Positions 1 to 64,000 of a stretch of DNA of 64,000 nucleotides are shown one piece after another (within the stretch, counting starts at the first letter, position 1; every line of letters starts with the position of its first letter). The stretch covers positions 17,160 to 81,159 of the forward strand of contig CALXKN010000008.1 of assembly GCA_944388995.1 (NCBI GenBank), in the 5' to 3' direction. A program made the translations under genes and the position numbers. A model generated the notes under the pieces. The model saw only the letters and a list, made by a program, of their open reading frames with translations, made no database searches and was not told where the DNA came from. The stretch is from an uncultured Spirochaetota bacterium (GTDB lineage: Bacteria; Spirochaetota; Spirochaetia; JAFGXN01).

Positions 1-1
1 G

Positions 2-826
2 CATTCGGTAGCGTTTCAGGGTGAGCACGGTGCGTTCAGCGAAATCGCACTGAAAAAATTTTTCGATCCTGAAAAATACTGCTCTCTGCCGTGTAAAACT
101 TTTCACGATGTTTTCGAATCGGTTCTGAAAGGCGAAGCCGAATTCGGTATTGTTCCGATTGAAAATTCGCTGGCTGGGTCGATTCATACAAACTACGATT
201 TACTGCTGCGCTATCCCGACCTGACGATTTGCGGCGAAACAAAAATTCGCGTTTCACACAACCTTATCGGTATCAAAACCACAGAATTGAAAAATATCAA
301 ACGGGTTTATTCGCATCCTCAGGCGCTTAGTCAGTGCGCGCGGTTTATCGAAGAGCACGGTTACCGGACATTCGCCGTTGTCGATACGTCGGGCTCCGTC
401 GCCATGGTGAAAGAGATGAACGACCCGCAGGCGGCCGCCATTGCCGGCGACGCGGCGGCCGAATACTGGGACATGAAAATCCTCAAACCGGGAATCGAGT
501 CCGATCCGAAAAATTTCACCCGTTTCTACATCGTCTGCCGCAAAGAAAACAAACCGAAAACCGAAAATCCGGACAAAGTGTCGATTGTCTTTTCAACAAA
601 GGACGAACCGGGCGCCTTGCTGAAAATTCTGAAAATCTTTGCCGACGGCGGCCTGAACCTTTCCAAACTCGAATCGCGGCCGATTTTCGGCAAACCGTGG
701 GAATACCTTTTCTACGCCGCTCTCGATACGGACGGAAAAACCGACACAAAGGGGATTTTCGAAAGCGTCAAAGACCACTCCGAATTTTTTAAAGTGCTCG
801 GCAGCTTTAAAAAAATGCAGGACTGA
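2..826 (+). CDS. pheA: Prephenate dehydratase, 5'-partial (PDT catalytic domain plus C-terminal ACT domain)
   Basis: Frame is open from the window start. The translation carries PDT-domain motifs (…TRFYIV…, ESRP) and an ACT-like C-terminus. Stop at 824-826. Confidence 0.75.
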   Translation, partial: HSVAFQGEHGAFSEIALKKFFDPEKYCSLPCKTFHDVFESVLKGEAEFGIVPIENSLAGSIHTNYDLLLRYPDLTICGETKIRVSHNLIGIKTTELKNIKRVYSHPQALSQCARFIEEHGYRTFAVVDTSGSVAMVKEMNDPQAAAIAGDAAAEYWDMKILKPGIESDPKNFTRFYIVCRKENKPKTENPDKVSIVFSTKDEPGALLKILKIFADGGLNLSKLESRPIFGKPWEYLFYAALDTDGKTDTKGIFESVKDHSEFFKVLGSFKKMQD

Positions 827-839
827 AATCCGGCGGCAG

Positions 840-2429
840 TCAGCAGACTGTCCGCCGTTTTTTTATTTTTCTTTTGAAATACAGATAACCAAATGTTATC
901 GGCAAAAAAGCTCCGATCAGTAATAAGCAGGCATAAAGCGCTAAATTTAAAAAATTCCACTGTATTGTTTTCAGAACGGGAAGAACCTGAAAAAAAACTC
1001 CCGCCGCAATTAACAGAACAAGAACAGAACATCCCCATTTGAAAATCAAAACAAACGGAGACCGTCCTAAAACAATTTTATTAACCGTAAACATCTGTAG
1101 CAAATCATACGTTAAAAACGATACGACAGGAGCTGTACTGACCGTTAAAAGCTGCTTATCCGGCGTTTCAAAAATAAGCAGTCCGACAATGGAAAATGTA
1201 AAAATGACGACAGCCTCAATAACAGCGATATACTTTGTCTTTTTATAATTTCCGGTAATATCGATTAAAATTGTAAAAGGAATCCTTATGCTTCTGAAAT
1301 AGTAGTGCGCGGAAAACAGAACCATCAGTGAAATAATCGAATAATCGGGCTTGTCGTGCAGATACCACTGCATAAACGGATAAAATCCGAACAGCAGTAA
1401 TATTGTAAAACAAGTAATCAGAATAAATGAAAAATTTTCATATTTCTTATATATAAGAGAAAACCGTTCTTTATTTTCGTTAAGTAAATTCCCCAAAGAA
1501 TTTTGAGGCGCCCGCAGCATTAACCCGGCAATAATGCTCACATAACCGATTAGCAAATAATAGACGCTGTATACAGAAACCGTTTTTAATGTAGAGAAAA
1601 ATGACAGCAGAATCGGAATTGTATTAAAAACCAATAAATCCGCTATTTTATGCGGAAGCAAGTCTTTTGTCATTCCGAAAATAGATGTGTCTTTTTCTTC
1701 CTTGTGCCTGTATAAAAACGGATAATGTCTGCGTACATAAGTGACGGTTATCAGCGATGAAAGAAAAGAAATCCCCGCTTTACAACATAAAATAACAATA
1801 TATAAAAAATTTTTATCCGTTTCAGGAAAAAACCGAACCGAATAAAAAATAATAATTGAAACCAACGGAATTCCCAGTGATGAAAAAATTCCTAAAATTC
1901 GTTGAATATAACCCTTTTGATTTGCCGTCAAAAACAACGATTCGGGAGCGGAAATAAAATATCCGTATATAGAAGAAAGACCCAACAGTAAAATTGTTAA
2001 AAAAGGCAAAATAAAAGGGAATTGTCCGCTACGGACATCTTTTATAAGAAAAGGATATAAAAAAGCCGCTGTTATCAACAAGGTTGCAAAAACATACCCT
2101 ATGCGTCTCATAATAATTTTTGCGCCGTTAAAAACAGCGCAAATTCTCAGCGTATCCCGCTCCGCCAACGGCTTGTAAAAATGAAAAATAAAAGCAGATC
2201 CGACGCCTAATTCGATAATATTCAAATAAGCCAAAACCTGCCCGGCTGTGCTTTGCAGTCCGTTGATTTCATCTCCCAGAACGGATAAAAAAAGCCGTAC
2301 TTCAAAAAACTTCAGAAATACGGTTCCGATCATAAACAAAGTCGGTATGAAAAAATTATAAAAGGTGTTTTTCTTTCTGGACTCGCCGGCCATGGAATAG
2401 AGTAAAACACAGAAAGCCGATATTGTCAA
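840..2429 (-). CDS. Polytopic membrane protein, probable MOP-superfamily polysaccharide/lipid flippase (Wzx/MurJ-like)
   Basis: 529 aa, hydrophobic throughout with more than 12 predicted TM segments. Resembles polysaccharide-biosynthesis flippases in general architecture. Confidence 0.45.
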   Translation of the reverse strand: MTISAFCVLLYSMAGESRKKNTFYNFFIPTLFMIGTVFLKFFEVRLFLSVLGDEINGLQSTAGQVLAYLNIIELGVGSAFIFHFYKPLAERDTLRICAVFNGAKIIMRRIGYVFATLLITAAFLYPFLIKDVRSGQFPFILPFLTILLLGLSSIYGYFISAPESLFLTANQKGYIQRILGIFSSLGIPLVSIIIFYSVRFFPETDKNFLYIVILCCKAGISFLSSLITVTYVRRHYPFLYRHKEEKDTSIFGMTKDLLPHKIADLLVFNTIPILLSFFSTLKTVSVYSVYYLLIGYVSIIAGLMLRAPQNSLGNLLNENKERFSLIYKKYENFSFILITCFTILLLFGFYPFMQWYLHDKPDYSIISLMVLFSAHYYFRSIRIPFTILIDITGNYKKTKYIAVIEAVVIFTFSIVGLLIFETPDKQLLTVSTAPVVSFLTYDLLQMFTVNKIVLGRSPFVLIFKWGCSVLVLLIAAGVFFQVLPVLKTIQWNFLNLALYACLLLIGAFLPITFGYLYFKRKIKKRRTVC

Positions 2430-2744
2430 TTATTGCAATAACAAGAAGTTCCGTTCAAGGCGCTCCGGTTACCGGCGTATATTCTCCGGTAAGGGAATAT
2501 TGTTTTACCCGGAAATGCCATGTTTATATGCCTCTCCGATAAACATGAAGAAACAAAAAAGAAAGAATTCTTTTTCCAATATCTTTAAACAAATAAGGAA
2601 TCATTTCTTCCTTTGTTTTCGGAAAAAAAGACCTTCGGAATACAGTTCTTTCTAATTTTGTTTGCGTCAAAATAAACAGACAGCAAAAGTTCGCCAAAGA
2701 AACCCACCAATAATCATACATTGCGGTTGCATTATATAATAAAA

Positions 2745-3389
2745 TTATTTCACCTGCAAGAGACTGATAATCGCCTGGTTGCGGTTTAAAACCGGATTGA
2801 CAAGAGCGTAGTCGTAAGCGGTGCGGCCGGAGTAGTCGGTGAGGGAAATGTCGGCGCCGCCGTTAATCAGAGCGATGATAATCTGCGGATTGTAACTTTC
2901 ATCGGCGGCAATCATCAGCGCGGTCTGACCGTCTTCGTCCTGTAAATCGGGATTGGCGCCCGCTTCCAACAGCGCGACAATGATATCCGGATTGCTATTT
3001 TCCTCAGCCGCACACATCAGCGCCGTTTCGCCGTCTTCTTCGACGGCATTCACGTCGGCTCCGAGACGGATCAGCGTTTTAATGATTTCGACATTACGGT
3101 TTTTTTCAGCCGCCATCATCAAAGCGGTCTTCTGATCTTCCTCGCGGGCGTTGACGTCGATTCCGAGTCCGACCAGCCATTCGATCACTTCGGGATGCTG
3201 ATTGCGTTCCGCGGCAATCATCAGTGCGGTTTCCATGTCATCAAAACGGAAAGTGAAGTCGGCTCCCGCGTCGCGGGCGGCCTGCAACTCCTTCACCGTT
3301 GCAACCCGCAGCAAATCTTCAAGATAATTTGCAAAAAGCAGAGACGGTAAAAATAAAAGAACTGCCAATAAGCCGACTTTTTTCATCAA
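2745..3389 (-). CDS. Secreted ankyrin-repeat protein
   Basis: N-terminal signal peptide (MMKKVGLLAVLLFLPSLLFA). About five ankyrin repeats of the form (TALMxAA…N…IIxxLxxxGADVNA). Confidence 0.8.
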   Translation of the reverse strand: MMKKVGLLAVLLFLPSLLFANYLEDLLRVATVKELQAARDAGADFTFRFDDMETALMIAAERNQHPEVIEWLVGLGIDVNAREEDQKTALMMAAEKNRNVEIIKTLIRLGADVNAVEEDGETALMCAAEENSNPDIIVALLEAGANPDLQDEDGQTALMIAADESYNPQIIIALINGGADISLTDYSGRTAYDYALVNPVLNRNQAIISLLQVK

Positions 3390-3448
3390 TTAAAGATACC
3401 ACGAGAAATTCTTTTTGTACAGAGCGGCGGTTTAAATATAATGAAAAT

Positions 3449-3781
3449 TTAATCTGTTTTTAAAGGAATCCACAGCTGGTAAGCGGTTTGTCCGTCCTCA
3501 AAAACCGTCCGGAAAACCGCCTGCTCAGGCCGGATTCCGATATTTTTATGAAGACAGAAGCTCTCCAAATCCGCCCGGTTTTGAGCGATAAAATCATCAG
3601 AAAGCGGTTCCCTCGACTGAAGAAAGACGTAAACGCCGCGGGGAATTGTCTTTCCGCCCTCCGGAGAACGGACGTAAAGCGCGGTTTCGCCGAAAAACCG
3701 GACGGTTTCCGCCGCGTTTTCATGACTTGCGGACGAGTAAAAAAAATCTTCGTACAAGCGCAGCCGTTTCCAGTTCAGCAT
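3449..3781 (-). CDS. Hypothetical protein (110 aa)
   Basis: ORF that overlaps pepD by 7 nt, suggesting translational coupling. No recognisable motif. Confidence 0.35.
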   Translation of the reverse strand: MLNWKRLRLYEDFFYSSASHENAAETVRFFGETALYVRSPEGGKTIPRGVYVFLQSREPLSDDFIAQNRADLESFCLHKNIGIRPEQAVFRTVFEDGQTAYQLWIPLKTD

Positions 3782-5196
3782 AGCGATAAAAGCATTTTCA
3801 GAACTTCGTAGGTACGGTCGGCAGAAGCGACGTCAAGAAATTCGCTGACCGAATGGACGTTTTCTGTCTGCGGTCCGAAGGAAATCATGTCAAGCCGCGG
3901 TTTCAGCGAAGCAAAGATTCCGCACTCCAATCCGGCGTGGATGACGGCAATCTGCGGCGGGCGGCCGGTTACTTTACGGAAGGCGGTCTGCGCCAGCTCT
4001 GACAGCGGCGATCGGGAAGCCGGTTCCCACATCGGATATTCGTCGGTTTTTTCGGCCTGAAAGCCGCAGGCGGCAAAAACGGCCGCGGTTTTTTCTTTGA
4101 CGGCGTTCAGTCCGCCGGCCGTCAGCGATCGGACGGAAACGGTCACCTGAACTTCTCCCCCTTCTTTGCAGCGGACAACCGCGACGTTGGCCGAAGTCTC
4201 CACCGTATCCGCAAAACGGCGGCTCATGGTTCCGACGCCGTTCGGCAGCGACGTTAAAAGCCGCAGAAGCGTTCCGCTTTCGTCAGCCGGAAAACATTCG
4301 GTTTCGGAAACCGGTGAAAGTCTGAATTCCGCTTCTTTCGGTAAAAATCCGGAAAGCCGCATCTGAAGTTCGGCCGCCGTCAGAGCGGTATTGACAACCG
4401 CCGACGAGCGCGACGGAATGACGTTGTGTTTGTCTCCGCCTTCAAAAGAAGCGATCCGAACGGGAGAGGTCCTGTTTACCTCCGCCAACGCTGCGGCGAG
4501 TGCGACAACCGCGTTCGGCCGGTTTTTACCGATGTCGCTTCCCGAATGACCGCCGGGAAGTCCGCTCAGTTCAATCCGGAAAAAACCCGCGGATTCTCCT
4601 TTTTCCCGTCTGATTTTCCGTCGGCCGCAAAACGTCGCGCCGCCGGCGCAGCCGACAATGATGACGCCGTCTTCTTCGGAATCCAGATTGATCAGCCGGT
4701 CGAAAGCAAGCGTTTCGGCGGACAGGGCGGCCGCACCGCAGAGACCTTCCTCTTCGCAGACGGTGAACAGCAGCCGCAGCGGCGGGTGAACGGCCTGCGG
4801 ATCATCGCATAACGCCAGCGCCATTGCCAGCGCTATGCCGTTATCGGCTCCCAACGACGTTCCGTCGGCCGAAAGCCGCTTTCCGTCGTCAATAACCGGA
4901 ATCGGATCGCGTTCAAAATCGACCGGCGAGGTTTCCGTTTTGACGCAGACCATGTCCATATGCCCCTGAATGAGGACGCCCGCATGCGTTTCAAAGCCGG
5001 CCGCCGCGGGAACGTCAATGCTCAGATTGCCGGCGCCGTCAACCGAATGCGCAAATTTTTTTTCTTCGGCAAACCGAATCAAATAACCGCGGATTTTTTC
5101 CTCCTTTCCGGACGGCCGCGGGATTTTCGCGATTTCCAAAAAGTAATCTTTCCAAGTCATCGTTCCGATTATACCGTTTTTTAAAAACGCGGACAA
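3775..5196 (-). CDS. pepD: Aminoacyl-histidine (Xaa-His) dipeptidase, M20 family
   Basis: 473 aa with M20 motifs (HMDMV, GADNGIALAMALAL). Length and motifs are typical of PepD. Confidence 0.8.
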   Translation of the reverse strand: MSAFLKNGIIGTMTWKDYFLEIAKIPRPSGKEEKIRGYLIRFAEEKKFAHSVDGAGNLSIDVPAAAGFETHAGVLIQGHMDMVCVKTETSPVDFERDPIPVIDDGKRLSADGTSLGADNGIALAMALALCDDPQAVHPPLRLLFTVCEEEGLCGAAALSAETLAFDRLINLDSEEDGVIIVGCAGGATFCGRRKIRREKGESAGFFRIELSGLPGGHSGSDIGKNRPNAVVALAAALAEVNRTSPVRIASFEGGDKHNVIPSRSSAVVNTALTAAELQMRLSGFLPKEAEFRLSPVSETECFPADESGTLLRLLTSLPNGVGTMSRRFADTVETSANVAVVRCKEGGEVQVTVSVRSLTAGGLNAVKEKTAAVFAACGFQAEKTDEYPMWEPASRSPLSELAQTAFRKVTGRPPQIAVIHAGLECGIFASLKPRLDMISFGPQTENVHSVSEFLDVASADRTYEVLKMLLSLC

Positions 5197-5300
5197 GCGG
5201 AGTTAAAAGAGAAAATCGGGAAAAAACGTCCGGAATTTCTGTTTTAAACCGGAAAATTTCCCCCGCTTGCAAGATTTACTTTAAAAAGGTATAGTCGGTT

Positions 5301-6020
5301 ATGGGCGAATTGTACATGGTGGCCACACCGATCGGAAATCTCGGTGACATTACGCTGCGCGCGCTTGAAACGCTGAAATCGGTCGATTTGATCGCGTGCG
5401 AAGACACCCGCCGCACGCTGCAGCTTTTAAACCGTTTTTCGATTGCCAAAAAACTGATCAGCTGCCGGGCTCAGAACGAAGCGGCCGCCGCGCAAACCGT
5501 CTGCCGCGCCCTGGAAGCGGGGCAGTCGGTGGCCTACTGCAGCGATGCGGGAACTCCCGGCGTCAGCGACCCCGGAGCGCGTCTGGCGCAGACCGTCCGC
5601 CGGAACGGTTTCCGCGTCGTACCGATTCCGGGAGCGTCGGCAGTTACTGCGTTAATCAGCGTCTCTGCAACGGAAAGTAAAGGCTTTCGATTTGAAGGCT
5701 TTCTCAGTCCGAAAGAAGGCCGCCGTAAACGACGTCTCGAAGAGCTGATGAACGGCGACGTTCCGTTTATTCTGTACGAATCTCCGTTCCGCATTATTAA
5801 ACTTTTGCACAACATAGCCGATACAGACAGTGAACGGCTTATTACCGTCGGCCGCGAACTGACGAAACAGCATGAAGAAATCGCCGAAGGAACGGCCGCT
5901 TCGATTCTGAATTTATTTGAATCGAGAAATATGATCAAAGGCGAGTGGGTTTTACTGATAAACGGAAAAAAAGAGTTAAAGTCGGAAATCAAAAAAACCG
6001 ATAATAAAAAAGAGAGGTAA
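5301..6020 (+). CDS. rsmI: 16S rRNA (cytidine1402-2'-O)-methyltransferase
   Basis: N-terminus MGELYMVATPIGNLGDITLRALETLKSVDLIACEDTRRT is the RsmI/tetrapyrrole-methylase-family signature. Confidence 0.85.
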   Translation: MGELYMVATPIGNLGDITLRALETLKSVDLIACEDTRRTLQLLNRFSIAKKLISCRAQNEAAAAQTVCRALEAGQSVAYCSDAGTPGVSDPGARLAQTVRRNGFRVVPIPGASAVTALISVSATESKGFRFEGFLSPKEGRRKRRLEELMNGDVPFILYESPFRIIKLLHNIADTDSERLITVGRELTKQHEEIAEGTAASILNLFESRNMIKGEWVLLINGKKELKSEIKKTDNKKER

Positions 6021-6022
6021 TC

Positions 6023-6304
6023 ATGTTGGGAAAAATCAACGGAATCAATCCAATTTCTAATACGACTCGAATCGAAGAAACGGTAAAAACGAAATCGGTT
6101 GCGGGATCCGATTCTATTTCGATTTCTTCCGATGCCGAAAAAATGAGCCGCCTTCACGCCCTGTGCGAAAAAGTAGCTCAAACTCCCGATATCCGCCAGG
6201 ACAAAATCGACGAGGTGATGAATCAAATGAAAAATCCGGACTTCATCAACGACAAGGTTTTATCCGTTGTTGCGGATAAGTTAATGGAGATTTTCAAAAT
6301 CTGA
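6023..6304 (+). CDS. flgM: Anti-sigma-28 factor FlgM
   Basis: 93 aa. C-terminal region (RQDKIDEVMNQMKNPDFINDKVLSVVADKLM) matches the FlgM sigma-28-binding helix pattern. Followed by a terminator. Confidence 0.6.
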   Translation: MLGKINGINPISNTTRIEETVKTKSVAGSDSISISSDAEKMSRLHALCEKVAQTPDIRQDKIDEVMNQMKNPDFINDKVLSVVADKLMEIFKI

Positions 6305-6331
6305 AAACCGGCTTTTGCCGGTTTTTTTTTA
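6302..6331 (+). terminator. Rho-independent terminator after flgM
   Basis: Hairpin aaaaccggc-tttt-gccggtttt followed by a T9 run. Confidence 0.75.
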
Positions 6332-6355
6332 TCTCCGGCGCGGTGAAAGAAAGGG

Positions 6356-6384
6356 TTGAAAAAACGAATTTTTCCGTCTATAAT
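6356..6384 (+). promoter_or_regulatory. Consensus sigma70-type promoter (TTGAAA-17 bp-TATAAT) abutting the nif3 start codon
   Basis: -35 TTGAAA at 6356-6361, 17-bp spacer, -10 TATAAT at 6379-6384. The ATG is at 6390, only 5 nt after the -10, implying a leaderless mRNA. Confidence 0.5.
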
Positions 6385-6389
6385 GCGTT

Positions 6390-7145
6390 ATGAAGTTGAA
6401 AGAGCTTTGCGCCTATTACGAATCGCTGCTGCGGATTTCCGAAACCGACGACATCAGCCTGAACGGACTTCAGGTCGGCGACGACGAGGCGGAAATCAAA
6501 ACCGTCGCGTTTGCCGTTGACGCGGCGAAGGAAACCATCGGAAAAGCGGCCGATGCGGGCGCCGATTTGCTCTTTGTTCATCACGGTCTGTTTTGGGGGA
6601 AGCCGTACCCGCTGACCGGCTCCGTTTACAGACGTTTTGATTTGCTTTTCCGGCGGCCGCTGGCGTTGTTTGCCGTTCATCTTCCGCTGGATCTGCACCC
6701 GACGCTCGGCAACAACGCCCGGCTGGCGCAGACGCTCGGCCTGCGGAATCTCCGCCCGTTCGGCGAATACCGCGGCGTTAAAATCGGTTTCAAAGGGGAG
6801 TGGAGCCAACCGCTTTCAGTTGACGACGTCCTCGGCCGTTTGGGGCTGACCCGCGGCGACTGCCTGAAAGTGTACGGCTTCGGCAAAAAAGAAGTTCGGA
6901 ACGCCGCCGTCATTTCGGGCGGAGCGGTCGACGAACTCTCCCAAGCGGTCGCCGAAAACCTCGATTTGTACATCACGGGCGACGCCGGACACGAGATTTA
7001 CCACTTCTGCAAAGAATCGCATATCAATATGCTGAGTATCGGTCACTACGCAAGCGAAACTTACGGCGTGAAAGCCGTCGCCGCCCAAACGGAAAAAGAC
7101 TGCGGTTTGAAAACGCTGTTTATCGATTGTCCGACCGGACTGTAG
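6390..7145 (+). CDS. Nif3-family dinuclear metal centre protein (GTP cyclohydrolase 1 type 2 homologue, YqfO/YbgI)
   Basis: 251 aa with Nif3-type motifs (…LLFVHHGLFWG…, HxxxE). Confidence 0.75.
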   Translation: MKLKELCAYYESLLRISETDDISLNGLQVGDDEAEIKTVAFAVDAAKETIGKAADAGADLLFVHHGLFWGKPYPLTGSVYRRFDLLFRRPLALFAVHLPLDLHPTLGNNARLAQTLGLRNLRPFGEYRGVKIGFKGEWSQPLSVDDVLGRLGLTRGDCLKVYGFGKKEVRNAAVISGGAVDELSQAVAENLDLYITGDAGHEIYHFCKESHINMLSIGHYASETYGVKAVAAQTEKDCGLKTLFIDCPTGL

Positions 7146-7153
7146 GAGATTTT

Positions 7154-7795
7154 ATGGGAATCATTGCTAAAAAGAAAAAAGACAAAAAAAGTTTTCAAAC
7201 CGTTTTGAAGGAATTTCCGTCCGAAGTGAAAAAAAATTGGAAAATGAAGACGGCGATTTTGATGATTGCACCGATTGCGCTGCTGATCGATCAGATTACA
7301 AAATCGTTGGTCGTCCGCTTCATTCCGCTTTACGGTTCGCTTTGGGGCGATCCTTACGAAGGGATTCTGCGCATTATTCACGTCCGCAATACGGCGATCG
7401 CTTTCGGTTTGGGACGCGGTTTTGCCGACGAGGTGAAAGCGGTTCTGTTTATTCTGCTGCCGCTGATCATCGTCGTCGCGCTGATTGTTTATTCACTTTA
7501 CAAAAACGAACAGCCGCTTTATCAGCGGATTGCGTTTGCGCTGATTATCGGCGGCGGTTTGGGAAATCTGACGGACCGGATTTTCCGGCCCGGAAACGTC
7601 GTTGATTTTGTTGACACGGTTTGGTTCGGTATCGACGCGCTGCGCGATATTCCGCTTCTCAAGCTGCTGTCGTATGAACGGTGGCCGACCTGGAATTTTG
7701 CCGACGCCTGCGTTGTCGCCGCCGTCGCCATTCTTTTGGTCGGAATGATTGCCGAAGAAATTCAAATGAAGAAAAAAAAGAAACGGCCGGCTTAA
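7154..7795 (+). CDS. lspA: Lipoprotein signal peptidase II
   Basis: Motifs GGGLGNLTDR and WPTWNFADACV (FNxAD). GGAG RBS 6 nt upstream of the ATG at 7154. Lys-rich C-terminal tail. The ORF-track start at 7127 overlaps nif3 and is less likely. Confidence 0.75.
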   Translation: MGIIAKKKKDKKSFQTVLKEFPSEVKKNWKMKTAILMIAPIALLIDQITKSLVVRFIPLYGSLWGDPYEGILRIIHVRNTAIAFGLGRGFADEVKAVLFILLPLIIVVALIVYSLYKNEQPLYQRIAFALIIGGGLGNLTDRIFRPGNVVDFVDTVWFGIDALRDIPLLKLLSYERWPTWNFADACVVAAVAILLVGMIAEEIQMKKKKKRPA

Positions 7796-8073
7796 ACGCC
7801 GACTGTTTCCGTTAACGCCGCAGTTTCCGCTTGAAATTCAGCAATCAGTTTTTCTTTTTGCTTTTTTGTCAGCTTTTTCAGGCGCGCCTCTTCCTTTAAT
7901 GCTTCCGGCCAGCCGGCTGTTTCGCGTAAAAAAACGACAGACAGCGGCTGACGGCCGCGGGTGTATTTGGCGCCTTTTCCGCTGCGGTGCTCTTCAAGCC
8001 GCGCCTTCCAGTCAGCCGCGGCTCCGGTGTAAAACGTTCCGTCACCGCAGGCCAGAATGTAAACGAATGCCAT
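7792..8073 (-). CDS. GIY-YIG nuclease-domain protein (UPF0213 family)
   Basis: MAFVYILACGDGTFYTGAAADWKARLEEHRSGKGAKYTRGR is the GIY-YIG signature. Confidence 0.8.
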   Translation of the reverse strand: MAFVYILACGDGTFYTGAAADWKARLEEHRSGKGAKYTRGRQPLSVVFLRETAGWPEALKEEARLKKLTKKQKEKLIAEFQAETAALTETVGV

Positions 8074-8076
8074 TTT

Positions 8077-9729
8077 TCAGTACCCGTCTGACTGGCTGCG
8101 GTTGATGTCCTTTTTGTACAGCTCGTTGTAGGCGAATCCGCGGTTTCTCAAATCGTCTTTGATTTCCTGCTTAAACGGCAGATACCGCCAAAAAATCTGA
8201 CGGACTTCCTTGTCAAGTTTCTGAATTCCGTGACTTTCCTTGGTAATCCAAATGACGTAATCGCGGATGAAATAATCTTTCAGATTACCTTTGAGTTTGT
8301 TATCATAAGCCCACTGATAGTAATTGCCGGTAATGCCTTCTTCCATCCAGTATTGAGCCGCCTTTTCCTTGGCAGTTTGCCAACGAAGATCGGCTACCGC
8401 AGTTAATACGGCAAATTCCAAATTTTTCGGATACATCGGAACGGCAACGCGGCCGCGGCTGGTAGCGCGGTTGTATTTTTCAAACGGCTCCCAACAGATT
8501 CCGAAATCCCCGTAACAAGGAACGGCAATGACATACGGTGGAATTCGATACTCTTCCCGTTTATACGGTCGCTTGAAAACCCCCGGTTCGATGTCTTCAA
8601 TTTTTGCCAAAATCCGCAAAATGTTTTCCCTGGTTCCCAAATTGTTTTTATCGGCAACAAAGTATGAAGAAAAGAAAATCGGAAAATGGTTTCCCTGACG
8701 ACCGACGCACATTTTCATCATCTGCCGAACGATTCCGAATTCCTCTTTCATGACATCTTCGTCAAAAACTGCGGAACTGCCGCCGGCTTCTGCAAGCGTT
8801 CCTTTCACCTGTTTGAGATTTTCCCGATACCGCTCCAAACTGTTCATGTCGGCGGTTAATTCGGCATCGATAGATTTGGCTTTTTGCATCAACATTCCGA
8901 ACTGATTAAATAGCTGCTTCTGCTGCGCATCATAAGGAAACAAAACACCGGGATATGACTGCGATTCTTTCTTTTGAAGGAAACAGGTCACCAACCGCTC
9001 CAACTCGGATTCCAGCTCCCTGCGCTGTGAAGATTTGGTTTTCGCATGATCGACGGTTGCCTGAATACTGGCTTCCACCCGCTGAATCTGTGATTCAAGA
9101 TGGCGGTTTTTGTTGTTGGCGTTAACGGTTTTCGTCTCGTCACCGGCAGAAGCTCCGATTTGGTTCTGTGCTACGCATTTCAGCCATTCGTCGACGTAAT
9201 ACACCGGGTTGTCGTTTTCTTTATCCAAAATCACGTGCGACAAAAGCAGTTTCGCATCACTGTTCATCAACGCCAAATTCAATACTCCGAAACGAATCAA
9301 ACCTTCCCGTTCCGGCGTCGGCTGCAGAATCATTTCGCGAATATGGTTTTCCAAAAAATTCCAAAAAGCGGAAATAACCTTTCCGCGGTACATGGTTTTT
9401 TCCTGCGAATCGGTCGCTTTTACGAATGCATTTAGATTTTTATGAAGAGCCGCCGCTTCCGTGCCGCCGTTTTCCAACAGCTTTCGGTAATAATCGGAAT
9501 CTTGGAAAAGACCGTTGGGGTCCGCCGAAAAAAATGAAGTAATTTCTTTGAATTGTGTTTGCGTTAAATCAACTGTCAGCCGCGTTTTTTTCTCTGCCTG
9601 CGGTTCATCCTGAGATCCGACCGTTTCTGAACCGCCGATGACATCGGAAGTTTCCGCATCGCGGTCGATTTGACCTTCAAACCGGTCAAGCATATCGCTC
9701 AAATCACCGAAATCATTCTGTTCGTCCAT
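8077..9729 (-). CDS. Conserved hypothetical protein (550 aa), acidic N-terminus with coiled-coil segments
   Basis: Long ORF with normal coding bias. No catalytic motif recognised. Confidence 0.5.
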   Translation of the reverse strand: MDEQNDFGDLSDMLDRFEGQIDRDAETSDVIGGSETVGSQDEPQAEKKTRLTVDLTQTQFKEITSFFSADPNGLFQDSDYYRKLLENGGTEAAALHKNLNAFVKATDSQEKTMYRGKVISAFWNFLENHIREMILQPTPEREGLIRFGVLNLALMNSDAKLLLSHVILDKENDNPVYYVDEWLKCVAQNQIGASAGDETKTVNANNKNRHLESQIQRVEASIQATVDHAKTKSSQRRELESELERLVTCFLQKKESQSYPGVLFPYDAQQKQLFNQFGMLMQKAKSIDAELTADMNSLERYRENLKQVKGTLAEAGGSSAVFDEDVMKEEFGIVRQMMKMCVGRQGNHFPIFFSSYFVADKNNLGTRENILRILAKIEDIEPGVFKRPYKREEYRIPPYVIAVPCYGDFGICWEPFEKYNRATSRGRVAVPMYPKNLEFAVLTAVADLRWQTAKEKAAQYWMEEGITGNYYQWAYDNKLKGNLKDYFIRDYVIWITKESHGIQKLDKEVRQIFWRYLPFKQEIKDDLRNRGFAYNELYKKDINRSQSDGY

Positions 9730-9761
9730 TTACTCCTCCTTTTTTCTGTCCTCTTCGGGAT

Positions 9762-10583
9762 TCAATTCACTTTTTCGGCTAAAACGGTTCGTTCGCGTTC
9801 ACTCAAATCGGGTTCTTCACCGGCCAGCAGCGCTTTGACCGCTTTTTTCTCTTTTTCCGACAATTTTACGCTTTTCAAAACGTGGTTACGGAACGCTTCG
9901 CATGCATATGGGCATACTTTTTCAGCAATCATCAGCAGAACTTCGGCATAACTTCGAATTTCTTTTTGCGCATGACCGTCGAGCCGCAATTTTAGAAAGT
10001 GAAACAGATTATGCAAATCGATTTGCCAATACCATTCCGTGTATAAACTGAGCGGCAGGTTGATTCGCGACAGTTCACGTGCAATGTTTTCGCCGATCAA
10101 CTTTTCGTAAGAATCGTAAGCGGCAGTTTGCTGATCAATTAAATTTTGCAGAACCGCTTCCCGAAGCACGGCAGGAACTTCTTCCTCCGAACGCCCTTGT
10201 TTATTATTCTGACTTTGAAACGCAATATCTTCGGCGGCCGGAACGTAAAACTCATTACGCATAACAGAATAACGGCCGGAAATTTCGTTCAGCCGCGCTG
10301 TTCGGTGACGAATCCATTGACGAGCAACAAAAATCGGCAGTTTGACGTGAAATGTGAAAACCACCTGTTCGAACGGAGAAGTGTGTTCGTTTCGCAGTAA
10401 ATAATTGATAAGCCCCTGATCTTCCCGAACTGTTTTCGTTCCGTCGCCGTAGGAAACGCGTGCCGACTGCACAATCCGCGAATCGCTTCCCATATAATCG
10501 ACCAAGCGAACAAATCCTTTATCCAAAACGGGAAACGCTTTGTCCAATACGGCTTCCGCTTCCGGAACGACACAATGCGCCAT
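9762..10583 (-). CDS. thyX: FAD-dependent thymidylate synthase
   Basis: ThyX motif RHRTARLNEISGRYS (RHRx7S). Length 273 aa. Confidence 0.85.
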   Translation of the reverse strand: MAHCVVPEAEAVLDKAFPVLDKGFVRLVDYMGSDSRIVQSARVSYGDGTKTVREDQGLINYLLRNEHTSPFEQVVFTFHVKLPIFVARQWIRHRTARLNEISGRYSVMRNEFYVPAAEDIAFQSQNNKQGRSEEEVPAVLREAVLQNLIDQQTAAYDSYEKLIGENIARELSRINLPLSLYTEWYWQIDLHNLFHFLKLRLDGHAQKEIRSYAEVLLMIAEKVCPYACEAFRNHVLKSVKLSEKEKKAVKALLAGEEPDLSERERTVLAEKVN

Positions 10584-10636
10584 AATCTTACCTCAATTTC
10601 GATTATAATATATTGAACGAAATTTGTCACGTCTTT

Positions 10637-11974
10637 TTAAAAAACAACCGAAACCGCCGGCGCTTCCGGCAAAGGCAGAGCGGCGGCTGGGTTTTCCGCC
10701 GCGCCGTTTTTTTGGACAATGACAACGGAACCGTCGGGCGCGTTTCCGTTGTCCGTATCGTAAGTCGAAAAATTGTACCGGTACAGATAATCCTGCATGG
10801 TGCGGCCGTCGGCGTAAGTATAAACGGCCTTTTCAGGATTTTTCAGTTCGCCGTCATAATAGGAAACGTCGTAGGCGTAGACAAATGTGCCGTCCGCACT
10901 GTAATACTCGCCGCGGACAATGGCAGATCCGTTGACGGCAAAAGTGTAGTAAAAAGTGATTTCTCCGGAGGAAGAGTAGTGGTTTTCCTTAATGGACCGC
11001 GGTGAGCCGCCGCTGTAATTGTAAATCCGTTCCTTTGAAAGAACAAAATACTGCGTCAGAAACTCATTGTCGGACAAACCGGCGCCGGTTTCGTTTTCCG
11101 TTCCCGGACGGCGGGTAAAGTATTCGATCCGTTCGATTTTACCGCTGCGGATGACGCGCCGCTCCGTTCCCTCCCACCGCGTGCGGTCGGGTTCGGTTTG
11201 GTTAAAATCTTTCGAATAATACTGATTGATGTTCAGATAGCGAACCTCCGAATCGGCATTCGCTGTTTCTTCTGTTACTGAGTAATAAAAATGGGCGCGG
11301 TAATGCGACGGCTGTGCTTTCGGATCGGTGTAAATTCCTTCATATCTCAAAAGTCCGTCGCTGTCGTAACCGTAAACGATTGTTTCGATATGCCGCTCTT
11401 CGGAGACGCCCGAAACGGAGGTGTAAAGATAATACGTATCTTCTTTTTTGTACAATCCGTCGTTGGTGTAACTGTAAACCGAATAATTTGAATCATCCGC
11501 CCAGCCTGCTTTGATTTGCTTCAGTTTTTGTGTGAACGTTGTCGGCCGCGACCATGTGACGAAGCGATTGCCGGTCGATTCATTGGAGACGGAAGCGCGC
11601 ACAAAATACGTTCCGGCACCTAAGCGATCCAAATACTGTGAATTGTAGGCAATAAACCAGCCGCCGTTTTGCGTAAAGGTTTCTGTCGTAATCAATCGAG
11701 AGGCGGAAAAAACGCCTTGATAGTTGTCGATATGATATGAAAAATCTTCGTTTTTAGAGAATTCCAGATAATAAACTGAATCGGAAATTGAAGTCCAAAC
11801 GAGGGCAGGATAGTAACACTCCCCGTAATCGGTTTTCGAAAAGACAACCGCATTGGTTCCGATCTCAACAGGAAAACCGACGTAATTTCCGCTTTTCGGA
11901 TCAACGGGATTTTCGAATGCAAAACAGGAAAAAAGAAAAAAAACCGACAATAAGACTAAAATTTTCTTTTTCAC
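10637..11974 (-). CDS. Tyr-rich lipoprotein, function unknown
   Basis: Signal peptide plus lipobox (LFSC). 445 aa. Overlaps the next gene by 4 nt. Confidence 0.5.
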   Translation of the reverse strand: MKKKILVLLSVFFLFSCFAFENPVDPKSGNYVGFPVEIGTNAVVFSKTDYGECYYPALVWTSISDSVYYLEFSKNEDFSYHIDNYQGVFSASRLITTETFTQNGGWFIAYNSQYLDRLGAGTYFVRASVSNESTGNRFVTWSRPTTFTQKLKQIKAGWADDSNYSVYSYTNDGLYKKEDTYYLYTSVSGVSEERHIETIVYGYDSDGLLRYEGIYTDPKAQPSHYRAHFYYSVTEETANADSEVRYLNINQYYSKDFNQTEPDRTRWEGTERRVIRSGKIERIEYFTRRPGTENETGAGLSDNEFLTQYFVLSKERIYNYSGGSPRSIKENHYSSSGEITFYYTFAVNGSAIVRGEYYSADGTFVYAYDVSYYDGELKNPEKAVYTYADGRTMQDYLYRYNFSTYDTDNGNAPDGSVVIVQKNGAAENPAAALPLPEAPAVSVVF

Positions 11975-12579
11975 AGACTGTTCCTGTTTAAATAAGTCTG
12001 GCGATATTTTTCTTCAGCTGCATTGATAAATGCCGTCTTTTGAGGTCGGTCTCCGGAAAACAGAACCGCCGCCGCAATCAAAAAACCGCCGGCCGCTGCA
12101 GTGCAAACTCCGGCAGGAACCAGACAAGCAACCGTTTCTTTGCGTGCCTGAACGGCAATCGATGTTTCGACAGCGGCTGTGTAGCGGCTGTACGGAACGA
12201 GCGCACCGCCGAACAAGGCGGCGCCCGCAGCCGCCAGCCCGGCGCCGCTGCCGAGAAACTGAAACGCCAACCGATCACGTTTGCGTCTTGTTTCCAGACG
12301 ACCGATTTTTCCATCGGTTTTTTCGCTCTCTTTTGAAACAATCCGCCTCGATACGTCGAAAAATCGGGCAACAGTCGCCGGTGATTCTTCGGCGATCATC
12401 CGGTCAAAGGCGGCCGTCAGCGTTTGAAATTCATGCAGCAGATCTTCGTCTAAAGGCAGCGGATTCGCCAAAGAGGCTTCGGCTTTTATCAAAAAAAGTT
12501 CCGTCCGGCTGCCGTCAATTCTCTGAGCCGCCGCCGAAAGAGCCGTAAAAAGAAAAACCGTTACAATAAAATTTTTCAT
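11971..12579 (-). CDS. Hypothetical secreted/membrane protein
   Basis: The likely start is the internal Met (MKNFIVTVFLFTALSAAAQ signal peptide). The longer ORF-track start at 12693 overlaps the upstream gene. Confidence 0.4.
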   Translation of the reverse strand: MKNFIVTVFLFTALSAAAQRIDGSRTELFLIKAEASLANPLPLDEDLLHEFQTLTAAFDRMIAEESPATVARFFDVSRRIVSKESEKTDGKIGRLETRRKRDRLAFQFLGSGAGLAAAGAALFGGALVPYSRYTAAVETSIAVQARKETVACLVPAGVCTAAAGGFLIAAAVLFSGDRPQKTAFINAAEEKYRQTYLNRNSL

Positions 12580-12643
12580 GCCGCAAAAAAAAGCATCAAC
12601 CGTTATTTTAAACCGATTGATGCTTTTGTCACTGATTTTTATC

Positions 12644-13891
12644 TTATTCGGCAACCGTTTCCGCAGCTGTCTCTTCTCCCGTTCCGGCATCATCGGTTTC
12701 GGTTTCCATCACCGAATCGTCGATTCCGTCATCAACAACGGGGGAATCTTCCGGAGGCAGAACAATCTCTTCCTCTTCCAAAATGATTTCTTCTTCGGCC
12801 GCAAGACGGTCGGCTTCATTGTAAACCACGTCGGCCGCGGCAATTTTCTCGTTGAACTGACGGACAGCTTCCTGATTCAGCTGAAAGCCGGTTTCGATTT
12901 CGGCAAACGCCCGGATTTGATCCAACTCAATCGTGTGTTCGGGAATCATCGAATAAACGTAAAAAACAATATAAGCGTTATAATCACTGTAATCGTACAC
13001 AGCGCTGACGCCGCCGTTCGGAACATCTTTCAATAAATCATCCACGTCTTTTGTGTTCTCGGTGATATAAACAAATCCACGGTTGGCTTTGTAGTCTTTT
13101 CTATCAAAATACGGATTGTCTTTCATGTATTTGGCTGCGGTCTTCATAAAGGCTTTTTCGGAATCGATTTTTGCAATATCCGCTTCCAGTTCTTTGAGAA
13201 GTTTTTCCGCAGCCGTCTCTTCGACAACCTCTTCGACGGTTTCCTCAACGCCTTCCACAATTCCGACCGTTTCTTCCGTTCCGTCGGCATTTTCTTCCGT
13301 AATTTCGCCTTCAATGACCTCTTCCGTTACTTCTTCCTCAACCGGTTTTGTAACAAACAGCTGACTGACATAATAACATTTCGGAACTGTGAAAAAATCT
13401 TCTTTTCTTTCGTCGTACCAACTCCGAACCTGATCTTCCGTCGGTTTTTGGTAAGTGTCGGCATAAATGGTTTCAATCAGTTTGTTCTGTAAAAGCGCAT
13501 CGGCCGTCATCTGACGGACTTCTTCCTTTGTTTTTCTTTCATAATAAGGAAACAACTCTTCGGCAATTTCCAGCGTCGGATAACGGCGGGCGCTTAAAAC
13601 AAAGTAATTGTAAATTTGATCGATTTCTTCATCTTCCAACTGAATCTGATACTCTTGCTGTAATTGCTCTACAACTGTTTCCCGAATAAACTGAGATTCA
13701 ACCATGCTTTTGGCCTGTTCTTCAATTCCCGGAAACCTCTCTTCTTCAGGCGGCAGAATATCTTCTACGGCTTTATTGAATTCGCTGACCGTAATGACTT
13801 TTCCGTTAACGGTCATATACGGACGGTTTCCGCAAGCGGCAACAGTCAAAATAAAAATTACGGACAAAGCCGCAAATAAAGATCTTTTCAT
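12644..13891 (-). CDS. Lipoprotein with SurA/PrsA-like N-terminal chaperone region and long acidic low-complexity linker
   Basis: Lipobox (LTVAAC), a 'TVNGKVITVSEF' SurA-N-like segment, and an E/T/V-rich acidic tract. Confidence 0.45.
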   Translation of the reverse strand: MKRSLFAALSVIFILTVAACGNRPYMTVNGKVITVSEFNKAVEDILPPEEERFPGIEEQAKSMVESQFIRETVVEQLQQEYQIQLEDEEIDQIYNYFVLSARRYPTLEIAEELFPYYERKTKEEVRQMTADALLQNKLIETIYADTYQKPTEDQVRSWYDERKEDFFTVPKCYYVSQLFVTKPVEEEVTEEVIEGEITEENADGTEETVGIVEGVEETVEEVVEETAAEKLLKELEADIAKIDSEKAFMKTAAKYMKDNPYFDRKDYKANRGFVYITENTKDVDDLLKDVPNGGVSAVYDYSDYNAYIVFYVYSMIPEHTIELDQIRAFAEIETGFQLNQEAVRQFNEKIAAADVVYNEADRLAAEEEIILEEEEIVLPPEDSPVVDDGIDDSVMETETDDAGTGEETAAETVAE

Positions 13892-13982
13892 GCGTTTTGC
13901 TCCTTGATATCATTTATTAAATTATAAACCGATTTTCCGCCGCCGTCAAGTCATTTTTACGCCGCGCGGAGATTACGGACCA

Positions 13983-14696
13983 CTACCAACAACCGCCGCG
14001 CTCCAAAATCAATGCCGCGGCGGCGGCCGCTGCCGTTTCGGTCCGCAAAATCCGCTCACCGAGAGCGTAAACGGAAAAACCGTAATCCGCAAACAGCCGC
14101 CGTTCATTGTCGGTCCAGCCGCGTTCACTGCCGACTGCCGCCGTTGCCGGAAGTAAAAACGCACTCTGATGCCGAAACGAAACGGCATTAGGCCGATTAT
14201 CGAAAACAAACCGCGGCTCTTCCGGCGGAAGTTTTTCCAAGGCGGCTTTCAGCGAATAAGGAACGGCAATTTCCGGAAGACGGGTTTCTCCTGCCTGAAC
14301 CGCGCCTTCAATCAGAAATTTTCGATAATTTTCCTCCTTCCACAAAGATCCGGCGCGGTAACTTTTATCGGTCAGTTCGGTCTGTGCAAACCAAATCCGG
14401 CCGACGCCCATGGCGGTTAAATCCTTTAAAAGCCGCCGCGCGGTAATCGGTCTTACCATGCCGACAATCAGGGTCAGTGCAAACAGCGGCGGCGATTCCG
14501 ACTGCGGCTCAAACCGGCAAACGCACTCTTTTCCGTCCATCGCCTCGATGTAAGCCGTTCCTTTCATGCCGTTGACAATACCGGCGGAAAAAGTGTCGCC
14601 TTTGCCTTTTTTCAGGATTTCTTTTAAATGACGGTAGCGTCCGTCATCCGAGGGCAGCACAAATGCCCCCGGTTCGAACAAAATCAGGTTCATCAA
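13983..14696 (-). CDS. rsmE: 16S rRNA (uracil1498-N3)-methyltransferase
   Basis: C-terminal SPOUT motifs (…YALGERILRTETAA…). Confidence 0.8.
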   Translation of the reverse strand: MMNLILFEPGAFVLPSDDGRYRHLKEILKKGKGDTFSAGIVNGMKGTAYIEAMDGKECVCRFEPQSESPPLFALTLIVGMVRPITARRLLKDLTAMGVGRIWFAQTELTDKSYRAGSLWKEENYRKFLIEGAVQAGETRLPEIAVPYSLKAALEKLPPEEPRFVFDNRPNAVSFRHQSAFLLPATAAVGSERGWTDNERRLFADYGFSVYALGERILRTETAAAAAAALILERGGCW

Positions 14697-15718
14697 GCCT
14701 CCGGAACCGCATCGTATTCCAAAGAGAAAACGATTTCGGCATCCTCAAAAAGCAAATCGGTGAGCCGGTAATAAAGATTTTCATTTTTTTGAAGCGTGAG
14801 CAGCAACGCCGCCCAATCCCTCCACTGCGCTTCGGGAAGCGTTTCCGCCGGCAAAATTTCCCCGACATAAAAAACGGAAAAGGAGAGCGGTTCGCCCTCA
14901 TACACGGCGGAACATTCTCCCGGCTCCAACGCCCAAACCGTATCAGTCACGGCCTTTCCGTAACCTCGAAACTCCGGCCAAAAAGCGCCTAAAAATGTTG
15001 CCGGATCATCGAATTCCAAATCAGAGTATTTTTTGACGGCTTTCTCGAATTCCATGCCGTTCTCGACAGCTTTTTTCGCTTTTTCAAGCGTTTTTCGCGC
15101 TTTTTGTTTCCCTTTTTCTGTTCCGTCATGACGTTTCAGAATTTGAAAAACGATTTTGCGCTGCGGTTTTTCGGCAAAAGTTTTTCGATTCTCTTCGACA
15201 AATTGATCGATTTCGGCATTCGTCGGCTTTTCAGCTTCGGGCAAACCGGCTAAAAATTTCATCTTTTTATATTCAATTAAATTATCTCGCAGCATTTCCG
15301 AAACGGGAATATTTTTGTATGCGGCGGCTTTTTCAATCCGGCTTCTGTCTTTGTAAACGAACTCCATAAGAATTTCGGTTTGAGCATCTTCTTCGGCCGT
15401 TGTCATCGTTCCGTTTTCAGCCGCTTTTTGATCAAGCAGCAGCGCTTCGGCTATAGACAGTGCAACGGTTTTTCGAGCGCCGCGAATGTCGTCTTCGCCC
15501 GCAAACGGGTTGTAAATAAGGTAGGCGCCGAGTTTGGCGTCCGTCATGTCTTCCGTGATTTCGGTTCCGTTGACGGTTAAAACGACCTGTTCCGGACTGC
15601 CTTCCGGTACTTCCGGAATATTGTCTGAATTTTCTTTTTTGCAGCCGCTCATCAAAAAGAGGGCGCACAAAACAAACACAATTCTGTTCTTAACAAATAA
15701 ATCCTGCAAAACCGACAT
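14693..15718 (-). CDS. Peptidyl-prolyl cis-trans isomerase lipoprotein (PpiC/parvulin type, PrsA/SurA-like)
   Basis: Lipobox (LMSGC), a SurA-N-like segment (LTVNGTEITEDM) and a C-terminal parvulin-like domain. Confidence 0.55.
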   Translation of the reverse strand: MSVLQDLFVKNRIVFVLCALFLMSGCKKENSDNIPEVPEGSPEQVVLTVNGTEITEDMTDAKLGAYLIYNPFAGEDDIRGARKTVALSIAEALLLDQKAAENGTMTTAEEDAQTEILMEFVYKDRSRIEKAAAYKNIPVSEMLRDNLIEYKKMKFLAGLPEAEKPTNAEIDQFVEENRKTFAEKPQRKIVFQILKRHDGTEKGKQKARKTLEKAKKAVENGMEFEKAVKKYSDLEFDDPATFLGAFWPEFRGYGKAVTDTVWALEPGECSAVYEGEPLSFSVFYVGEILPAETLPEAQWRDWAALLLTLQKNENLYYRLTDLLFEDAEIVFSLEYDAVPEA

Positions 15719-16703
15719 AATCTCCTTTATAAAATACGCAAAGTTGTCCCGGCGTCACGGCGCGAACCGACGTTTCCCATTCGATAACAATACGACCGTC
15801 GGCTTTCACCTCTTTTACGCGGCCGGGGCGGCCTTCGTCGCGGTAACGGATTTTAACGGTTCCTTCCGTTCCGACGGAACACTCTGTCAGAGCCGAAAAA
15901 TTGACATCACGAATAGTGACTGTTTTGCTAAGAAGCATCTCTTCTTTACCGACGTAAACGGTATCCGATTCGGCGTCAATTTTCAATACAAACAGCGGAT
16001 AGCCGATTCCGATATTTAATCCGCGCCGCTGTCCGACTGTGTAACGGTGAATTCCGCGATGGCGGCCGACTTCTTTTCCGTTCGGCAGCTCTATAAACGG
16101 ACCGTCGGTTTCATCGGAAAAAAACCGTTTGTAATCACCGACGCACAAATCCTGACTCTCTTTTTTTTCGGCTGTCGGAAGACCGGCTGCCGCCGCTATT
16201 TTGCGTACTTCCGCTTTTGTCATTTCTCCCAGAGGAAAAATCGTTTTCGCTAACTGCCGCTGTGAAAGCATCGCTAAAAAATACACCTGATCTTTTTCGG
16301 CATGAGCACCCTTTTTTAAGCGATAGCGCCTCATTTTTTCGTCGTAATCAATGACGGCATAGTGTCCGGTTGCAAAACGGTCGAATTCGATTCCAAGTTC
16401 TTCCGCTTTCTCCCAAAAAATTCCGAATTTAACTTCTCGATTGCAGCGGACGCACGGATTGGGCGTTCTCCCGTTTTCATAATCTTCTTTGACATAAGCG
16501 ATAATTTTTTCGCGATACTCTTTTGTCAAATCAATTTCATAAAACGGGATCTTTAAAAATTCCGCCGTTTTCTTGGCGTCACTGTGGTCATCTTCGGAGG
16601 TCAGTTTCATGGTAATTGCCGTCACATCATGTCCCTGTTGTTGCAGCAAATAAGCACAGACGGAAGAATCGACTCCGCCGCTGAGTCCGATAGCAATTTT
16701 CAT
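15690..16703 (-). CDS. mnmA: tRNA-specific 2-thiouridylase
   Basis: PP-loop SGGVDSS at the N-terminus and a conserved Cys motif (PCVRCN). Confidence 0.9.
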   Translation of the reverse strand: MKIAIGLSGGVDSSVCAYLLQQQGHDVTAITMKLTSEDDHSDAKKTAEFLKIPFYEIDLTKEYREKIIAYVKEDYENGRTPNPCVRCNREVKFGIFWEKAEELGIEFDRFATGHYAVIDYDEKMRRYRLKKGAHAEKDQVYFLAMLSQRQLAKTIFPLGEMTKAEVRKIAAAAGLPTAEKKESQDLCVGDYKRFFSDETDGPFIELPNGKEVGRHRGIHRYTVGQRRGLNIGIGYPLFVLKIDAESDTVYVGKEEMLLSKTVTIRDVNFSALTECSVGTEGTVKIRYRDEGRPGRVKEVKADGRIVIEWETSVRAVTPGQLCVFYKGDYVGFAGFIC

Positions 16704-16792
16704 GTTGTTATTATAACAGAATTCGTGTAAATTTTAAATATTTTTATTGAAAATTCGCCCGTCATCCTCCATAATAAAAATAGGAGTTTTTT

Positions 16793-17659
16793 ATGAAAGA
16801 GATTAAAGGTATTATTCCGGCAATGGTGACTCCGTTTGACCAAAACGGCGAAGTCAATACCGATTCCGTAAAAAAATTGGTCAACGTTTTGATTGATGAA
16901 AACGCTGACGGGTTTTATGTCTGCGGCAGCACGGGTGAATCGCTTTTGCTTTCCTTAAACGAACGGAAACTGATCCTGGATACGGTTTTGGAAGCCGTCA
17001 ATGGCCGCGTACCGGTTATTACGCAGGTTGGCTGTATTGCTACCCGCGAAGCGGTTGAATTGGCGGCGCACGCAAAAAAAGCCGGCGCCGATGCGGTCTC
17101 TTCTCTTCCCCCGTTTTATTACAAATTCTCCGGAAAAGAGTTGGAGACCTACTACAAAACCGTTATGGATGCTGCCGAACTGCCTATGATTGTTTATAAC
17201 ATTCCGGCTCTGACAGGCGTCAATATGTTTTCCCAGTGTCCGAATTTATTTAAAGATGAGCGCGTTTACGGCGTAAAACACACCACAACAGACTTATACC
17301 AAATGTCGATGTTCAGGGAATTAAACCCGAAACTGAAACTTTATTTCGGAAGTGACGAGCAAATGATTGCCGGACTTTCCATGGGAGCCGACGGCGCCAT
17401 CGGTTCAACATTTAACTTTCAGTGCAAAGAAACCGTCGCTTTATACCGAACGCTGCAGAACAATGATTTCATCGGAGGGCTGCCGCTTCAAAAGAAACTG
17501 AACGAAGCGATTACACTGATTTTGGAAACCGGTTTATATAACTCGATTAAATATATTATCGAGAAAAAATACGGCTTCCCGATGGGAGAATGCCGCAAAC
17601 CGTTCGCTTCTTTGCCCGATGCGGAAAAGACCAAACTGAACCGGTTTTTCGGATTTTAA
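16793..17659 (+). CDS. DapA/NanA-family class I aldolase; best guess N-acetylneuraminate lyase
   Basis: GSTGE motif, YNIPALTG, and Schiff-base Lys in a GVKHTTTDLYQM context (NanA-like TSGDLYQM). AGGAG RBS. Confidence 0.6.
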   Translation: MKEIKGIIPAMVTPFDQNGEVNTDSVKKLVNVLIDENADGFYVCGSTGESLLLSLNERKLILDTVLEAVNGRVPVITQVGCIATREAVELAAHAKKAGADAVSSLPPFYYKFSGKELETYYKTVMDAAELPMIVYNIPALTGVNMFSQCPNLFKDERVYGVKHTTTDLYQMSMFRELNPKLKLYFGSDEQMIAGLSMGADGAIGSTFNFQCKETVALYRTLQNNDFIGGLPLQKKLNEAITLILETGLYNSIKYIIEKKYGFPMGECRKPFASLPDAEKTKLNRFFGF

Positions 17660-18252
17660 TTGTTTTCGAGAAAGCGGACGCGGGCGGCTGTCAGTTCCGA
17701 AATTCCGCTTCGAAATTCGCCGGCTTTCGACAGCGGAACAACAACGGAACAGCCGACCGTTTCTCCGAAATTTTCTTTTTGCCATTCGCCGCCGTTTTTC
17801 TCTGCAAAACGGCGGATTTTTTCGTAATCGGCGTAAGAAACTTCAAACGTCACAGCCGCTTTTTCCGTCAATTCTTCGGTTTCCAAATGCGTCAGCAGCT
17901 CTTTGACCGCATCGGAGTATGCACGCACCAATCCGCCGGTTCCCAGCTTGGTTCCGCCAAACCATCGGACGACAGTCACCAAAATGTCGGTCAGTCCGCT
18001 GCCTTTCAAAACTTCCAGCATCGGCCGCCCAGCCGTTCCGGAAGGTTCATGATCATCGGAACAGCCGGCAAACTCTCTTCTTGGGCCGCAAAGGAATGCA
18101 TGACAGACGTGCGTCGCGTCGGGATAACGTTCTTTTTGCCGCCTGATAATTTCTTTGACTTGAGCCGGATTATCAATAAGAAAGTTTTCAGCAAGAAATT
18201 TCGATTTGCAGACAACTGTTTCGCTTTGTCCGCTGCCGACAGCTCTTTTCAT
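17656..18252 (-). CDS. yigZ: IMPACT/YigZ-family protein (UPF0029)
   Basis: HEPSGTAGRPML and RWFGGTKLGTGGLVRAY motifs. Confidence 0.8.
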   Translation of the reverse strand: MKRAVGSGQSETVVCKSKFLAENFLIDNPAQVKEIIRRQKERYPDATHVCHAFLCGPRREFAGCSDDHEPSGTAGRPMLEVLKGSGLTDILVTVVRWFGGTKLGTGGLVRAYSDAVKELLTHLETEELTEKAAVTFEVSYADYEKIRRFAEKNGGEWQKENFGETVGCSVVVPLSKAGEFRSGISELTAARVRFLENN

Positions 18253-19289
18253 ACGATCAGCTTTTCAAATAAACTGCCGATTTTGTTCTTCAATGATGGA
18301 TTTTCATTGAATTTTGAACGAATCAGGCGGGAAATCTCTTCGAAACGATATAAAACAATGCGCTCAAAGTTGAAATGTTTTGCCAACACATCGGCAACGG
18401 CAATTTCCGGTTTGATATAATAACGCAGATTTTTCGGCATAAGACGGCGGTATTCTTCCGATAATCCGGGATTCAGCAGTTTTCCGCGGGCTTTCAGGGC
18501 GCATTCGTCCTCTTCTATAAAATAATCGGTTCCGAAACAGCGGCCGAAAATTTTCAGCGTATCCAAATATCCCAAACGGCAGAAACGATCCAGAAATTCG
18601 CTTTCAAAATCAAAAACGCCGAAAAGCGTCGAAATTTTTCCGAAATCAATCGAATTTTTGATGTAAATCAGATTGACGCCTTCGTAATCGGGCGCTTTAT
18701 TCCGTCCCAATCCGGAAATATCGACGGTAATGATGTTTTTGTATCCGCTGTCGCGGACAATCCGGAAAGGGATATTGTCGGCAATACCGCCGTCCATGCA
18801 CCGTTTTCCGTGAAGCGGCTGCGTTTTGATGCCGGGAAAGGCTGTGGCCGCCAGAAGATACGGAATCAGTTCTCCTTCGGGAATCTCTTCGATAAACAGC
18901 TCTTCCTGCCGAAGCCGGGAGAGGTTAAACGTTGTCAGACCGTAACGGATTCCGCTTGTTCTGATTTTTTTCTCGTCAATATGCCGTTCAAGCAGCCGTT
19001 TCAGAGGCGCGGCGCTGACGCCGAAATTTTTAACAACTCCGATAAGGAAATCTTTTACTCCGGCGTCCGGCGGCAGTCCGAGAATTTTTTCGAGGGTAAC
19101 GGCGCGCCACAACTCAAAGGCCGAATCCCAATCGTTTTGCGCCATCAGAGCGCCGTTTACGGCGCCGATACTGGAACCGATAACAACGTCGTAACAAATG
19201 CCAAGCTCCCGCAACGCTTTCCATACGCCGATTTGGTAAATGCCTTTGGCGCCTCCGCCGGCCAAAACCAGCGCATACCGGTTTTCCAT
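18249..19289 (-). CDS. Patatin-like phospholipase
   Basis: Oxyanion-hole motif GGGAKG, nucleophile elbow GSSIG, and DGG. Confidence 0.85.
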   Translation of the reverse strand: MENRYALVLAGGGAKGIYQIGVWKALRELGICYDVVIGSSIGAVNGALMAQNDWDSAFELWRAVTLEKILGLPPDAGVKDFLIGVVKNFGVSAAPLKRLLERHIDEKKIRTSGIRYGLTTFNLSRLRQEELFIEEIPEGELIPYLLAATAFPGIKTQPLHGKRCMDGGIADNIPFRIVRDSGYKNIITVDISGLGRNKAPDYEGVNLIYIKNSIDFGKISTLFGVFDFESEFLDRFCRLGYLDTLKIFGRCFGTDYFIEEDECALKARGKLLNPGLSEEYRRLMPKNLRYYIKPEIAVADVLAKHFNFERIVLYRFEEISRLIRSKFNENPSLKNKIGSLFEKLIV

Positions 19290-19299
19290 ATACGCCTCC

Positions 19300-20655
19300 T
19301 TAAATCCCGGAATTTTCCTGCCCGATTTTCCGTCTCAGCCGGAAAATCAAGGCGGCCGAAATCAAAAGCGTTACGGCTTCGGCGGCGGGAACGGCCGTAT
19401 AAATTCCGTGAATTCCGAACGCTTTCGGGAAAAAGGTCAGAAACAAAACCGGCAGAACCAAGGCCCGCGCTCCGGAAATCAAAAGCGATTCGACGGGCCG
19501 GTGAACGGCCGTCATCCACGCCGAATTAATCATATTAAAACCGATAAAGAAAAACGCAAACCGGATGTACTTCGTAAATTCGCAGCCGATTTCATACGCC
19601 TTCGAAGATTTGTCGTCCAAAAAGAGATGAACCGCCGCGTCGCCGAAAAACGTTAAGAACAGAATACAGCCGGCGGAAAAGGCAAACGCGGTTATCCTCG
19701 AAATTTTTAAAATTCCGCGGATTCGGTCGCGGCGCCCGGCGCCGTAATTGACAGAAACCAACGGAGTAATGGCGTCGCTGACGGCGTACAAAGTCATTTG
19801 CCCGAACCATAAAATGTAATTGATTGCCGTAAAGGCAGCGACCCCGTCCGTACCAAAACCGGCAATCATAATCCGGTTGAAGAGAAAAACCACCACTCCC
19901 GCCGAAATTTCCGACAGAAATTCTGAGGAACCGTTAAACGCCGCCAGAAGCAGTTCATGCCAACGCCCGTCCGGCCGTTTCAGTTTCAGATTTTTCGAGA
20001 AAAAGAGAATGTAAACCAAAAACACGGCTGTCGGTCCGACCGAAGAGAGTCCGGTTGCCAACGCGGCGCCGGAAACGCCCCATTGAAAACCGACAATGAA
20101 CAGCGCGTCCAAAGCAATGTTAATGACAGCCGTCGATAACAAGCCGAACGTTGCCAGCTTCGGTCTGCCGTCAACCCGGATAAACAACGAAAACGTGTAA
20201 ACGAGTCCCCATGTCAGAAAAAACGGACTGACAGCGCGCAAATAAGCGACTGCCAGCGTGTGAAGCGAACCTTCTTTGGCTCCCAAAAAAGAGGTGACTT
20301 CTTCGGCAAAAACGAAAAAGAAAACCGAGAAAAAAATCATAACGGAAGAAACGGCTACAACCGTTTTTGTGAACATGGCGTGCGCTTTATCAAAGCGGTT
20401 TTCACCCAGATATTTTCCGACCCTCACCGATCCGCCGCTGCCGAAAACCAAATTCAGTCCGCTCATCAGCGACATAACGGGGGAAATCAGGTTGACGGCC
20501 GCCAATGACTCTTTTCCGCAAAAATTCCCGACAAACATGGCGTCGATCATGCTCGCCGACGATAACGCCAACAATGAAATGACGTTGGCAATTCCGAATT
20601 TAAAAAAAAGAGGCGTAATGCTTTTTGTCAGAATTTCGTTTTGGTTTTCATTCAT
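19300..20655 (-). CDS. MATE-family efflux transporter
   Basis: 12-TM MATE architecture. The start is probably the internal Met (MNENQ…). The ORF-track start at 20760 would leave only 14 bp to the divergent gene. Confidence 0.7.
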   Translation of the reverse strand: MNENQNEILTKSITPLFFKFGIANVISLLALSSASMIDAMFVGNFCGKESLAAVNLISPVMSLMSGLNLVFGSGGSVRVGKYLGENRFDKAHAMFTKTVVAVSSVMIFFSVFFFVFAEEVTSFLGAKEGSLHTLAVAYLRAVSPFFLTWGLVYTFSLFIRVDGRPKLATFGLLSTAVINIALDALFIVGFQWGVSGAALATGLSSVGPTAVFLVYILFFSKNLKLKRPDGRWHELLLAAFNGSSEFLSEISAGVVVFLFNRIMIAGFGTDGVAAFTAINYILWFGQMTLYAVSDAITPLVSVNYGAGRRDRIRGILKISRITAFAFSAGCILFLTFFGDAAVHLFLDDKSSKAYEIGCEFTKYIRFAFFFIGFNMINSAWMTAVHRPVESLLISGARALVLPVLFLTFFPKAFGIHGIYTAVPAAEAVTLLISAALIFRLRRKIGQENSGI

Positions 20656-20774
20656 AGCCGAAATGTTCGTCATTCTATTAAATTTACTCCGAAAAGTAAA
20701 GCAACGGAATATTTTTTTCTTGTTTTTCAAAAAAATCATGGTATAATTTTGTATAATCAAACAAGAGGTATTTT

Positions 20775-21587
20775 ATGCATCCGTTTTTTTCTCCGAACCC
20801 GGTTGTTTTGGCTCACCGCGGCGATTCAAAACGTTTTCCCGAAAATACGATGCCGGCTTTCCGTTCCGCACTGCAAATGAAAGTCGATGTTATCGAAACC
20901 GACGTTCACATTACAAAAGACGGAACGGTTGTTATCTGGCACGACGACGACTTGTCCCGGCTTTGCGGAGAAGCGGTTCCCGTTTACGAAAAAACCTATG
21001 AACAACTGCTGACGTATGACGCCGGCTGTTTTTACGTTGACGAAAACGGAAACAAACCGTTTGAAGGAAAAGGAATCACGATTGCCCGTTTTGACGAGCT
21101 TCTTGAGGCGGATGCGAATCAAAGAATCAACGTTGACATGAAAGACCCTAAACCGGAACTGGTGCGGGCCATGGCGGATCTGCTGCAGAAATACAACGCG
21201 GCCGGACGGGTTTGCGTAGCGTCGTTCCATCCGCAGAATATCCTGCTTCTGAGAAAAATCATGCCGGAAGCGTTAACGTCTTTTACTTCAAAAGAGGTGG
21301 CAAAATATGTTCTGACTGTCAATTTGGGACTCGGATTTTTATGGAAGCGTTTTCCCTCCTGTGTGTTTCAGATGCCGGAACGGATGCCGGAAACCAAACA
21401 CGGAATCCGGCTGCTGACAAAGCGTTTCATCAGATATTGCCATAAAAGAGACATCAAAATTCAAATTTGGACGATTAACGAAGCCGACGAAATGCGGCGG
21501 CTTTTGGCGATGGGAGTCGACGGATTGTTTACCGATGATCCGTCGCTGATGCTCGAAGTTCTGAAACGGCCGGTTCAAAATCCATGA
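20775..21587 (+). CDS. glpQ: Glycerophosphodiester phosphodiesterase
   Basis: GDPD motifs HRGxxxxxPENT and E.D.H.TKDG. Confidence 0.85.
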   Translation: MHPFFSPNPVVLAHRGDSKRFPENTMPAFRSALQMKVDVIETDVHITKDGTVVIWHDDDLSRLCGEAVPVYEKTYEQLLTYDAGCFYVDENGNKPFEGKGITIARFDELLEADANQRINVDMKDPKPELVRAMADLLQKYNAAGRVCVASFHPQNILLLRKIMPEALTSFTSKEVAKYVLTVNLGLGFLWKRFPSCVFQMPERMPETKHGIRLLTKRFIRYCHKRDIKIQIWTINEADEMRRLLAMGVDGLFTDDPSLMLEVLKRPVQNP

Positions 21588-22246
21588 CACTTTCAATCAC
21601 CGGTATTCTGATTCTCTTTGCCCTTTACGCTTTTTTGCTGGCGGATATTTTTGCCATTTCGTTTCACAAACCGTATTTACGGTGGGTTTTGGGGAAACCG
21701 GAACTGATGCCGATTCTGGCGCTGTTCTACTGGTACAATGCGCCGGAAATCAACCCGTTTATTATGGCGGCACTGTTCTTCGGATGGATCGGGGATCTTT
21801 TTCTTCTGAAAAAAGAAAAAACGGTATGTTTCCTTGCCGGAACGGGAGCTTTTCTCATCGGACATATTTTTTACATTCTGACCTTTGCCGAAATTTCCGG
21901 GTTTTACAAAACCGTTCCGCCGTTTGCATGGCTGATTTTAGCGGTCGGAATCGTTTTGTTGTTCGCCGCTTACTTTATTGTTCTTCAATACAAAAAAATT
22001 ATGATCCTTCCCGGACTGATTTATTATTCAGCCGTTATTTTTCTGAATTTCACTATTGCCTGTTGTTATTCTCATTTAAATCAAACGGCTTTCACTGTGA
22101 CGCTTTTAGGAAGTCTGCTTTTTTTGATTTCCGACTCACTCTTGGCTTTGCGCTCCATCGCCAAAAAACTGCCGCCGCATACGCCGTTGATTATTCTGAC
22201 TTATGTACCGGCTCAGTTTTTATTGATTATGGGAACGCTGCTGTAA
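21584..22246 (+). CDS. YhhN-family membrane protein (lysoplasmalogenase-like)
   Basis: Seven to eight TM helices with YhhN-like conserved acidic residues. Overlaps glpQ by 4 nt. Confidence 0.5.
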   Translation: MTLSITGILILFALYAFLLADIFAISFHKPYLRWVLGKPELMPILALFYWYNAPEINPFIMAALFFGWIGDLFLLKKEKTVCFLAGTGAFLIGHIFYILTFAEISGFYKTVPPFAWLILAVGIVLLFAAYFIVLQYKKIMILPGLIYYSAVIFLNFTIACCYSHLNQTAFTVTLLGSLLFLISDSLLALRSIAKKLPPHTPLIILTYVPAQFLLIMGTLL

Positions 22247-22248
22247 TT

Positions 22249-23049
22249 TTACCGCCACAAATAAATTTTGTACAATTTCCTCGCATAAAAATAATAGACC
22301 GCAAAATACAGAACCGTCAGAACCGCCAGAACGGGAAGCCGGTTCAAGCTGTAAATCGCCAGAAACAGGAACGAAAAAACCAGCTCGGAAAACATCAGCA
22401 GCAAATTGTCTTTCAGAGTGTTGACCTTCCGATCCGCCAGATAAATAACAGCCGTCAGCAATTCCAAAAGAATAAAAAGCAGACAAATGTACAAAAGAAC
22501 ATAAGAACGGTAATAAAGTTCCTTTCCAACGGTTGCCGAATCAATCGGAATCAGAACGGAAAGAAACGCGAATCCGACAAGCAGAACGTAAAAAATGACA
22601 TCAAACCGGTTGTTTTCGCTTCCCAGAGAAAAAAACGCGCCGCAAAACGAGTAGAGCGGAACCAGCAAAATCACCGCATAAAAAATTTTCATCCCGTAAA
22701 CGAAGAAAAAATCAAGTCCGGTTAAAATCGGATAATTCAGAAAAAATGTCTTTAAGTGAATGAACAACAGAACAAAAAGGGACAGAATATGGAAAAAAAT
22801 CTCATTGGACATAATCGTGCGGAACCGGTAATAAGTCAGTCCGATAAAACCGTAAATGAGAATCGTCAGAACAAAGAGAAAAACATAAAACGCTGCTATC
22901 GAAAAAAAATCGGGAAAATCGGCAAAACGGTAATCGTAATGGCTGCGGTTCGTCAAAAAAAAGACAAAGTTGAAAACCGATAGCAGCGGCAAAAAAAGTC
23001 CCGCCGCAAAAACGATTTTCAGCAATCGGTTGCGCATTCGGAGTGTCAT
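22249..23049 (-). CDS. Polytopic membrane protein, unknown function
   Basis: 266 aa, hydrophobic. Confidence 0.5.
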   Translation of the reverse strand: MTLRMRNRLLKIVFAAGLFLPLLSVFNFVFFLTNRSHYDYRFADFPDFFSIAAFYVFLFVLTILIYGFIGLTYYRFRTIMSNEIFFHILSLFVLLFIHLKTFFLNYPILTGLDFFFVYGMKIFYAVILLVPLYSFCGAFFSLGSENNRFDVIFYVLLVGFAFLSVLIPIDSATVGKELYYRSYVLLYICLLFILLELLTAVIYLADRKVNTLKDNLLLMFSELVFSFLFLAIYSLNRLPVLAVLTVLYFAVYYFYARKLYKIYLWR

Positions 23050-23126
23050 ACTTCATTATTATAAAAAAACGAAAATCATTCAAGGATTTTTTCGTTTTGT
23101 TCGATAATATAAAGACGGGAGGTTCC

Positions 23127-23804
23127 ATGAAGAAATTCGTTTTTATCGCTTTTTGTCTGCTGTCCGCGTTTTCGGCAACCGCAAACGATGTCGCTTCTTT
23201 TGCCAATTTAGGTTTTTCAAATGATTCCCGGTTCTTTTTGTTTGCCGAAACGGGGCAAAATCTCGAAAAAGGGCAAATTTACGCCAACGGATATTTGGTT
23301 GACGTTGTTAAAAATCAGTTTGTCAGAAACGGTATAAAAAAAGCCGTTTACGAAGGATCGGTCAATGCCGGTTATTCCGATGCGGGCGCTTTATTTAATT
23401 TACTTGCCGAATGGAACAATTTTTTGAAACCGTACGCCATCAACCATTTGAACACCGGCCGTTTGATTTATTCGTTGGAACCGGGAGCCGAAGCGAAGAA
23501 CGTTTTGACTTACCGTGATTTTTTTACAAAGAAAAATTACGAAATCGAGCTGAACCAAATGAAAATCGAAAATCCGTTAAAGTCGTCGTTTTTCATTTCA
23601 GTGAAGGTGACGGACGCCGACGGAAACCGGCTGGCGAAAGCGGTCGGAATGCCCGATTTTCAGCGGGAAAATGTTTCCGATTACTTTATCCGGCAAGTCA
23701 TCATATCTCCGGATAACAAACAGATCGTATTTGTAATAGCAAAAACCGTTATTATTGACGGAGAGACCTCCATTCGTTATATGGTGGAAACGCTTTCGTT
23801 ATAA
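23127..23804 (+). CDS. Secreted hypothetical protein
   Basis: Signal peptide MKKFVFIAFCLLSAFSATA. The start is set at this Met rather than the ORF-track start at 23043. Confidence 0.5.
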   Translation: MKKFVFIAFCLLSAFSATANDVASFANLGFSNDSRFFLFAETGQNLEKGQIYANGYLVDVVKNQFVRNGIKKAVYEGSVNAGYSDAGALFNLLAEWNNFLKPYAINHLNTGRLIYSLEPGAEAKNVLTYRDFFTKKNYEIELNQMKIENPLKSSFFISVKVTDADGNRLAKAVGMPDFQRENVSDYFIRQVIISPDNKQIVFVIAKTVIIDGETSIRYMVETLSL

Positions 23805-23855
23805 TATTGTCTTTGAAAGAAGAACGACGCTTTTGTGAAAACCTTTTCGGTATCG

Positions 23856-23884
23856 TTGACAAAACGCCGTTCTCTCTTTATAAT
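23856..23884 (+). promoter_or_regulatory. Consensus sigma70 promoter (TTGACA-17-TATAAT) driving tRNA-Ser/SRP RNA/dnaX
   Basis: Exact -35 and -10 hexamers with a 17-bp spacer. Ends 9 nt before the tRNA 5' end. Confidence 0.6.
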
Positions 23885-23893
23885 AATTCCATT

Positions 23894-23980
23894 GGAGAGA
23901 TGTCCGAGTGGTTTAAGGTGCACGCTTGGAAAGCGTGTGTACGGTAACACGTACCGGGGGTTCGAATCCCCCTCTTTCCG
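23894..23980 (+). tRNA. tRNA-Ser (anticodon GGA)
   Basis: Cloverleaf with acceptor GGAGAGA/TCTTTCC, anticodon stem cacgc/gcgtg with loop ttGGAaa, long variable arm (gtacggtaacacgtac), and T-arm ggggGTTCGAATCcccc. Confidence 0.9.
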
Positions 23981-23983
23981 TTT

Positions 23984-24090
23984 CCCTTGGGTAAGACGGC
24001 AGACAAATCGGAGCGGCTCAACCCTGCCAGGTTCGGAAGAAAGCAACAGTCGGCTGTTTCCGGTTGTGCCTGTTTTGTTTTATTCAAGGG
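23984..24090 (+). ncRNA. ffs: Signal recognition particle RNA (small/4.5S-type)
   Basis: Domain-IV motif ccAGGuuCGGAAgaAAGCAaCag (GGAA tetraloop flanked by AGG and AAGCA). Terminal helix CCCTTG…CAAGGG. Position immediately 5' of dnaX, as in Bacillus. Confidence 0.6.
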
Positions 24091-24108
24091 TTTTCTTTGG
24101 GAAAAGCC

Positions 24109-25830
24109 ATGTCCTACGAAGTCACAGCCATCCGAAAGCGTCCCCATACCTTTGAATCCCTCGTCGGGCAGGAATTTGTTGTCTCTGCCTTAACGAATTC
24201 CATTGCCAACGGAAATTTTGCCCGCGCCTACCTTTTTTCCGGTCCCCACGGGGTCGGAAAAACATCCGTTGCGCGTATTTTGGCGGCCGCTTTAAACTGT
24301 GAACACGGTCCGACGCCCCATCCGTGCTGCCGGTGCGCTTCCTGCAAAGAAATCATTGCCGGCAATTCCCTTGACGTTACCGAAATTGACGGTGCTTCCA
24401 ACACATCAGTCAGCGATATCCGCGTGATAAAAGACGAAATTCTTTTTCCTCCGAATTCATCGCGTTTTAAAATCTATATTATTGACGAAGTTCATATGCT
24501 TTCCAACAGCGCGTTCAACGCTTTATTGAAAACCATTGAAGAGCCGCCTGAACACGTTGTTTTTATTTTCGCCACAACCGAAGTTCACAAAGTTTTGCCG
24601 ACCATCCGCAGCCGCTGCCAGCAGTTTCATTTCCGGTTAATCGATACCGACGTCGTTAAAAATCTGCTGAAGGACCGCTGTCTGGAAAGAACCATCCGTT
24701 TCGAAGACGACGCCCTGCTCTGGATTGCGAAGGAAGCGGCCGGTTCCGTGCGCGATGCCTATATGCTTTTCGATCAGATTTTAACCTTTTCTAATGGAGA
24801 AATAACGCTTCAAAAAATCCGGGAAAACATGGGCGTCATCGGGTTCGACCGTATCAACGATTTGGTCGTGCTGATGGCGGAGGGAAAGGAAAAAGAAGTC
24901 TTGGAAACCGCTTCCGCAATTCTTTCAGCCGGCGTTTCCATCGAACAATTAATCAACGATTTGGCCGAATATTTCCGCGGAATTCTGCTGATAAAAACCG
25001 GTATTGAAAAGGAATCTTTAATCGGAGTGCGGAAAGACCGTTATCATGCGGAAGCCGTCGGGGCATTCTCCGTTTCCGGAGTCGAAAACGCTTTATCCCT
25101 TCTGTTTTCTCTTTACAGGGATATCCGCTTTTCCGTCAACCCCCGATTTGAATTGGAATTGATTTTAAGCCGTTTATCCCGTCTAAAAGATTTTCTGACA
25201 AAAACGGAAATTTTGGAAGAACTCGGCATTCTGAAGCAACAGCTTTTAAAACAGATTTCCCTGCACGGCTCGTCCGTTTCTGTACCGGAAAAAGAGAGGG
25301 AAATTCCTGCTAAAACAACGGAGCGTCCTCCTGCCGAAGACTTGCTGTCGTCTCCGGCCGAAACGGTTTTCCGCCAACCGCCTGCCGGGTTCGCGCAACG
25401 GTCGGAGCAACCGCTGCCGGCGGCCGCGGAAACACACTCTGCCGGCGGAACGGCGGAACGGCCGCTGACCTCAAAAGAAATTCTGCCGCTTTTAATCCGG
25501 ATTGCGGTCGAAAACAAAAAACCTCTTTTGAAAACCGTCCTGTCGGAAATCAAAAAAGCGCACGCCGACGGAACGCGGCTGACGCTTTACTGTAAAAATG
25601 ATTACGGCCGGGATGCGGTTTGCCAATCGGCTCCGCTGCTTGAAAGAGAGGTTTTTGAGAAAACCGGTATCGCTTACAAAATCGACGCGGAAACCGCCCC
25701 CGATTTATCGGCCAACCTTCAGACGCCGTCGGAAGCGGCCGAACTCGAACTTTTCAGGCAGGTCTTCAACGCCGAACCGGTCGGGAAGAATCCTGTTCCT
25801 TCCGCAGAAAGCGGGGACTTGAATTTTTAA
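24109..25830 (+). CDS. dnaX: DNA polymerase III subunits gamma/tau
   Basis: Walker A GPHGVGKT, Zn module CxxC…CxxC, SRC motif, and clamp-loader boxes. Confidence 0.9.
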   Translation: MSYEVTAIRKRPHTFESLVGQEFVVSALTNSIANGNFARAYLFSGPHGVGKTSVARILAAALNCEHGPTPHPCCRCASCKEIIAGNSLDVTEIDGASNTSVSDIRVIKDEILFPPNSSRFKIYIIDEVHMLSNSAFNALLKTIEEPPEHVVFIFATTEVHKVLPTIRSRCQQFHFRLIDTDVVKNLLKDRCLERTIRFEDDALLWIAKEAAGSVRDAYMLFDQILTFSNGEITLQKIRENMGVIGFDRINDLVVLMAEGKEKEVLETASAILSAGVSIEQLINDLAEYFRGILLIKTGIEKESLIGVRKDRYHAEAVGAFSVSGVENALSLLFSLYRDIRFSVNPRFELELILSRLSRLKDFLTKTEILEELGILKQQLLKQISLHGSSVSVPEKEREIPAKTTERPPAEDLLSSPAETVFRQPPAGFAQRSEQPLPAAAETHSAGGTAERPLTSKEILPLLIRIAVENKKPLLKTVLSEIKKAHADGTRLTLYCKNDYGRDAVCQSAPLLEREVFEKTGIAYKIDAETAPDLSANLQTPSEAAELELFRQVFNAEPVGKNPVPSAESGDLNF

Positions 25831-25853
25831 CCGAAATTCTCTTTAATACCGGT

Positions 25854-26174
25854 ATGAATCCTTTTGAAGCCTTTAAAAATTTAGGAAAAATCCAGTCCCA
25901 AATGAAAGAAATTCAGGATAAACTTGACCGCCTGTCTGAAACGGGATGTTCATTGGGGGAAACCGTCCGTGTCACACTGAACGGAAAATTTGAAATGACC
26001 GACATTCAGATCGATCCCACGTCTCTGAAGCCGGAAGATTGGGATTTGCTTCCGCCGCTCATCAAAGCCGCCCACGCCGACGCCGTTGAAAAAATTCGCA
26101 GCGCCGTGCAACGAGAAACGGCCGCTTTAACCGGCAGTTTAAATATTCCCGGTTTTCCCGGATTCGGAATGTGA
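25854..26174 (+). CDS. ybaB: Nucleoid-associated protein YbaB/EbfC
   Basis: 106 aa. Conserved position between dnaX and recR. Confidence 0.85.
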   Translation: MNPFEAFKNLGKIQSQMKEIQDKLDRLSETGCSLGETVRVTLNGKFEMTDIQIDPTSLKPEDWDLLPPLIKAAHADAVEKIRSAVQRETAALTGSLNIPGFPGFGM

Positions 26175-26175
26175 A

Positions 26176-26760
26176 ATGGACGCGCTTGACGCTTTGGCAC
26201 TCAGTTTTTCCAAACTGCCGGGAATCGGCCGCAAAAGCGCCCGGCGGATTGCTTTCTCGCTTTTAAAAACCGATGACCGTTTCAACGCGCTTTTGGCTTC
26301 TCAAATCATTGAACTGAAAGAAAAAATCCGGGAGTGTTCGGTTTGCGGCGCTTACTGCGAAGGAGAAATTTGTCCGATTTGCGATAACCCGCAGCGGGAC
26401 AGAACTCAAATCTGCGTTGTGGAACAGTCATCCGATTCGGCTTCGATTGAAAGCACGGGAGAATTCCACGGTCTGTACCACGTTCTGCACGGAACCATTT
26501 CCCCGCTGGACGGCGTCGGCCCTCAGGATCTGACCATTGACAAGCTGCTCAGGCGGTGCGACGGAACCGTCAGAGAGGTGATCATTGCAACAAACGCAAC
26601 GGTTGAAGGCGACACGACAGCGCTTTACCTTGTTTCATTGTTAAAAGAAAAAAACGTCAAAGTTTCCCGATTGGCATCGGGGCTTCCTGTCGGAGGCGAT
26701 TTGGAATACATCGACAAAATCACGCTTTCCCGCTCGCTGCGGGGACGAATTGAATTTTAA
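26176..26760 (+). CDS. recR: Recombination protein RecR
   Basis: HhH (LPGIGRKSARRIAF), C4 zinc finger (CSVCGAYCEGEICPIC) and Toprim domain. Confidence 0.9.
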   Translation: MDALDALALSFSKLPGIGRKSARRIAFSLLKTDDRFNALLASQIIELKEKIRECSVCGAYCEGEICPICDNPQRDRTQICVVEQSSDSASIESTGEFHGLYHVLHGTISPLDGVGPQDLTIDKLLRRCDGTVREVIIATNATVEGDTTALYLVSLLKEKNVKVSRLASGLPVGGDLEYIDKITLSRSLRGRIEF

Positions 26761-26773
26761 CGCTTTGAATCGC

Positions 26774-29700
26774 TTATTCAGTCAGTTGCTGAACAAGAAG
26801 ATCCATTCGGTATTCAGCCGCTTCAAACGCCGACAGATGACGGAAAAATTCTTTTGCCGCCTTTTCGGGCGCGGCACCGCTCAAAACGCGGTAAAAAGCA
26901 AAAACCGCAATCAAATCAAGCATTTTTTCGCCGCGGAACCAATACTTTTCCCGGTACAGATTGACTTCCGCAAACGACAAGATTTTTTTATCTTTTAAAG
27001 CGGAAGCAAGCGTTTTATCTTTGCGGCACAACAACCGCGCAAAAACCGACAGCAAAGCGAATGTCCGGCTGCGATCTGCCTTAACGGAAGAGCGGCCGTT
27101 CAATGCTTCGAAAACCGTTTCAAACAGAATCTGTCCGTTTAAAAACTCTTCGGTCTCGGGAATACCGGCTAAAAGAGACAAAGCGGCGGTAAACGTCCAC
27201 TCTTCATGATAACCGATAAGAGAAGCCAACCACTCTGTTTGTGACGGAGAGGCGTCCGAAAGCGTTTGAGCAATTTTACCGAGCTTTTCGCAATTTTTCC
27301 CGATTCGGCTGAAAATCCGTTCCTTCCGGGTAAAAAGCGTCTGAAAGCGTTCTTTTTCTTTCAGTTTTTCGGCTGCCTTTTCGGTCTCTTTCCGGATTTT
27401 TTCGTCAAATTTCCACTGCGGAAGCTTTCCGGTTTTTTTTCCGAGAACAACGGCCGTCAGTTTTTCAAAATTCGCTTTATTTTTGTCAAAAAACGGTCTG
27501 AAAAATGCCGAAACTGCTTCAAATTCGAGTTTTTCAGCTTCAAACGCGACATCTTCGCAGCCGCTGCCGTTTAACTTCGCTCTCAGATTTTCATAACGGC
27601 CATCGAAATCTTCAACGATATGAAAATCGGTGAACAACTGATATTCGTAACCTGCCAAAAGGCAAAACAAACCGTTGTCAACCAGATCGCGAGCAGAACG
27701 AATGTACGACAAGCTTTTAATGAAATCGGTAAAAATAACATACCGCCGCTCCGTCTCTTCTATTCCGATAAAATCAGCCAACACAGTGTGTTTCATTTGC
27801 CCATCAGCTTTGTCTTTATATAAAACAGTGTGTTTTATGGTTCCGGCTGTTGATTCGTATTTATTGTTGTAAACAACCAATGCGTTTTCGTTACCGCATT
27901 TATTGGAATAGGCAAAAACATTTTCGTTTAGTCGTCCTTCGGTATCATTGAAATTGTAAAGCCGAAAATTGACGACTTCCGAAAATAGATAGCGTTTGCG
28001 AAAAATGGGGAAAATTTCCCTTTCATGCCGGTCTATCAGCCACTGATCGGGTTTTTCGTCCCATTGCGGACGGGAAAATTCCATTCCGTACTTTTCGTAA
28101 AAACCTTCGATTTGACCGTGACCGATCATCGGTAAACCCGGCATGGTTGCCAGGAGCAGACAAACTCCGAAGTATTTATCTCCTTTTCCGAATTGTTCGG
28201 CAGCAGTCTTTTCATCGGGATTGTTCATGAAATTAACATACCGCTTGAGAATATCGGGATCAAACTCCAGTGTTTCCCGAATCAAATAACGGTATTTCGC
28301 ATTTTCTTCTTTTTTGAGCATATTCATAAAAGCGCTGTTGTAAACGCGGTGCATTCCGAGAGTCCGGACAAAATAACCTTCCATCATCCAGAACGCTTCC
28401 GCCAACAGCAGTGTGTCGGGAACTTCCGCCGCCACTCGATCAACCACTTCCCGCCAAAACTCCTGCGGCATAGCTTTATTGAAATCAACCGTCAGCATTC
28501 CGTGTTCGGCACGCGTCGGAATATCTCCGCCTTGCCCGGGAGCAGGGAACCACAGCCGCTGAATGTGACGCTTGGCAAGCGTCATTGCCGCGTCAAAACG
28601 GATAATTGGAAAATTGCGGGCCACATGAAGAATCACCTGAATGACTGCTTCTTTTGCTTCCGTATTCAAAAAATTAATTTGCGCCGTATCGTTCCACGGC
28701 AAACCGGTCCCGTCGTTTCCATGGTAAATGTAACGGTTTTCATTTTTGTTTTTATCGTAGCGGCGGAACACAACGGCGCAGTCTTCTTTGCTGTAATATT
28801 TATCTTCGATTTGAACCGTAATGTTCGGATCGCCGCTCAGATCGGGTCCGTTAAAGTTGTACTGCGGATACGGATTCTCCGGCAGCTGAAGAAACCAATC
28901 CGGATGGATACTGATCCACCGCGAATCGATGGCCGTATGATTGGGAACCATGTCAGCCGAAAGCCGAATTCCCCGTTTGGAACACCGCTCTTTTAAACGT
29001 GTCAACGCCGGCCAACCGCCGAGCGAAGCGGCAATTTCGTAATCGTAAAGGGAATAAGCTGAAGCTTCCGCATCCGGATTTCCGCAAATCTGTTTGATAC
29101 GCTTGGAAGCGGCACTTCGTTCCCACAAACCGATCAGCCATAATGCTGTAATTCCTCTATCCCGTAAAATATCCAATTCGGCGTCAGGAATTTGATCCAA
29201 ACGGCGGATTTCTTTTTCGTATTTTTGCGACAGCTGCGAAAGCCAAACCAGAGTGCTTTTAGCAATCATAATGACTTTTGGCATCCAGTCGCGGTCTTCA
29301 CTGTACGCTTCAAATTCATCCAGTCCCAACCCGTAATCCGGAATTTCCGATGAACCCTCTTCGCCGCCGCTCCAAGGAAGTTTGTAATCTTCCTTGAGCA
29401 TATTGAGCGCCAGCTGCAGATCGAACAAAAAATCGGGAATTAAATCTGCCCAATTTTCAGCAATAAACGCCAACTGATCAAAAATCGAATTTGGAAAGCG
29501 CTTAAACGGTTCCCTTAAAAAATCATCAAATGAAAGCCCTTTCAATTTTCCTGAAGTTTTAAAAACCGCAGCATCGCTTTTGATTTTTTTCCGGTACAGA
29601 CTGTTTTGAAGAAGTTTTGTATTATCAAAAACCGGTTTGTATCTTAAAAGAGCCGGATTTTCATTATTTAAATCAATAATCAGGGATTTAACAAAAAATC

Positions 29701-30076
29701 CTTCAAATAAATCGAATTTTTCTCTTTTTTCGGGAAATTCGGTAAAAAATTCTTTTTTTAAATCTTCCTGTTCGGTTGTTGTCAAAGCCGCGTTTAACGA
29801 TTTTTCCAATCTTTCAGCCAAATCCGGCTGAACGGTTTCTGTGTAAACGCGGACAATCGTCAGATAAACGGCATTAATCAATCCGATGGCGCTGATTTCC
29901 GCCGGACCGGCAAAAGATGTCTCGGAACGACTGTTTAAAGCAAATGCCAATCTCCGAGCAACCGTTGCCGACTTGATTTTAAGATACGTTTCAGGAGAAA
30001 ACTCAAATTCTGTCAACCGATAGCGGGTAACAGCGTTTTTATTTACGGGAATGAAAGAATCTGCTTTCTTTGCCAT
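26774..30076 (-). CDS. Large GH13 (alpha-amylase family) multi-domain glycoside hydrolase
   Basis: GH13 regions I-IV (DMVPNH, IRFDAAMTLAK, AEAFW, FMNNPDE) embedded in an 1100-aa protein with long N- and C-terminal extensions. Confidence 0.7.
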   Translation of the reverse strand: MAKKADSFIPVNKNAVTRYRLTEFEFSPETYLKIKSATVARRLAFALNSRSETSFAGPAEISAIGLINAVYLTIVRVYTETVQPDLAERLEKSLNAALTTTEQEDLKKEFFTEFPEKREKFDLFEGFFVKSLIIDLNNENPALLRYKPVFDNTKLLQNSLYRKKIKSDAAVFKTSGKLKGLSFDDFLREPFKRFPNSIFDQLAFIAENWADLIPDFLFDLQLALNMLKEDYKLPWSGGEEGSSEIPDYGLGLDEFEAYSEDRDWMPKVIMIAKSTLVWLSQLSQKYEKEIRRLDQIPDAELDILRDRGITALWLIGLWERSAASKRIKQICGNPDAEASAYSLYDYEIAASLGGWPALTRLKERCSKRGIRLSADMVPNHTAIDSRWISIHPDWFLQLPENPYPQYNFNGPDLSGDPNITVQIEDKYYSKEDCAVVFRRYDKNKNENRYIYHGNDGTGLPWNDTAQINFLNTEAKEAVIQVILHVARNFPIIRFDAAMTLAKRHIQRLWFPAPGQGGDIPTRAEHGMLTVDFNKAMPQEFWREVVDRVAAEVPDTLLLAEAFWMMEGYFVRTLGMHRVYNSAFMNMLKKEENAKYRYLIRETLEFDPDILKRYVNFMNNPDEKTAAEQFGKGDKYFGVCLLLATMPGLPMIGHGQIEGFYEKYGMEFSRPQWDEKPDQWLIDRHEREIFPIFRKRYLFSEVVNFRLYNFNDTEGRLNENVFAYSNKCGNENALVVYNNKYESTAGTIKHTVLYKDKADGQMKHTVLADFIGIEETERRYVIFTDFIKSLSYIRSARDLVDNGLFCLLAGYEYQLFTDFHIVEDFDGRYENLRAKLNGSGCEDVAFEAEKLEFEAVSAFFRPFFDKNKANFEKLTAVVLGKKTGKLPQWKFDEKIRKETEKAAEKLKEKERFQTLFTRKERIFSRIGKNCEKLGKIAQTLSDASPSQTEWLASLIGYHEEWTFTAALSLLAGIPETEEFLNGQILFETVFEALNGRSSVKADRSRTFALLSVFARLLCRKDKTLASALKDKKILSFAEVNLYREKYWFRGEKMLDLIAVFAFYRVLSGAAPEKAAKEFFRHLSAFEAAEYRMDLLVQQLTE

Positions 30077-30181
30077 GATGACTCCTTCCAGATTATAGCA
30101 CAGCTTTTAAATTTCGGCTACTTTTTTATTTTTTCTTTTCAAAAGCCATTTTTTATTGTATAGTGATAATGGAGAGAAATC

Positions 30182-31438
30182 ATGAAACAAATTCAAATAG
30201 CCGAAAATACGTGGAAAATCGGCAGTAATTTGGGAAACGAAGAACTTTTTGAAGGAATTTGGCCGACTCCCGACGGAGTTTCCGTCAATTCGTATTTTAT
30301 CCGTGAAGAGAAATCGGTTTTAATTGATATTGTCAAAAAAGACAGCGGATTCATTGACGAATACGAAGAAGAACTGAACGCCGTCGGCGCTTCCCTGAAA
30401 ACCATCGATTATTTGATTGTCAACCATATGGAACCGGATCACACCGGCGCGCTGCTGCAATTAACCCGCTTCAATCCGGAGGTCAGGATATTCTGCACAA
30501 AAAAATCCGTTCCGATGCTCAAAGCGTTTTACGGAATCGAAAAAAACGTGACCGCCGTTTCCGACGGCGAAACTTTGGATTTAGGCAACGGACGGGTTTT
30601 AACCTTTCTGGAAACGCCTAATATTCATTGGCCGGAAACAATGATGACCTACGATTCAAAAAACCAAATTCTGTTTTCCTGCGACGCTTTCGGTTCGTTT
30701 AAAGCGCTTCCGGAGGGAAAAACCTTCGACGATGAAATGACCGGGCAGGAGATGAATGAATTTCAGGCGGAAACGCTGCGTTATTATTCCAACATTGTTT
30801 CGACTTTTACGCCGTTTGTCATTAACGGACTGAAAAAACTCGAGGCTCTGAAGGTTAAAATCATCGCGCCTTCCCACGGAATGGTGTGGAGAAAAAATCC
30901 GCAAACCATTGTTTCCTGGTACCAAAAACTGTGCGACTTTGCTGTCCGCGGCGGCCGGCGTATCACGGTGATTTGGAGCAGCATGTATGGCAATACGGAA
31001 GCGATGTTAAAAACCGTTACCGATACTCTGAACGAAACCGGAATTCCGTATTCAGTCTACCGCATTCCCGACGAACCGAAACTTTCGTATATTTTGGCCG
31101 ACTGTTGGCGTTCGGAAGGCATCATTCTCGGAATGCCGACATACGAATACCGGATGTTTCCGCCGATGGCGCACGTCATCGATTTGCTTGACAGAAGCCA
31201 CATAAAAAACCGGCTGGCGTTCCGTTTCGGTTCGTTCGGTTGGTCCGGAGGCGCCCAAAAACAGCTTGATGAACTGACAGCCAAACTGAACTGGACGTTT
31301 TTGAATCCGGTTGAATTTCAAGGCGCGCCGAAAGAGGAAGACAAGGCTAAAGCTGCCGCTGAAATCCGCGAAATGGCAAACCGGATTAACGCCGGACGCG
31401 GTAATGATTCTCCGCTGAAAGACGGCGCCGTTTTCTGA
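30182..31438 (+). CDS. Flavodiiron protein (metallo-beta-lactamase + flavodoxin; O2/NO reductase)
   Basis: Di-iron site HMEPDH (HxExDH) and C-terminal flavodoxin-like region. Confidence 0.8.
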   Translation: MKQIQIAENTWKIGSNLGNEELFEGIWPTPDGVSVNSYFIREEKSVLIDIVKKDSGFIDEYEEELNAVGASLKTIDYLIVNHMEPDHTGALLQLTRFNPEVRIFCTKKSVPMLKAFYGIEKNVTAVSDGETLDLGNGRVLTFLETPNIHWPETMMTYDSKNQILFSCDAFGSFKALPEGKTFDDEMTGQEMNEFQAETLRYYSNIVSTFTPFVINGLKKLEALKVKIIAPSHGMVWRKNPQTIVSWYQKLCDFAVRGGRRITVIWSSMYGNTEAMLKTVTDTLNETGIPYSVYRIPDEPKLSYILADCWRSEGIILGMPTYEYRMFPPMAHVIDLLDRSHIKNRLAFRFGSFGWSGGAQKQLDELTAKLNWTFLNPVEFQGAPKEEDKAKAAAEIREMANRINAGRGNDSPLKDGAVF

Positions 31439-31439
31439 C

Positions 31440-31492
31440 GCCCGTCCGTAAAAAAAATCCCGCGCCGAAAAAAGCGCCGGGATTTTTTTTAC
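31440..31492. terminator. Bidirectional Rho-independent terminator between convergent genes
   Basis: aaaaaaaatcccgcgcc-gaaaaaa-gcgccgggatttttttt: GC stem flanked by A-run and T-run. Confidence 0.7.
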
Positions 31493-31509
31493 GTTAAAAT
31501 ACCGCGGAA

Positions 31510-32184
31510 TCAGGCGTTGAAATTCTTCTTGTAAATAACCCTTACTTTTTTGTAAAGCCCTTCGCCTTCGCTGATGGTTTCAATATCTTCCCATTCCGCC
31601 AACGTCAAATGAATAATTCTCCGTTCAAACGGATTCATCGGATCCAGTAAATGCGAAGTTTTCGTCCGCCGCACGTGTCTTGCCGTTTTTTCCGCCAAAT
31701 CCTGCAGCGAATGCTCGCGGCGGCCGCGGTAATTTTCGATGTCAACGACGATTTTCAAATCTTCTTTTTTCTTGGAAACAAAAACATTCGCCAATAATTG
31801 AAGCGCGTCCAATGTTGAACCTTTGCGGCCGATTAACAGGTTGGTTTTATCGCTTTCAATATTAATGTGAATTTTGTTTTCTTCCGTTTTGTTGATTTCC
31901 AAAGTCGCCGAAATACCCATTTTTTCAACGATATTTTTCAGAAAATCAACGGTTTCCAGTTCGATTTCCGTAATTTCATACGATTCGGCGGATGATTCCT
32001 CCTCCTCTTCTTCTTTTTCCTCAATCCCGTCGTCAATATAAACCTTGATTTTGACGGGGCCTTTTTTGAAAAAACCTTTTTTTTCTACGACTTCAACGTC
32101 AAAAGCGTCTCTTTCCAATCCGAGCTCGTTGACGGCATTCTGAACGGCTTCTTCTTCTGTTTTTCCTGTAAACTCATATGTCAT
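31510..32184 (-). CDS. jag: Jag/KhpB RNA-binding protein (KH + R3H)
   Basis: Position after yidC. Acidic linker and R3H motif in the C-terminus. Confidence 0.8.
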   Translation of the reverse strand: MTYEFTGKTEEEAVQNAVNELGLERDAFDVEVVEKKGFFKKGPVKIKVYIDDGIEEKEEEEEESSAESYEITEIELETVDFLKNIVEKMGISATLEINKTEENKIHINIESDKTNLLIGRKGSTLDALQLLANVFVSKKKEDLKIVVDIENYRGRREHSLQDLAEKTARHVRRTKTSHLLDPMNPFERRIIHLTLAEWEDIETISEGEGLYKKVRVIYKKNFNA

Positions 32185-32201
32185 ATTTTTCTCCTTAAAA
32201 A

Positions 32202-33974
32202 TTATTTTGCAAACGCTTTTTTCTTTCCGGCAATTTTCTTTCCGCCGGAAGAAGAATTTTTATTCCGGGCATTTTTCTTTACCGCGTTGTAAATCAACTG
32301 CTGAATGACCGACAGAATATTCATGACAATCCAGTAAACAAACAGACCGGACGGCATATTGTAAAGCGTAAAAAAGAAAATAACCGGCAGCAGATACATC
32401 ATGATTTTCATCTGTTTATTGGCCGCCTGTTCCGTTCCGATTTGCATGATTTTCATCGACAAAAGCTGAGTGACAATGAACAAAATCGGCAGAATCCGGA
32501 TACTGTTTTGCGAAAACGCGGTAATTAACGGAATATTCTTTTCCCAAGTATAAACCGAATCGGGCGATGAAAGGTCGGTAATCCACCAAATAAACGGTTC
32601 CTGAAAAAGATCATAATCGGAACGCAGTAAATTGAACAGCGGAATTAAAATCAGCATCTGCAAAATCATCGGCAGACAGCCTTTCATCGGATTGATTTTA
32701 TTATCGCGGTAAAAATTAGCCATTTCGGCCTGCATTTTCTGCGGATTGTTTTTGTATTTATCCTGAATTTCTTTGATTTTCGGTTGGAGTTTCTGCATCG
32801 CCGCCGAAGATTTCATTTGTGACATGGAAAAAGGAACCAAAATCAACTTGATAAAAATCGTCAGAAGAACGATGACCCAACCCCAGTTATGAATGTGAAG
32901 AATATTGTGAAAGAAATTCATCACTCCTTTCAGAGCAACCGAAATGATGCCGCGGCCGGCGCCGGCTTTATCCAGCGACATTCCGCTGTAACCGAATGCG
33001 TTGTCATTGCTGTTGTTGTAAACGGCCAAAAAATGTTTGACGCGCGGACCGATGTAAAACCGGTACGTATCCGTAATTTCGATTTCGTTAAAAGGCTTCC
33101 GTTCAAAGAAAATTTCGCTGAAGACATAACCGTTATCGGAATATTTATCCATAACGATTCTGTGAGTTGTCAGTTTCGGTTCGACGCCGATAGCGGCAAA
33201 ATAACGGCTTTCGATTCCGACCCAATCAACCCGCGTCGTAATCAGAACCCGTTCATAGTCGGAATATTTTCTCAGTTTTTCATCTTTATAGATGATAAAA
33301 TCCCTGTAATTGGCCGAACCGGATTTGTTTTTTTTGGAGGTTTCGACAAACGCCGGACCGATTTGCGGTAAAAATTCCAATGTGTAGGAAGGCTGTTCGT
33401 TGGACAAAAACGGAATTTTCGTTTCCTGACTGAGAATTTCAACGGTCAGTTCAATCATGAACTCACCGTTAAAAATCCTGTATTTCTTGTTCAAAGTGAA
33501 AGGAACGCTGTTTTTATCCGTAAAATCTCGGGTAAAAACAACCGATGTTTCATTTTCCTTCTGTTCAACCGTGTAATCAAAAACGGAATCAATGTCGTTG
33601 CCGCGGTAATTCCCGAATCTCAAATCGAAAGCCTTTTCCGTTCCGTTACCGTGAACCAAATCAATCACTTCCTGAGATTTTTCATTCGGTCTGACAAAAA
33701 TATGGGAAACGGTTCCGCCGACAGGGGAAAACACAATATCGTAGACATCGGTTTTAACCGAAAACTCTTCCTTATCTGCCGCATCCTCTCCGATCGGCAG
33801 AACGGGAACGTTGTTAAATTCAGCGTTTTCCGGCCGCGTATCGGCAACAGCGGATCGGTTTTCGCCGACAGTATTGTTCCGGTTTTCGAACGAACGGTTA
33901 AACCAGAAAATAATCAAAAACGAAACGGTTCCCAAAAAAAGGAAGAACATAAAATTCTTTATAAAATTAACCAC
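32202..33974 (-). CDS. yidC: Membrane protein insertase YidC
   Basis: Periplasmic domain plus conserved C-terminal 5-TM core, and a basic C-tail. Confidence 0.9.
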   Translation of the reverse strand: MVNFIKNFMFFLFLGTVSFLIIFWFNRSFENRNNTVGENRSAVADTRPENAEFNNVPVLPIGEDAADKEEFSVKTDVYDIVFSPVGGTVSHIFVRPNEKSQEVIDLVHGNGTEKAFDLRFGNYRGNDIDSVFDYTVEQKENETSVVFTRDFTDKNSVPFTLNKKYRIFNGEFMIELTVEILSQETKIPFLSNEQPSYTLEFLPQIGPAFVETSKKNKSGSANYRDFIIYKDEKLRKYSDYERVLITTRVDWVGIESRYFAAIGVEPKLTTHRIVMDKYSDNGYVFSEIFFERKPFNEIEITDTYRFYIGPRVKHFLAVYNNSNDNAFGYSGMSLDKAGAGRGIISVALKGVMNFFHNILHIHNWGWVIVLLTIFIKLILVPFSMSQMKSSAAMQKLQPKIKEIQDKYKNNPQKMQAEMANFYRDNKINPMKGCLPMILQMLILIPLFNLLRSDYDLFQEPFIWWITDLSSPDSVYTWEKNIPLITAFSQNSIRILPILFIVTQLLSMKIMQIGTEQAANKQMKIMMYLLPVIFFFTLYNMPSGLFVYWIVMNILSVIQQLIYNAVKKNARNKNSSSGGKKIAGKKKAFAK

Positions 33975-33990
33975 AACATCTCCTTATATC

Positions 33991-34311
33991 TCATTTTAAA
34001 GGATCGTAACCGCCCGGATGAAAAGGGTGACACTTTAAAATTCTTTTGACAGTCAGAAACAAACCTTTAACCGGTCCGTATTTTTTCAGCGCCTGAACCG
34101 CATAAGCGGAACAGGTCGGATAAAACCGGCAGGTCGGCGGAAAAAGAGGAGAGATGCAAATCTGATAGAAACGAATCGGTAAAATCAAAAGAGCCGAAAA
34201 AAACGAACCGGCTTTAACACACAAAAAATTTATTTTTGAGAATTTTATTAAATTGTTTTTCCCGTTCTTCGTATTCATACAGACCCGGATAAACGATAAA
34301 AACAAAATCAA
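33991..34311 (-). CDS. yidD: Membrane protein insertion efficiency factor YidD
   Basis: Motif FYQxxISPxxPxxCRFxPTCSxYA. The true start is probably downstream of the ORF-track start, which overlaps rnpA. Confidence 0.75.
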
Positions 34312-34555
34312 ATCCCGTTTTGATTTTTTTCTTGTTTTTTCTGAAAATTTCTTTTAACTGTCTTCTGATTTTGTTTCTTTTGACGGAACACCCGAATTTT
34401 CTGACAGGACAAATTAAAACACGGCTGTAGTTTAAACCGTTTTTCCGATAGCGTAAACTCATCCCTTCCGCAGAAATTTTTTCCGCCTCCGCAAAGAGCG
34501 TTTTTATGTCTTTACGGAGGCGGATAATTTCTTTCTTAGTAAGGCTTTCTCTCAT
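34214..34555 (-). CDS. rnpA: Ribonuclease P protein component
   Basis: 113 aa, basic, RNR-motif region ([11 protein letters not shown]). Confidence 0.85.
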
Positions 34556-34691
34556 CGGAAACGGTTAAATTCTTTCTGCCTTTTTTTCTTCTTCTGGCCA
34601 AAACCAAACGGCCGCCTTTGGTTGCCATTCTCGCTCTGAAACCGAATTTTCTGTTTCTTTTAACCCGACTGGGCTGATAAGTCATTTTCAT
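34536..34691 (-). CDS. rpmH: 50S ribosomal protein L34
   Basis: Not in the ORF track (under 60 aa). Translation is [44 protein letters not shown]…. The 3' end overlaps the rnpA start. Confidence 0.85.
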
Positions 34692-34759
34692 CTTCTTTTC
34701 TCCAATTCAGCAATTTATCTTTATATTAAATTAAGACGATTCAGATTGATTGTCCTGTC

Positions 34760-34788
34760 AGTATAAATTTTACATCCAAGATTGTCAA
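34760..34788 (-). promoter_or_regulatory. rpmH operon promoter (TTGACA-17-TATACT)
   Basis: Minus-strand -35 at 34783-34788 and -10 at 34760-34765, about 70 nt upstream of the rpmH ATG. Confidence 0.55.
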
Positions 34789-34793
34789 GGGCT

Positions 34794-35228
34794 TCAATTT
34801 TCCGATATTATTTTTTTGATTTCTTTTATAACGGAATTTAGTTTTTTCTGTTCTTCTTTACTTTTCGGAATCAAGTCGGAGCAGTAGCGGTCTTTAAATA
34901 AATCGGGACGGGAAACATAAAAAATTTCTTTGAGATTTTCACATCCTTTGTTTTTTCTCAAACCGTCAATGATTTTTCCCTCTATGAATTTCATCGTAAT
35001 TTGGAACGATGAATGGGAAACGGCTGCAATCAGTCTGGTTCCGTTTTTATCAAAATATAAAGGATAACTGTTTTCAGCCAAACCGGCGCCAACAATTTCC
35101 TTCCAGTTATGAAAAGGCGATTTTTTTACAATTTTTGATTCTTCCAGTAAAGAAGCGAGTGAAACCGTTTTTATAACTTTTCCGTATTCTTTTAATTTCA
35201 ATTCTTCAAAAAACGGACGACCGTTCAC
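34794..35228 (-). CDS. DUF721-family protein (recF-linked)
   Basis: 144 aa. Conserved position immediately downstream of recF. Confidence 0.6.
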   Translation of the reverse strand: MNGRPFFEELKLKEYGKVIKTVSLASLLEESKIVKKSPFHNWKEIVGAGLAENSYPLYFDKNGTRLIAAVSHSSFQITMKFIEGKIIDGLRKNKGCENLKEIFYVSRPDLFKDRYCSDLIPKSKEEQKKLNSVIKEIKKIISEN

Positions 35229-36291
35229 TGATTTCTCCTCCTTCGACGAATAAAACCGTTGTCTCTTTCTTCATATAATCGCTGTAATTTTCTTCCGGTA
35301 AAAAAGTAAAAAAAATTTGGTCGTAAAAATTCAGTCGTTTTAAAAATCTTTTTCTTTTTTCGCCGTCCACTTCGAGAATTACGTCGTCAAGAAGCAGAAT
35401 CGGTCTGATTCCGGCTTCTTTTAAAAATTCGGTCTGAATCAGCTTCAAAATAAGCGACAGAATGCGTTTTTGTCCTGTCGAAGCGGTTTTTGAAAAGTCT
35501 TTTTTTTCCGAAACAAAAACAAAGTTGTCGCGGTGAGGCCCTTTTGAAGTTGTTAAAAACCGGATATCGTCGTTTCTGGCCCCGCGGATTTCTTTCAGCT
35601 GTTCTTCTTCCGTTTTTCCTTTTAACGAAGAACGGTAAACCAGCTCAATATCTTTTCTTTGGCCTGTGATGTCTTTATAAATTTCCGAAAACATTCCGTT
35701 GATTTTTTTTACCTGTTCTTCCCTGAAACGGAAAACGGAGAATGCCGTTTGAGACAACTGACGGTCGTAAATATCAAGAAGATGGTAGTTTTTTTCTTTC
35801 AGTAAAGTATTCCTTTGGTTTAAAATCAGTTTGTATCTGCGTTTCAAATCGATATATTCGCAGTGATAAAAACAGATAATCTGATCAATGTATTTCCGTC
35901 TCAAATCCGGTTCTCCGGTAATAATGTGAAAATCCTCATGAGAAAACAAGACAACGGGATTAAGACGAATCATCTCCTTTCTGTCTTTTAAAGGATTTCC
36001 GTTCAGTAAAATCTGACGGTTTTTTTCTTCTTTGAAGCGGATTTCGTTGTCTTCGTCTTCTTCAATATTGAATTTTCCGGTTAAAGAACAGCTGTTGGTT
36101 CCGTATTTTTTGAAAATTTGTTCGCTTTTCCGTTTAAAAGAGGAACCGTAAGAGAGAATATACAATGATTCGAGAATGTTTGTTTTTCCCTGTCCGTTAT
36201 TCCCGACAAGAAAAATTTCTCTGGACGGAAAGCGGACGGTTCCGTTCCGGATGTTGCGGAAATTATAAAATGTAACCGATCGGAAACTCAT
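35206..36291 (-). CDS. recF: DNA replication and repair protein RecF
   Basis: Walker A GNNGQGKTN and an ABC-type signature in the C-terminus. Confidence 0.9.
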   Translation of the reverse strand: MSFRSVTFYNFRNIRNGTVRFPSREIFLVGNNGQGKTNILESLYILSYGSSFKRKSEQIFKKYGTNSCSLTGKFNIEEDEDNEIRFKEEKNRQILLNGNPLKDRKEMIRLNPVVLFSHEDFHIITGEPDLRRKYIDQIICFYHCEYIDLKRRYKLILNQRNTLLKEKNYHLLDIYDRQLSQTAFSVFRFREEQVKKINGMFSEIYKDITGQRKDIELVYRSSLKGKTEEEQLKEIRGARNDDIRFLTTSKGPHRDNFVFVSEKKDFSKTASTGQKRILSLILKLIQTEFLKEAGIRPILLLDDVILEVDGEKRKRFLKRLNFYDQIFFTFLPEENYSDYMKKETTVLFVEGGEISERSSVF

Positions 36292-37400
36292 TGAGATGCT
36301 GTCATCGGCATAACGATGTGCAGAAATTTCTCCTGAGGCACGCTGTAAACCGTCACGGCTTTTTCCGGATGAGAAAAACGGATTTCGATGTTTTCGGAAT
36401 CAATGATTTTTAAAGGATCAAGAAGAAACATATAATTCAGTGAAATCGTAACGTTACCGCCGCCGGTATAAACGCACGGAATTTTTCCGAACGCCTTTCC
36501 GAACGTGTTTTCTTTATCGGTTTCGACCGACATTTCATTGTCCGTAATCCGCAAGTTGATTCTGTTGGTCTTATTCTCAATCATAACGGAAATTCTGTTG
36601 ATAACGCTGATCAGCTCGTTTTTATTCACAACGATTGATTTGTCGTCGTCTTTGGGAATGATTCTTTCGTAGTCGGGATAGGAATTATTGATGATAAACG
36701 AATACAGATAAGTGCTGCCGAATTTAAAGACGATTTTTTTATCGCCGATCATAATTTCAAAATCACCATCGTTGCCGGTCAGTCTTTTGAAAAGGGTCAG
36801 CGCTTTTTTCGGAATGATGATGTCTTTAAAGTCGGGAACTTCCGTTTCGGAAGAATCAATAATCGACATCTGTTTCATATCGGTGGAAACCATTCTCAGC
36901 GAAGAGTTTTTTTTGCAGAAGAGAACGCCGGTCAGATAAATTCTGTTTTCGTCGTTGGAAACGGAAAACAGAGTGTGATTAATCATTTTCAGAAATTCTT
37001 TTTGTGAAAATGAAAAAGAAACGACATTCTCATCCATACCGATTTCGGGAAAGGTATCGGAAACAGTCATTTTCAGAGTATAAAAAAGACTGTCGTTGTT
37101 TTTTAAAGATACATTGAAATCCGTATGAACCGATTCAAAAAGAAGTTCTTCATCGGGACAGCTTCTCAGCACTGTTAAAAACTTATCGCAGTAAACGACG
37201 GCCGATCCTTCTTCCAGAACATCGACCTTCAGCGAAGTTTCATAACTGAAATTGGAGTCGGTTGCTTTGATAATCAGTATATTGTCGGCAGCCTGAAGAT
37301 AAACGCTCGACATGAAAGAGGCAAAATTCCTCGAAGAAGCAATTTCGTAAGCGATACCGATTTCTTTTAAAAGAGCTTCTTTTTGACAGGTGAATTTCAT
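36288..37400 (-). CDS. dnaN: DNA polymerase III beta sliding clamp
   Basis: 370 aa. Position between dnaA and recF. Confidence 0.9.
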   Translation of the reverse strand: MKFTCQKEALLKEIGIAYEIASSRNFASFMSSVYLQAADNILIIKATDSNFSYETSLKVDVLEEGSAVVYCDKFLTVLRSCPDEELLFESVHTDFNVSLKNNDSLFYTLKMTVSDTFPEIGMDENVVSFSFSQKEFLKMINHTLFSVSNDENRIYLTGVLFCKKNSSLRMVSTDMKQMSIIDSSETEVPDFKDIIIPKKALTLFKRLTGNDGDFEIMIGDKKIVFKFGSTYLYSFIINNSYPDYERIIPKDDDKSIVVNKNELISVINRISVMIENKTNRINLRITDNEMSVETDKENTFGKAFGKIPCVYTGGGNVTISLNYMFLLDPLKIIDSENIEIRFSHPEKAVTVYSVPQEKFLHIVMPMTASQ

Positions 37401-37646
37401 AAAATTTCTCCTTATAAACAGATAACGATTAATATATTAATATATATTAATTCATTATCTTTATTACACTGTTGATTTGTTGATAATCCTTTTAAATCCT
37501 TTTAACATATAAAATAAGCTGTATAACAGTCTGTCAGTTAAAAGTGTTTTCATGTATGTAAATTGTCAGTTTCTCCTTTTTCTTTTAAAAAGCATATTCA
37601 TATCATATCAAAAAAAACAGAGTTTGCACAGTTTTTATATAAGTTA
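37401..37646. other. Candidate oriC: AT-rich dnaA-dnaN intergenic region with degenerate DnaA boxes
   Basis: 246 bp at about 25% GC in a ~50% GC genome. DnaA-box-like TGTTGATAA (37478-37486) and TTATCAACA (37645-37653). The dnaA-gyrB gap is only 94 bp. Confidence 0.45.
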
Positions 37647-39029
37647 TCAACAGTTTTTCAGACTGTTTTGAATTTCATTGATGTCGGATTTTAAAATGGA
37701 GTCAAACTGAATGCGGTTCGAAATTTTATTTTTTGAATTAATGACTGTTGAGTGATCCTGTCCGAAATACTCTCCGATTTCGGTTGTGGTCAGTTCCGTC
37801 ATTTGAGTTGCGATGTAAACGGCGGCTTGTCTGTGTATGATAATATTTTTTTTTCTGCTTTTTGATTTTATATCGGCGGTCGGAATATTGTAAAAGTCGG
37901 CAACTTTTTTGACAATCAAATCCATGGAAATTTTTGTATTGTTCTGAACTTTGGACATATTTTTATTCTCTTTGATATACTCTTTTGCATCTTCCAAAGT
38001 TCCCGTATCCGAATTAAAATCGATAAAGAAGAGAAAGGATTTTAAAATTCCTTCCAAATCACGGACGTTTCCGAAAATATTTTCCGAAAGATAAAAGTAG
38101 ACCTCCTCTTCCAGTTTTAAATTTTTATGATTGAAGATATTCTCTTTTTTCAGCTGTTCGGTTTTCTGCTTTAAAATTTTGAATTTAACGTCTGCCGTCG
38201 GTTCGGAAATATCAACCGTAATTCCGCTTTTAATCCGCGAAGCCAGTCTGTCGGTAAAATTCGGAAGTTCCGAAATCGGTCTGTCGCAGGTAAAACAAAT
38301 CTGTTTTCCGTTATCTTTCAGTTTATTGAAAAGAATAAAAAGTTCATGCTGAAGACCGTCTTTGCCTTTAAAAAGATGAATGTCGTCAATTAAAAAAGCG
38401 TCGGCATTTTCGAATAAAGAAAAACTTGTGTTGTTTTTTTTATCCATTTTGGATTTTACATTGTCGTAAAGGGCGTCAATTAAATCCTGGGAACTGATAC
38501 AGATGACATTCATTTCCGGATTTTCTTTGAGAATACGGTGGGCAATGGCCTGCATTAAATGGGTTTTTCCCATTCCGACCTGACCTAAAATCAAAAGCGG
38601 GTTACAGGCTTCCGATCCGATGTGTGACGCTGCCAGCAAAGCGATTTTTTTTGCGTGGCTGTTGTTCTGTCCTTCGATAAAAGTTTCGAATGTGTACAGC
38701 GGATTCAATTTACAGAATCTGTTTTCCTTGTTTTGTTTTTCCGGTGTTTCCGACGGGGATTCTTTTTTTGACGGATTCGCTACCGCAACCGGTTCTTCGC
38801 TGATGACGTAGTTTAAGGAAATTTCGTCGTCAAAACTGATGTTCAGATAGTTTTCGATATCGGACTGATAATTTTTTTTGATTTTTGATTCGATGAAAGA
38901 AGGACAGGTGATTGTCAGTGTTTTTCCGTTCAGAGAAAACGAAACATAGTCGAAAAAAGGAGTAAAATTTTTCTTTTTAATCTTTTTCAGATAATCAACC
39001 AAGTCTTCTTTCAACTCATCGTTATTCAT
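37647..39029 (-). CDS. dnaA: Chromosomal replication initiator DnaA
   Basis: AAA+ Walker A GQVGMGKTHL and a C-terminal DnaA-box-binding HTH. Confidence 0.95.
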   Translation of the reverse strand: MNNDELKEDLVDYLKKIKKKNFTPFFDYVSFSLNGKTLTITCPSFIESKIKKNYQSDIENYLNISFDDEISLNYVISEEPVAVANPSKKESPSETPEKQNKENRFCKLNPLYTFETFIEGQNNSHAKKIALLAASHIGSEACNPLLILGQVGMGKTHLMQAIAHRILKENPEMNVICISSQDLIDALYDNVKSKMDKKNNTSFSLFENADAFLIDDIHLFKGKDGLQHELFILFNKLKDNGKQICFTCDRPISELPNFTDRLASRIKSGITVDISEPTADVKFKILKQKTEQLKKENIFNHKNLKLEEEVYFYLSENIFGNVRDLEGILKSFLFFIDFNSDTGTLEDAKEYIKENKNMSKVQNNTKISMDLIVKKVADFYNIPTADIKSKSRKKNIIIHRQAAVYIATQMTELTTTEIGEYFGQDHSTVINSKNKISNRIQFDSILKSDINEIQNSLKNC

Positions 39030-39123
39030 AAATATCCCCTCACCATCATAACACAGGATTTGAAAAAGTCCAAGGAAAAAAAGCGAATGTTTACTTTTTA
39101 TCGGAAAAAATGTATAATGACCT

Positions 39124-41058
39124 ATGCAGAAAGATTATTCGGCAAGTAATATTCAGATTTTAAAAGGTTTGGAAGCGGTCAGAAAAAGGCCTGGTATGTA
39201 CATCGGTACGACAGGCGAAGAGGGGCTTCATCATCTTGTTTATGAGATTGTCGATAACAGTATTGACGAGGCTTTAGCCGGTTACTGCGATCAAGTTGAT
39301 GTTTTCATCGAACAAGGAAATATTATAAGAGTTGAAGATAACGGACGCGGAATTCCGACAGATATTCATCCCGAAGAGGGAGTTAGCGCTCTGGAGGTGG
39401 TTTTAACTAAACTTCATGCCGGAGGAAAATTTGATAAGAATTCGTATAAAGTTTCCGGAGGTTTGCACGGCGTCGGTGTTTCTGTTGTCAACGCTCTTTC
39501 GGAATGGCTGGAAGTAACCGTTTACAGAAACGGAAAGATTTTTTATCAGCGTTATAAAAGAGGAATTCCGGAAAAGGCGGTTGCCGTCCTGGGAGAAACG
39601 GAAAGAACGGGAACGGTTGTCAGATTCAAACCGGACGGGGAAATTTTTAAGGATACGCAGATTTTCAAATTCGACATTCTTTCATCGCGTCTGCGTGAAC
39701 TTTCGTTTTTGAATAAAGGAATCAAAATCAACATTACCGATTTCAGAACTCCCGTTCCGAAAGAAAACAAATTTCTGTTTGAAGGCGGGGTAAAATCGTT
39801 TGTGTCGTTTTTAAACGAGAACAAAAAACCGCTTCAGTCGGAACCGATTTATTTTGAATCCGAAAAAGAGACCGAAAAAGGCGTTGTAAAAATTGAAGTG
39901 GCGATGGAGTACAGCGAGAGCTACAACGAGCTGATTTTGTCTTTTGTCAACAATATCAATACGCGCGAAGGCGGAACCCATCTCAGCGGGTTTAAAACGG
40001 CTTTGACAAGAGTTTTTAACGAAAAGTTAAAAACATCCAAAGTCGGTAAGCGTTCGAAGCTGACCGAACCTTTGAGCGGTGAAGATACCCGCTTCGGTTT
40101 GACGGCCGTCGTCTCGGCAAAAGTTCCCGACCCTCAGTTTGAAGGGCAGACAAAAGCCAAACTGGGAAATACCGAAATCAGAAAAATTACGGAAACAATC
40201 GTTTACGATAATCTGCTGCTGTATTTTGAGCAGAATCCCGATACGGTCGAAGTGATACTTTCAAAAGCGGTGGAATCTTCCATGGCGCGGATGGCCGCTC
40301 AGCGCGCGCGCGCGAATGTGCTTCGGAAAAACAGTCTGGAAAGCGGATCCCTTCCCGGAAAATTGGCCGACTGTTCGGAAAAAGATCCGTCGCTTTGTGA
40401 GATTTACATCGTTGAGGGAGATTCAGCAGGAGGAAGCGCCAAAGGAGGGCGTGATAGCAAACATCAGGCCATTCTTCCTCTTTGGGGAAAAATGCTGAAT
40501 GTCGAAAAAGCCAGAATCGAGCAGGTGGTAGACAACGATAAACTGAAGCCGGTGATTCAGGCTTTGGGAACAAACGTCGGAAAGCACTTTAATTTGGAAA
40601 AGTTACGGTATGACAAAGTCATCATTATGGCCGATGCCGACGTTGACGGTTCCCATATCCGTACACTGCTGCTGGCGTTTTTTTTCCGCTATATGACGCA
40701 GTTAATCGAGACCGGGCATGTTTATCTGGCAATGCCGCCGCTTTATAAAATCGAATATAAAAAAAAGCACCATTACGCATACGACGATAATGAAAAAGAC
40801 CGGATTCTGAACGAGATCGGCGTTTCGGAAGAAGAGAATTCTGTAAAAATTCAACGGTACAAAGGTCTCGGAGAGATGAATCCGGAACAACTTTGGGATA
40901 CAACGATGAATCCGGAAACAAGGCAAATGATGAAAGTGACAATGGAAGATGCCGTTGAAGCCGACAGAATTTTTACCGTTTTAATGGGAAGCGAAGTCGA
41001 GCCCAGGAAAAAATTCATTGAAGAAAACGCGTTGTCGGTCACTAATCTGGATATTTAG
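39124..41058 (+). CDS. gyrB: DNA gyrase subunit B
   Basis: GHKL ATPase motifs, Toprim EGDSAGG, and C-terminal signature. Extended -10 TGTATAAT at 39107-39114. Confidence 0.95.
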   Translation: MQKDYSASNIQILKGLEAVRKRPGMYIGTTGEEGLHHLVYEIVDNSIDEALAGYCDQVDVFIEQGNIIRVEDNGRGIPTDIHPEEGVSALEVVLTKLHAGGKFDKNSYKVSGGLHGVGVSVVNALSEWLEVTVYRNGKIFYQRYKRGIPEKAVAVLGETERTGTVVRFKPDGEIFKDTQIFKFDILSSRLRELSFLNKGIKINITDFRTPVPKENKFLFEGGVKSFVSFLNENKKPLQSEPIYFESEKETEKGVVKIEVAMEYSESYNELILSFVNNINTREGGTHLSGFKTALTRVFNEKLKTSKVGKRSKLTEPLSGEDTRFGLTAVVSAKVPDPQFEGQTKAKLGNTEIRKITETIVYDNLLLYFEQNPDTVEVILSKAVESSMARMAAQRARANVLRKNSLESGSLPGKLADCSEKDPSLCEIYIVEGDSAGGSAKGGRDSKHQAILPLWGKMLNVEKARIEQVVDNDKLKPVIQALGTNVGKHFNLEKLRYDKVIIMADADVDGSHIRTLLLAFFFRYMTQLIETGHVYLAMPPLYKIEYKKKHHYAYDDNEKDRILNEIGVSEEENSVKIQRYKGLGEMNPEQLWDTTMNPETRQMMKVTMEDAVEADRIFTVLMGSEVEPRKKFIEENALSVTNLDI

Positions 41059-41067
41059 GAGTCGGCC

Positions 41068-43518
41068 ATGGAAGAAACGCAGCCGGGAAATATCATTCCC
41101 GTATCCATAGAAGATGAAGTCAAACAGTCTTATCTGAATTATGCCATGTCGGTTATCGTCAGCCGCGCGTTGCCGGACGTCCGCGACGGACTGAAACCGG
41201 TTCACCGCAGAATCTTATACGCGATGAATGAACTGGGACTGGCGTCAAATAAAGAAACCAAAAAATGCGCCCGCATTGTCGGTGAAGTTTTGGGTAAGTA
41301 CCATCCGCACGGCGATCAGTCGGTTTACGACGCGTTGGTCCGTATGGCGCAATGGTTTTCGCTGAAGTATCCTCTGATTTACGGCCAGGGCAATTTCGGA
41401 AACTTGGACGGCGATTCGGCCGCCGCCATGCGGTATACCGAAGCCAAAATGGAAAAGTACGCTGAATTGATGATGACAGACATCAATAAAGATACGGTTG
41501 ACTGGATGCCGAATTATGATGAATCGACGCAGGAACCGACCGTTCTTCCTTCAGCTTTTCCGAATTTGCTTGTCAACGGATCAAACGGAATTGCTGTCGG
41601 TATGGCGACGAATATGGCTCCGCATAATATCAACGAAGTCTGCGCTGCTGTTTCCGCCTATATCCGGAATCCCGATATTACCGTTGAAGAATTGATGCAG
41701 TATATAAAAGGCCCCGATTTTCCGACCGGCGGTCTTATTTACGGTACAGAAGGAATTAAAAAAGCGTACAGAACGGGTCGCGGAAAAGTTTTGATTCGGT
41801 CAAAGTGTTCGATTGAGACAATGAAATCCGGAAGGATGTGCATTGTTGTTACCGAAATTCCTTACATGGTCAACAAAAAGTCGTTGCTGGAACGGATTGC
41901 CGATTTGGTGAAAGACAAAAAAATCGAAGATATTTCCGCTCTGCGCGATGAATCTTCCGACAGGGTTGGCGTCCGGATCGTTATTGAGTTGAAAAAAGAC
42001 GCCAATGTCAAATTGGCGCTCAATAAACTTTATCTGCTTTCCGATCTCCAGAAAAGTTTCAGTATTATCAATTTGGCTTTGGTGAAAGGCCGTCCGGAAA
42101 CATTAAATTTAAAACAGCTGATTTTTCATTATGTTGAACACCGGAAAGAAGTGGTTACCCGCAGAACGGTTTTCGATTTGAATAAAGCCAAAGCCCGCTG
42201 TCATATTCTGGAAGGGTTAAAAATTGCGCTTGCCAATATCGATGAAATCATCGCCCTTATTAAAGCGTCAAAAACGGTTGATGAGGCAAGAAAGCGCTTG
42301 ATTGAACGTTTTGCCTTTTCCGAAATTCAAGCCAACGCCATCCTCGAAATGAGACTTCAGAAACTGACCAACCTGGAAACGGAAAAAATCCTGAACGAGT
42401 TGGCGGAAATCCTGAAAATGATTGCGTATTACGAAGACTTGCTGACACATGAAGATAAACTGATGGGGGTTGTACGGTCGGAAATCGAGCAAGTTTCCGA
42501 AGCAAATCAGTCAGACCGGCAAACCGAAATTCTGCTGCAGGAAGCGGAAGAAATCGACGCCGAAGACATGATTGCCGAAGAAAACGTGGTTGTTCTGATT
42601 TCAAACAAAGGTTTTATCAAACGGCAGCCCGTTTCATCATACCGGATTCAAAACCGCGGCGGCGCCGGTTCTTCTTCGACAAAATTTCATGTTGACGATT
42701 TTCTTGAACATCTTTTTATTGCCTCAACTCATGAGTACATCGTCTTTCTGACAAACGAAGGACGGGCTTATTATCTGAAAGTTCACGAAATTCCCGAAAG
42801 CAGCAAAGCGGCTAAAGGAACGCATATCAAACAGCTGCTTTCCATTACCGCAAACGAAGAGATTTCCGCTGTAGTAGCTTTAAAGGAATTTAATGAAACT
42901 TCGTTTTTATTTATGGCAACCGGATGCGGAAATGTTAAGCGTCTGGCTACATCAGAGCTGGAAAACGCCAAAACGCGCGGAAAAATCGTAATCCGTCTGC
43001 AGCAGGGCGACCGCCTTGTCAGCGTTATTCCGACAGACGGAAAACGGGAAATGTTTCTCGTTACAAGAAGGGGGCTTGCCCTCCATTTTAAAGAGGAAGA
43101 CGTCCGCGTTATGGGAAGAACCGCCTCCGGCGTGCGCGGAATCAGATTAACCAAAGGTGATGAAGTCGTTGCCGTTCTGTCTTTTAAGGAAAACGAACAG
43201 CTTTTTCTGATTTCCGAATTTGGATTTGCAAAGAGAACTAATCTTGAAAACAGCACTTCGCACTCGCGCGGATCGAAGGGAATCATTTACTATAAAGCCG
43301 GAGAAAAGACAGGCGAACTGGTCGGCGCTCTATGCGTTTCAGAAAAAGACGAATTGGTCTGCATTACCTCTCAAGGAATGACATTAAAATTGAAAGTTGA
43401 TCAAATCCCCGTATTGGGAAGATCTGCTTCAGGCGTGCGTGCGGTTCGCGTAAAAGAACCTGATTGTCTCGTCGGAGTGGCGCGCGTTGTTAACGAAGAT
43501 GCTCCGGATGAAAAATAA
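41068..43518 (+). CDS. gyrA: DNA gyrase subunit A
   Basis: Active-site Tyr region (AAMRYTEA) and C-terminal beta-pinwheel repeats. Confidence 0.95.
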
Positions 43519-43542
43519 TCCGCAGAACGACATCAGCACCCC

Positions 43543-43582
43543 GAAGCCGAATGGCTTCGGGGTGCTTGTTTTATTATAAAGA
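43543..43582 (+). terminator. Rho-independent terminator after gyrA
   Basis: Hairpin gcaccccgaagcc-gaat-ggcttcggggtgc followed by ttgtttt. Confidence 0.8.
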
Positions 43583-43590
43583 CAGTACCG

Positions 43591-43614
43591 TCAATGTTCC
43601 ACGTGGAACATTGA
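43591..43614. promoter_or_regulatory. parS-like centromere site 1 (perfect 24-bp palindrome)
   Basis: tcaaTGTTCCACGTGGAACAttga. The core TGTTCCACGTGGAACA differs from consensus parS TGTTTCACGTGAAACA at one symmetric position. Confidence 0.6.
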
Positions 43615-43641
43615 GAGCTTCTTCACGGCTTTATCGATTTT

Positions 43642-43665
43642 TGAATGTTCCACGTGGAACATTGA
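43642..43665. promoter_or_regulatory. parS-like centromere site 2
   Basis: Second copy of aaTGTTCCACGTGGAACAtt, 51 bp from site 1, about 1.7 kb upstream of parAB. Confidence 0.6.
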
Positions 43666-43696
43666 CATGGATTTTTATCCGTGTTAATTATACGGT

Positions 43697-44992
43697 ATGA
43701 AACGGTGTGTTTTTCTATTTTTAACGGTTTTTACGGCGTTCGGTTCGTTTGCTGAACAAAATGGAATTCGGATTGAAATTGACGGATCCGGGGAAAAGAC
43801 CGTTGCTGTTAAAGAATCTGAAGTTGCGGGAACCTCTGCTTTTGTTTTTTCTTTTAAAAAACAAGTCGGGTTATTTGCCGATAAAGTTACCGTTGAAGAT
43901 GCAGTGAAGGGGTTTAAATTTTATTCCGAGATTCGGGAAAAGGCAAATTTATACCGCAAAGAAGAAGAAAAAATTCGCAGCGATATTCTTGAAAAAGAAA
44001 AACATTTCAAAAAGGAAGCTGATCGCTTATATGATATTTACAACAGAAAACTCGAACCTCTTGTCCGAGCATTGACCGTTTTAGAAAAAAGCCGCTCTTC
44101 CGGCGGAGAAGTCGATGTAAATTCGGTTAAACAAAAGATTATTGAGCTGGAAACGGCACGCGATGAGGAAATTGCCGGCGAGAGAAAAAAATATTTTCCC
44201 GACGGATTGCAAACGAATATTGAAGTGACGATTGAAGAAACGGTTGAGGAAAAAATTATCGAAGAGTTCCGGCTGAACCGTTCTTCGTTTTCGGGGACAC
44301 AGATGTCACTTTCCGATGTAAAGAATTCCGTTTCTCTTCAAAATGCTGTACTTTCTTTTGTTCCGGTGAAAAATCTTAAATTGATTTATGAAGACGAAAA
44401 GACGGAAACATCATCAACAGTTTTAAAAAACGCAGCGCCGGACTTTCAAGCCGTAGGATTGCGTTTAAATTTTCCGAATACAGAAAAAACGTTTCGTTTT
44501 GACTGTGAAGAATTTCTTCGTTTGCTTTCGTCTTTTTTTGATTCACAAAACACGGCGCCGGTCGAAGTTCCGAAAACGGCGGCGGCTCAACAGGTCGGTT
44601 ATGTACTGAAAGCAAGGCGCTGCCTTCCCGAGGAATTTGGTTTAAGAAAAACACGACGCATCAGCAAAGAGTTGTTTGTTCCTGTTTCATTTGAAACCAA
44701 AACAGCGAACATTTCCGTTTCAGCGGCTGAGGTCGGCGGAAAGCGTTTTGTGTTTGTTCTTCCCGAAAAACAGGAAGGGAGTTTGGCTGAACATGTTTGC
44801 CTGATTTTTGAAGAAGCCGAAGTTGTCCGTTTGATACGGCTGATTGAAGAAAAACAAAAGTCTGTCGGTACGGTTTCCGTTGATTGGGATTTTCTTTCGT
44901 TCGATTCTGATTTGAAGACGGAAGTCGAAATAACGGATAACGGAGCGATTTTTCCCGAAGAAAAAATGAAGCAGCTGTTTCGGATAAAGTAA
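43697..44992 (+). CDS. Secreted hypothetical protein (431 aa), charged and coiled-coil rich
   Basis: Signal peptide MKRCVFLFLTVFTAFGSFA. No enzymatic motif. Confidence 0.5.
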   Translation: MKRCVFLFLTVFTAFGSFAEQNGIRIEIDGSGEKTVAVKESEVAGTSAFVFSFKKQVGLFADKVTVEDAVKGFKFYSEIREKANLYRKEEEKIRSDILEKEKHFKKEADRLYDIYNRKLEPLVRALTVLEKSRSSGGEVDVNSVKQKIIELETARDEEIAGERKKYFPDGLQTNIEVTIEETVEEKIIEEFRLNRSSFSGTQMSLSDVKNSVSLQNAVLSFVPVKNLKLIYEDEKTETSSTVLKNAAPDFQAVGLRLNFPNTEKTFRFDCEEFLRLLSSFFDSQNTAPVEVPKTAAAQQVGYVLKARRCLPEEFGLRKTRRISKELFVPVSFETKTANISVSAAEVGGKRFVFVLPEKQEGSLAEHVCLIFEEAEVVRLIRLIEEKQKSVGTVSVDWDFLSFDSDLKTEVEITDNGAIFPEEKMKQLFRIK

Positions 44993-45038
44993 ATTTACAA
45001 AAAAAGCGGGCCTTCGCCCGCCTGTCGTTAAATCCGAA

Positions 45039-45257
45039 TTAAACCGATTCGACGCCTTCCAGTTCAGGAATATTGTCTTTTAAGTATTTTTCGATACCGT
45101 TTTTCAGAGTCATTTGAGCCATCGGACAGCCGTGACAGCTGCCTTTCAGTTTTACATAAGCGATGTTTCCTTCCATTTTAACAAATTCTACATCGCCGCC
45201 GTCGGCTTGAAGGGAAGGGCGGACATGCTCGATATATTGTTTGACTTGTTCTTCCAT
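45039..45257 (-). CDS. NifU-like (Nfu) Fe-S cluster scaffold domain protein
   Basis: 72 aa with the CxxC motif GSCHGCP. Confidence 0.75.
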   Translation of the reverse strand: MEEQVKQYIEHVRPSLQADGGDVEFVKMEGNIAYVKLKGSCHGCPMAQMTLKNGIEKYLKDNIPELEGVESV

Positions 45258-45369
45258 AAAAATCTCCTTATTTGCAGTTTAACACTTTTTTTGTGCGGAG
45301 ACAAGAAATTTCGATTTTTTTTTGTTTTTATTGAAGAAAAAATCCTTTTTGACTATTATTATTTATAGT

Positions 45370-46131
45370 ATGAAAACAAAAATTACGGCATTTGTCAATC
45401 AAAAGGGCGGCGTCGGAAAAACGACGACAACAGTAAATCTCGGTGCGTATTTAGCCGACGCGGGGAAAAAAGTTCTTTTAATCGATTTTGATCCACAAGG
45501 AAATCTTTCTTCAAATGTCGGTATTGCCGACGTTGAGAAGGGTATTTACGAATTGCTGGCAGGGCAGGCCGATGCAAATGAATGTGTTTATGAAACGCCT
45601 GTTGACAATCTTTTTGTTTGTCCGACCGATATCAATTTGGCGGGAGGAGCTGTCGAATTGATTTCGGTTGATGATCGGGAATTTGTTTTAAAAGAAGCGA
45701 TGGATGAATGGCGCGGCGTTTACGATTATATTTTTATTGACTGTCCGCCCGCATTGGGAGTACTGACTATTAACGCGTTGACGGCAGCCGATGAGGTGAT
45801 TGTTCCGCTTCAATGTGAATATTTTGCGTTGGAAGGTTTGTCACAGTTATTGGATACGATTGAAATGGTGCGGAATACCACTAACCCGAAATTAACATTT
45901 CCTCGTATACTGTTTACAATGTACGATTCAAGAACCCTTCTTTCCCGCGACGTTGTGGATAATTTGAATCAAAACTATCCGGATCGGCTTTTTAAAACCA
46001 TCATTCCTCGGAATGTCAAGTTGGCAGAAGCGCCGTCTCATGGCGTTCCGATTAATTTATACGACAGTTTATGTCTTGGAGCAAAGAGTTACGAAAATTT
46101 GGCAAAGGAGTATATGAACGATGGCAAATGA
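45370..46131 (+). CDS. parA: Chromosome partitioning ATPase ParA/Soj
   Basis: Deviant Walker A KGGVGKTT. Start set at MKTKITAFVNQKGGVGKTT. Confidence 0.9.
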   Translation: MKTKITAFVNQKGGVGKTTTTVNLGAYLADAGKKVLLIDFDPQGNLSSNVGIADVEKGIYELLAGQADANECVYETPVDNLFVCPTDINLAGGAVELISVDDREFVLKEAMDEWRGVYDYIFIDCPPALGVLTINALTAADEVIVPLQCEYFALEGLSQLLDTIEMVRNTTNPKLTFPRILFTMYDSRTLLSRDVVDNLNQNYPDRLFKTIIPRNVKLAEAPSHGVPINLYDSLCLGAKSYENLAKEYMNDGK

Positions 46132-47029
46132 AAATCGTCCTGCAAGAATGAAACGATCGGGATTAGGAAAAGGGATCGAAAATCTGAAACCGAAGGCAGC
46201 GGCTCCTTCCGTAAAAAAGTGGGAAGAAGAGGCGGCCCAAAACGGCGGTATTCGCGAAATTGCGCTCGATGATATTTTTGCCTATACCGATCAGCCGAGA
46301 AAATATTTTGATGAAGAGTCTTTAAACGAACTGGCCGATTCGATTCGGCAAGTCGGCGTTCTGCAGCCGATTTTGGTTATCAGTCGCGAGTCGCGGTATA
46401 TGATTGTTTCCGGAGAACGGCGTTACCGCGCCGCGGTCAAAGCCGGCTTGAAAACCATTCCGGCAGTGGAAATGTCGTTGACTGACGAAAAAGCGGATGA
46501 AATTGCGGTTATTGAAAATATTCAGCGTGAAGATTTAACTCCACTGGAAGAAGCGCGCGCTTATCAGGCGTTAATGCGCCGTTACGGTTATACGCAGGAG
46601 CAGGTTGCCGAAAAAGTCGGAAAAAAGCGTTCGACAATCACCAATGCCGTCCGTTTACTGAAATTACCTGAAGACATTTTAACCGGATTGGAAGAAAATA
46701 AAATTACAGCGGGACATGCACGGAGTTTGGCCGGGTTAAAAAAAGAATCGGAAATGCGGAAGTTTTATCAGATGATTATCTCAAAAGGTTTAAGCGTCCG
46801 CGATATTGAAAAACTTCTGGCAAAAGACGAAAAAAAGGCGGAACCGACAGCGGCCGCCGGAAAACCGTCCAAATCGGAGGATATTCTCGCCGTTGAATCG
46901 CAGTTGATGGAACGGCTGGGAACTCACGTTCTTATCAACGGAACGGAAAAACGGGGAAAAATTGTCATTGATTATTATTCGCTCGATGATTTAAATCGAT
47001 TGATCGAACTGTTGGGAGGCGGTTTTTAA
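46121..47029 (+). CDS. parB: Chromosome partitioning protein ParB/Spo0J
   Basis: ParB box (GERRYRAA) and HTH (QEQVAEKVGKKRSTITNAVRLLKLP). Overlaps parA. Confidence 0.9.
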   Translation: MANENRPARMKRSGLGKGIENLKPKAAAPSVKKWEEEAAQNGGIREIALDDIFAYTDQPRKYFDEESLNELADSIRQVGVLQPILVISRESRYMIVSGERRYRAAVKAGLKTIPAVEMSLTDEKADEIAVIENIQREDLTPLEEARAYQALMRRYGYTQEQVAEKVGKKRSTITNAVRLLKLPEDILTGLEENKITAGHARSLAGLKKESEMRKFYQMIISKGLSVRDIEKLLAKDEKKAEPTAAAGKPSKSEDILAVESQLMERLGTHVLINGTEKRGKIVIDYYSLDDLNRLIELLGGGF

Positions 47030-47046
47030 CCGCCGCGCAGAGAGTT

Positions 47047-48054
47047 TTAAAATTCCAATTCAATCAAAAGCGGGAAGTGATCCGAAACTCCGGTAAATGT
47101 TTTGGTTGAAAACGAACGCGGTTTTCCGTTCCGGTTGACCATAAAATCGTATTCCGGAATTTCGCAGCGAATTAAATTCGGTTTTTGGGTCGGATCGATA
47201 ATCGGTTCATTGACAAAAATGTGATCGATTTTTTCCCATTCGGAGCTGTAAAAATAGCTGCCTTTTTCCGGCGGCAGTTCGCTCCAAATCGAATACAAAA
47301 CATCGCCTTTTACTTCTTCTTTGTTTTCGGAAAAAACCAAACAGCGATTCCGTTCTTCTTTCGGAATACGGTGCAGGTTCTTTTTCGAAACCAGTGCTGT
47401 CGGGTAACGAAACTCCTGTTTTTTGAATTCATACAGATCTTCGTTTAAGTCGCCCGCCACAATCACCGGCAGCGGGTTATTTTGAATCAGCCGTCTCACC
47501 GTTTGAGCTGACAGTTTGCGTTTTTCTTCGGTCTCTTCATCGCCGCCGAGTTTACTCTTCCAATGGTTGAGGATGATTTCGAATTCGATTCCGCGGTATT
47601 CGAAAAAGACTTCATTAATATTGCGTAAAATACTGCGGCCGAGTTCAAGTCGGTGGGTTTTGACTTCGTTTACCGGAATGCGTGAAATCACGGCGGAGTT
47701 AATATTGGAATTTTCCTGATCCAGACAGTAATTAAAACGATACCCGCGCGTCGGTAAATAGAATCGAACAAGAGAGTCAATACAGTTTTGATTTTCGACT
47801 TCAAATAAAAGAACGATGTCGGCATCGGTTTCTCGAATCACCTCTGCCAAATTGTTCAGTTTGTTTTGAAACATTTCCGAACCCCATTGACCGGATTCGG
47901 GATTGTAATTGTGATATTCTCCGCCGTCGGCAACGTCGTCAAAAAGATTTTGAACGTTGTACGACAAAATGGAAAGCGATTCGGCCGGCACAAAACAGCT
48001 GCACGAAAGCAGAAGAACCAAAATCAAAACCGGGAAAATATTTCTTGTTTTCAT
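47047..48054 (-). CDS. Endonuclease/exonuclease/phosphatase (EEP) family lipoprotein
   Basis: EEP motifs (LSYNVQNLFD…, SDHFPL). Lipobox LLLSCSC. The internal start avoids overlap with corA. Confidence 0.7.
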   Translation of the reverse strand: MKTRNIFPVLILVLLLSCSCFVPAESLSILSYNVQNLFDDVADGGEYHNYNPESGQWGSEMFQNKLNNLAEVIRETDADIVLLFEVENQNCIDSLVRFYLPTRGYRFNYCLDQENSNINSAVISRIPVNEVKTHRLELGRSILRNINEVFFEYRGIEFEIILNHWKSKLGGDEETEEKRKLSAQTVRRLIQNNPLPVIVAGDLNEDLYEFKKQEFRYPTALVSKKNLHRIPKEERNRCLVFSENKEEVKGDVLYSIWSELPPEKGSYFYSSEWEKIDHIFVNEPIIDPTQKPNLIRCEIPEYDFMVNRNGKPRSFSTKTFTGVSDHFPLLIELEF

Positions 48055-48092
48055 ATAAATAATAATGCGGTTTTTAAGCGAATTCTGCATTT

Positions 48093-49121
48093 TTACCACC
48101 ATTTTTTCTTTTTAAAATAAATAATCATTCCGAGTGTCACGGCAGTCATCAGCAAAAGGGCAAACGGATAGCCGAATTTCCAACGCAGCTCCGGCATATC
48201 GGTGAAATTCATCCCATAAACACCGGCAATAAATGACAACGGCATAAAAACAGTTGAAACGATAGTCAGAACCTTCATAATGCGATTGACCGATTGCGCG
48301 TTTTTCGAATCCAAAGAGTCAATTAGAAAAGAAAACGAATCGCGCAGTTTTTCGGTGAGGTTGACTGCCTGTGTGACGTTGTTTGTCAAATTAGCAAACA
48401 GTTTTTTGGTTTTTGAAGAAGCGAATGAAAATTCCGGTTGACAGATTTTGTTCAGAATAACAAGGAGAGGCATCAATGAACGGGAGAGTCGTGTCACTTG
48501 TTTCCGAAATGCGTGAAGCTTCGAAATGTCGTCAAAATCGGAGAAAAAAAGCTGTTCTTCCAAATCATCGTAGTAGTCAAGCATGCTCTTTGCCGTTTTG
48601 TACGCATTGTCAATCAAAAAATTGAGAATCGAAAAAAGTAAATAATCAGATCCGAGGGTACGTACGTTGGAAGAGGGGTCGGTTAATCTTGTTAACAAAA
48701 AGTTTAAATCGCTATTGGCTGCTTCGGAGAGCGAAATCAGCAGTCGTTTTTTCCATAAAAAAGACATTTGATTTTCTTCGATACAGTGTTCCTGCTCGTT
48801 CCAATCGACGGCGTTGAGCGTTAAAAAACAGCTGTCGTCATATTCGTCCAGTTTCGGCGGCTGAGGCACGACGGCGGCGTCTTCGAGAATCAGTTTGTTG
48901 AAGCCGAATCGTTTTCCCAATCGGTCGGTGAGTTCCCGAGAAATGCCGCTGCCGCATTCGATCCACACATTATCGGGTTCCGGCAGTTCACTGAGTTCCG
49001 GTAAGTCTATTCGGCAGGCGTATTTTTCTTTCGAGTACTGGTGATAGAGAATTTTTGCCTCGCCCCTCTCTTTGCGTTTGGAAACAGCGGCCGGCGGCTT
49101 CTGTTTTTGTAAAGAATTCAT
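48093..49121 (-). CDS. corA: Magnesium transporter CorA
   Basis: YGMNF motif followed by two C-terminal TM helices. Confidence 0.85.
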   Translation of the reverse strand: MNSLQKQKPPAAVSKRKERGEAKILYHQYSKEKYACRIDLPELSELPEPDNVWIECGSGISRELTDRLGKRFGFNKLILEDAAVVPQPPKLDEYDDSCFLTLNAVDWNEQEHCIEENQMSFLWKKRLLISLSEAANSDLNFLLTRLTDPSSNVRTLGSDYLLFSILNFLIDNAYKTAKSMLDYYDDLEEQLFFSDFDDISKLHAFRKQVTRLSRSLMPLLVILNKICQPEFSFASSKTKKLFANLTNNVTQAVNLTEKLRDSFSFLIDSLDSKNAQSVNRIMKVLTIVSTVFMPLSFIAGVYGMNFTDMPELRWKFGYPFALLLMTAVTLGMIIYFKKKKWW

Positions 49122-49195
49122 AAAAAACTCCGAAATACGAAAAACCGATGGAAAAAATTTTTCCTTTTATATATTATATCGGCAAGAGGGAAAGA

Positions 49196-50356
49196 ATGAA
49201 ACAGAAAATTGTTTATATTGCCGGCTTTCGTCAGCATGCCGGAAAAACAACCACCTCGCTCGGCATGATCCATTCGTTGAGCCGAATTTTCGATCCCGAC
49301 GACATCGGCTACATTAAACCGGTCGGTCAAGAAACCGTCGAAATCGAGGATGGAAAAAAAATCGATAAAGACGCGGCTGTCATCAAAAAATTCTGTCTGC
49401 CCAATCTCGACCTACGCTATGTTTCTCCTGTTCAAATTGCTTCCGGCGTCACGAAACAGTATTTGACTTCAAAGCATAAATCGCATTTGACAAAAGAGTA
49501 TGCGCAGAAAATTGCCGACTCCGTCGAAAAAATGAAAGATAAAAAAATCATTATCGCTGAAGGAACCGGACACCCCGGCGTCGGCAGCCTCATCGGATTA
49601 TCGAATGCCGACGTCAGCAAAATGCTGAAAGCGCCGGTTTTGTATTTAGCAGGCGGCGGCTTGGGTAAAAGCCTCGATATGCTTTCGCCCGATTTGAGTT
49701 ACTTCACCGTCAACGGCGCCGATTTCCGCGGTGTGATTTTCAATAAACTTTTTCCGCAAAAATTGGATGAGATGAAAGGATACCTCTCCGAAAAAAATAT
49801 CAACGACATTTACCGCCGCCGTCGCTCACTGTCGGTGCTCGGCTATTTTCCCGAAGACGATATTTTGAATCAGCCGTCAATGGCGCTGTTGGTCCGCAAA
49901 TTTCCCAATGCGTATTTAACGGAAATTGTCAGTGAAAAACAGTGGGAGAAGCCGTCGCGTTCGGTAAAAATCATCACTCTTCCTCATCAAATTTTCGAAC
50001 CGGAAGAGTATCTTCATGCCGGAGATATTGTTCTTCTGAATGCGGCTTCGACAAGAAGGTTAAAGAAGATTTTGGAATTCAACAGTGTTCTTGAAGATAA
50101 ACTCGGCGGCATCATCCTCTCTTGCAGTGACAAACAGCCTCGGGAGGTTTTAGAGGAAAAAGCAAAGCTGCTTGAAAAACAGAATCTGCCGTTCTTTTTC
50201 GTTCCGCTGACAACAAGTGAAATTGAGACAACAGTCAGAAAAGCCGCTGAAAATACAAAATTGCAAATCTACGACGATGATAAAATCGCCAAAGTCAAAG
50301 CCATGTTCGATCACTATTTTGACTTGGAAAAATTTCGGAGAATTTATAAAATATGA
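49196..50356 (+). CDS. P-loop protein with BioD/CobQ-like (AAA_26) N-domain and DRTGG-like C-domain (phosphotransacetylase N-terminal-like module)
   Basis: P-loop AGFRQHAGKTT and AEGTGHPGVG (BioD-like EGAGG). Confidence 0.4.
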   Translation: MKQKIVYIAGFRQHAGKTTTSLGMIHSLSRIFDPDDIGYIKPVGQETVEIEDGKKIDKDAAVIKKFCLPNLDLRYVSPVQIASGVTKQYLTSKHKSHLTKEYAQKIADSVEKMKDKKIIIAEGTGHPGVGSLIGLSNADVSKMLKAPVLYLAGGGLGKSLDMLSPDLSYFTVNGADFRGVIFNKLFPQKLDEMKGYLSEKNINDIYRRRRSLSVLGYFPEDDILNQPSMALLVRKFPNAYLTEIVSEKQWEKPSRSVKIITLPHQIFEPEEYLHAGDIVLLNAASTRRLKKILEFNSVLEDKLGGIILSCSDKQPREVLEEKAKLLEKQNLPFFFVPLTTSEIETTVRKAAENTKLQIYDDDKIAKVKAMFDHYFDLEKFRRIYKI

Positions 50357-51177
50357 AAAATCCCAATGAAGACTTTAAACGCATTACGGTTGACCAAAAT
50401 CTCTTCGACACCATTCGCCGAAAAAACGCCTTTATCTGCGATATGGATGGTGTTCTGTATCACGGCAATCGCCTGATTCCCGGCGCCAAAGATTTTATCG
50501 AGTGGCTGAAACGGGAAAAGAAAAAATTCCTGTTTCTCACCAACAGCTCCGAACGATCACCGCAGGAGTTGGCTGACAAACTGCACCGGTTGGGAATTGA
50601 TGTTGATAAGGAGCATTTTTATACCAGTGCTCTGGCGACAGCCGAATTTCTGGCGTCCCAAAAACCGGGCGGCAGTGCCTATATTATCGGGGAAGCAGGA
50701 CTGATTAATGCTCTTTACAATGTCGGATATACAATCAATGATGTCAATCCCGATTATGTGGTAGTCGGAGAGGCCCGAACCTACAATTTGGAGGTACTGA
50801 CTCATTCCGTCAATCTGGTTCGACGCGGCGCACGGCTGGTCGGCACCAACCCCGATATTACGGGACCGGTTGAGAAAGGAATTATGCCGGCGACGGGAGC
50901 GCTGGTCAAACCGATCGAGCTGGCAACGGGGAAAAAATGCTACTTTGTCGGAAAACCGAATCCGCTGATGATGCGCACCGCTTTGAAAAAATTGGGGTGT
51001 GTGCGGGAAGAAACGGCGATTATCGGCGACCGGATGGATACCGATATCCTCGCCGGCGTCGAAACCGAAATGGATACCGTTCTCGTCTTATCCGGCGTCA
51101 CATCGCCCGAAGAAATCGACACCTATGCTTACAGGCCGAAAATTGTTATCAATGATGTCGGGGATTTTGCCCGGTAA
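50353..51177 (+). CDS. HAD-IIA family phosphatase (NagD-like)
   Basis: HAD motifs: I (ICDMDGVLY), II (TNSS) and III/IV (K…GDRMDTD). Confidence 0.8.
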   Translation: MKNPNEDFKRITVDQNLFDTIRRKNAFICDMDGVLYHGNRLIPGAKDFIEWLKREKKKFLFLTNSSERSPQELADKLHRLGIDVDKEHFYTSALATAEFLASQKPGGSAYIIGEAGLINALYNVGYTINDVNPDYVVVGEARTYNLEVLTHSVNLVRRGARLVGTNPDITGPVEKGIMPATGALVKPIELATGKKCYFVGKPNPLMMRTALKKLGCVREETAIIGDRMDTDILAGVETEMDTVLVLSGVTSPEEIDTYAYRPKIVINDVGDFAR

Positions 51178-51324
51178 CAGATAACCGGGTTATATCCGAA
51201 AAAAGAGAAAAAAACGGACGAAATATGAACGTCCGCTTTTTTTATATTGACAGAAAAATGAACATAAATTATATTTGTAGTGAGTGTATCACTCATTTTA
51301 AAACATTTTTTATGAGAGGAAGAG

Positions 51325-53007
51325 GTGGAGTTTATGGGAAGTTTTTCTGTTCGGAAACGGAAACAGTTCGTTTGTTTTTCTGTATTAAAAGCGTTGACAG
51401 CAGCAGCCGTCTTAACGGTCATGTCGTGCGGCGGAGCCGTAGCTGTCGAAAATGTCAAAGTCACGCCGACGGCACTGTCGCTGGGCATCGGCGAAACGGC
51501 GGTTTTAAAAGCGGAAGTGGAACCGGCAGACGCCTCCGTGAACGCGGTGCTTTGGAGCGTTACGCAAGGAACGGCCGTCACGGTGGACGGATACGGCAAG
51601 GTCACGGCAATGACAGCCGGTACGGCAACCGTCACAGCGGAAACGGTCGACGGCGGTAAAACGGCTTCGTGTACGGTGACGGTCGGCAGTATCAGCGACG
51701 GAACAGGCGGAACAGACGGAACAGGAGAAACAGGCGGAACGGTGGCCGTTGAATCCGTTACGCTTGACCGTTCGTCGGTGACGCTGGGAGTCGGCAACTC
51801 GGTCACGCTGCAGGCAACGGTCGAACCGGCGGAAGCAGCCGCCACGGTGGTCTGGAGTCTGGCTTCCGGTGACGGCATTGTGACGGTCGACCAGAAAGGA
51901 CGTATTACGGCAAAAGCGATCGGTGCGGCAACTGTGGCTGTCGAAGCCGGCGGTGAAACGGCCACCTGTCTGGTTACGGTCATTCGGGAAGGTGTCATTG
52001 CCGATTTGGCTTTTATTGACGCGGTTGAAAGAGATATGCAATCAACTTGGGGCCTTAACGACGGTTGGGTTAAAGAAATTGACGGAACCGTACGGATGAA
52101 TTGGCGAAATATGAAAATCGTTAAAGAGGTTACAGAATTGTACTTGAGTAATGAAAATCTTTCTTCTTTGGACGGAATCGAATATTTTACCGGTTTGGAA
52201 TTGTTATCCTGCAGCAATAACCGGCTGACAGCATTGGATGTCGGAAATTTGCACAATTTAAAAACATTGTATTGCGGTAACAATCAGATAGAAACAGGGA
52301 AGCTGATTTTACCGCCGCAGCTTACCTATTTGAGCTGCTCTGATAACCGGTTGGAACAACTGGATGAAACGGTATTACCGGCCGGTCTGACGGAATTGTA
52401 TTGCCAAAATAATCCGCTGACAAAATTGGAAGTGGGAACGCTTACGAAACTGACAAAATTGGACTGTGCCGGAGGACAATTAACACGATTATCGGTAAAC
52501 GGATTAACCGAATTGACCTATCTGGCCTGCGGTTTTAACAATCTTTCTCATCTGGATATAGCAATGGGTAGAGAAGAAATCAATTCAAATCTGGAAACAT
52601 TGTACTGTCAGTATAATAATTTGGCTTATATAAACGTATATGAAATAAAGACATTGAAAGTTCTTGTCTGTGACAATAATAAAATCAGCAGTTTGAACCT
52701 ACCGTACTCGACTTCCACAGAGCAAAGTCCGTTGTACTATCTGACATGTTCCGGAAATAATATAAGCCGGCTGGATGTGGCAAAGTACATAAAGCTCAAC
52801 GCTCTGGATTGCGAAAAAAATGAAATAACCGAATTAAATATTACTAAGCTGACCGGTTTAACATCAACATCTTTTTTCCGCTGCGGAGGGCAGAGAAATG
52901 AAAGCAATCAAATGGTTTTACATCTGACAAGTGATCAGAATACTTTATGGACAAAGAATTGGAAAAAATATAACAACGGTGTCGAAACCCGAATCGCAGA
53001 GCCGTAA
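51325..53007 (+). CDS. Surface lipoprotein with three bacterial Ig-like (BIG2) domains and C-terminal leucine-rich repeats
   Basis: Lipobox VMSCGG. Three ~85-aa BIG2 repeats (VxVTPxxxSLxxGET…). About 12 LRRs (LxxLxCxxNxLTxLDV). Alternative start at 51334. Confidence 0.75.
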   Translation: MEFMGSFSVRKRKQFVCFSVLKALTAAAVLTVMSCGGAVAVENVKVTPTALSLGIGETAVLKAEVEPADASVNAVLWSVTQGTAVTVDGYGKVTAMTAGTATVTAETVDGGKTASCTVTVGSISDGTGGTDGTGETGGTVAVESVTLDRSSVTLGVGNSVTLQATVEPAEAAATVVWSLASGDGIVTVDQKGRITAKAIGAATVAVEAGGETATCLVTVIREGVIADLAFIDAVERDMQSTWGLNDGWVKEIDGTVRMNWRNMKIVKEVTELYLSNENLSSLDGIEYFTGLELLSCSNNRLTALDVGNLHNLKTLYCGNNQIETGKLILPPQLTYLSCSDNRLEQLDETVLPAGLTELYCQNNPLTKLEVGTLTKLTKLDCAGGQLTRLSVNGLTELTYLACGFNNLSHLDIAMGREEINSNLETLYCQYNNLAYINVYEIKTLKVLVCDNNKISSLNLPYSTSTEQSPLYYLTCSGNNISRLDVAKYIKLNALDCEKNEITELNITKLTGLTSTSFFRCGGQRNESNQMVLHLTSDQNTLWTKNWKKYNNGVETRIAEP

Positions 53008-53039
53008 TCCGCACCGGACTTATTGATTCAACAGATAAA

Positions 53040-53072
53040 ACGAAAACGGCCCGGATTCGGGCCGTTTTCGAT
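53040..53072. terminator. Bidirectional terminator hairpin
   Basis: aaaacggcccg-gattc-gggccgtttt. Confidence 0.7.
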
Positions 53073-53403
53073 AAGGAATATTGTGCGGAAAGCGGATCAT
53101 AAAGAGAGAAAACACTCATTATAAATGAGATAAAAATTCAATTTAAACAAGGACAAAAAAGAAATCCGTTCGGGCATTCCGAATACTTTAATGAGTACAT
53201 TAATCATTTAAAATGAGTAAACCGGCCGTCTTCCGGGTTGCGCCGGAAAAATGTCTGTTTGTCCTTGGCAGAAATCACTGCCGTCGGAAAGAATCGCCGA
53301 CAGGTTAAACTGTCGACGGTCTGATTCGGTCGGCATGGTTTTACAGCGGCTTTTCAAACCGATCGAGGCGGCGCCATTCTGCCTGAGCACTCATAAATGA
53401 TTC

Positions 53404-55218
53404 CTATTCTTTTTTTTCGAAAACGTATCTGATGTCAAAACTGTCGAGAGCATCAAATGTCACATTTTCCCATTTATTGCGAACGGCCAAAAACGCATAC
53501 GGCCGCACCAGATAAACCAGCGGCACCTCTTCCCAAATGATTGACTGGTAACGGTCCCACAACGCTTTCGCCTTTTCGGCATCCGCGGTGTAGGAGGCTT
53601 CCGTATACAGACGGTCGATTTCGGCTTCCCATTCGGTTGCCGGCGTTTTCTGATTTGGATACCACATATGGAGGTTGCCGCCGCTCGGCCACACGTTGAC
53701 GCCCTGGCTCGGAAACAGGTTGCTGCCGGAAAGCGCAATCGACAACGACTGCCAATCGAACGAGTAGAGGAGGGAGTCTACCATTTTCGCAAAATCGACC
53801 GTGCGGATTTCCATCGCAATTCCCTGTTTTTTCAAATCATCGGCATAAATGTTGGCAATGTCCGACAGCTGCGGATTGTCAGCGGAAATCCAAAAGTCAA
53901 ACGCGACGGCGTTGCCCTCTTTATCGCGTAAAACGCCGGCAGAGTCCTTCTCCATTCCGATAGACGTCAACAGCGCGGCCGCTTTTTCCGGATTGTAAAA
54001 ATAGTTGAAAACAAGACTCTCCTCAAACACCGGCGAGGCTTCATGAAAAAAGTGGGTGACCGGTTTCGCTAAACCACGGTAAACATTGCGGATGATTTTT
54101 TCCCGATCCAGAAGGCAGCTCATTGCCTGCCGGAACTCTTTCTGTGAAAACCAATTATAATACTTGCGAGGCAGCGCACTGCGGTTAGGGTTTTGATTCC
54201 ACGTGATAAAAGCCGCTGTCGGAGCCGGACCGCCGTTAATCACCTCGTAACCGCCTTTTTCCTGTTCGGACAGCACGGAATCCAAATCGGCAGGCATCAC
54301 CGACAGCGTTTCCAGTTCGCCGTTTTTGAAAAGCAGCAGCTGCGTTGAAGGATTGGAAACGAACGAAAAACGCACCGTATCAAGGTAGGGCAGCCGCTGA
54401 CCGACGCTGTCTTCCAAAAAATAGTGCGGGTTGCGCCGCAGCTCCAAAACCAGTCCGGGCGTGTAACGGCTGATGTAAAACGGTCCGGCAGTCGGAACGG
54501 TGCTCGGATCGGTATTAATGGTAATAAAATCAATGACACGTTGAGAGCCGCCTTCCTTCTTTGCCGCCTCATAAAGAAACCGCGGCCCGATTTGCAGATT
54601 CGCCGCCAACAAAGGATCGGCGACAATTCGCGGAAAAGTCAGCCGAAACGACGAATCGGTCAGCTTCTCCGCGGTAATTTCGCCGCGGCTCCCGTCCGGC
54701 ATCGGCACAAACATCCCCGAATATTCAGCCATATTCAAAGCCGGATCTTTGATGATTTCCTCAATCCAAAAAACAGCGTCGTCGGCATTGAATGCGATTG
54801 TTTCGCCTGTCTTCGGCACAAACCAACACAAACCCGACTTAAATGTGAAATCAACCTCGGTGACCTGACGCTGCTCATCAACACGGACTTCAAAATCGGC
54901 AATGTGCCCCGACCATTTTTTTTCATAAACATCATATTCCAACAAATACGGACAAAGGTAACTCATCACAGCGCTCGTTGGTAAATCATTGATACGCGTC
55001 AAATTGAATGTCGACGGGTCCGACTCCATCGCCTCGTTCCAAACCCCACCGTAACGTCCGATTTTCCGCTCTCCGCCGCCCGGCCGAACCGTCATCTGCG
55101 ACAGAAAGCCGTTTTGGGCTTCCGCCCGCAAAGCCGCCGCCTCCTGCGTCGACACTTCCTTTTTCGGACCGCATGAAACTGCAGCCGCCGCCAAAACCGC
55201 CAAAAAAAAGCCCTTCAT
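53404..55218 (-). CDS. ABC transporter substrate-binding lipoprotein, family 5 (peptide/nickel, OppA-like)
   Basis: Lipobox AAVSCG. 604 aa with SBP_bac_5-like length and pattern. Confidence 0.75.
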   Translation of the reverse strand: MKGFFLAVLAAAAVSCGPKKEVSTQEAAALRAEAQNGFLSQMTVRPGGGERKIGRYGGVWNEAMESDPSTFNLTRINDLPTSAVMSYLCPYLLEYDVYEKKWSGHIADFEVRVDEQRQVTEVDFTFKSGLCWFVPKTGETIAFNADDAVFWIEEIIKDPALNMAEYSGMFVPMPDGSRGEITAEKLTDSSFRLTFPRIVADPLLAANLQIGPRFLYEAAKKEGGSQRVIDFITINTDPSTVPTAGPFYISRYTPGLVLELRRNPHYFLEDSVGQRLPYLDTVRFSFVSNPSTQLLLFKNGELETLSVMPADLDSVLSEQEKGGYEVINGGPAPTAAFITWNQNPNRSALPRKYYNWFSQKEFRQAMSCLLDREKIIRNVYRGLAKPVTHFFHEASPVFEESLVFNYFYNPEKAAALLTSIGMEKDSAGVLRDKEGNAVAFDFWISADNPQLSDIANIYADDLKKQGIAMEIRTVDFAKMVDSLLYSFDWQSLSIALSGSNLFPSQGVNVWPSGGNLHMWYPNQKTPATEWEAEIDRLYTEASYTADAEKAKALWDRYQSIIWEEVPLVYLVRPYAFLAVRNKWENVTFDALDSFDIRYVFEKKE

Positions 55219-55254
55219 GCCGCCATAGTAAAAGAAAGCCGCCGTCCTGTCAAC

Positions 55255-55421
55255 CTTTTCGTTTTTTGGGCGCGCGCCCCTGCGGGGCGCCGGGCTTTCC
55301 GCTGCAATTCGCAGCCTCCCTGCGCCTTCACCGCGGCAAAGCTGCCGCTTTGCCCTGCGCCTTCTCTCCGTCGGCAGCTCATTTCCGCTTCAATCCCTCG
55401 CGCCTTCGGCAAGGTGCTGCG
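55255..55421. repeat. GC-rich 166-bp direct repeat, copy 1
   Basis: Near-identical (1 indel) to 56426-56591. About 70% GC with internal hairpins (ggcaaagc-tgcc-gctttgcc; gggcgcgcgcccc…ggggcgcc). Confidence 0.9.
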
Positions 55422-55515
55422 GAAATCGGCATTTTATTGTTTTAGTGTAAAAATGGGAACTTCCGAAAACAGTCAACCGTTTTTCGGAAAAATAACTGCC
55501 CTAAACGTATTTTTG

Positions 55516-55524
55516 TGTTATAAT
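55516..55524 (+). promoter_or_regulatory. Extended -10 (TGtTATAAT) upstream of the MNT/HEPN pair
   Basis: tgtTATAAT at 55516-55524, about 90 nt before the MNT start. Confidence 0.4.
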
Positions 55525-55616
55525 AACTCCAATAAAAATTTCGTATGGCAAACACAGCAAAAGCAAAACCCGAAAAAAACGCCGATTAAAACCGGAGCGG
55601 AAGATTCGGGAGAAAC

Positions 55617-55922
55617 TTGGAGCGATCGGGTATGAGCTGTAATCTTCCTGAAAGCGTGGTTTTCGATATTGAACGATTCGCAAAGAAAAACAAGATTAAA
55701 AAGGTCGTTCTGTTTGGCTCCCGCGCGAGGGGCAATCATTCGGAACGAAGCGACATTGATTTGGCGGTCAGCGGTGGAAACGCGGCGGATTTTTATTACG
55801 ACGTCAATGAAGAAGCGCGGACTCTTTTAATTTTTGATGTGGTCAATCTGGACGGACCGGTCAGCGGCGAACTGCGCGCCGAAATAGAAAAGGACGGAGT
55901 TTTACTCTATGAAGAAATTTGA
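55617..55922 (+). CDS. Minimal nucleotidyltransferase (MNT) antitoxin-type protein
   Basis: GSRARG…SDIDL motif (Pol-beta NTase fold). Confidence 0.8.
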   Translation: MERSGMSCNLPESVVFDIERFAKKNKIKKVVLFGSRARGNHSERSDIDLAVSGGNAADFYYDVNEEARTLLIFDVVNLDGPVSGELRAEIEKDGVLLYEEI

Positions 55923-56304
55923 CAATTTTTGCAAAGCGCTTTCGAATTTGCGGGAAGGATTGCAGCTTGAAGAACCGTATTCTGTCGTCGAACGGACGGG
56001 CATCATCGGGCTGTTTGAAATTTGCTTTGAGCAGGCATGGAAGCTGATGAAAGCGGTTTTGGAAGAGCACGGCAGGACAATCGACCGCGTCGGTTCCCCG
56101 AAAGTTGTCATTCAGCTTGCATATCAGAGCGGGATGATTGACGACAGCGAAAAATGGCTTTCCCTGCTCAGAGATCGAAATATCCTTGCTCACACCTACA
56201 GCGACGAAGATTCGCTTGCCGTGATTCGAACGTTAAAGACGGACTACGAGCCCTTGTTCGCCACCCTCAAAGAAGAGATTGAAACGCGCCGGCTTTCGGC
56301 GTAA
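55909..56304 (+). CDS. HEPN-domain toxin-type protein (HI0074/nucleotidyltransferase-substrate-binding family)
   Basis: Rx4-6H motif (RDRNILAHTY). Overlaps the MNT gene by 14 nt. Confidence 0.75.
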   Translation: MKKFDNFCKALSNLREGLQLEEPYSVVERTGIIGLFEICFEQAWKLMKAVLEEHGRTIDRVGSPKVVIQLAYQSGMIDDSEKWLSLLRDRNILAHTYSDEDSLAVIRTLKTDYEPLFATLKEEIETRRLSA

Positions 56305-56425
56305 AGCGGAGGCGCGAAACAACTGAGTCCGGTATGAAAGTAGAAGAAATGGGAGCGAAAACTCTTTCAATCGCCACTGATTCTGCCAGCATCTTTACAT
56401 TTGGCTCCGCCCCCCCTCGCTGAAT

Positions 56426-56591
56426 CTTTTCGTTTTTTGGGCGCGCGCCCCTGCGGGGCGCCGGGCTTTCCGCTGCAATTCGCAGCCTCCCGCGCCTTCA
56501 CCGCGGCAAAGCTGCCGCTTTGCCCTGCGCCTTCTCTCCGTCGGCAGCTCATTTCCGCTTCAATCCCTCGCGCCTTCGGCAAGGTGCTGCG
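56426..56591. repeat. GC-rich 166-bp direct repeat, copy 2
   Basis: See copy 1. Preceded by a C7 tract (56410-56416). Confidence 0.9.
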
Positions 56592-56655
56592 AAAGAGGCG
56601 TCTGAAAACTATAAATATGAGAACAATCTCATTTAAACCTCATCCATTTTTATCT

Positions 56656-59541
56656 TCAGCAGAAATGCGCCATATCGCGCGGATAATACTTGCAGTCGTG
56701 CAGTTCCGTGTCGTCAAGCCCCAGCGCCTTTACCAGGGCAGCAGACGCTATGCACCAGTACCCGCGGTACTGGTTCTTTTTCAAGTCAAATTTTGTTATA
56801 AGCCCATCAGTCTTCGTGTGAATCCACTGTCTTTTAAGATACCGTTTTAACCGCTCAACAGCCGCCGCTTTATTCTCTTTTGAAAGCAGTACCACCTCAT
56901 ATACCGCATTGGAATATTTCGGACAGCAGAGCTTTTCCGTGCGTATCTGCCAGGATGAGTCCAGCGTCTGCATAAGGAAATCCAGATAAAAATCCCGCTG
57001 TTCCGATTTTTGTAACAATTTTCGATAGTCATCCAGAAATTCAGTCCTGTTAAAAAGCATAATCAAGTACAGAACAGTTTCCATATCTTCATAATTATCA
57101 TTGCCGTCCTGTGCGTCTATCAAATGACGCAAAATCAGGTCTACTTCGGGAAGCAGCTCATGCATATCTAGCCCTAAGGAATATCCTGTATAAAATTTGT
57201 AAAATGCATAAGTATATATTTGATATTTAAACGCTCTTATGTCCGATTCTGCCTGATGTTCATCAGTCTCAATATTATGATGATGATACGTTTGCAGTAT
57301 TTCTTTCAGCTTTTGGGAATCTTTCTTGAATCTTTCGTCAAAATATTCCTGGGGTTTGACTTTATCCCTCATCATTCTTACCCGGGGCGGAAGTTTTTCC
57401 CGCTCCTCCTCCGTAAGAAATTGCGACAGTTCAACTAAAAAGGGCTCTATAAACTCCGACATGAGTTTCGCTTTATTCCCGGCTGAGTGATCATAAGGTA
57501 TTTCAATTGCCGATGTCCGCCGTTTCTCATCCTTCCACAAGCGTCCTATTTTAATAAATGAACCGCCTTTCTCAAATATGTACAACGATATAATCAGTGT
57601 GCAGTCTTCATACTCACATTCTATATAATCTTGCTCCCCCAAGCAGTAATCTCTGTAGGTAAGATTCCTCAAAGTGGTTATTATCCAGGGTATCCACTCT
57701 TTTTTGATGACAACACTATCCCATGACTGCCATGACCCGGTACCGAAACGGCTGCCGGTTCTGGTGTTGATTCGTAGTTCGCCTTTGGGACTCCAGGGCG
57801 TGGGAAGTTTTTTCCGTTCTTCTTCAGGAAGAAATTGTGACAAGGCCACTAAGAAGGGTTCTATAAATTCCGACATGATTTTCAAGTCGTTGTCCGATTC
57901 TTCAAAATTAAATTCGAAACGGGTATAACGCCACTTTGATGTCAGGGTATAACTCTGCTCATTTTTTGCATGCCAAGGAAAATAAGGTATTTCAAGTGCC
58001 GGCGATATCTTCTTTTCATCCTTCCACATGGGAAATATTTTTATATAGGAATACCCATCCCCTATAGGACAGATACTTAATGTTAATTGGCACGTTCCCC
58101 ATTTATTTATGATGCTTTCAACTCCTGTTTGATAATTATCAACACTAAGATTTCTCAATGTGCTTATTATCCAGGGTATCCGGTTTTTTTGTATAACAAT
58201 ACTTTTCTGCTGCCCGCCGCCGAATGTACCGGTTCTTTTTCCGTTAATCCGTAATTCATCGTTATCTAATTCCTCGAAGCTGTATTCAAAATCGGCATTC
58301 AGAGTTTTTTTGCTTTGATATTTTGTTATCTTCTCTATTTTGGCTACTATCGATTCGTCGTCCGACTTATCGGTTTCGCCTGCATACCAATCTTTGCCTT
58401 CGAGCCATACCCCGAACCAGAAAGGAAGATCCCCCCAAGGTCTTTGACAGAGTTCTTTCTTTTCGTTGACACTCCAGGGGGGCGACAGTTTACCCCTTTC
58501 TTCTTCCGTGAGAAACTGCGACAATGCAACCAGAAACGGCTCTATAAATTCCGACATTAATTTTGTTTCTTTCCGGGATACATAGGGTATTTCAATATTC
58601 CATGAACTCTTATTTTCATTTTTCCAGACAGGATAAATTTTGATATAGGAATAATCAAAGGGTACTACATTTATAATAAAACTTAAATTACAGTAACCGT
58701 ATTCATATACGAGAGTTTGCGGGGTGTTATAATCGTCGATAGTGGCATTTCTTAGTGTGGTAATGATCAAAGGTATCCACGCTTTTTTTATGATAATACT
58801 TTCCCATTGTCCCCTGCCGAATGAATCTGTTCGCTTTGCATTGATTTCCAACTCGTCATCATTTAATTCTTCATTGTCAGCTTTTTCCTCAAAATAAAAT
58901 TCGAAATGAACATTCCCGCCCTTACTGATCAGGTATTCTTTTTCTGCCAGTCCGTATTGTGTTATACCGGTCATTGCTTTGAAAAAATTGAGGGAACCGC
59001 TTTCCTTATCGGCAAAAATGATGTTCTGTTTTTTGTTTTCCCTCCAGGGAGGCGGAAGTTGTGTTCTTTCTTCTTCGGTAAGGAATTGTGCCAATTCAAC
59101 CAAAACAGGTTCGATAAATTCCGCCATTAACCTGCTTTTATCCCAGGGTAGATATGGTATTTCAATAAACGGTGTCGTTTTTTCCTTCGGTTCCTTCCAT
59201 ATGGGCATTATTTGAAGGGTCGCATAATCTTTGGCAGATGGTAAAAACTCCAGATTGACTTGACATTCTTCATATTCGTGAACGATATGTCTGTTCCAAA
59301 TCCCTTCCGGAAAGTTGATGTCGTAATCCTCAAAAGGAAGGGTTCTCAGTGTGGTGATAATCCGGGAAATCCACGCTTTTTTTATGACGATACAGTAATA
59401 CAAAGGCATACGTTCCGCTTCATCCAACAATGGAAAGGTTATTTTTTCGAAAATCCGTATTTCGTCGTTGTCCGATTCCTCAAAATGAAATTCAAAGGTA
59501 TCGGATATTTCGGCATCTCCCCTTCTGCCTGTAATGAACAT
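56656..59541 (-). CDS. Novel 961-aa protein: four tandem ~180-aa repeats plus C-terminal ~210-aa domain (paralogue of the next gene)
   Basis: Repeat hallmarks FEFxFEESDNDELRI…KRTxxFGxGxWxSxxIKKxWIPxIITTLRN…YIKIxPxWKxE…IEIPY…SEFIEPFLVxLSQFLTEEERxKLPPPW occur four times. The C-terminus is about 65% identical to the 59781-60401 product. Confidence 0.7.
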   Translation of the reverse strand: MFITGRRGDAEISDTFEFHFEESDNDEIRIFEKITFPLLDEAERMPLYYCIVIKKAWISRIITTLRTLPFEDYDINFPEGIWNRHIVHEYEECQVNLEFLPSAKDYATLQIMPIWKEPKEKTTPFIEIPYLPWDKSRLMAEFIEPVLVELAQFLTEEERTQLPPPWRENKKQNIIFADKESGSLNFFKAMTGITQYGLAEKEYLISKGGNVHFEFYFEEKADNEELNDDELEINAKRTDSFGRGQWESIIIKKAWIPLIITTLRNATIDDYNTPQTLVYEYGYCNLSFIINVVPFDYSYIKIYPVWKNENKSSWNIEIPYVSRKETKLMSEFIEPFLVALSQFLTEEERGKLSPPWSVNEKKELCQRPWGDLPFWFGVWLEGKDWYAGETDKSDDESIVAKIEKITKYQSKKTLNADFEYSFEELDNDELRINGKRTGTFGGGQQKSIVIQKNRIPWIISTLRNLSVDNYQTGVESIINKWGTCQLTLSICPIGDGYSYIKIFPMWKDEKKISPALEIPYFPWHAKNEQSYTLTSKWRYTRFEFNFEESDNDLKIMSEFIEPFLVALSQFLPEEERKKLPTPWSPKGELRINTRTGSRFGTGSWQSWDSVVIKKEWIPWIITTLRNLTYRDYCLGEQDYIECEYEDCTLIISLYIFEKGGSFIKIGRLWKDEKRRTSAIEIPYDHSAGNKAKLMSEFIEPFLVELSQFLTEEEREKLPPRVRMMRDKVKPQEYFDERFKKDSQKLKEILQTYHHHNIETDEHQAESDIRAFKYQIYTYAFYKFYTGYSLGLDMHELLPEVDLILRHLIDAQDGNDNYEDMETVLYLIMLFNRTEFLDDYRKLLQKSEQRDFYLDFLMQTLDSSWQIRTEKLCCPKYSNAVYEVVLLSKENKAAAVERLKRYLKRQWIHTKTDGLITKFDLKKNQYRGYWCIASAALVKALGLDDTELHDCKYYPRDMAHFC

Positions 59542-59780
59542 TGCATCTACCAGTTTAAGAAAAGCTTTTGTATCAGCGGATTGGGCAGATTCTTCATGTT
59601 GATCGTCTTCTTTATTATATTTTATTCCGACTCCTAAGGAACGCAGCCGTCATATCGAAGGGGTGCAACGGTATGACGGCCAACACTCCGCTTTCACGCG
59701 GTGGTCTTATGCTGTTCATGTCGATACCGGACCGCTTCCGACACAACCGAATGAAGTTTTCCGATTTTCCGAATCAATTT

Positions 59781-60401
59781 CTAACAGAAATGGGTCATAT
59801 CGTAGGGATAGTATTTACAGTCTTTCAGTTCCGTATCGTCAAGTTTGAGGGCTTTTACCAAAGCGGCGGCGGCGATGCACCAATACCCCCGGTACCACCC
59901 TATTTTCAGATCCCGGTTGGTTATAACACCTTCGGTTAATGACATAAACCACTGCCTTTTAAGATACCTCTTTAACCGCTGGACGGCTTCCGCCTTGTTT
60001 TCTTTTGACAGCATTACCACCTCGTATACCGAATTGGTCTCTTTGGGGCAACGAAGTTTTTCCGTACTTATCTGCCATGTGGAGTCTACTATCTGTACAA
60101 GATAATCCAGGTAAAAATCCCGCATTTTCGATTTTTGTAATAACTCCTTATATTCATCCAGAAATTCTGTCCGGTTAAAAAGAATGATTAAGTATATAAT
60201 CATTTCCATATCATCATAACCTCTGTCCCTTTCTCTCGTTGTATCAATCAAATTTCTTATGATAAGGTCTACTTCGGGAAGCAGCTCATTCATACCAAGC
60301 CCCAGGGAATAGCCTGCATAAAATTTACAAGCTGCTTCCATATATATGTGATATTTAAACGACCATACATTATATTTTTCCGGATGGCTTATTCTCTTCA
60401 T
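59781..60401 (-). CDS. Stand-alone 206-aa paralogue of the C-terminal domain of the 961-aa protein
   Basis: YxGYSLGLxMxELLPEVDLIxRxLID…CKYYPxDMxHFC is shared with the 961-aa protein. Confidence 0.7.
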   Translation of the reverse strand: MKRISHPEKYNVWSFKYHIYMEAACKFYAGYSLGLGMNELLPEVDLIIRNLIDTTRERDRGYDDMEMIIYLIILFNRTEFLDEYKELLQKSKMRDFYLDYLVQIVDSTWQISTEKLRCPKETNSVYEVVMLSKENKAEAVQRLKRYLKRQWFMSLTEGVITNRDLKIGWYRGYWCIAAAALVKALKLDDTELKDCKYYPYDMTHFC

Positions 60402-60643
60402 ATTTACTCATCCGTTCAGCAAGATCAGACGCATCCTTATTATATCTTTCCCTAAAATATTCTTCTGTTTTTATGGTGTCTCTCATCTGTTATTCCTTGT
60501 GTATTTTGTAAATTTTTGGTTTATTCTCGTTATACATAACATTGCCATTTTCATCAAGTTGGTAATATGTTACTTTTCCTCCCTTCGGAACGCCTGCGGC
60601 GTGGCTACAATCCTTTGTGCGAGAAGATTTTTATCAATGGTGT

Positions 60644-60700
60644 CCGTACACACCCATTGATGTTGTCAAAGAACTCCTTCTGTACGGAGATAGGGGGAGG
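60644..60700. repeat. 57-bp exact repeat with 7-bp inverted repeat (CCGTACA…TGTACGG), copy 1
   Basis: Identical to 63943-64000. Starts 2 nt after the stop of the 75-aa gene. Confidence 0.9.
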
Positions 60701-60701
60701 G

Positions 60702-60929
60702 TTATTCAAAAGTTATTACCATATGCGAACCTGCCGTTTTTTCGGTTACTTTCTGTATAATCTCTTTTTTGTCATCTTCAGTTAATGGCTCGTTTTCTGG
60801 AACAAGCCAATTTTTCATTGAACTTTTATAACAGACAAAACCGCCTACTATCATTTCGCCTGCGATTCTCGCAGTTCTGCCATCGAGTTCTACATCTATG
60901 TATGTGTTTGTTCCGGTTATTTTTGTCAT
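60702..60929 (-). CDS. 75-aa hypothetical protein (partner of DUF600-like gene in duplicated module)
   Basis: MTKITGTNTYIDVELDGRTARIAGEMIVGGFVCYK…. A truncated second copy lies at 62300-62353. Confidence 0.5.
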   Translation of the reverse strand: MTKITGTNTYIDVELDGRTARIAGEMIVGGFVCYKSSMKNWLVPENEPLTEDDKKEIIQKVTEKTAGSHMVITFE

Positions 60930-60938
60930 ATATTAATC

Positions 60939-61271
60939 CTATGCATTATCCCATTCGTCTTGAAGAGCCTGATCCCATTCAAAGGTCATATCAAAGTGAC
61001 CGTTCTTTTCAAGGGTGTAAATAGCTTTGTTCCATTGTGCAAAATGTAACTCTTTTGCACTATTATGAAATTTTATTAAATCAATTTTTGTTTCTCGATT
61101 AAGTGCTAAGTTTAAAGCATTTTTCCATTCTCCATTAATCTGATATTTTGCATTCGTACCAATATATTTATCACTACATTCAATATTCAGTTCAATTTTA
61201 TCCCAAGAGGAATCAATACTATCATTCAATTGCGAACCAATATTTTTATATATATCTTCAATATTTTTCAT
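60939..61271 (-). CDS. DUF600 (YezG/EsaG)-like putative immunity protein, copy D
   Basis: N-terminus IEDIYKNI…SSWDKIEL and C-terminus WNKAIYTLEKNGHFDMTFEWD fit the DUF600 pattern (…EWEKVYLY…, W.NL.L..ER.G.F.IDYDY). AGGAG RBS overlaps the upstream nuclease-fragment stop. Confidence 0.5.
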   Translation of the reverse strand: MKNIEDIYKNIGSQLNDSIDSSWDKIELNIECSDKYIGTNAKYQINGEWKNALNLALNRETKIDLIKFHNSAKELHFAQWNKAIYTLEKNGHFDMTFEWDQALQDEWDNA

Positions 61272-61282
61272 AAATACTCCTA

Positions 61283-61657
61283 TTAATTTAAGAAGAACAA
61301 ATTTTCTGTTTTTTCTATTTTTCCATCCGATGTTTTTATAATGTATGTTACATCAAAATCTGTCGGTCTTAGATTATCAGCATAGTTTATTTTTATATCA
61401 ACTTCAACCTTTTTTCCCTCTGAAAGTGCATCGTTCCATTTTTTTTCCATGGTTTTCCATTCACCATTATTTAGTGTGGCGGTTTGTGGAACATAATTTA
61501 TTTGTTCTCCAGGACCATTGAAAATTCTTGCAATAATATGTCCGCCCTGGTCATCACCTTTAATACCATCTTTTATATCAACTGATTTTCCTTGTTGATA
61601 AACATTTCTGTCTTTTGTTTCAAGTTTTAATTCTCCGCTTACTTTGTTTTACAACTA
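61283..61657 (-). pseudogene. Orphan/pseudogenised nuclease toxin C-terminal domain (Serratia NucA-like bba-Me / Endonuclease_NS_2, EsaD/YeeF-type)
   Basis: Minus-strand frame encodes …GDDQGGHIIARIFNGPGEQINYVPQTATLNNGEWKTMEKKW… (compare Serratia DRGHQ…NITPQKSDLNQGAW). It has no start codon and in-frame TAG (61655-61657) and TAA (61649-61651). An upstream fragment (…DADYEDIVAALNRFGTIASKRK) in the same frame extends to 61731. Confidence 0.6.
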
Positions 61658-61731
61658 TTTTCTTTTACTTGCAATTGTTCCAAAACGATTAAGTGCAGCA
61701 ACAATATCTTCATAATCAGCATCTATTTCAT

Positions 61732-62262
61732 CTAACTGTCCCAGATTTCCTTAAATTTTAAACCTTTGATACTGTTTTTCTTAACAATATCTATAAACTC
61801 ATCTGTTACAAAATAATCTCGAATAATTAATTGATTTTGTAGTTTAACTTGAAAAAGAGGTGGATAATTGTTTTCCTTAAAATAATATTGCTCAACACCT
61901 AAAATATCATTCTCAAAATACTTATATTTAGTTTTTTTTCGATCTAAGCAGTCCAAAACAGTTAAATTATTTAATAGTACAAAATCGTCATTAAGCGGAA
62001 CAAATCTTATATTTATTTGAGAAATGTCAGAAAGTACTGCCATAAATTTTTTATTTATGAAGAATCCTCTACAATCATAACATTCACAAATATCCCCTGC
62101 AGGATTATTAGAATCTCTATCGTATTCTAATTGAAAATCAGAAGGAATGCTTATTTCTATACCTTTATTAAACTGACGTAAAATTTTTCTATCAGTTTCT
62201 TCGTTTTTTATATAGCATCCTTTGTAATTATCAATATCTGTTTCTAAAATGTATATTTTCAT
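61732..62262 (-). CDS. 176-aa hypothetical protein (AT-rich, possible immunity-type protein)
   Basis: ORF with a G8 tract serving as its RBS. No known motif. Confidence 0.45.
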   Translation of the reverse strand: MKIYILETDIDNYKGCYIKNEETDRKILRQFNKGIEISIPSDFQLEYDRDSNNPAGDICECYDCRGFFINKKFMAVLSDISQINIRFVPLNDDFVLLNNLTVLDCLDRKKTKYKYFENDILGVEQYYFKENNYPPLFQVKLQNQLIIRDYFVTDEFIDIVKKNSIKGLKFKEIWDS

Positions 62263-62299
62263 ATATCCCCCCCCTAATTGTGAATTTTTAAGAAACCAC

Positions 62300-62353
62300 T
62301 CAATAATTCCTTTCGGATTGTTTGTATGTGTTTGTTCCGGTTATTTTTGTCAT
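62300..62353 (-). pseudogene. Truncated remnant of 75-aa-family gene (MTKITGTNTY then divergent, stop after 17 codons)
   Basis: The first 10 codons and 5' flank are near-identical to the 60702-60929 gene, then homology breaks. Confidence 0.6.
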
Positions 62354-62362
62354 ATATTAATC

Positions 62363-62686
62363 CTATGCATTATCCCATTCGTCTTGGAGAGTTTGATCCC
62401 ATTCAAATGTCATATCAAAATGACCATTCCTTTCAAGAGAGTAAACAGCTTTGTTCCATTTATGCTCAGGCGACATAGATTCTTGAAGTTCAAAAACGCT
62501 ATCCATTAAAGTATTTACAGTTAATAAAGGAAACTTTAATTCTTTTTTTTCAAACGATGATAAAGTATATTCTGCCTGAAATGAACACATTTTATTTAGA
62601 CTTGATTCTATTTTTACAGTCACTTTTTCCCATTTACCGGAAATATTATCTTGAACCGCCTTGCCTAATTCTTTATATAAATCCAT
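62363..62686 (-). CDS. DUF600 (YezG/EsaG)-like putative immunity protein, copy B
   Basis: C-terminus WNKAVYSLERNGHFDMTFEWDQTLQDEWDNA is near-identical to copy D. Confidence 0.5.
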   Translation of the reverse strand: MDLYKELGKAVQDNISGKWEKVTVKIESSLNKMCSFQAEYTLSSFEKKELKFPLLTVNTLMDSVFELQESMSPEHKWNKAVYSLERNGHFDMTFEWDQTLQDEWDNA

Positions 62687-62732
62687 AGCATCTCCATTAA
62701 TTGTTGAATATTTTTTTGAATAGTTGGCTCAT

Positions 62733-63842
62733 TTATTTCTCTTTATTTAAAATAAACAGATACTCAGAGACGTGTATATTACGGTTATTCAAATTTCTGC
62801 TTCCCCGGAATGTATTATAAGTCATTTCAACGGTTTTCAGTTTTCCGTAGTGTTCCAGCATTGTTTTCATTTGCTCAAAAGTAATAAATCCTTCAGAATT
62901 ATAAGAGATAATGACAAACTTTGAATCAATTTTATCTATGATTTTTTCCATGGATTTTAAGGCTGAATAAGGTTTGTTGAATTCCGAGCGGTTCCAATCC
63001 TGAGTTATCCCTGAAACTTTACTGATTTCAGCATCCAGCCTGTTCTTTATGATAAGATTCAGCATAAAATAATTTGAACCATAGGGATGCTGGTTATACG
63101 GGGGATCCAGATAAGTAATATCTATTTTTTTTAATTCCCCGGCAAGTTCCACAGCATCTTTTTTATAGATTTTAACCTTTGAATTGAAATTGCTTAAAAC
63201 CGGCTCTTTCAGTTCTATTTTTCCAAAAATGCGGGTTAAAGCGTTTTTCCCGGCAGCGCCGAAACATCCGATTCCGGTATTTTTGTCCTTGTAAAACCCT
63301 TTGAAAACCCCGCTTGTATTGACATGAACCGAAGCCTCCGTTACGAGCGGCGCTAAAAAAAATTTTTTCATGTCTTCTTCCTGCACCACTTTATCAATCA
63401 GACTGCGGTAAGTGTCGATTAACAGAGCGTTCTCATGGGTATAAAAAACCCTTTCTCCTCTTTGAATATTTCCGTCATCCTGAGGGGCATAATTTTTTGT
63501 GATAATTCTCGGTTCTTTTTTGCTGCGGCACATTTCTTCTATTATTGATTTATATTCCCGCCATTTTTCATGCGGAAAATCTTTTTTGTCAGTCAGATAG
63601 CATTCATTGATGAGGCGGGAATATTCTTCCAGATCATTGGCAATTAAAACACTGCTGTATTTTTTCAGCATCCGGGCAACAATTCCCGAACCGGAGAAAA
63701 TATCCGCACAAACAAGTTTTTCTTTTCCCAATAAACCGGCAATTTTTTTGACTTCTTCTTCTATATTCCTGATAAGCTGCCGTTTGTTCCTGATATAAGT
63801 AATGATCTGTGCAGTAAGATATTCTTTATTTTCTTCTTTCAT
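62733..63842 (-). CDS. DNA N6-adenine methyltransferase, D12 class (Dam-like, alpha type)
   Basis: Motif I DIFSGSG and motif IV DPPY in alpha-class order. 369 aa. Confidence 0.7.
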   Translation of the reverse strand: MKEENKEYLTAQIITYIRNKRQLIRNIEEEVKKIAGLLGKEKLVCADIFSGSGIVARMLKKYSSVLIANDLEEYSRLINECYLTDKKDFPHEKWREYKSIIEEMCRSKKEPRIITKNYAPQDDGNIQRGERVFYTHENALLIDTYRSLIDKVVQEEDMKKFFLAPLVTEASVHVNTSGVFKGFYKDKNTGIGCFGAAGKNALTRIFGKIELKEPVLSNFNSKVKIYKKDAVELAGELKKIDITYLDPPYNQHPYGSNYFMLNLIIKNRLDAEISKVSGITQDWNRSEFNKPYSALKSMEKIIDKIDSKFVIISYNSEGFITFEQMKTMLEHYGKLKTVEMTYNTFRGSRNLNNRNIHVSEYLFILNKEK

Positions 63843-63942
63843 GGCTGTAAAGATTTATATTGTTCCAAATTTCCGGTTTATTCTATGCTTTTTGACAGAC
63901 CTTTATACTCAGTATCCCTCTCCGCAAAAATCAACCCGGATT

Positions 63943-64000
63943 TCCGTACACACCCATTGATGTTGTCAAAGAACTCCTTCTGTACGGAGATAGGGGGAGG
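63943..64000. repeat. 57-bp exact repeat, copy 2 (runs into window end)
   Basis: Identical to 60644-60700. Confidence 0.9.

Follow-up and report, generated by a model that had tools for sequence, protein, structure and literature searches.

Two short DUF600/EsaG-like putative immunity genes and a variable nuclease-immunity cassette in a heterogeneous polyimmunity locus of a diderm spirochaete

Introduction

Towards one end of a 64-kb stretch of spirochaete DNA (hereafter the window, meaning all 64,000 nucleotides analysed) lie two small genes whose products end in nearly the same residues and begin in very different ones. The locus raises the question of what these genes encode, which toxins they might answer to, and why the likeness between them is concentrated at one end. 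A sequence-only reading proposed that both are immunity genes of the DUF600 (YezG/EsaG) type. Here, the genes, their neighbours and their relatives on other contigs are compared, and three alternative explanations are weighed at the points where the evidence bears on them.

The two genes and the repeat that links them

The following features, all on the minus strand, define the core of the locus:

60939-61271, minus strand: copy D, an intact ORF of 110 aa; short DUF600/YezG/EsaG-like (Imm36) protein, putative immunity gene
62363-62686, minus strand: copy B, an intact ORF of 107 aa; short DUF600-like protein, putative immunity gene
61283-61648, minus strand: 5'-truncated remnant of a PF13930 (Endonuclea_NS_2, YeeF/EsaD-type) nuclease, recognised by translation
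60702-60929, minus strand: Imm74 immunity gene, 75 aa (PF15603, 57.6 bits), directly after D
62733-63842, minus strand: D12-class N6-adenine DNA methyltransferase gene (PF02086, 65.3 bits)
60899-61036, minus strand: direct repeat, copy 1, running from the last ~98 nt of D across a 9-nt spacer and 31 nt into Imm74
62323-62460, minus strand: direct repeat, copy 2, running from the last ~98 nt of B across a 9-nt spacer to a 31-nt Imm74 stub

Both ORFs are intact at the coordinates first assigned to them, and each has a Shine-Dalgarno-like motif 5 nt upstream of its ATG (AGGAG for D, GGAG for B). Their placement was also described correctly: D starts 11 nt past the stop codon of the nuclease remnant, and B starts 46 nt past the methyltransferase gene. 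D and B are 44% identical across 108 residues (BLASTP, E 2e-29), but this likeness is unevenly distributed, with 27 of the final 31 residues identical and the N-terminal 76-79 residues only ~24-27% identical. The C-terminal block given in the sequence-only reading, WNKA(I/V)Y(T/S)LE(K/R)NGHFDMTFEWDQxLQDEWDNA, is exact.

At the DNA level, the shared block belongs to a direct repeat of 138 nt with 10 mismatches (92.8% identity by blastn), the final 64 nt of which are identical. The Imm74 stub after B (62323-62353) encodes MTKITGTNTY and then gives way to unrelated sequence. Searching the full 64 kb gave no full-length toxin and no DUF600-like genes besides B and D, the one nuclease remnant being that upstream of D.

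The surrounding island

The neighbourhood of B and D contains several further features:

61732-62262, minus strand: Imm11-like gene, 176 aa (PF07791, 19.8 bits; cut-off 22.1)
59781-60401, minus strand: PoNi206 (PF08929/PF08928 matches)
56656-59541, minus strand: 961-aa protein with internal repeats and PoNi domains (PF08929/PF08928 matches)
56656-60401, minus strand: the rest of the polyimmunity island in the window, formed by PoNi206 and the 961-aa PoNi-repeat protein
60643-60700, minus strand: 58-nt sequence directly downstream of Imm74, repeated exactly at 63943-64000

The Imm11-like gene sits between the Imm74 stub and the nuclease remnant and is 99.4% identical in contig L004; a relative in L008 scores 23.0 bits against PF07791. 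The methyltransferase gene lies directly upstream of B, and occupies the same position in every contig that carries one. The sequence-only reading had expected a tandem paralogue array, which is not what is found, as B and D are interleaved with unrelated immunity genes. Between 56.6 and 62.7 kb there are Imm74, two DUF600-like genes, the Imm11-like gene and two PoNi genes, and the sole toxin sequence is truncated; the region is a heterogeneous polyimmunity locus in the sense of Zhang et al. 2012. The island also includes an MNT/HepT toxin-antitoxin pair flanked by 175-nt repeats.

The second occurrence of the 58-nt sequence, at 63943-64000, is the tail of another Imm74 copy just outside the window end. 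A search with the exact B protein gave short contigs only, and sequence past position 64000 is known via L020-L027 only; in L020, this Imm74 lies upstream of the methyltransferase and forms a 311-nt repeat with 93% identity. An integron-like cassette array was considered, as the 58-nt repeat holds an 8-nt inverted repeat and 175-nt repeats flank the MNT/HepT pair. For the 58-nt repeat it was rejected: the element is simply the downstream sequence of the second, 93%-identical Imm74, and it is absent from 19 other loci compared. The island repeats are gene-internal homology blocks rather than a common intergenic element. Neither the genes at 47-64 kb nor the 7.5 kb past the window end covered by L020 yielded a recombinase. 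Rfam and tRNA scans of 50-64 kb gave no matches, and a promoter/terminator scan of 60.4-64 kb returned counts equal to those of shuffled sequence and was uninformative.

The composition of this region raises the possibility that the segment from ~60.7 to 64 kb (28-38% GC) is foreign to the spirochaete chromosome, joined to it by the metagenome assembler via shared repeats. GC content falls from ~45% to 28-30%, the last 3.16 kb matches L020 at 99.94% identity (the housekeeping flank of that contig is 25-35% GC), and the long spirochaete contigs L035 and L036 terminate exactly in the 138-nt repeat. However, breaks at an internal repeat of this kind are expected even in a correct assembly, and every junction is bridged by independent assemblies from several samples. 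L022 and L023 span the series from the methyltransferase through B, D and Imm74 to PoNi206. L035 and L036 link the Imm11-like gene, via D, to the spirochaete chromosome. Moreover, Treponema MAG contigs (L008) contain low-GC immunity islets inside flanks of ~50% GC. A false join is thus unlikely. The best named matches of GyrA, encoded at 41068-43518, are from Spirochaetota, Treponema and Leadbettera. In contigs of another phylum, the nuclease-immunity module is present at 98% identity, and modules of the island are shared by co-resident organisms belonging to different phyla at 98-100% nucleotide identity.

Family and fold

The DUF600 assignment was examined with both sequence profiles and structure models. 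In a HMMER comparison with PF04634, B reaches 23.4 bits, which exceeds the gathering score of 21.7, and spans model positions 4-120 of 146, whereas D falls slightly under the cut-off at 20.8 bits; among the wider family, 43 of 49 members match at E<0.01. AlphaFold (AF2) models of D and B have pLDDT values of 88.1 and 92.5, respectively. In Foldseek searches of the PDB with either model, EsaG (8guo, 8gup) and BH3703 (2ia1, 3i0t) are the sole matches at E<=3e-5. The D model matches EsaG and BH3703 best (E 2e-7) and the B model BH3703 and EsaG (E 4.5e-6 to 2.8e-5), with TM scores of 0.62-0.76 when query-normalised and 0.42-0.53 when target-normalised; the runner-up structures have E>=1.5e-2. A sequence-only PDB profile search also placed BH3703 and EsaG on top, weakly (E 0.09-0.3).

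Two tryptophans, W23 and W80 (D numbering), are invariant across 49 sequences; in the alignment with EsaG and BH3703 they fall at the WEK and PW positions. The family therefore matches the signature of Imm36, which has been given as 'W, W' (Zhang et al. 2012, PMC3482391). Together, the profiles and predicted structures support placing B and D, as short members, in the DUF600/YezG/EsaG (Imm36) fold family.

The assignment thus stands for family and fold, and needs amendment with respect to length. Members of the B/D family have 107-111 aa, compared with ~150-180 aa in canonical proteins, and do not cover the whole 146-position Pfam model; what is absent corresponds to the last ~45-60 residues of EsaG and BH3703. 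This part of EsaG is close to the contact surface for the C-terminal nuclease fragment, and its residue E143 was used for cross-linking (PMC9616950). Given this absence, the binding geometry of B and D may differ from that of EsaG.

The probable partner nuclease

The nuclease remnant upstream of D retains the GGH catalytic region and a C-terminal tail of the type designated T1, and lacks the first ~20 residues of the domain, with stop codons further upstream. Its sole ATG-initiated ORF encodes 55 aa (61283-61450; PF13930, 27.7 bits). Its identity is 96-97% with the PF13930 proteins P0076-P0081, compared with 76% for the 606-aa toxin P0343. Relatives of B and D are found directly downstream of a PF13930 nuclease in many independent contigs (L001, L003, L004, L012, L015-19, L020 and L029-33).

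This recurrent adjacency supports the proposed partnership with EsaD/YeeF-type nucleases; the type VII secretion context of EsaD and YeeF does not carry over to a diderm spirochaete host. At 82-90% identity, the same nuclease forms the C-terminus of proteins of 445-606 aa with conserved N-terminal regions. These full-length toxins include a 605-aa protein in L003, the 606-aa P0343 with a T3 tail and the 445-aa P0342 with a T4 tail. A Pfam scan of all three found the nuclease domain alone and no LXG match, and LXG/T7SS delivery was set aside as having no Pfam support in their N-terminal regions.

An intracellular role for these pairs would be an alternative, with the nucleases and DUF600 proteins acting as toxin-antitoxin or addiction (abortive-infection-like) modules and B and D serving as island-stabilising antitoxins. 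The closest nuclease ORFs are indeed short (137-212 aa) and have no recognisable secretion domain, the modules are mobile between genomes, and a bona fide toxin-antitoxin pair, MNT/HepT, resides in the same island. Yet the short ORFs prove to be truncations with many different 5' junctions, among them fusion to a PoNi repeat unit, fusion to a resolvase N-terminus, upstream stops and an internal-Met start. They begin at these varied junctions or at an internal methionine of the 445-606-aa toxins, and the idea that they are complete stand-alone toxins was rejected. In addition, the capping of long proteins by this nuclease is a polymorphic-toxin architecture, and the neighbouring genes belong to the classical polymorphic-toxin immunity families Imm74, Imm11, PoNi and SUKH. 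An antitoxin role is accordingly quite improbable, and B and D are better read as immunity genes against polymorphic toxins.

Nuclease tails and immunity types

Four nuclease tail types were distinguished, each paired with one type of immunity N-terminus. A second, diverged instance of the pairing exists for T1, T2 and T3. The independent loci from which the co-variation is drawn are few, at about two per type. Between tail types, the nuclease cores are 84-99% identical, compared with 36-56% for the tails. A given tail may also be found on different core lineages (for T3, 85% core and 91% tail identity; for T4, 84% core and 97% tail identity).

D-type genes always follow a T1 tail. B-type genes follow the distinct T3 tail in L015 and L012, the same tail that is carried by P0343, and in the window B has no nuclease remnant upstream. 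The suggestion that the cognate toxin module of B is gone therefore agrees with what is seen. These comparisons support the assignment of D as the probable cognate type for the T1 tail, its toxin apparently decayed to a remnant without a start codon, and of B as the probable partner type of the T3 tail, its toxin apparently lost altogether from this locus. Both genes are orphans within the window. Just past the window end, an intact-looking 212-aa nuclease ORF may be present, as in L020, and orphan status is consequently established for the window itself only.

The shared C-terminal block

Two explanations for the shared block were considered, and each proved to be partly true. The first, that the identity is purely the result of recent duplication or gene conversion, falls short because the protein is conserved where synonymous sites are saturated: in distant sets, the block retains 84% amino acid identity while four-fold sites differ at 0.70, which indicates purifying selection on the protein. 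The second, that the identity is purely a protein constraint, falls short because the likeness locally does not end with the coding sequence: it crosses the stop codon and the spacer and extends 31 nt into the next gene. In the local gene pool, the block is 94% identical at the nucleotide level, with a four-fold difference of 0.26 versus 0.51 in the N region, and alleles with identical N regions bear differing C-block DNA. An intact B-Imm74 adjacency is preserved in L015 and L028, and four breakpoints within Imm74 were detected, 27, 31, 38 and 75 nt into the gene.

That B and D are non-functional relics of a decaying island, and the block merely a recent duplication scar, is very unlikely: the toxin of D is a remnant, a gene stub follows B and the island contains many chimeric or truncated ORFs, but both genes are intact with ribosome-binding motifs, the exact D protein is present on 157 contigs, the C block is conserved at the amino acid level despite saturated four-fold sites, and orphan DUF600 copies are the rule in S. 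aureus (PMC9484751).

A variable cassette and a proposed mechanism

Comparison of the D region with L004 reveals a further feature:

61037-61394, minus strand: variable cassette across the gene boundary, containing the last ~36 nuclease codons with their stop codon, an 11-nt spacer and codons 1-78 of D

A conserved arm bounds the cassette on either side. The arm formed by the nuclease core (61395-61545, 151 nt) is 96.7% identical to L004, and that formed by the immunity 3' block (60903-61036, 134 nt) is 96.3% identical. The 355-358 nt between these arms, in the window versus L004, cannot be aligned. The ~35-residue nuclease tail and the ~78-residue immunity N-region vary jointly.

B and D are probably orphan immunity genes of a gut spirochaete against PF13930 (Tox-NucA/YeeF-EsaD) nucleases, with specificity proposed to be set by a swappable cassette. 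Family and fold, adjacency, joint variation, recombination tracts and sharing across phyla are shown by the comparisons, and the geometry of binding, the specificity, the protective role and the delivery route of the toxins are inferred. Their mode of action is suggested by homology with EsaG-EsaD. The immunity protein would bind an incoming nuclease domain in the cytoplasm and insert between its N- and C-terminal halves, disordering the beta-beta-alpha-metal active site. The near-invariant C-terminal block (strands 82-88 and 93-98 and a helix) would hold the conserved N-terminal half of the nuclease by means of an edge strand and a hydrophobic core, with F93, M95 and F97 acting together with Y8. 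Both Y8 and the HFDMTF strand are invariant in the family; Y8 aligns to EsaG Y11, and F93, M95 and F97 align to EsaG L110, V112 and F114. In EsaG, those four residues contact the N-terminal fragment of EsaD, and the other face of the protein is bound by alphaB and beta6-8 of the C-terminal fragment (PMC9616950). Specificity may then come from the hypervariable first ~78 residues, placed opposite the polymorphic ~35-residue end of the nuclease.

Homologous recombination through the arms could exchange a toxin tail together with the matching immunity specificity, because the variable parts are contiguous and form a single ~355-nt cassette. The downstream arm, which consists of the immunity 3' block, the 9-nt spacer and ~9 codons of the next gene, may additionally act as a one-sided anchor for stitching new cassettes, since the breakpoints in Imm74 fall at four different positions, and cassettes may pass between Mucispirillum-like bacteria and spirochaetes in the gut. 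This more detailed reading, in which matched pairs are swapped at a sub-domain scale, the 3' arm is a one-sided homology anchor and cassettes cross gut phyla, is offered tentatively, as possible rather than probable.

Comparison with known systems

The locus is of a kind that was already catalogued in 2012, and no new kind of system is described here. Its interest lies in the extension of EsaG/YezG-type nuclease immunity to a compact form of 107-111 aa in diderm gut bacteria, and in how clearly it illustrates the joint exchange of toxin and immunity determinants within one recombination cassette. With four toxin tails and four immunity N-types on nearly identical scaffolds, it constitutes a small natural specificity system, which could reveal the parts of a 'toxin-deforming' immunity protein that determine specificity. 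It is also an example of cross-phylum immunity gene sharing inside one gut community.

B and D share their fold and their PF13930 partner domain with the EsaG/EsaD pair of Staphylococcus aureus and the YezG/YeeF pair of Bacillus subtilis, and as in those systems the immunity gene directly follows the nuclease. The shared fold is reflected in Foldseek E values of 2e-7 to 3e-5 and query-normalised TM scores of 0.69-0.76. The EsaG residues that grip the N-terminal nuclease fragment correspond to family-invariant positions in B and D. Orphan esaG paralogues are known to recombine through conserved blocks, one of which comprises the gene end and the downstream spacer (PMC9484751), and the B/D genes likewise recombine via conserved blocks, one covering the gene end and downstream spacer. 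However, the B/D family lacks the C-terminal third of EsaG and BH3703, with sequence identity of just 14-18%. Unlike EsaD and YeeF, the toxins have no Pfam-detectable LXG or T7SS-type N-terminus, and the host is diderm. Unlike esaG arrays, which are long and homogeneous tandems, the copies here lie amid unrelated immunity genes.

Imm36, equivalent to DUF600 and of BH3703-like fold, has been associated primarily with Tox-NucA, and both homogeneous and heterogeneous polyimmunity loci have been catalogued, spirochaetes included (PMC3482391). The island in the window resembles these loci in mixing Imm36, Imm74, Imm11-like and PoNi genes. The short subfamily, the sub-domain cassette and the 3' block that reaches into the next gene are not part of that catalogue.

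Finally, a parallel can be drawn with the acquired interbacterial defence (AID) and orphan immunity islands of gut Bacteroidales (Ross et al., bioRxiv 10.1101/471110; PMC12247911). The hosts here are spirochaetes and Mucispirillum-like bacteria rather than Bacteroidales, the toxins are not known T6SS effectors, and protection by the immunity genes is putative. The recombinase-associated (rAID) systems of Bacteroidales, with a conserved tyrosine recombinase heading the array and repeated elements in the intergenic DNA between cassettes, differ from this island: no recombinase was seen from 47 to 64 kb or in the following 7.5 kb of L020, and the repeats are homology blocks within genes. Nevertheless, in both cases an immunity array is present without intact cognate toxins, its composition is unlike that of the host chromosome, and its modules are shared at 98-100% nucleotide identity, here across co-resident phyla. 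If the tentative reading is true, it would represent AID-like defence in spirochaetes, which is undescribed outside Bacteroidales.

Gene order around the two immunity genes

The two ORFs that the sequence-only reading took for paralogous DUF600 immunity genes, here called D and B, are present on the minus strand where it placed them, each with a Shine-Dalgarno-like motif 5 nt 5' of the ATG. Its placement of D directly after a nuclease fragment and of B after a methyltransferase is likewise borne out by the minus-strand gene order.

Features of the island, in 5' to 3' order of the minus strand
63842-62733, minus: D12 methyltransferase
62363-62686, minus: B, ORF of 107 aa
after B, minus: Imm74 gene-start stub, 31 nt
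62262-61732, minus: Imm11-like gene
61648-61283, minus: PF13930 nuclease remnant, 5'-truncated
60939-61271, minus: D, ORF of 110 aa
60929-60702, minus: Imm74
59781-60401, minus: PoNi206, with PoNi_C as its sole domain
56656-59541, minus: 961-aa repeat and PoNi protein

GC content is 28-30% at 61-63 kb, as against ~45% across the window. The methyltransferase is a D12-class N6-adenine DNA methyltransferase inside an immunity island, with no restriction partner visible; all contigs with this gene have it between a copy of Imm74 and B. Just upstream of the PoNi206 ORF, a PoNi_N-like stretch in another frame (60391-60486) suggests that 59781-60486 is a frameshifted or split gene. The 961-aa ORF, a candidate polyimmunity protein, has four internal repeats of ~190 aa each, from a domain with no assignment, and after them PoNi_N and PoNi_C; its repeat unit is fused to nuclease fragments elsewhere (protein P0081; L015 12371-12718) and also matches contig L004 just downstream of a 264-aa ORF at 10340-11134. 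Beyond it, two GC-rich direct repeats of ~175 nt (55252-55424 and 56423-56594, 98-99% identical, the only two copies in the window, with no Rfam or tRNA match) flank an MNT/HepT toxin-antitoxin pair (55617-56304, plus strand), an arrangement suggestive of an insertion whose flank was duplicated, or of a mobile toxin-antitoxin cassette.

Assignment to DUF600

Against the PF04634 profile (cut-off 21.7 bits), B scores 23.4 bits, above the threshold, and D 20.8 bits, below it. A total of 75 homologues were found, nearly all metagenomic, with the few named ones from Treponema, and 43 of the 49 aligned family members match PF04634 at E<0.01. In a search of the family profile against the PDB, the DUF600 structure BH3703 and EsaG rank first, weakly (E 0.09-0.3). 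The AlphaFold models are confident (pLDDT 88.1 for D and 92.5 for B), and EsaG (8guo, 8gup) and BH3703 (2ia1, 3i0t) are their sole Foldseek matches at E 2e-7 to 3e-5, with TM values of 0.62-0.76 on the query and 0.42-0.53 on the target; the next-best matches have E>=1.5e-2. W23 and W80 are invariant in the family, in agreement with the conserved "W, W" signature of Imm36 (DUF600; Zhang et al. 2012, PMC3482391). The fold, together with a borderline profile match, supports the DUF600-type reading, with the amendment that B and D are a short form, corresponding to no more than roughly the N-terminal 115-120 residues of EsaG and BH3703. They are putative immunity proteins, whose mode of action is predicted by homology with EsaG-EsaD.

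The partner nuclease

The nuclease remnant 5' of D retains the GGH region and C-terminus of the PF13930 domain and is without the first ~20 domain residues; stop codons lie upstream, and the ATG-initiated ORF is just 55 aa. The proteins most similar to it, at 96-97% identity, belong to PF13930, are 137-212 aa long and differ between contigs at their N-terminal junctions; one is fused to the repeat unit of the 961-aa protein and another to a resolvase N-terminus. An exhaustive HMMER search found the same nuclease, at 82-90% identity, as the C-terminus of 316-, 445- and 606-aa proteins, and L003, from a rumen Treponema MAG, has a gene for a 605-aa toxin immediately 5' of a D-like gene. A DUF600-like gene stands immediately 3' of the nuclease in L001, L003, L004, L012, L015-19, L020 and L029-33. 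The full-length toxins of 445-606 aa (L003 90-1922; P0343; P0342) have two different N-terminal regions, neither with a Pfam match, and one holds a hydrophobic, membrane-like segment (…LWNSIPMILFIAALIISCGEIASAILILMSL…).

Co-variation of toxin tail and immunity type

The nuclease core (116 aa, ending in KKVEVDI) is 84-99% identical among variants and the last 32-36 residues 36-56%, with at least four tail types, T1 to T4. A given tail type can recur with cores of different lineage (core and tail identities 85% and 91% for T3, 84% and 97% for T4), and what follows each tail type is a single immunity N-terminal type.

Nuclease tail types and the immunity types that follow them
T1: D type; diverged T1/D pair in L003
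T2: "STNAYYF" type, L004; diverged pair in L007
T3: B type, L015; diverged pair in L012
T4: G08 type, L020

In DNA comparison with L004, the window matches at 96.7% across a 151-nt piece of the nuclease core and at 96.3% across 134 nt of the immunity 3' end, and the 355-358 nt between these stretches are unalignable. The variable toxin and immunity determinants therefore form one contiguous cassette flanked by two homology arms:

61037-61394, minus: variable cassette, comprising nuclease tail, spacer and first 78 immunity codons

These alignments make a clear case that toxin tail and immunity specificity would travel as one recombination cassette. The layout agrees with the EsaD-EsaG structure, in which EsaG Y11, L110, V112, F114 and strand beta4' hold the nuclease N-terminal fragment, alphaB and beta6-8 of the EsaD C-terminal fragment bind EsaG on its opposite face, and residues 56-58 of EsaG are in contact with EsaD R606 and N607 (PMC9616950). 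In a profile alignment, EsaG Y11 corresponds to the invariant Y8 of the family and L110/V112/F114 to F93/M95/F97.

The shared C-terminal block

B and D are 44% identical (BLASTP, E 2e-29), unevenly so: the C-terminal block quoted in the sequence-only reading is exact, with 27/31 residues identical, and the remainder is about a quarter identical. Two processes are superimposed in this block, protein constraint and DNA homogenization. Across the family the constraint is on the protein: local genes and distant ones from Treponema MAGs share 84% amino acid identity in the block, with 4-fold sites differing by 0.70. The local gene pool shows homogenization of the DNA, with 94% nucleotide identity and a 4-fold difference of 0.26, versus 0.51 in the N region; alleles that do not differ in the N region do differ in the DNA of the C block.

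60899-61036 and 62323-62460, minus: direct repeat, 138 nt, 10 mismatches, last 64 nt identical

This repeat continues beyond the stop codon, crosses a 9-nt spacer and takes in the opening 31 nt of Imm74. Across loci the sequence downstream of the junction varies, with breakpoints 27, 31, 38 and 75 nt into Imm74, which suggests that recombination may use the conserved block as a one-sided anchor. The process is known, since the paralogues of S. aureus esaG recombine through homology blocks that take in the gene end and downstream spacer (PMC9484751).

Host, assembly and sharing between genomes

The window encodes GyrB and GyrA at 39-43.5 kb. Among named sequences, those most like GyrA come from Spirochaetota, Treponema and Leadbettera (58-62% identity), which makes the host an uncultured spirochaete. 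That the distal island is a chimeric assembly join had to be considered, as L035 and L036, long spirochaete contigs of 212,580 and 54,675 bp, start within the 138-nt repeat (L035 1-90 and L036 1-55, window ~62323-62410). The repeat is evidently a point at which assemblers break, and this bears on trust in the distal part of the window. Each junction is bridged by independent contigs from several samples, and a real, horizontally acquired island is the more likely explanation.

Beyond position 64000, contigs with the exact methyltransferase continue with a second copy of Imm74, a gene of 180 aa, a chimeric ORF and a nuclease ORF of 212 aa. The extra Imm74 accounts for the exact 58-nt repeat (60643-60700 and 63943-64000), and the start of the nuclease ORF is a Met that is internal in the longer toxins. 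The chimeric ORF (L020 6316-6744, 142 aa) directly follows the 212-aa PF13930 nuclease ORF; its first 42 residues are a DUF600-like N-terminus, identical to the G08 type, joined to a C-terminal piece of an AHH nuclease, a composition that shows an immunity gene broken by an incoming toxin/immunity cassette.

The 941-nt module of nuclease remnant, D and Imm74 recurs at 99.7% identity in further spirochaete contigs (flanks 46-48% GC) and at 98.1-98.2% in contigs whose flanks have 32-36% GC, beside a flagellar operon; one contig of the latter locus is in a MAG labelled Mucispirillum. The Imm11-like gene is 99.4% identical at this low-GC-flank locus, and the cassettes are thus common to different phyla.

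Comparison with known systems

The original interpretation is supported, with three corrections: the proteins are a short variant, the host is diderm, and the two paralogues are not in tandem but interleaved with other genes. The type VII secretion context of EsaD/YeeF does not apply to the window proteins in such a host. With its Imm74, DUF600-like, Imm11-like and PoNi genes, the island is a heterogeneous polyimmunity locus in the sense of Zhang et al., and it is like the Bacteroidales AID islands in content and mobility; a recombinase was not seen among the genes at 47-64 kb or in the 7.5 kb past the window end covered by L020. What is new is that the DUF600 fold has a compact subfamily, that there is a clear case of toxin tail and predicted immunity specificity moving as one recombination cassette, and that two phyla hold near-identical cassettes. 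These points add detail to a type of system already known; the type itself is not new.

What the first reader, a model, noticed from the sequence alone, without database searches (positions are those of the whole stretch)
61283..61731. Start-less, stop-interrupted bba-Me nuclease toxin C-terminal domain upstream of a DUF600-like gene
The minus-strand frame encodes a 121-codon open segment with the His-Me-finger non-specific nuclease signature (GGHIIARIF…NYVPQTATLNNGEW, compare Serratia NucA DRGHQ…NITPQKSDLNQGAW). There is no ATG/GTG start. Two in-frame stops (TAG 61655-61657, TAA 61649-61651) separate it from an upstream same-frame fragment that extends to the stop of the 176-aa ORF. Its stop is 11 nt from the ATG of the DUF600-like gene, with an AGGAG between. 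This looks like a displaced toxin tip kept as a recombination reservoir, or a recently inactivated toxin.
Basis: seen in the sequence. Interest (0 to 1): 0.8.

Follow-up and report, generated by a model that had tools for sequence, protein, structure and literature searches.

The report
Orphan nuclease-toxin remnant with immunity gene
This is the untranslatable, front-truncated remnant of a DNA-cutting bacterial toxin sitting next to its intact antidote gene, inside a patchwork island of antidote genes and toxin debris; this kind of leftover is well known in bacterial warfare loci.

Summary
Minus strand 61286-61648 is a 121-codon open segment matching the EsaD/YeeF-type His-Me nuclease toxin domain (Pfam PF13930, E 7e-25). 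It has no start codon before codon 67. Its stop lies 11 nt, with an AGGAG, before a 110-aa gene whose predicted fold matches EsaG/DUF600 immunity proteins.

The two upstream stops are not inactivating mutations. Homology to intact relatives begins exactly at the TAA. The 86 nt upstream are the 3' tail of a different toxin gene. So this is a recombination junction that removed the first ~21 positions of the domain and all upstream sequence.

The same sequence occurs in at least 9 independent metagenome assemblies. Versions with a start codon, a complete nuclease domain and the same variable tip and immunity gene exist in other bacteria (214 aa, 194 aa; 605 aa in a Treponema). The fragment is a mosaic of two alleles.

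It sits in a low-GC array of immunity genes (DUF600-like, Imm11-like, Imm74, PoNi) with at least three other toxin remnants. Parts are 95-99.5% identical to a Mucispirillum genome bin.

It is an orphan toxin-tip/immunity cassette, a known kind. The immunity gene is most likely the selected part. A "reservoir" role is possible but unproven; no intact partner gene is visible in this strain.

The parts
61283..61648 (-). 5'-truncated EsaD/YeeF-type (PF13930) nuclease toxin domain: 121 codons plus TAA. It keeps GGH, NYVPQ, LNNGEW and the variable tip. It lacks profile positions 1-21 and any start codon.
61649..61651 (-). TAA lying exactly on the recombination junction. Homology to intact nuclease genes begins at the next base.
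61652..61735 (-). Filler: the last ~26 codons plus TAG (61655-61657) of a different toxin ORF, the L102 type, which carries an HAHH motif. Its left end supplies the stop codon of the 176-aa ORF.
61272..61282 (-). 11-nt spacer TAGGAGTATTT holding the Shine-Dalgarno-like AGGAG for the immunity gene.
60939..61271 (-). Intact 110-aa EsaG/YezG (DUF600)-fold immunity gene, cognate by position to this nuclease tip.
   Evidence: the same pair follows intact toxins in L009 and L014
60899..61036 (-). Conserved 3' block of the DUF600-like gene plus the start of the next gene; 93% identical to 62323-62460. Candidate downstream homology arm of the cassette.
60702..60929 (-). Imm74 immunity gene (75 aa).
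61732..62262 (-). 176-aa Imm11-like gene (weak match). Its natural 3' end (...WDREKD in L057) is replaced at the junction.
62323..62353 (-). 10-codon 5' stub of an Imm74 gene (MTKITGTNTY), another junction scar.
62363..62686 (-). Second DUF600/YezG-like immunity gene (107 aa).
62733..63842 (-). D12-class N6-adenine DNA methyltransferase carried inside the island.
60643..60700 (.). 58-nt perfect direct repeat, copy 1. Copy 2 is 63943-64000. Together with Imm74 it brackets the 3.3-kb low-GC segment that holds the finding.
63943..64000 (.). 58-nt direct repeat, copy 2. It runs to the window end; related contigs show a second Imm74 gene just beyond.
60490..60630 (-). 46-codon start-less open segment ending 3 nt before the PoNi start. 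Possible further toxin-tail remnant; unverified.
59781..60486 (-). PoNi immunity gene split by a frameshift into 38 aa and 206 aa.
56656..59541 (-). 961-aa ORF with tandem ~190-aa units and a C-terminal PoNi_N/PoNi_C module; the last gene of the island.

Best explanation
The feature is an orphan toxin-tip/immunity cassette inside a horizontally spread, low-GC island of immunity genes and toxin debris.

Recombination joined codon ~95 onward of an EsaD/YeeF-type nuclease toxin gene to the 3' tail of another toxin remnant. This removed the start codon, any delivery region and the first strands of the nuclease domain. The fragment therefore cannot be translated into an active nuclease (shown).

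The adjacent 110-aa EsaG/DUF600-fold gene is intact and has its own ribosome-binding site. It is most likely the selected part, protecting the cell against neighbours that deliver a nuclease with this particular C-terminal tip (inferred from the EsaD-EsaG and YeeF-YezG systems and from orphan-immunity islands).

The remnant travels with the immunity gene because tip and immunity gene move as one unit. That unit is flanked by two conserved blocks: the nuclease core upstream and the conserved 3' end of the immunity gene downstream. The same blocks would allow the tip-plus-immunity unit to be swapped into an intact toxin gene. Population data show this has happened repeatedly (crossovers shown; in-cell switching inferred).
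For: - Domain identity and truncation: PF13930 E 6.8e-25 covers only profile positions 22-130. The complete paralogue L001:5659-6297 covers 1-132 and matches EssD 8GUO_B at E 3e-15.
- Junction: homology to L001 and L009 genes begins at the TAA. The upstream 86 nt have no counterpart there and equal the 3' end of another toxin ORF.
- No start for 66 codons.
- Reproducibility: the segment is base-for-base identical in L103 and L104, and the junction filler is 100% identical in six more contigs; linkage to the chromosome is seen in L103, L104 and L094.
- Versions with a start and a complete nuclease domain carry the same tip and the same 110-aa gene: P0003/L009 (194 aa) and P0089 (214 aa). A 605-aa Treponema toxin has the same tip type and a 111-aa immunity gene 65% identical.
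- The domain is the C-terminal tip of Rhs, VgrG and other 600-3400-aa proteins in many genomes.
- Mosaicism: all 17 mismatches to the L009 allele lie in the first 102 nt and none in the last 264 (Fisher 2e-10). P0002, P0089, P0003 and the orphan join different cores to this tip at four different positions.
- Immunity fold: EsaG and BH3703 are the only significant PDB hits.
- Conserved 3' block: 79-93% identity against 47-67% in the rest of the DUF600-like genes.
- Context: DUF600-like x2, Imm11-like, Imm74, PoNi x2 and other remnants. GC is 28-30% against 44% for the window.
Against: - No expression data exist for the immunity gene or the fragment. The promoter scan is at background level.
- The tip portion of the fragment is 100% identical to an intact allele. 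There has been no time for decay, so conservation says nothing about selection.
- In the window's own strain no intact nuclease gene is visible to receive the cassette. L005 shows only a 37-codon tip remnant upstream.
- The secretion route of the intact relatives is unknown.
- The DUF600 assignment falls just below Pfam's cut-off by sequence.
- The source genome is probably a metagenome bin. Its island shares near-identical DNA with a Mucispirillum bin, so some long-range linkages could be assembly artefacts.
Confidence: 0.8

Rival explanations
1. Active reservoir: the remnant is maintained because recombination with an intact toxin gene in the same cell switches the toxin tip and immunity gene together, as shown for orphan Rhs modules in Salmonella.
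For: - The fragment shares 255 nt at 93% identity with the start-bearing paralogue in L001, with perfect tracts of 43, 38 and 24 nt.
- A second conserved block lies at the immunity gene's 3' end.
- Four different crossover points join other cores to this tip in public data.
- In L001 the start-bearing paralogue with a complete nuclease domain and the orphan lie 3.6 kb apart in direct orientation.
- Precedent: PMC3967940.
Against: - In the contig identical to the window strain (L005), the upstream nuclease is itself reduced to a 37-codon tip fused to another ORF, so no recipient is visible.
- Even the 212-aa 'head' ORF of L001 is a remnant. It starts with the last residues of an ADP-ribosyl-cyclase-like toxin domain, and its cognate immunity gene is broken.
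- The recombination seen could all have happened in donor lineages.
Confidence: 0.25
2. An ordinary gene recently killed in place by two nonsense mutations, or by sequencing errors.
For: Two in-frame stops lie only two codons apart, and the frame is open on both sides.
Against: - The sequence upstream of the TAA is not homologous to any nuclease gene. It matches another toxin's 3' end.
- The upstream frame is open for only ~31 codons and has no start.
- The same sequence is found in at least 9 assemblies from different samples.
Confidence: 0.02
3. The fragment is expressed in part. The 55-aa ORF from ATG 61450 would yield the C-terminal tip peptide, which could bind the immunity protein or complement an N-terminal nuclease fragment. 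This builds on the finding that split EsaD and YeeF halves reassemble and each bind the immunity protein.
For: - Gene callers report the 55-aa ORF in all contigs.
- PMC9616950 reports that the N- and C-terminal nuclease fragments bind EsaG independently and reassemble into an active enzyme.
Against: - There is no convincing ribosome-binding site before ATG 61450.
- The peptide starts after the catalytic His and after the Mg-binding Asn region.
- No N-terminal partner fragment is present in the window.
- There are no expression data.
Confidence: 0.05
4. The placement of the cassette in this ~44% GC chromosome is a metagenome mis-assembly that joins two organisms through shared repeats.
For: - The island is 28-30% GC against 44% for the window.
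- L001 links the same DNA to 25-35% GC housekeeping-like genes.
- L057, a Mucispirillum bin, shares pieces at 95-99.5% identity.
- Contigs break at 59537, 60576, 60893 and about 62400.
Against: - L103 (212 kb) and L104 (54 kb), from other samples, run from the 176-aa gene through the orphan cassette, Imm74 and the PoNi genes into the same chromosomal flank.
- L094 links Imm74 and PoNi to the flank at 99.99% identity.
- The exact GyrA, GyrB, 110-aa and 176-aa proteins share a 212,580-nt contig.
Confidence: 0.1

Closest known systems
EsaD-EsaG (Staphylococcus aureus T7SSb) and YeeF-YezG (Bacillus subtilis) nuclease toxin / DUF600 immunity pairs, including tandem esaG arrays shaped by recombination (PMC9616950, PMC7033585, PMC9484751)
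   Same: - Same nuclease domain family: PF13930, with EssD as the nearest structure.
- Same immunity fold (EsaG/DUF600), with the immunity gene immediately downstream.
- Several non-identical DUF600 paralogues in one locus.
- Conserved sequence blocks within the immunity genes, as described for esaG.
- Variation concentrated in the C-terminal part of the nuclease. In the EsaD-EsaG complex the C-terminal fragment of the nuclease domain is one of the two parts that contact EsaG.
   Different: - No LXG domain, T7SS genes or Firmicute host.
- The host is a diderm with a YidC periplasmic domain and ~44% GC; relatives are in Mucispirillum and Treponema bins.
- The immunity proteins are ~110 aa rather than ~160 aa.
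- The toxin copy here is a 5'-truncated remnant.
Orphan toxin-CT/immunity modules of Rhs, CdiA and related polymorphic toxin loci (e.g. Salmonella orphan Rhs, PMC3967940)
   Same: - Start-less toxin C-terminal piece that keeps a stretch of the conserved region.
- Followed by its own intact immunity gene.
- Stacked with other such modules in one orientation.
- Evidence of recombination between paralogues.
   Different: - No full-length Rhs, CdiA or other delivery gene heads the array in any contig examined.
- The truncation point lies inside the toxin domain itself, not in a pre-toxin repeat region.
- The array is dominated by immunity genes and very short toxin scars.
Acquired interbacterial defence (AID / rAID-1) immunity islands of gut Bacteroidales (bioRxiv 10.1101/471110)
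   Same: - Co-directional array of orphan immunity genes of several families.
- GC content well below the genome's.
- Near-identical DNA shared between unrelated gut bacteria.
- Pseudogenised remnants present.
   Different: - No XerD-like recombinase and no repetitive intergenic sequences. Gaps are 3-11 nt, and the conserved blocks lie inside genes.
- Different phyla.
- The island carries a DNA methyltransferase.

Membership tests
PF13930 Endonuclea_NS_2 / EsaD-YeeF-type His-Me nuclease toxin domain | Profile match above the curated cut-off | tested here: met
   88.2 bits against a cut-off of 27, E 6.8e-25.
PF13930 Endonuclea_NS_2 / EsaD-YeeF-type His-Me nuclease toxin domain | Catalytic His (GGH; H528 in EsaD) and Asn-containing metal-finger helix present | tested here: met
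   GGHIIARIF, NYVPQ and LNNGEW are retained. Alignment of the paralogue to EssD puts GGH on the residue mutated to Ala in 8GUN. PMC9616950 names H528 and N551.
PF13930 Endonuclea_NS_2 / EsaD-YeeF-type His-Me nuclease toxin domain | Complete domain (all core strands) in a translatable ORF | tested here: not met
   Profile positions 1-21 are absent, and there is no ATG/GTG/TTG before codon 67. It is a fragment of a family member, not a functional member.
Orphan toxin-CT/immunity module of polymorphic toxin systems | Toxin C-terminal piece lacking a start and a delivery region, directly followed by an intact cognate-type immunity gene | tested here: met
   The same tip and immunity pair follows intact toxins in L009 and L014.
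Orphan toxin-CT/immunity module of polymorphic toxin systems | Retains homology to an intact paralogue sufficient for recombination | tested here: met
   255 nt at 93% identity to L001:5937-6191, with perfect tracts of 43, 38 and 24 nt. Mosaic structure and population crossovers are seen.
Orphan toxin-CT/immunity module of polymorphic toxin systems | Lies downstream of a full-length toxin gene of the same family in the same locus | tested here: inconclusive
   The window has no other PF13930 copy. L001 has a 212-aa start-bearing paralogue with a complete nuclease domain upstream, but that ORF is itself a remnant. L005, identical to the window strain, shows only a 37-codon tip remnant. Sequence further upstream is not available.
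DUF600 / EsaG / YezG immunity family (PF04634, TIGR01741) | Sequence profile above the curated cut-off | tested here: not met
   The 110-aa protein scores 20.8 bits against 21.7 (E 4.5e-4); TIGR01741 scores 18.9 against 82. The 107-aa paralogue passes Pfam (23.4 bits).
DUF600 / EsaG / YezG immunity family (PF04634, TIGR01741) | EsaG/BH3703 fold | tested here: met
   Foldseek against the PDB: 8GUP_A, 8GUO_A, 2IA1 and 3I0T at E 5e-7 to 3e-6, TM(query) 0.63-0.67. The next hit has E 0.05. The model has pLDDT 77.
DUF600 / EsaG / YezG immunity family (PF04634, TIGR01741) | Neutralises the adjacent nuclease | not testable with these tools
   Needs co-expression and a nuclease assay.
rAID-1 recombinase-associated immunity islands | [quoted passage not shown] | tested here: not met
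   No recombinase domain was found among the island ORFs scanned in the window, nor among the called island genes of L001-L008 and L103-L105. Intergenic gaps are 3-11 nt. The upstream end of the island in this strain is not seen.
rAID-1 recombinase-associated immunity islands | Co-directional orphan immunity genes with GC below the genome's | tested here: met
LXG / T7SSb toxin | N-terminal LXG domain and T7SSb locus | tested here: not met
   No LXG hit in any relative, including the 605-aa L014 protein. The host has a diderm-type YidC.

The most novel reading that the evidence does not exclude
The island could be a recombinase-independent counterpart of the Bacteroidales AID/rAID systems, operating in spirochaete-like and Deferribacteres gut bacteria. 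Cassettes of 'toxin tip + immunity-specificity region' would be exchanged within and between phyla by homologous recombination. The homology arms would be two conserved in-gene blocks: the nuclease core and the DUF600 3' end plus the start of the next gene. Toxin remnants would then act as functional homology arms rather than junk. A DNA methyltransferase would travel as cargo.
Probability: 0.2. Interest if true: 0.5.

Novelty: new member of a known kind. Interest (0 to 1): 0.3.

Why it matters
The finding adds a clear, breakpoint-resolved example of an orphan EsaD/EsaG-type cassette outside the Firmicutes. It also shows that near-identical immunity and toxin-remnant modules circulate among unrelated gut bacteria: a ~44% GC diderm, Mucispirillum, and Treponema relatives.

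For annotation, such start-less nuclease pieces should be labelled as remnants, and the small downstream genes as immunity genes. It does not reveal a new mechanism.

The population-level crossovers onto one toxin tip, and the conserved blocks that flank tip plus immunity gene, give a testable model for how toxin specificity and immunity are swapped together.

Tried and rejected
- Searching with the N-terminal 93 residues of the 212-aa paralogue found only 5 short proteins and no delivery domain.
- Searching with the longer pre-toxin region from L102 found only proteins of 228 aa or less. It suggested, weakly, that the segment is the end of an ADP-ribosyl-cyclase-like toxin domain (PF02267, E 0.008, below cut-off). 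No full-length parent was recovered.
- A sequence-profile search of the PDB with four DUF600-like proteins did not find EsaG. Only the fold search did.
- NCBIfam gave only marginal TIGR01741 hits.
- The promoter and terminator scan was at background level (20 found against 18.2 expected).
- The 58-nt repeat does not fold better than shuffled sequence (z -0.78).
- The filler pattern gave no hit in viral contigs.
- The 46-codon tail before PoNi has no Pfam match.
- The Treponema locus L089 shares only a 24-residue remnant with the window.
- The source organism could not be named. No GTDB representative carries this fragment, and cluster members carry no organism names.
- Rejected ideas: sequencing error; in-place nonsense mutations; an integron-like attC structure (there is no room between genes).

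Full report
**1. The observation**

The coordinates and sequence statements are correct.
- On the minus strand, 61648..61286 is a 121-codon open segment ending at TAA 61283-61285.
- In-frame TAA (61649-61651) and TAG (61655-61657) lie just upstream.
- The first possible start in the frame is the ATG at 61450, leaving a 55-codon ORF.
- Eleven nucleotides (TAGGAGTATTT) separate the stop from the ATG of a 110-aa ORF (60939-61271).

Domain evidence:
- The 121 codons match Pfam PF13930 (Endonuclea_NS_2) at E 6.8e-25, but only over profile positions 22-130 of 132.
- They also match PF01223, the Serratia NucA family, at E 1.6e-5.
- A complete paralogue found in a related contig matches the solved S. 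aureus T7SS nuclease EssD/EsaD (8GUO_B, E 3e-15). Its GGH aligns with the catalytic histidine that was mutated for crystallisation (PMC9616950).

**2. The neighbouring gene**

Sequence models for DUF600/YezG/EsaG give only marginal scores for the 110-aa protein: PF04634 at 20.8 bits against a cut-off of 21.7, and TIGR01741 at E 1.3e-3. An AlphaFold model (pLDDT 77) settles the question. Its six significant PDB matches are all EsaG (8GUP_A, 8GUO_A) or the DUF600 protein BH3703 (E 5e-7 to 3e-6), and the next hit has E 0.05. The pair is therefore an EsaD/EsaG- or YeeF/YezG-type toxin-immunity pair (PMC9616950, PMC7033585).

**3. What the stops are**

The methyltransferase gene of the window was used to fetch contigs from public assemblies. 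One of them, L001, continues past the window end. About 3.6 kb upstream of the fragment it carries a 212-aa ORF with a complete PF13930 domain.

The DNA alignment shows that the window fragment becomes homologous to that gene, and to a second allele (L009), exactly at the TAA...TTGTAA|AACAAAGTAAGCGG. The 86 nt upstream (61650-61735) have no counterpart in those genes.

A degenerate-pattern scan of metagenome contigs found the origin of this filler. In L102 the same sequence is the 3' end of a different toxin ORF...NPHAHHILF...KKLDEIDADYEDIVAALNRFGT.
- The left end of the filler also supplies the stop codon of the 176-aa Imm11-like ORF. The natural ending of that ORF, seen in L057, is ...WDREKD.
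- The two stops are therefore junction features, not nonsense mutations. TAG is probably the other remnant's own stop, and TAA sits on the breakpoint.
- The upstream same-frame piece is open for only ~31 codons and has no start.

**4. Not an error, and really in this chromosome**

The fragment with its junction is base-for-base identical in L103 (a 212-kb contig) and L104 (54 kb), from other samples. The filler is identical in six further contigs. L103, L104 and L094 link the cassette, Imm74 and the PoNi genes to the same chromosomal flank as the window. The exact GyrA, GyrB, 110-aa and 176-aa proteins share a 212,580-nt contig.

**5. Start-bearing and full-length versions elsewhere**

Versions that have a start codon, a complete nuclease domain and the same variable tip (...DIKINYADNLRPTDFDVTYIIKTSDGKIEKTENLFFLN), followed by the same 110-aa gene:

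| Protein | Length | Source |
|---|---|---|
| P0003 | 194 aa | L009, low-GC genome |
| P0089 | 214 aa | contigs up to 71 kb |

A rumen Treponema bin (L014) encodes a 605-aa protein with a long N-terminal region, a hydrophobic segment, a nuclease domain 62% identical with the same tip type, and a 111-aa immunity gene 65% identical to ours. In other species' genomes the domain is the C-terminal tip of Rhs (L021, 1466 aa), VgrG (L052, 1202 aa) and other proteins of 600 to more than 3300 aa. It is a genuine polymorphic-toxin tip.

**6. Recombination signatures**

- All 17 mismatches between the orphan and the L009 allele lie in its first 102 nt; the last 264 nt are identical (Fisher 2e-10). The 5' part resembles the L001 paralogue instead.
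- Database proteins join different cores to this same tip at different points. P0089 crosses over after MEKKW, P0002 after SEGKKVEVD, and the orphan near GGH. P0003 has yet another core.
- The orphan shares 255 nt at 93% identity with the L001 paralogue, with perfect tracts of 43, 38 and 24 nt.
- Downstream, the last ~120 nt of all five DUF600-like genes compared, plus the start of the next gene, are 79-93% identical. Their first 240 nt are 47-67% identical. This resembles the homology blocks reported for esaG arrays (PMC9484751).
- The variable unit, toxin tip plus the variable part of the immunity gene, is therefore bracketed by two conserved blocks.
- In the EsaD-EsaG complex the C-terminal fragment of the nuclease domain is one of the two parts that bind the immunity protein. 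This fits the tip being specificity-determining; that step is inference.

**7. The surroundings**

The fragment lies in a co-directional island (56656 to beyond 64000). The 60.7-64 kb part has 28-30% GC, against 44% for the window.

Island genes:
- two DUF600-like genes
- an Imm11-like gene
- Imm74
- a frameshifted PoNi gene
- a 961-aa repeat protein ending in PoNi
- a D12 DNA methyltransferase

Other scars:
- a 10-codon Imm74 stub (62323-62353)
- the L102-type tail
- possibly a 46-codon tail before PoNi, which is unverified

L005 is 100% identical to window 62196-64000. It shows that upstream in this strain lie a partial 96-aa ORF (uncharacterised), a 70-aa ORF, a 103-aa ORF that fuses a repeat unit to only the last 37 codons of a nuclease (another tip), a DUF600 N-terminus fused to an AHH nuclease piece that lacks its AHH motif, a 180-aa homologue of the window's Imm11-like gene, and Imm74.

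No intact toxin is visible. Even the 212/214-aa ORFs begin with MAETVIFER, which in other proteins is the C-terminal end of a domain that weakly resembles ADP-ribosyl cyclases. The picture is an immunity-gene island littered with toxin debris.

**8. Host and spread**

The window holds dnaA, dnaN, recF and dciA divergent from gyrB and gyrA, and a YidC with a periplasmic domain. The host is therefore a diderm, and the island lies about 20 kb from the replication origin. I could not name the organism.

Pieces of the island are 95-99.5% identical to a contig of a Mucispirillum bin from the same study (L057). L001 links the same DNA to 25-35% GC flanking genes. Either the island has moved recently between unrelated gut bacteria, or some assemblies are chimeric. 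The long contigs in section 4 argue that the placement in this chromosome is real.

**9. Mechanism and verdict**

- Shown: the fragment is a 5'-truncated, start-less piece of an EsaD/YeeF-type nuclease created by recombination. Its partner gene is intact and has the EsaG fold. Start-bearing alleles with a complete nuclease domain and the same tip exist in other genomes. Recombination within the conserved core is recurrent.
- Inferred: the immunity gene is the selected part and protects against neighbours that carry this tip. This parallels orphan-immunity islands (10.1101/471110). The remnant is carried along because tip and immunity gene move as a unit. It could act as a homology arm for tip switching, as in orphan Rhs modules (PMC3967940). 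That role is unproven, and no recipient gene is visible in this strain.

This is a new member of a known kind, of modest interest.

Noticed in passing
window 60643-60700 and 63943-64000 (with Imm74 60702-60929, and a second Imm74 just beyond the window end, seen in L001-L008): A perfect 58-nt direct repeat plus an Imm74 gene copy bracket a 3.3-kb, 28-30% GC segment holding a methyltransferase, a DUF600-like gene, an Imm11-like gene and the orphan cassette. The upstream Imm74 copy is 93%, 97% or 99% identical to the downstream one in different contigs. The segment therefore sits in at least three upstream contexts, as expected for insertion by homologous recombination of a circular intermediate.
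   Followed up: partly
window 62733-63842 (-): A D12-class N6-adenine DNA methyltransferase (369 aa) sits in the middle of an immunity-gene island, with no restriction enzyme gene seen beside it. Whether it is cargo, an orphan methylase, or protection against a DNA-targeting toxin is unknown.
   Followed up: no
window 56656-59541 (-): A 961-aa ORF made of four or five tandem ~190-aa units (motif MSEFIEPFL..LSQFLTEEER..LPPPW), ending in a PoNi_N/PoNi_C immunity module. Pieces of the unit occur fused to nuclease fragments in other contigs (P0006/L101; L005 544-855).
   Followed up: partly
window 59781-60630 (-): A PoNi immunity gene is split by a frameshift into 38-aa and 206-aa ORFs. L103 has a 186-aa variant. 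It is preceded by a 46-codon start-less open segment that ends 3 nt before its ATG. That segment may be another toxin-tail remnant, but no domain match was found.
   Followed up: partly
window 55252-55424 and 56423-56594: Two 98-99% identical GC-rich ~175-nt direct repeats flank a nucleotidyltransferase and a HepT-like substrate-binding gene, an MNT/HepT toxin-antitoxin-like pair, at the island's chromosomal border.
   Followed up: no
window 34794-43518: Replication-origin region: dciA, recF, dnaN and dnaA on the minus strand, divergent from gyrB and gyrA on the plus strand. The cumulative GC-skew minimum lies near 35-36 kb. The toxin/immunity island is only ~20 kb away.
   Followed up: partly
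window 61439-61446 (-), A8 run in ATGGAAAAAAAATGG: Several database variants of the start-bearing nuclease gene (P0024, P0025; P0018 at a nearby A6 run) are frameshifted exactly at these homopolymers. This could be assembly error or slip-strand on/off switching of the toxin.
   Followed up: no
P0042/P0050/P0051 (56 contigs); P0007: The nuclease piece starting exactly at GGH is fused to the first ~42 residues of a T4 gp19-like tail-tube protein (PF06841). In another contig it is fused to a resolvase N-terminus at the same point. The GGH codons look like a recurrent breakpoint; the orphan's own mosaic boundary is there too. In two Mucispirillum genome contigs (L056, L057) the similarity to the nuclease likewise begins at the GGH codons.
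   Followed up: partly
L001 5540-5658 and L009 9600-9740: A conserved ~120-nt AT-rich leader (GAAGCGGCTYGCGATAAAAA...CAAGTTAAAAAA) precedes the nuclease ORF in two unrelated genomic contexts. In L009 a ~270-nt insertion with a terminator-like hairpin and a 59-aa reverse ORF replaces the first 20 codons.
   Followed up: no
L001 5659-6744: The 212-aa nuclease ORF has a complete domain, but its cognate DUF600 gene is cut after 43 codons and fused to an AHH nuclease piece lacking the AHH motif. The ORF's own N-terminus (MAETVIFER...) is the tail of another, ADP-ribosyl-cyclase-like toxin domain. In P0066 a domain of this type runs directly into an Imm74 sequence in one ORF, suggesting that toxin domains and remnants are nested in series.
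   Followed up: partly
L057 (Mucispirillum bin BRZ_AT bin62) 10000-12650 versus window 60576-62497: Island pieces are 93-99.5% identical between a ~33% GC Mucispirillum contig and this ~44% GC chromosome. This suggests very recent transfer of immunity cassettes between phyla in the same gut communities.
   Followed up: partly
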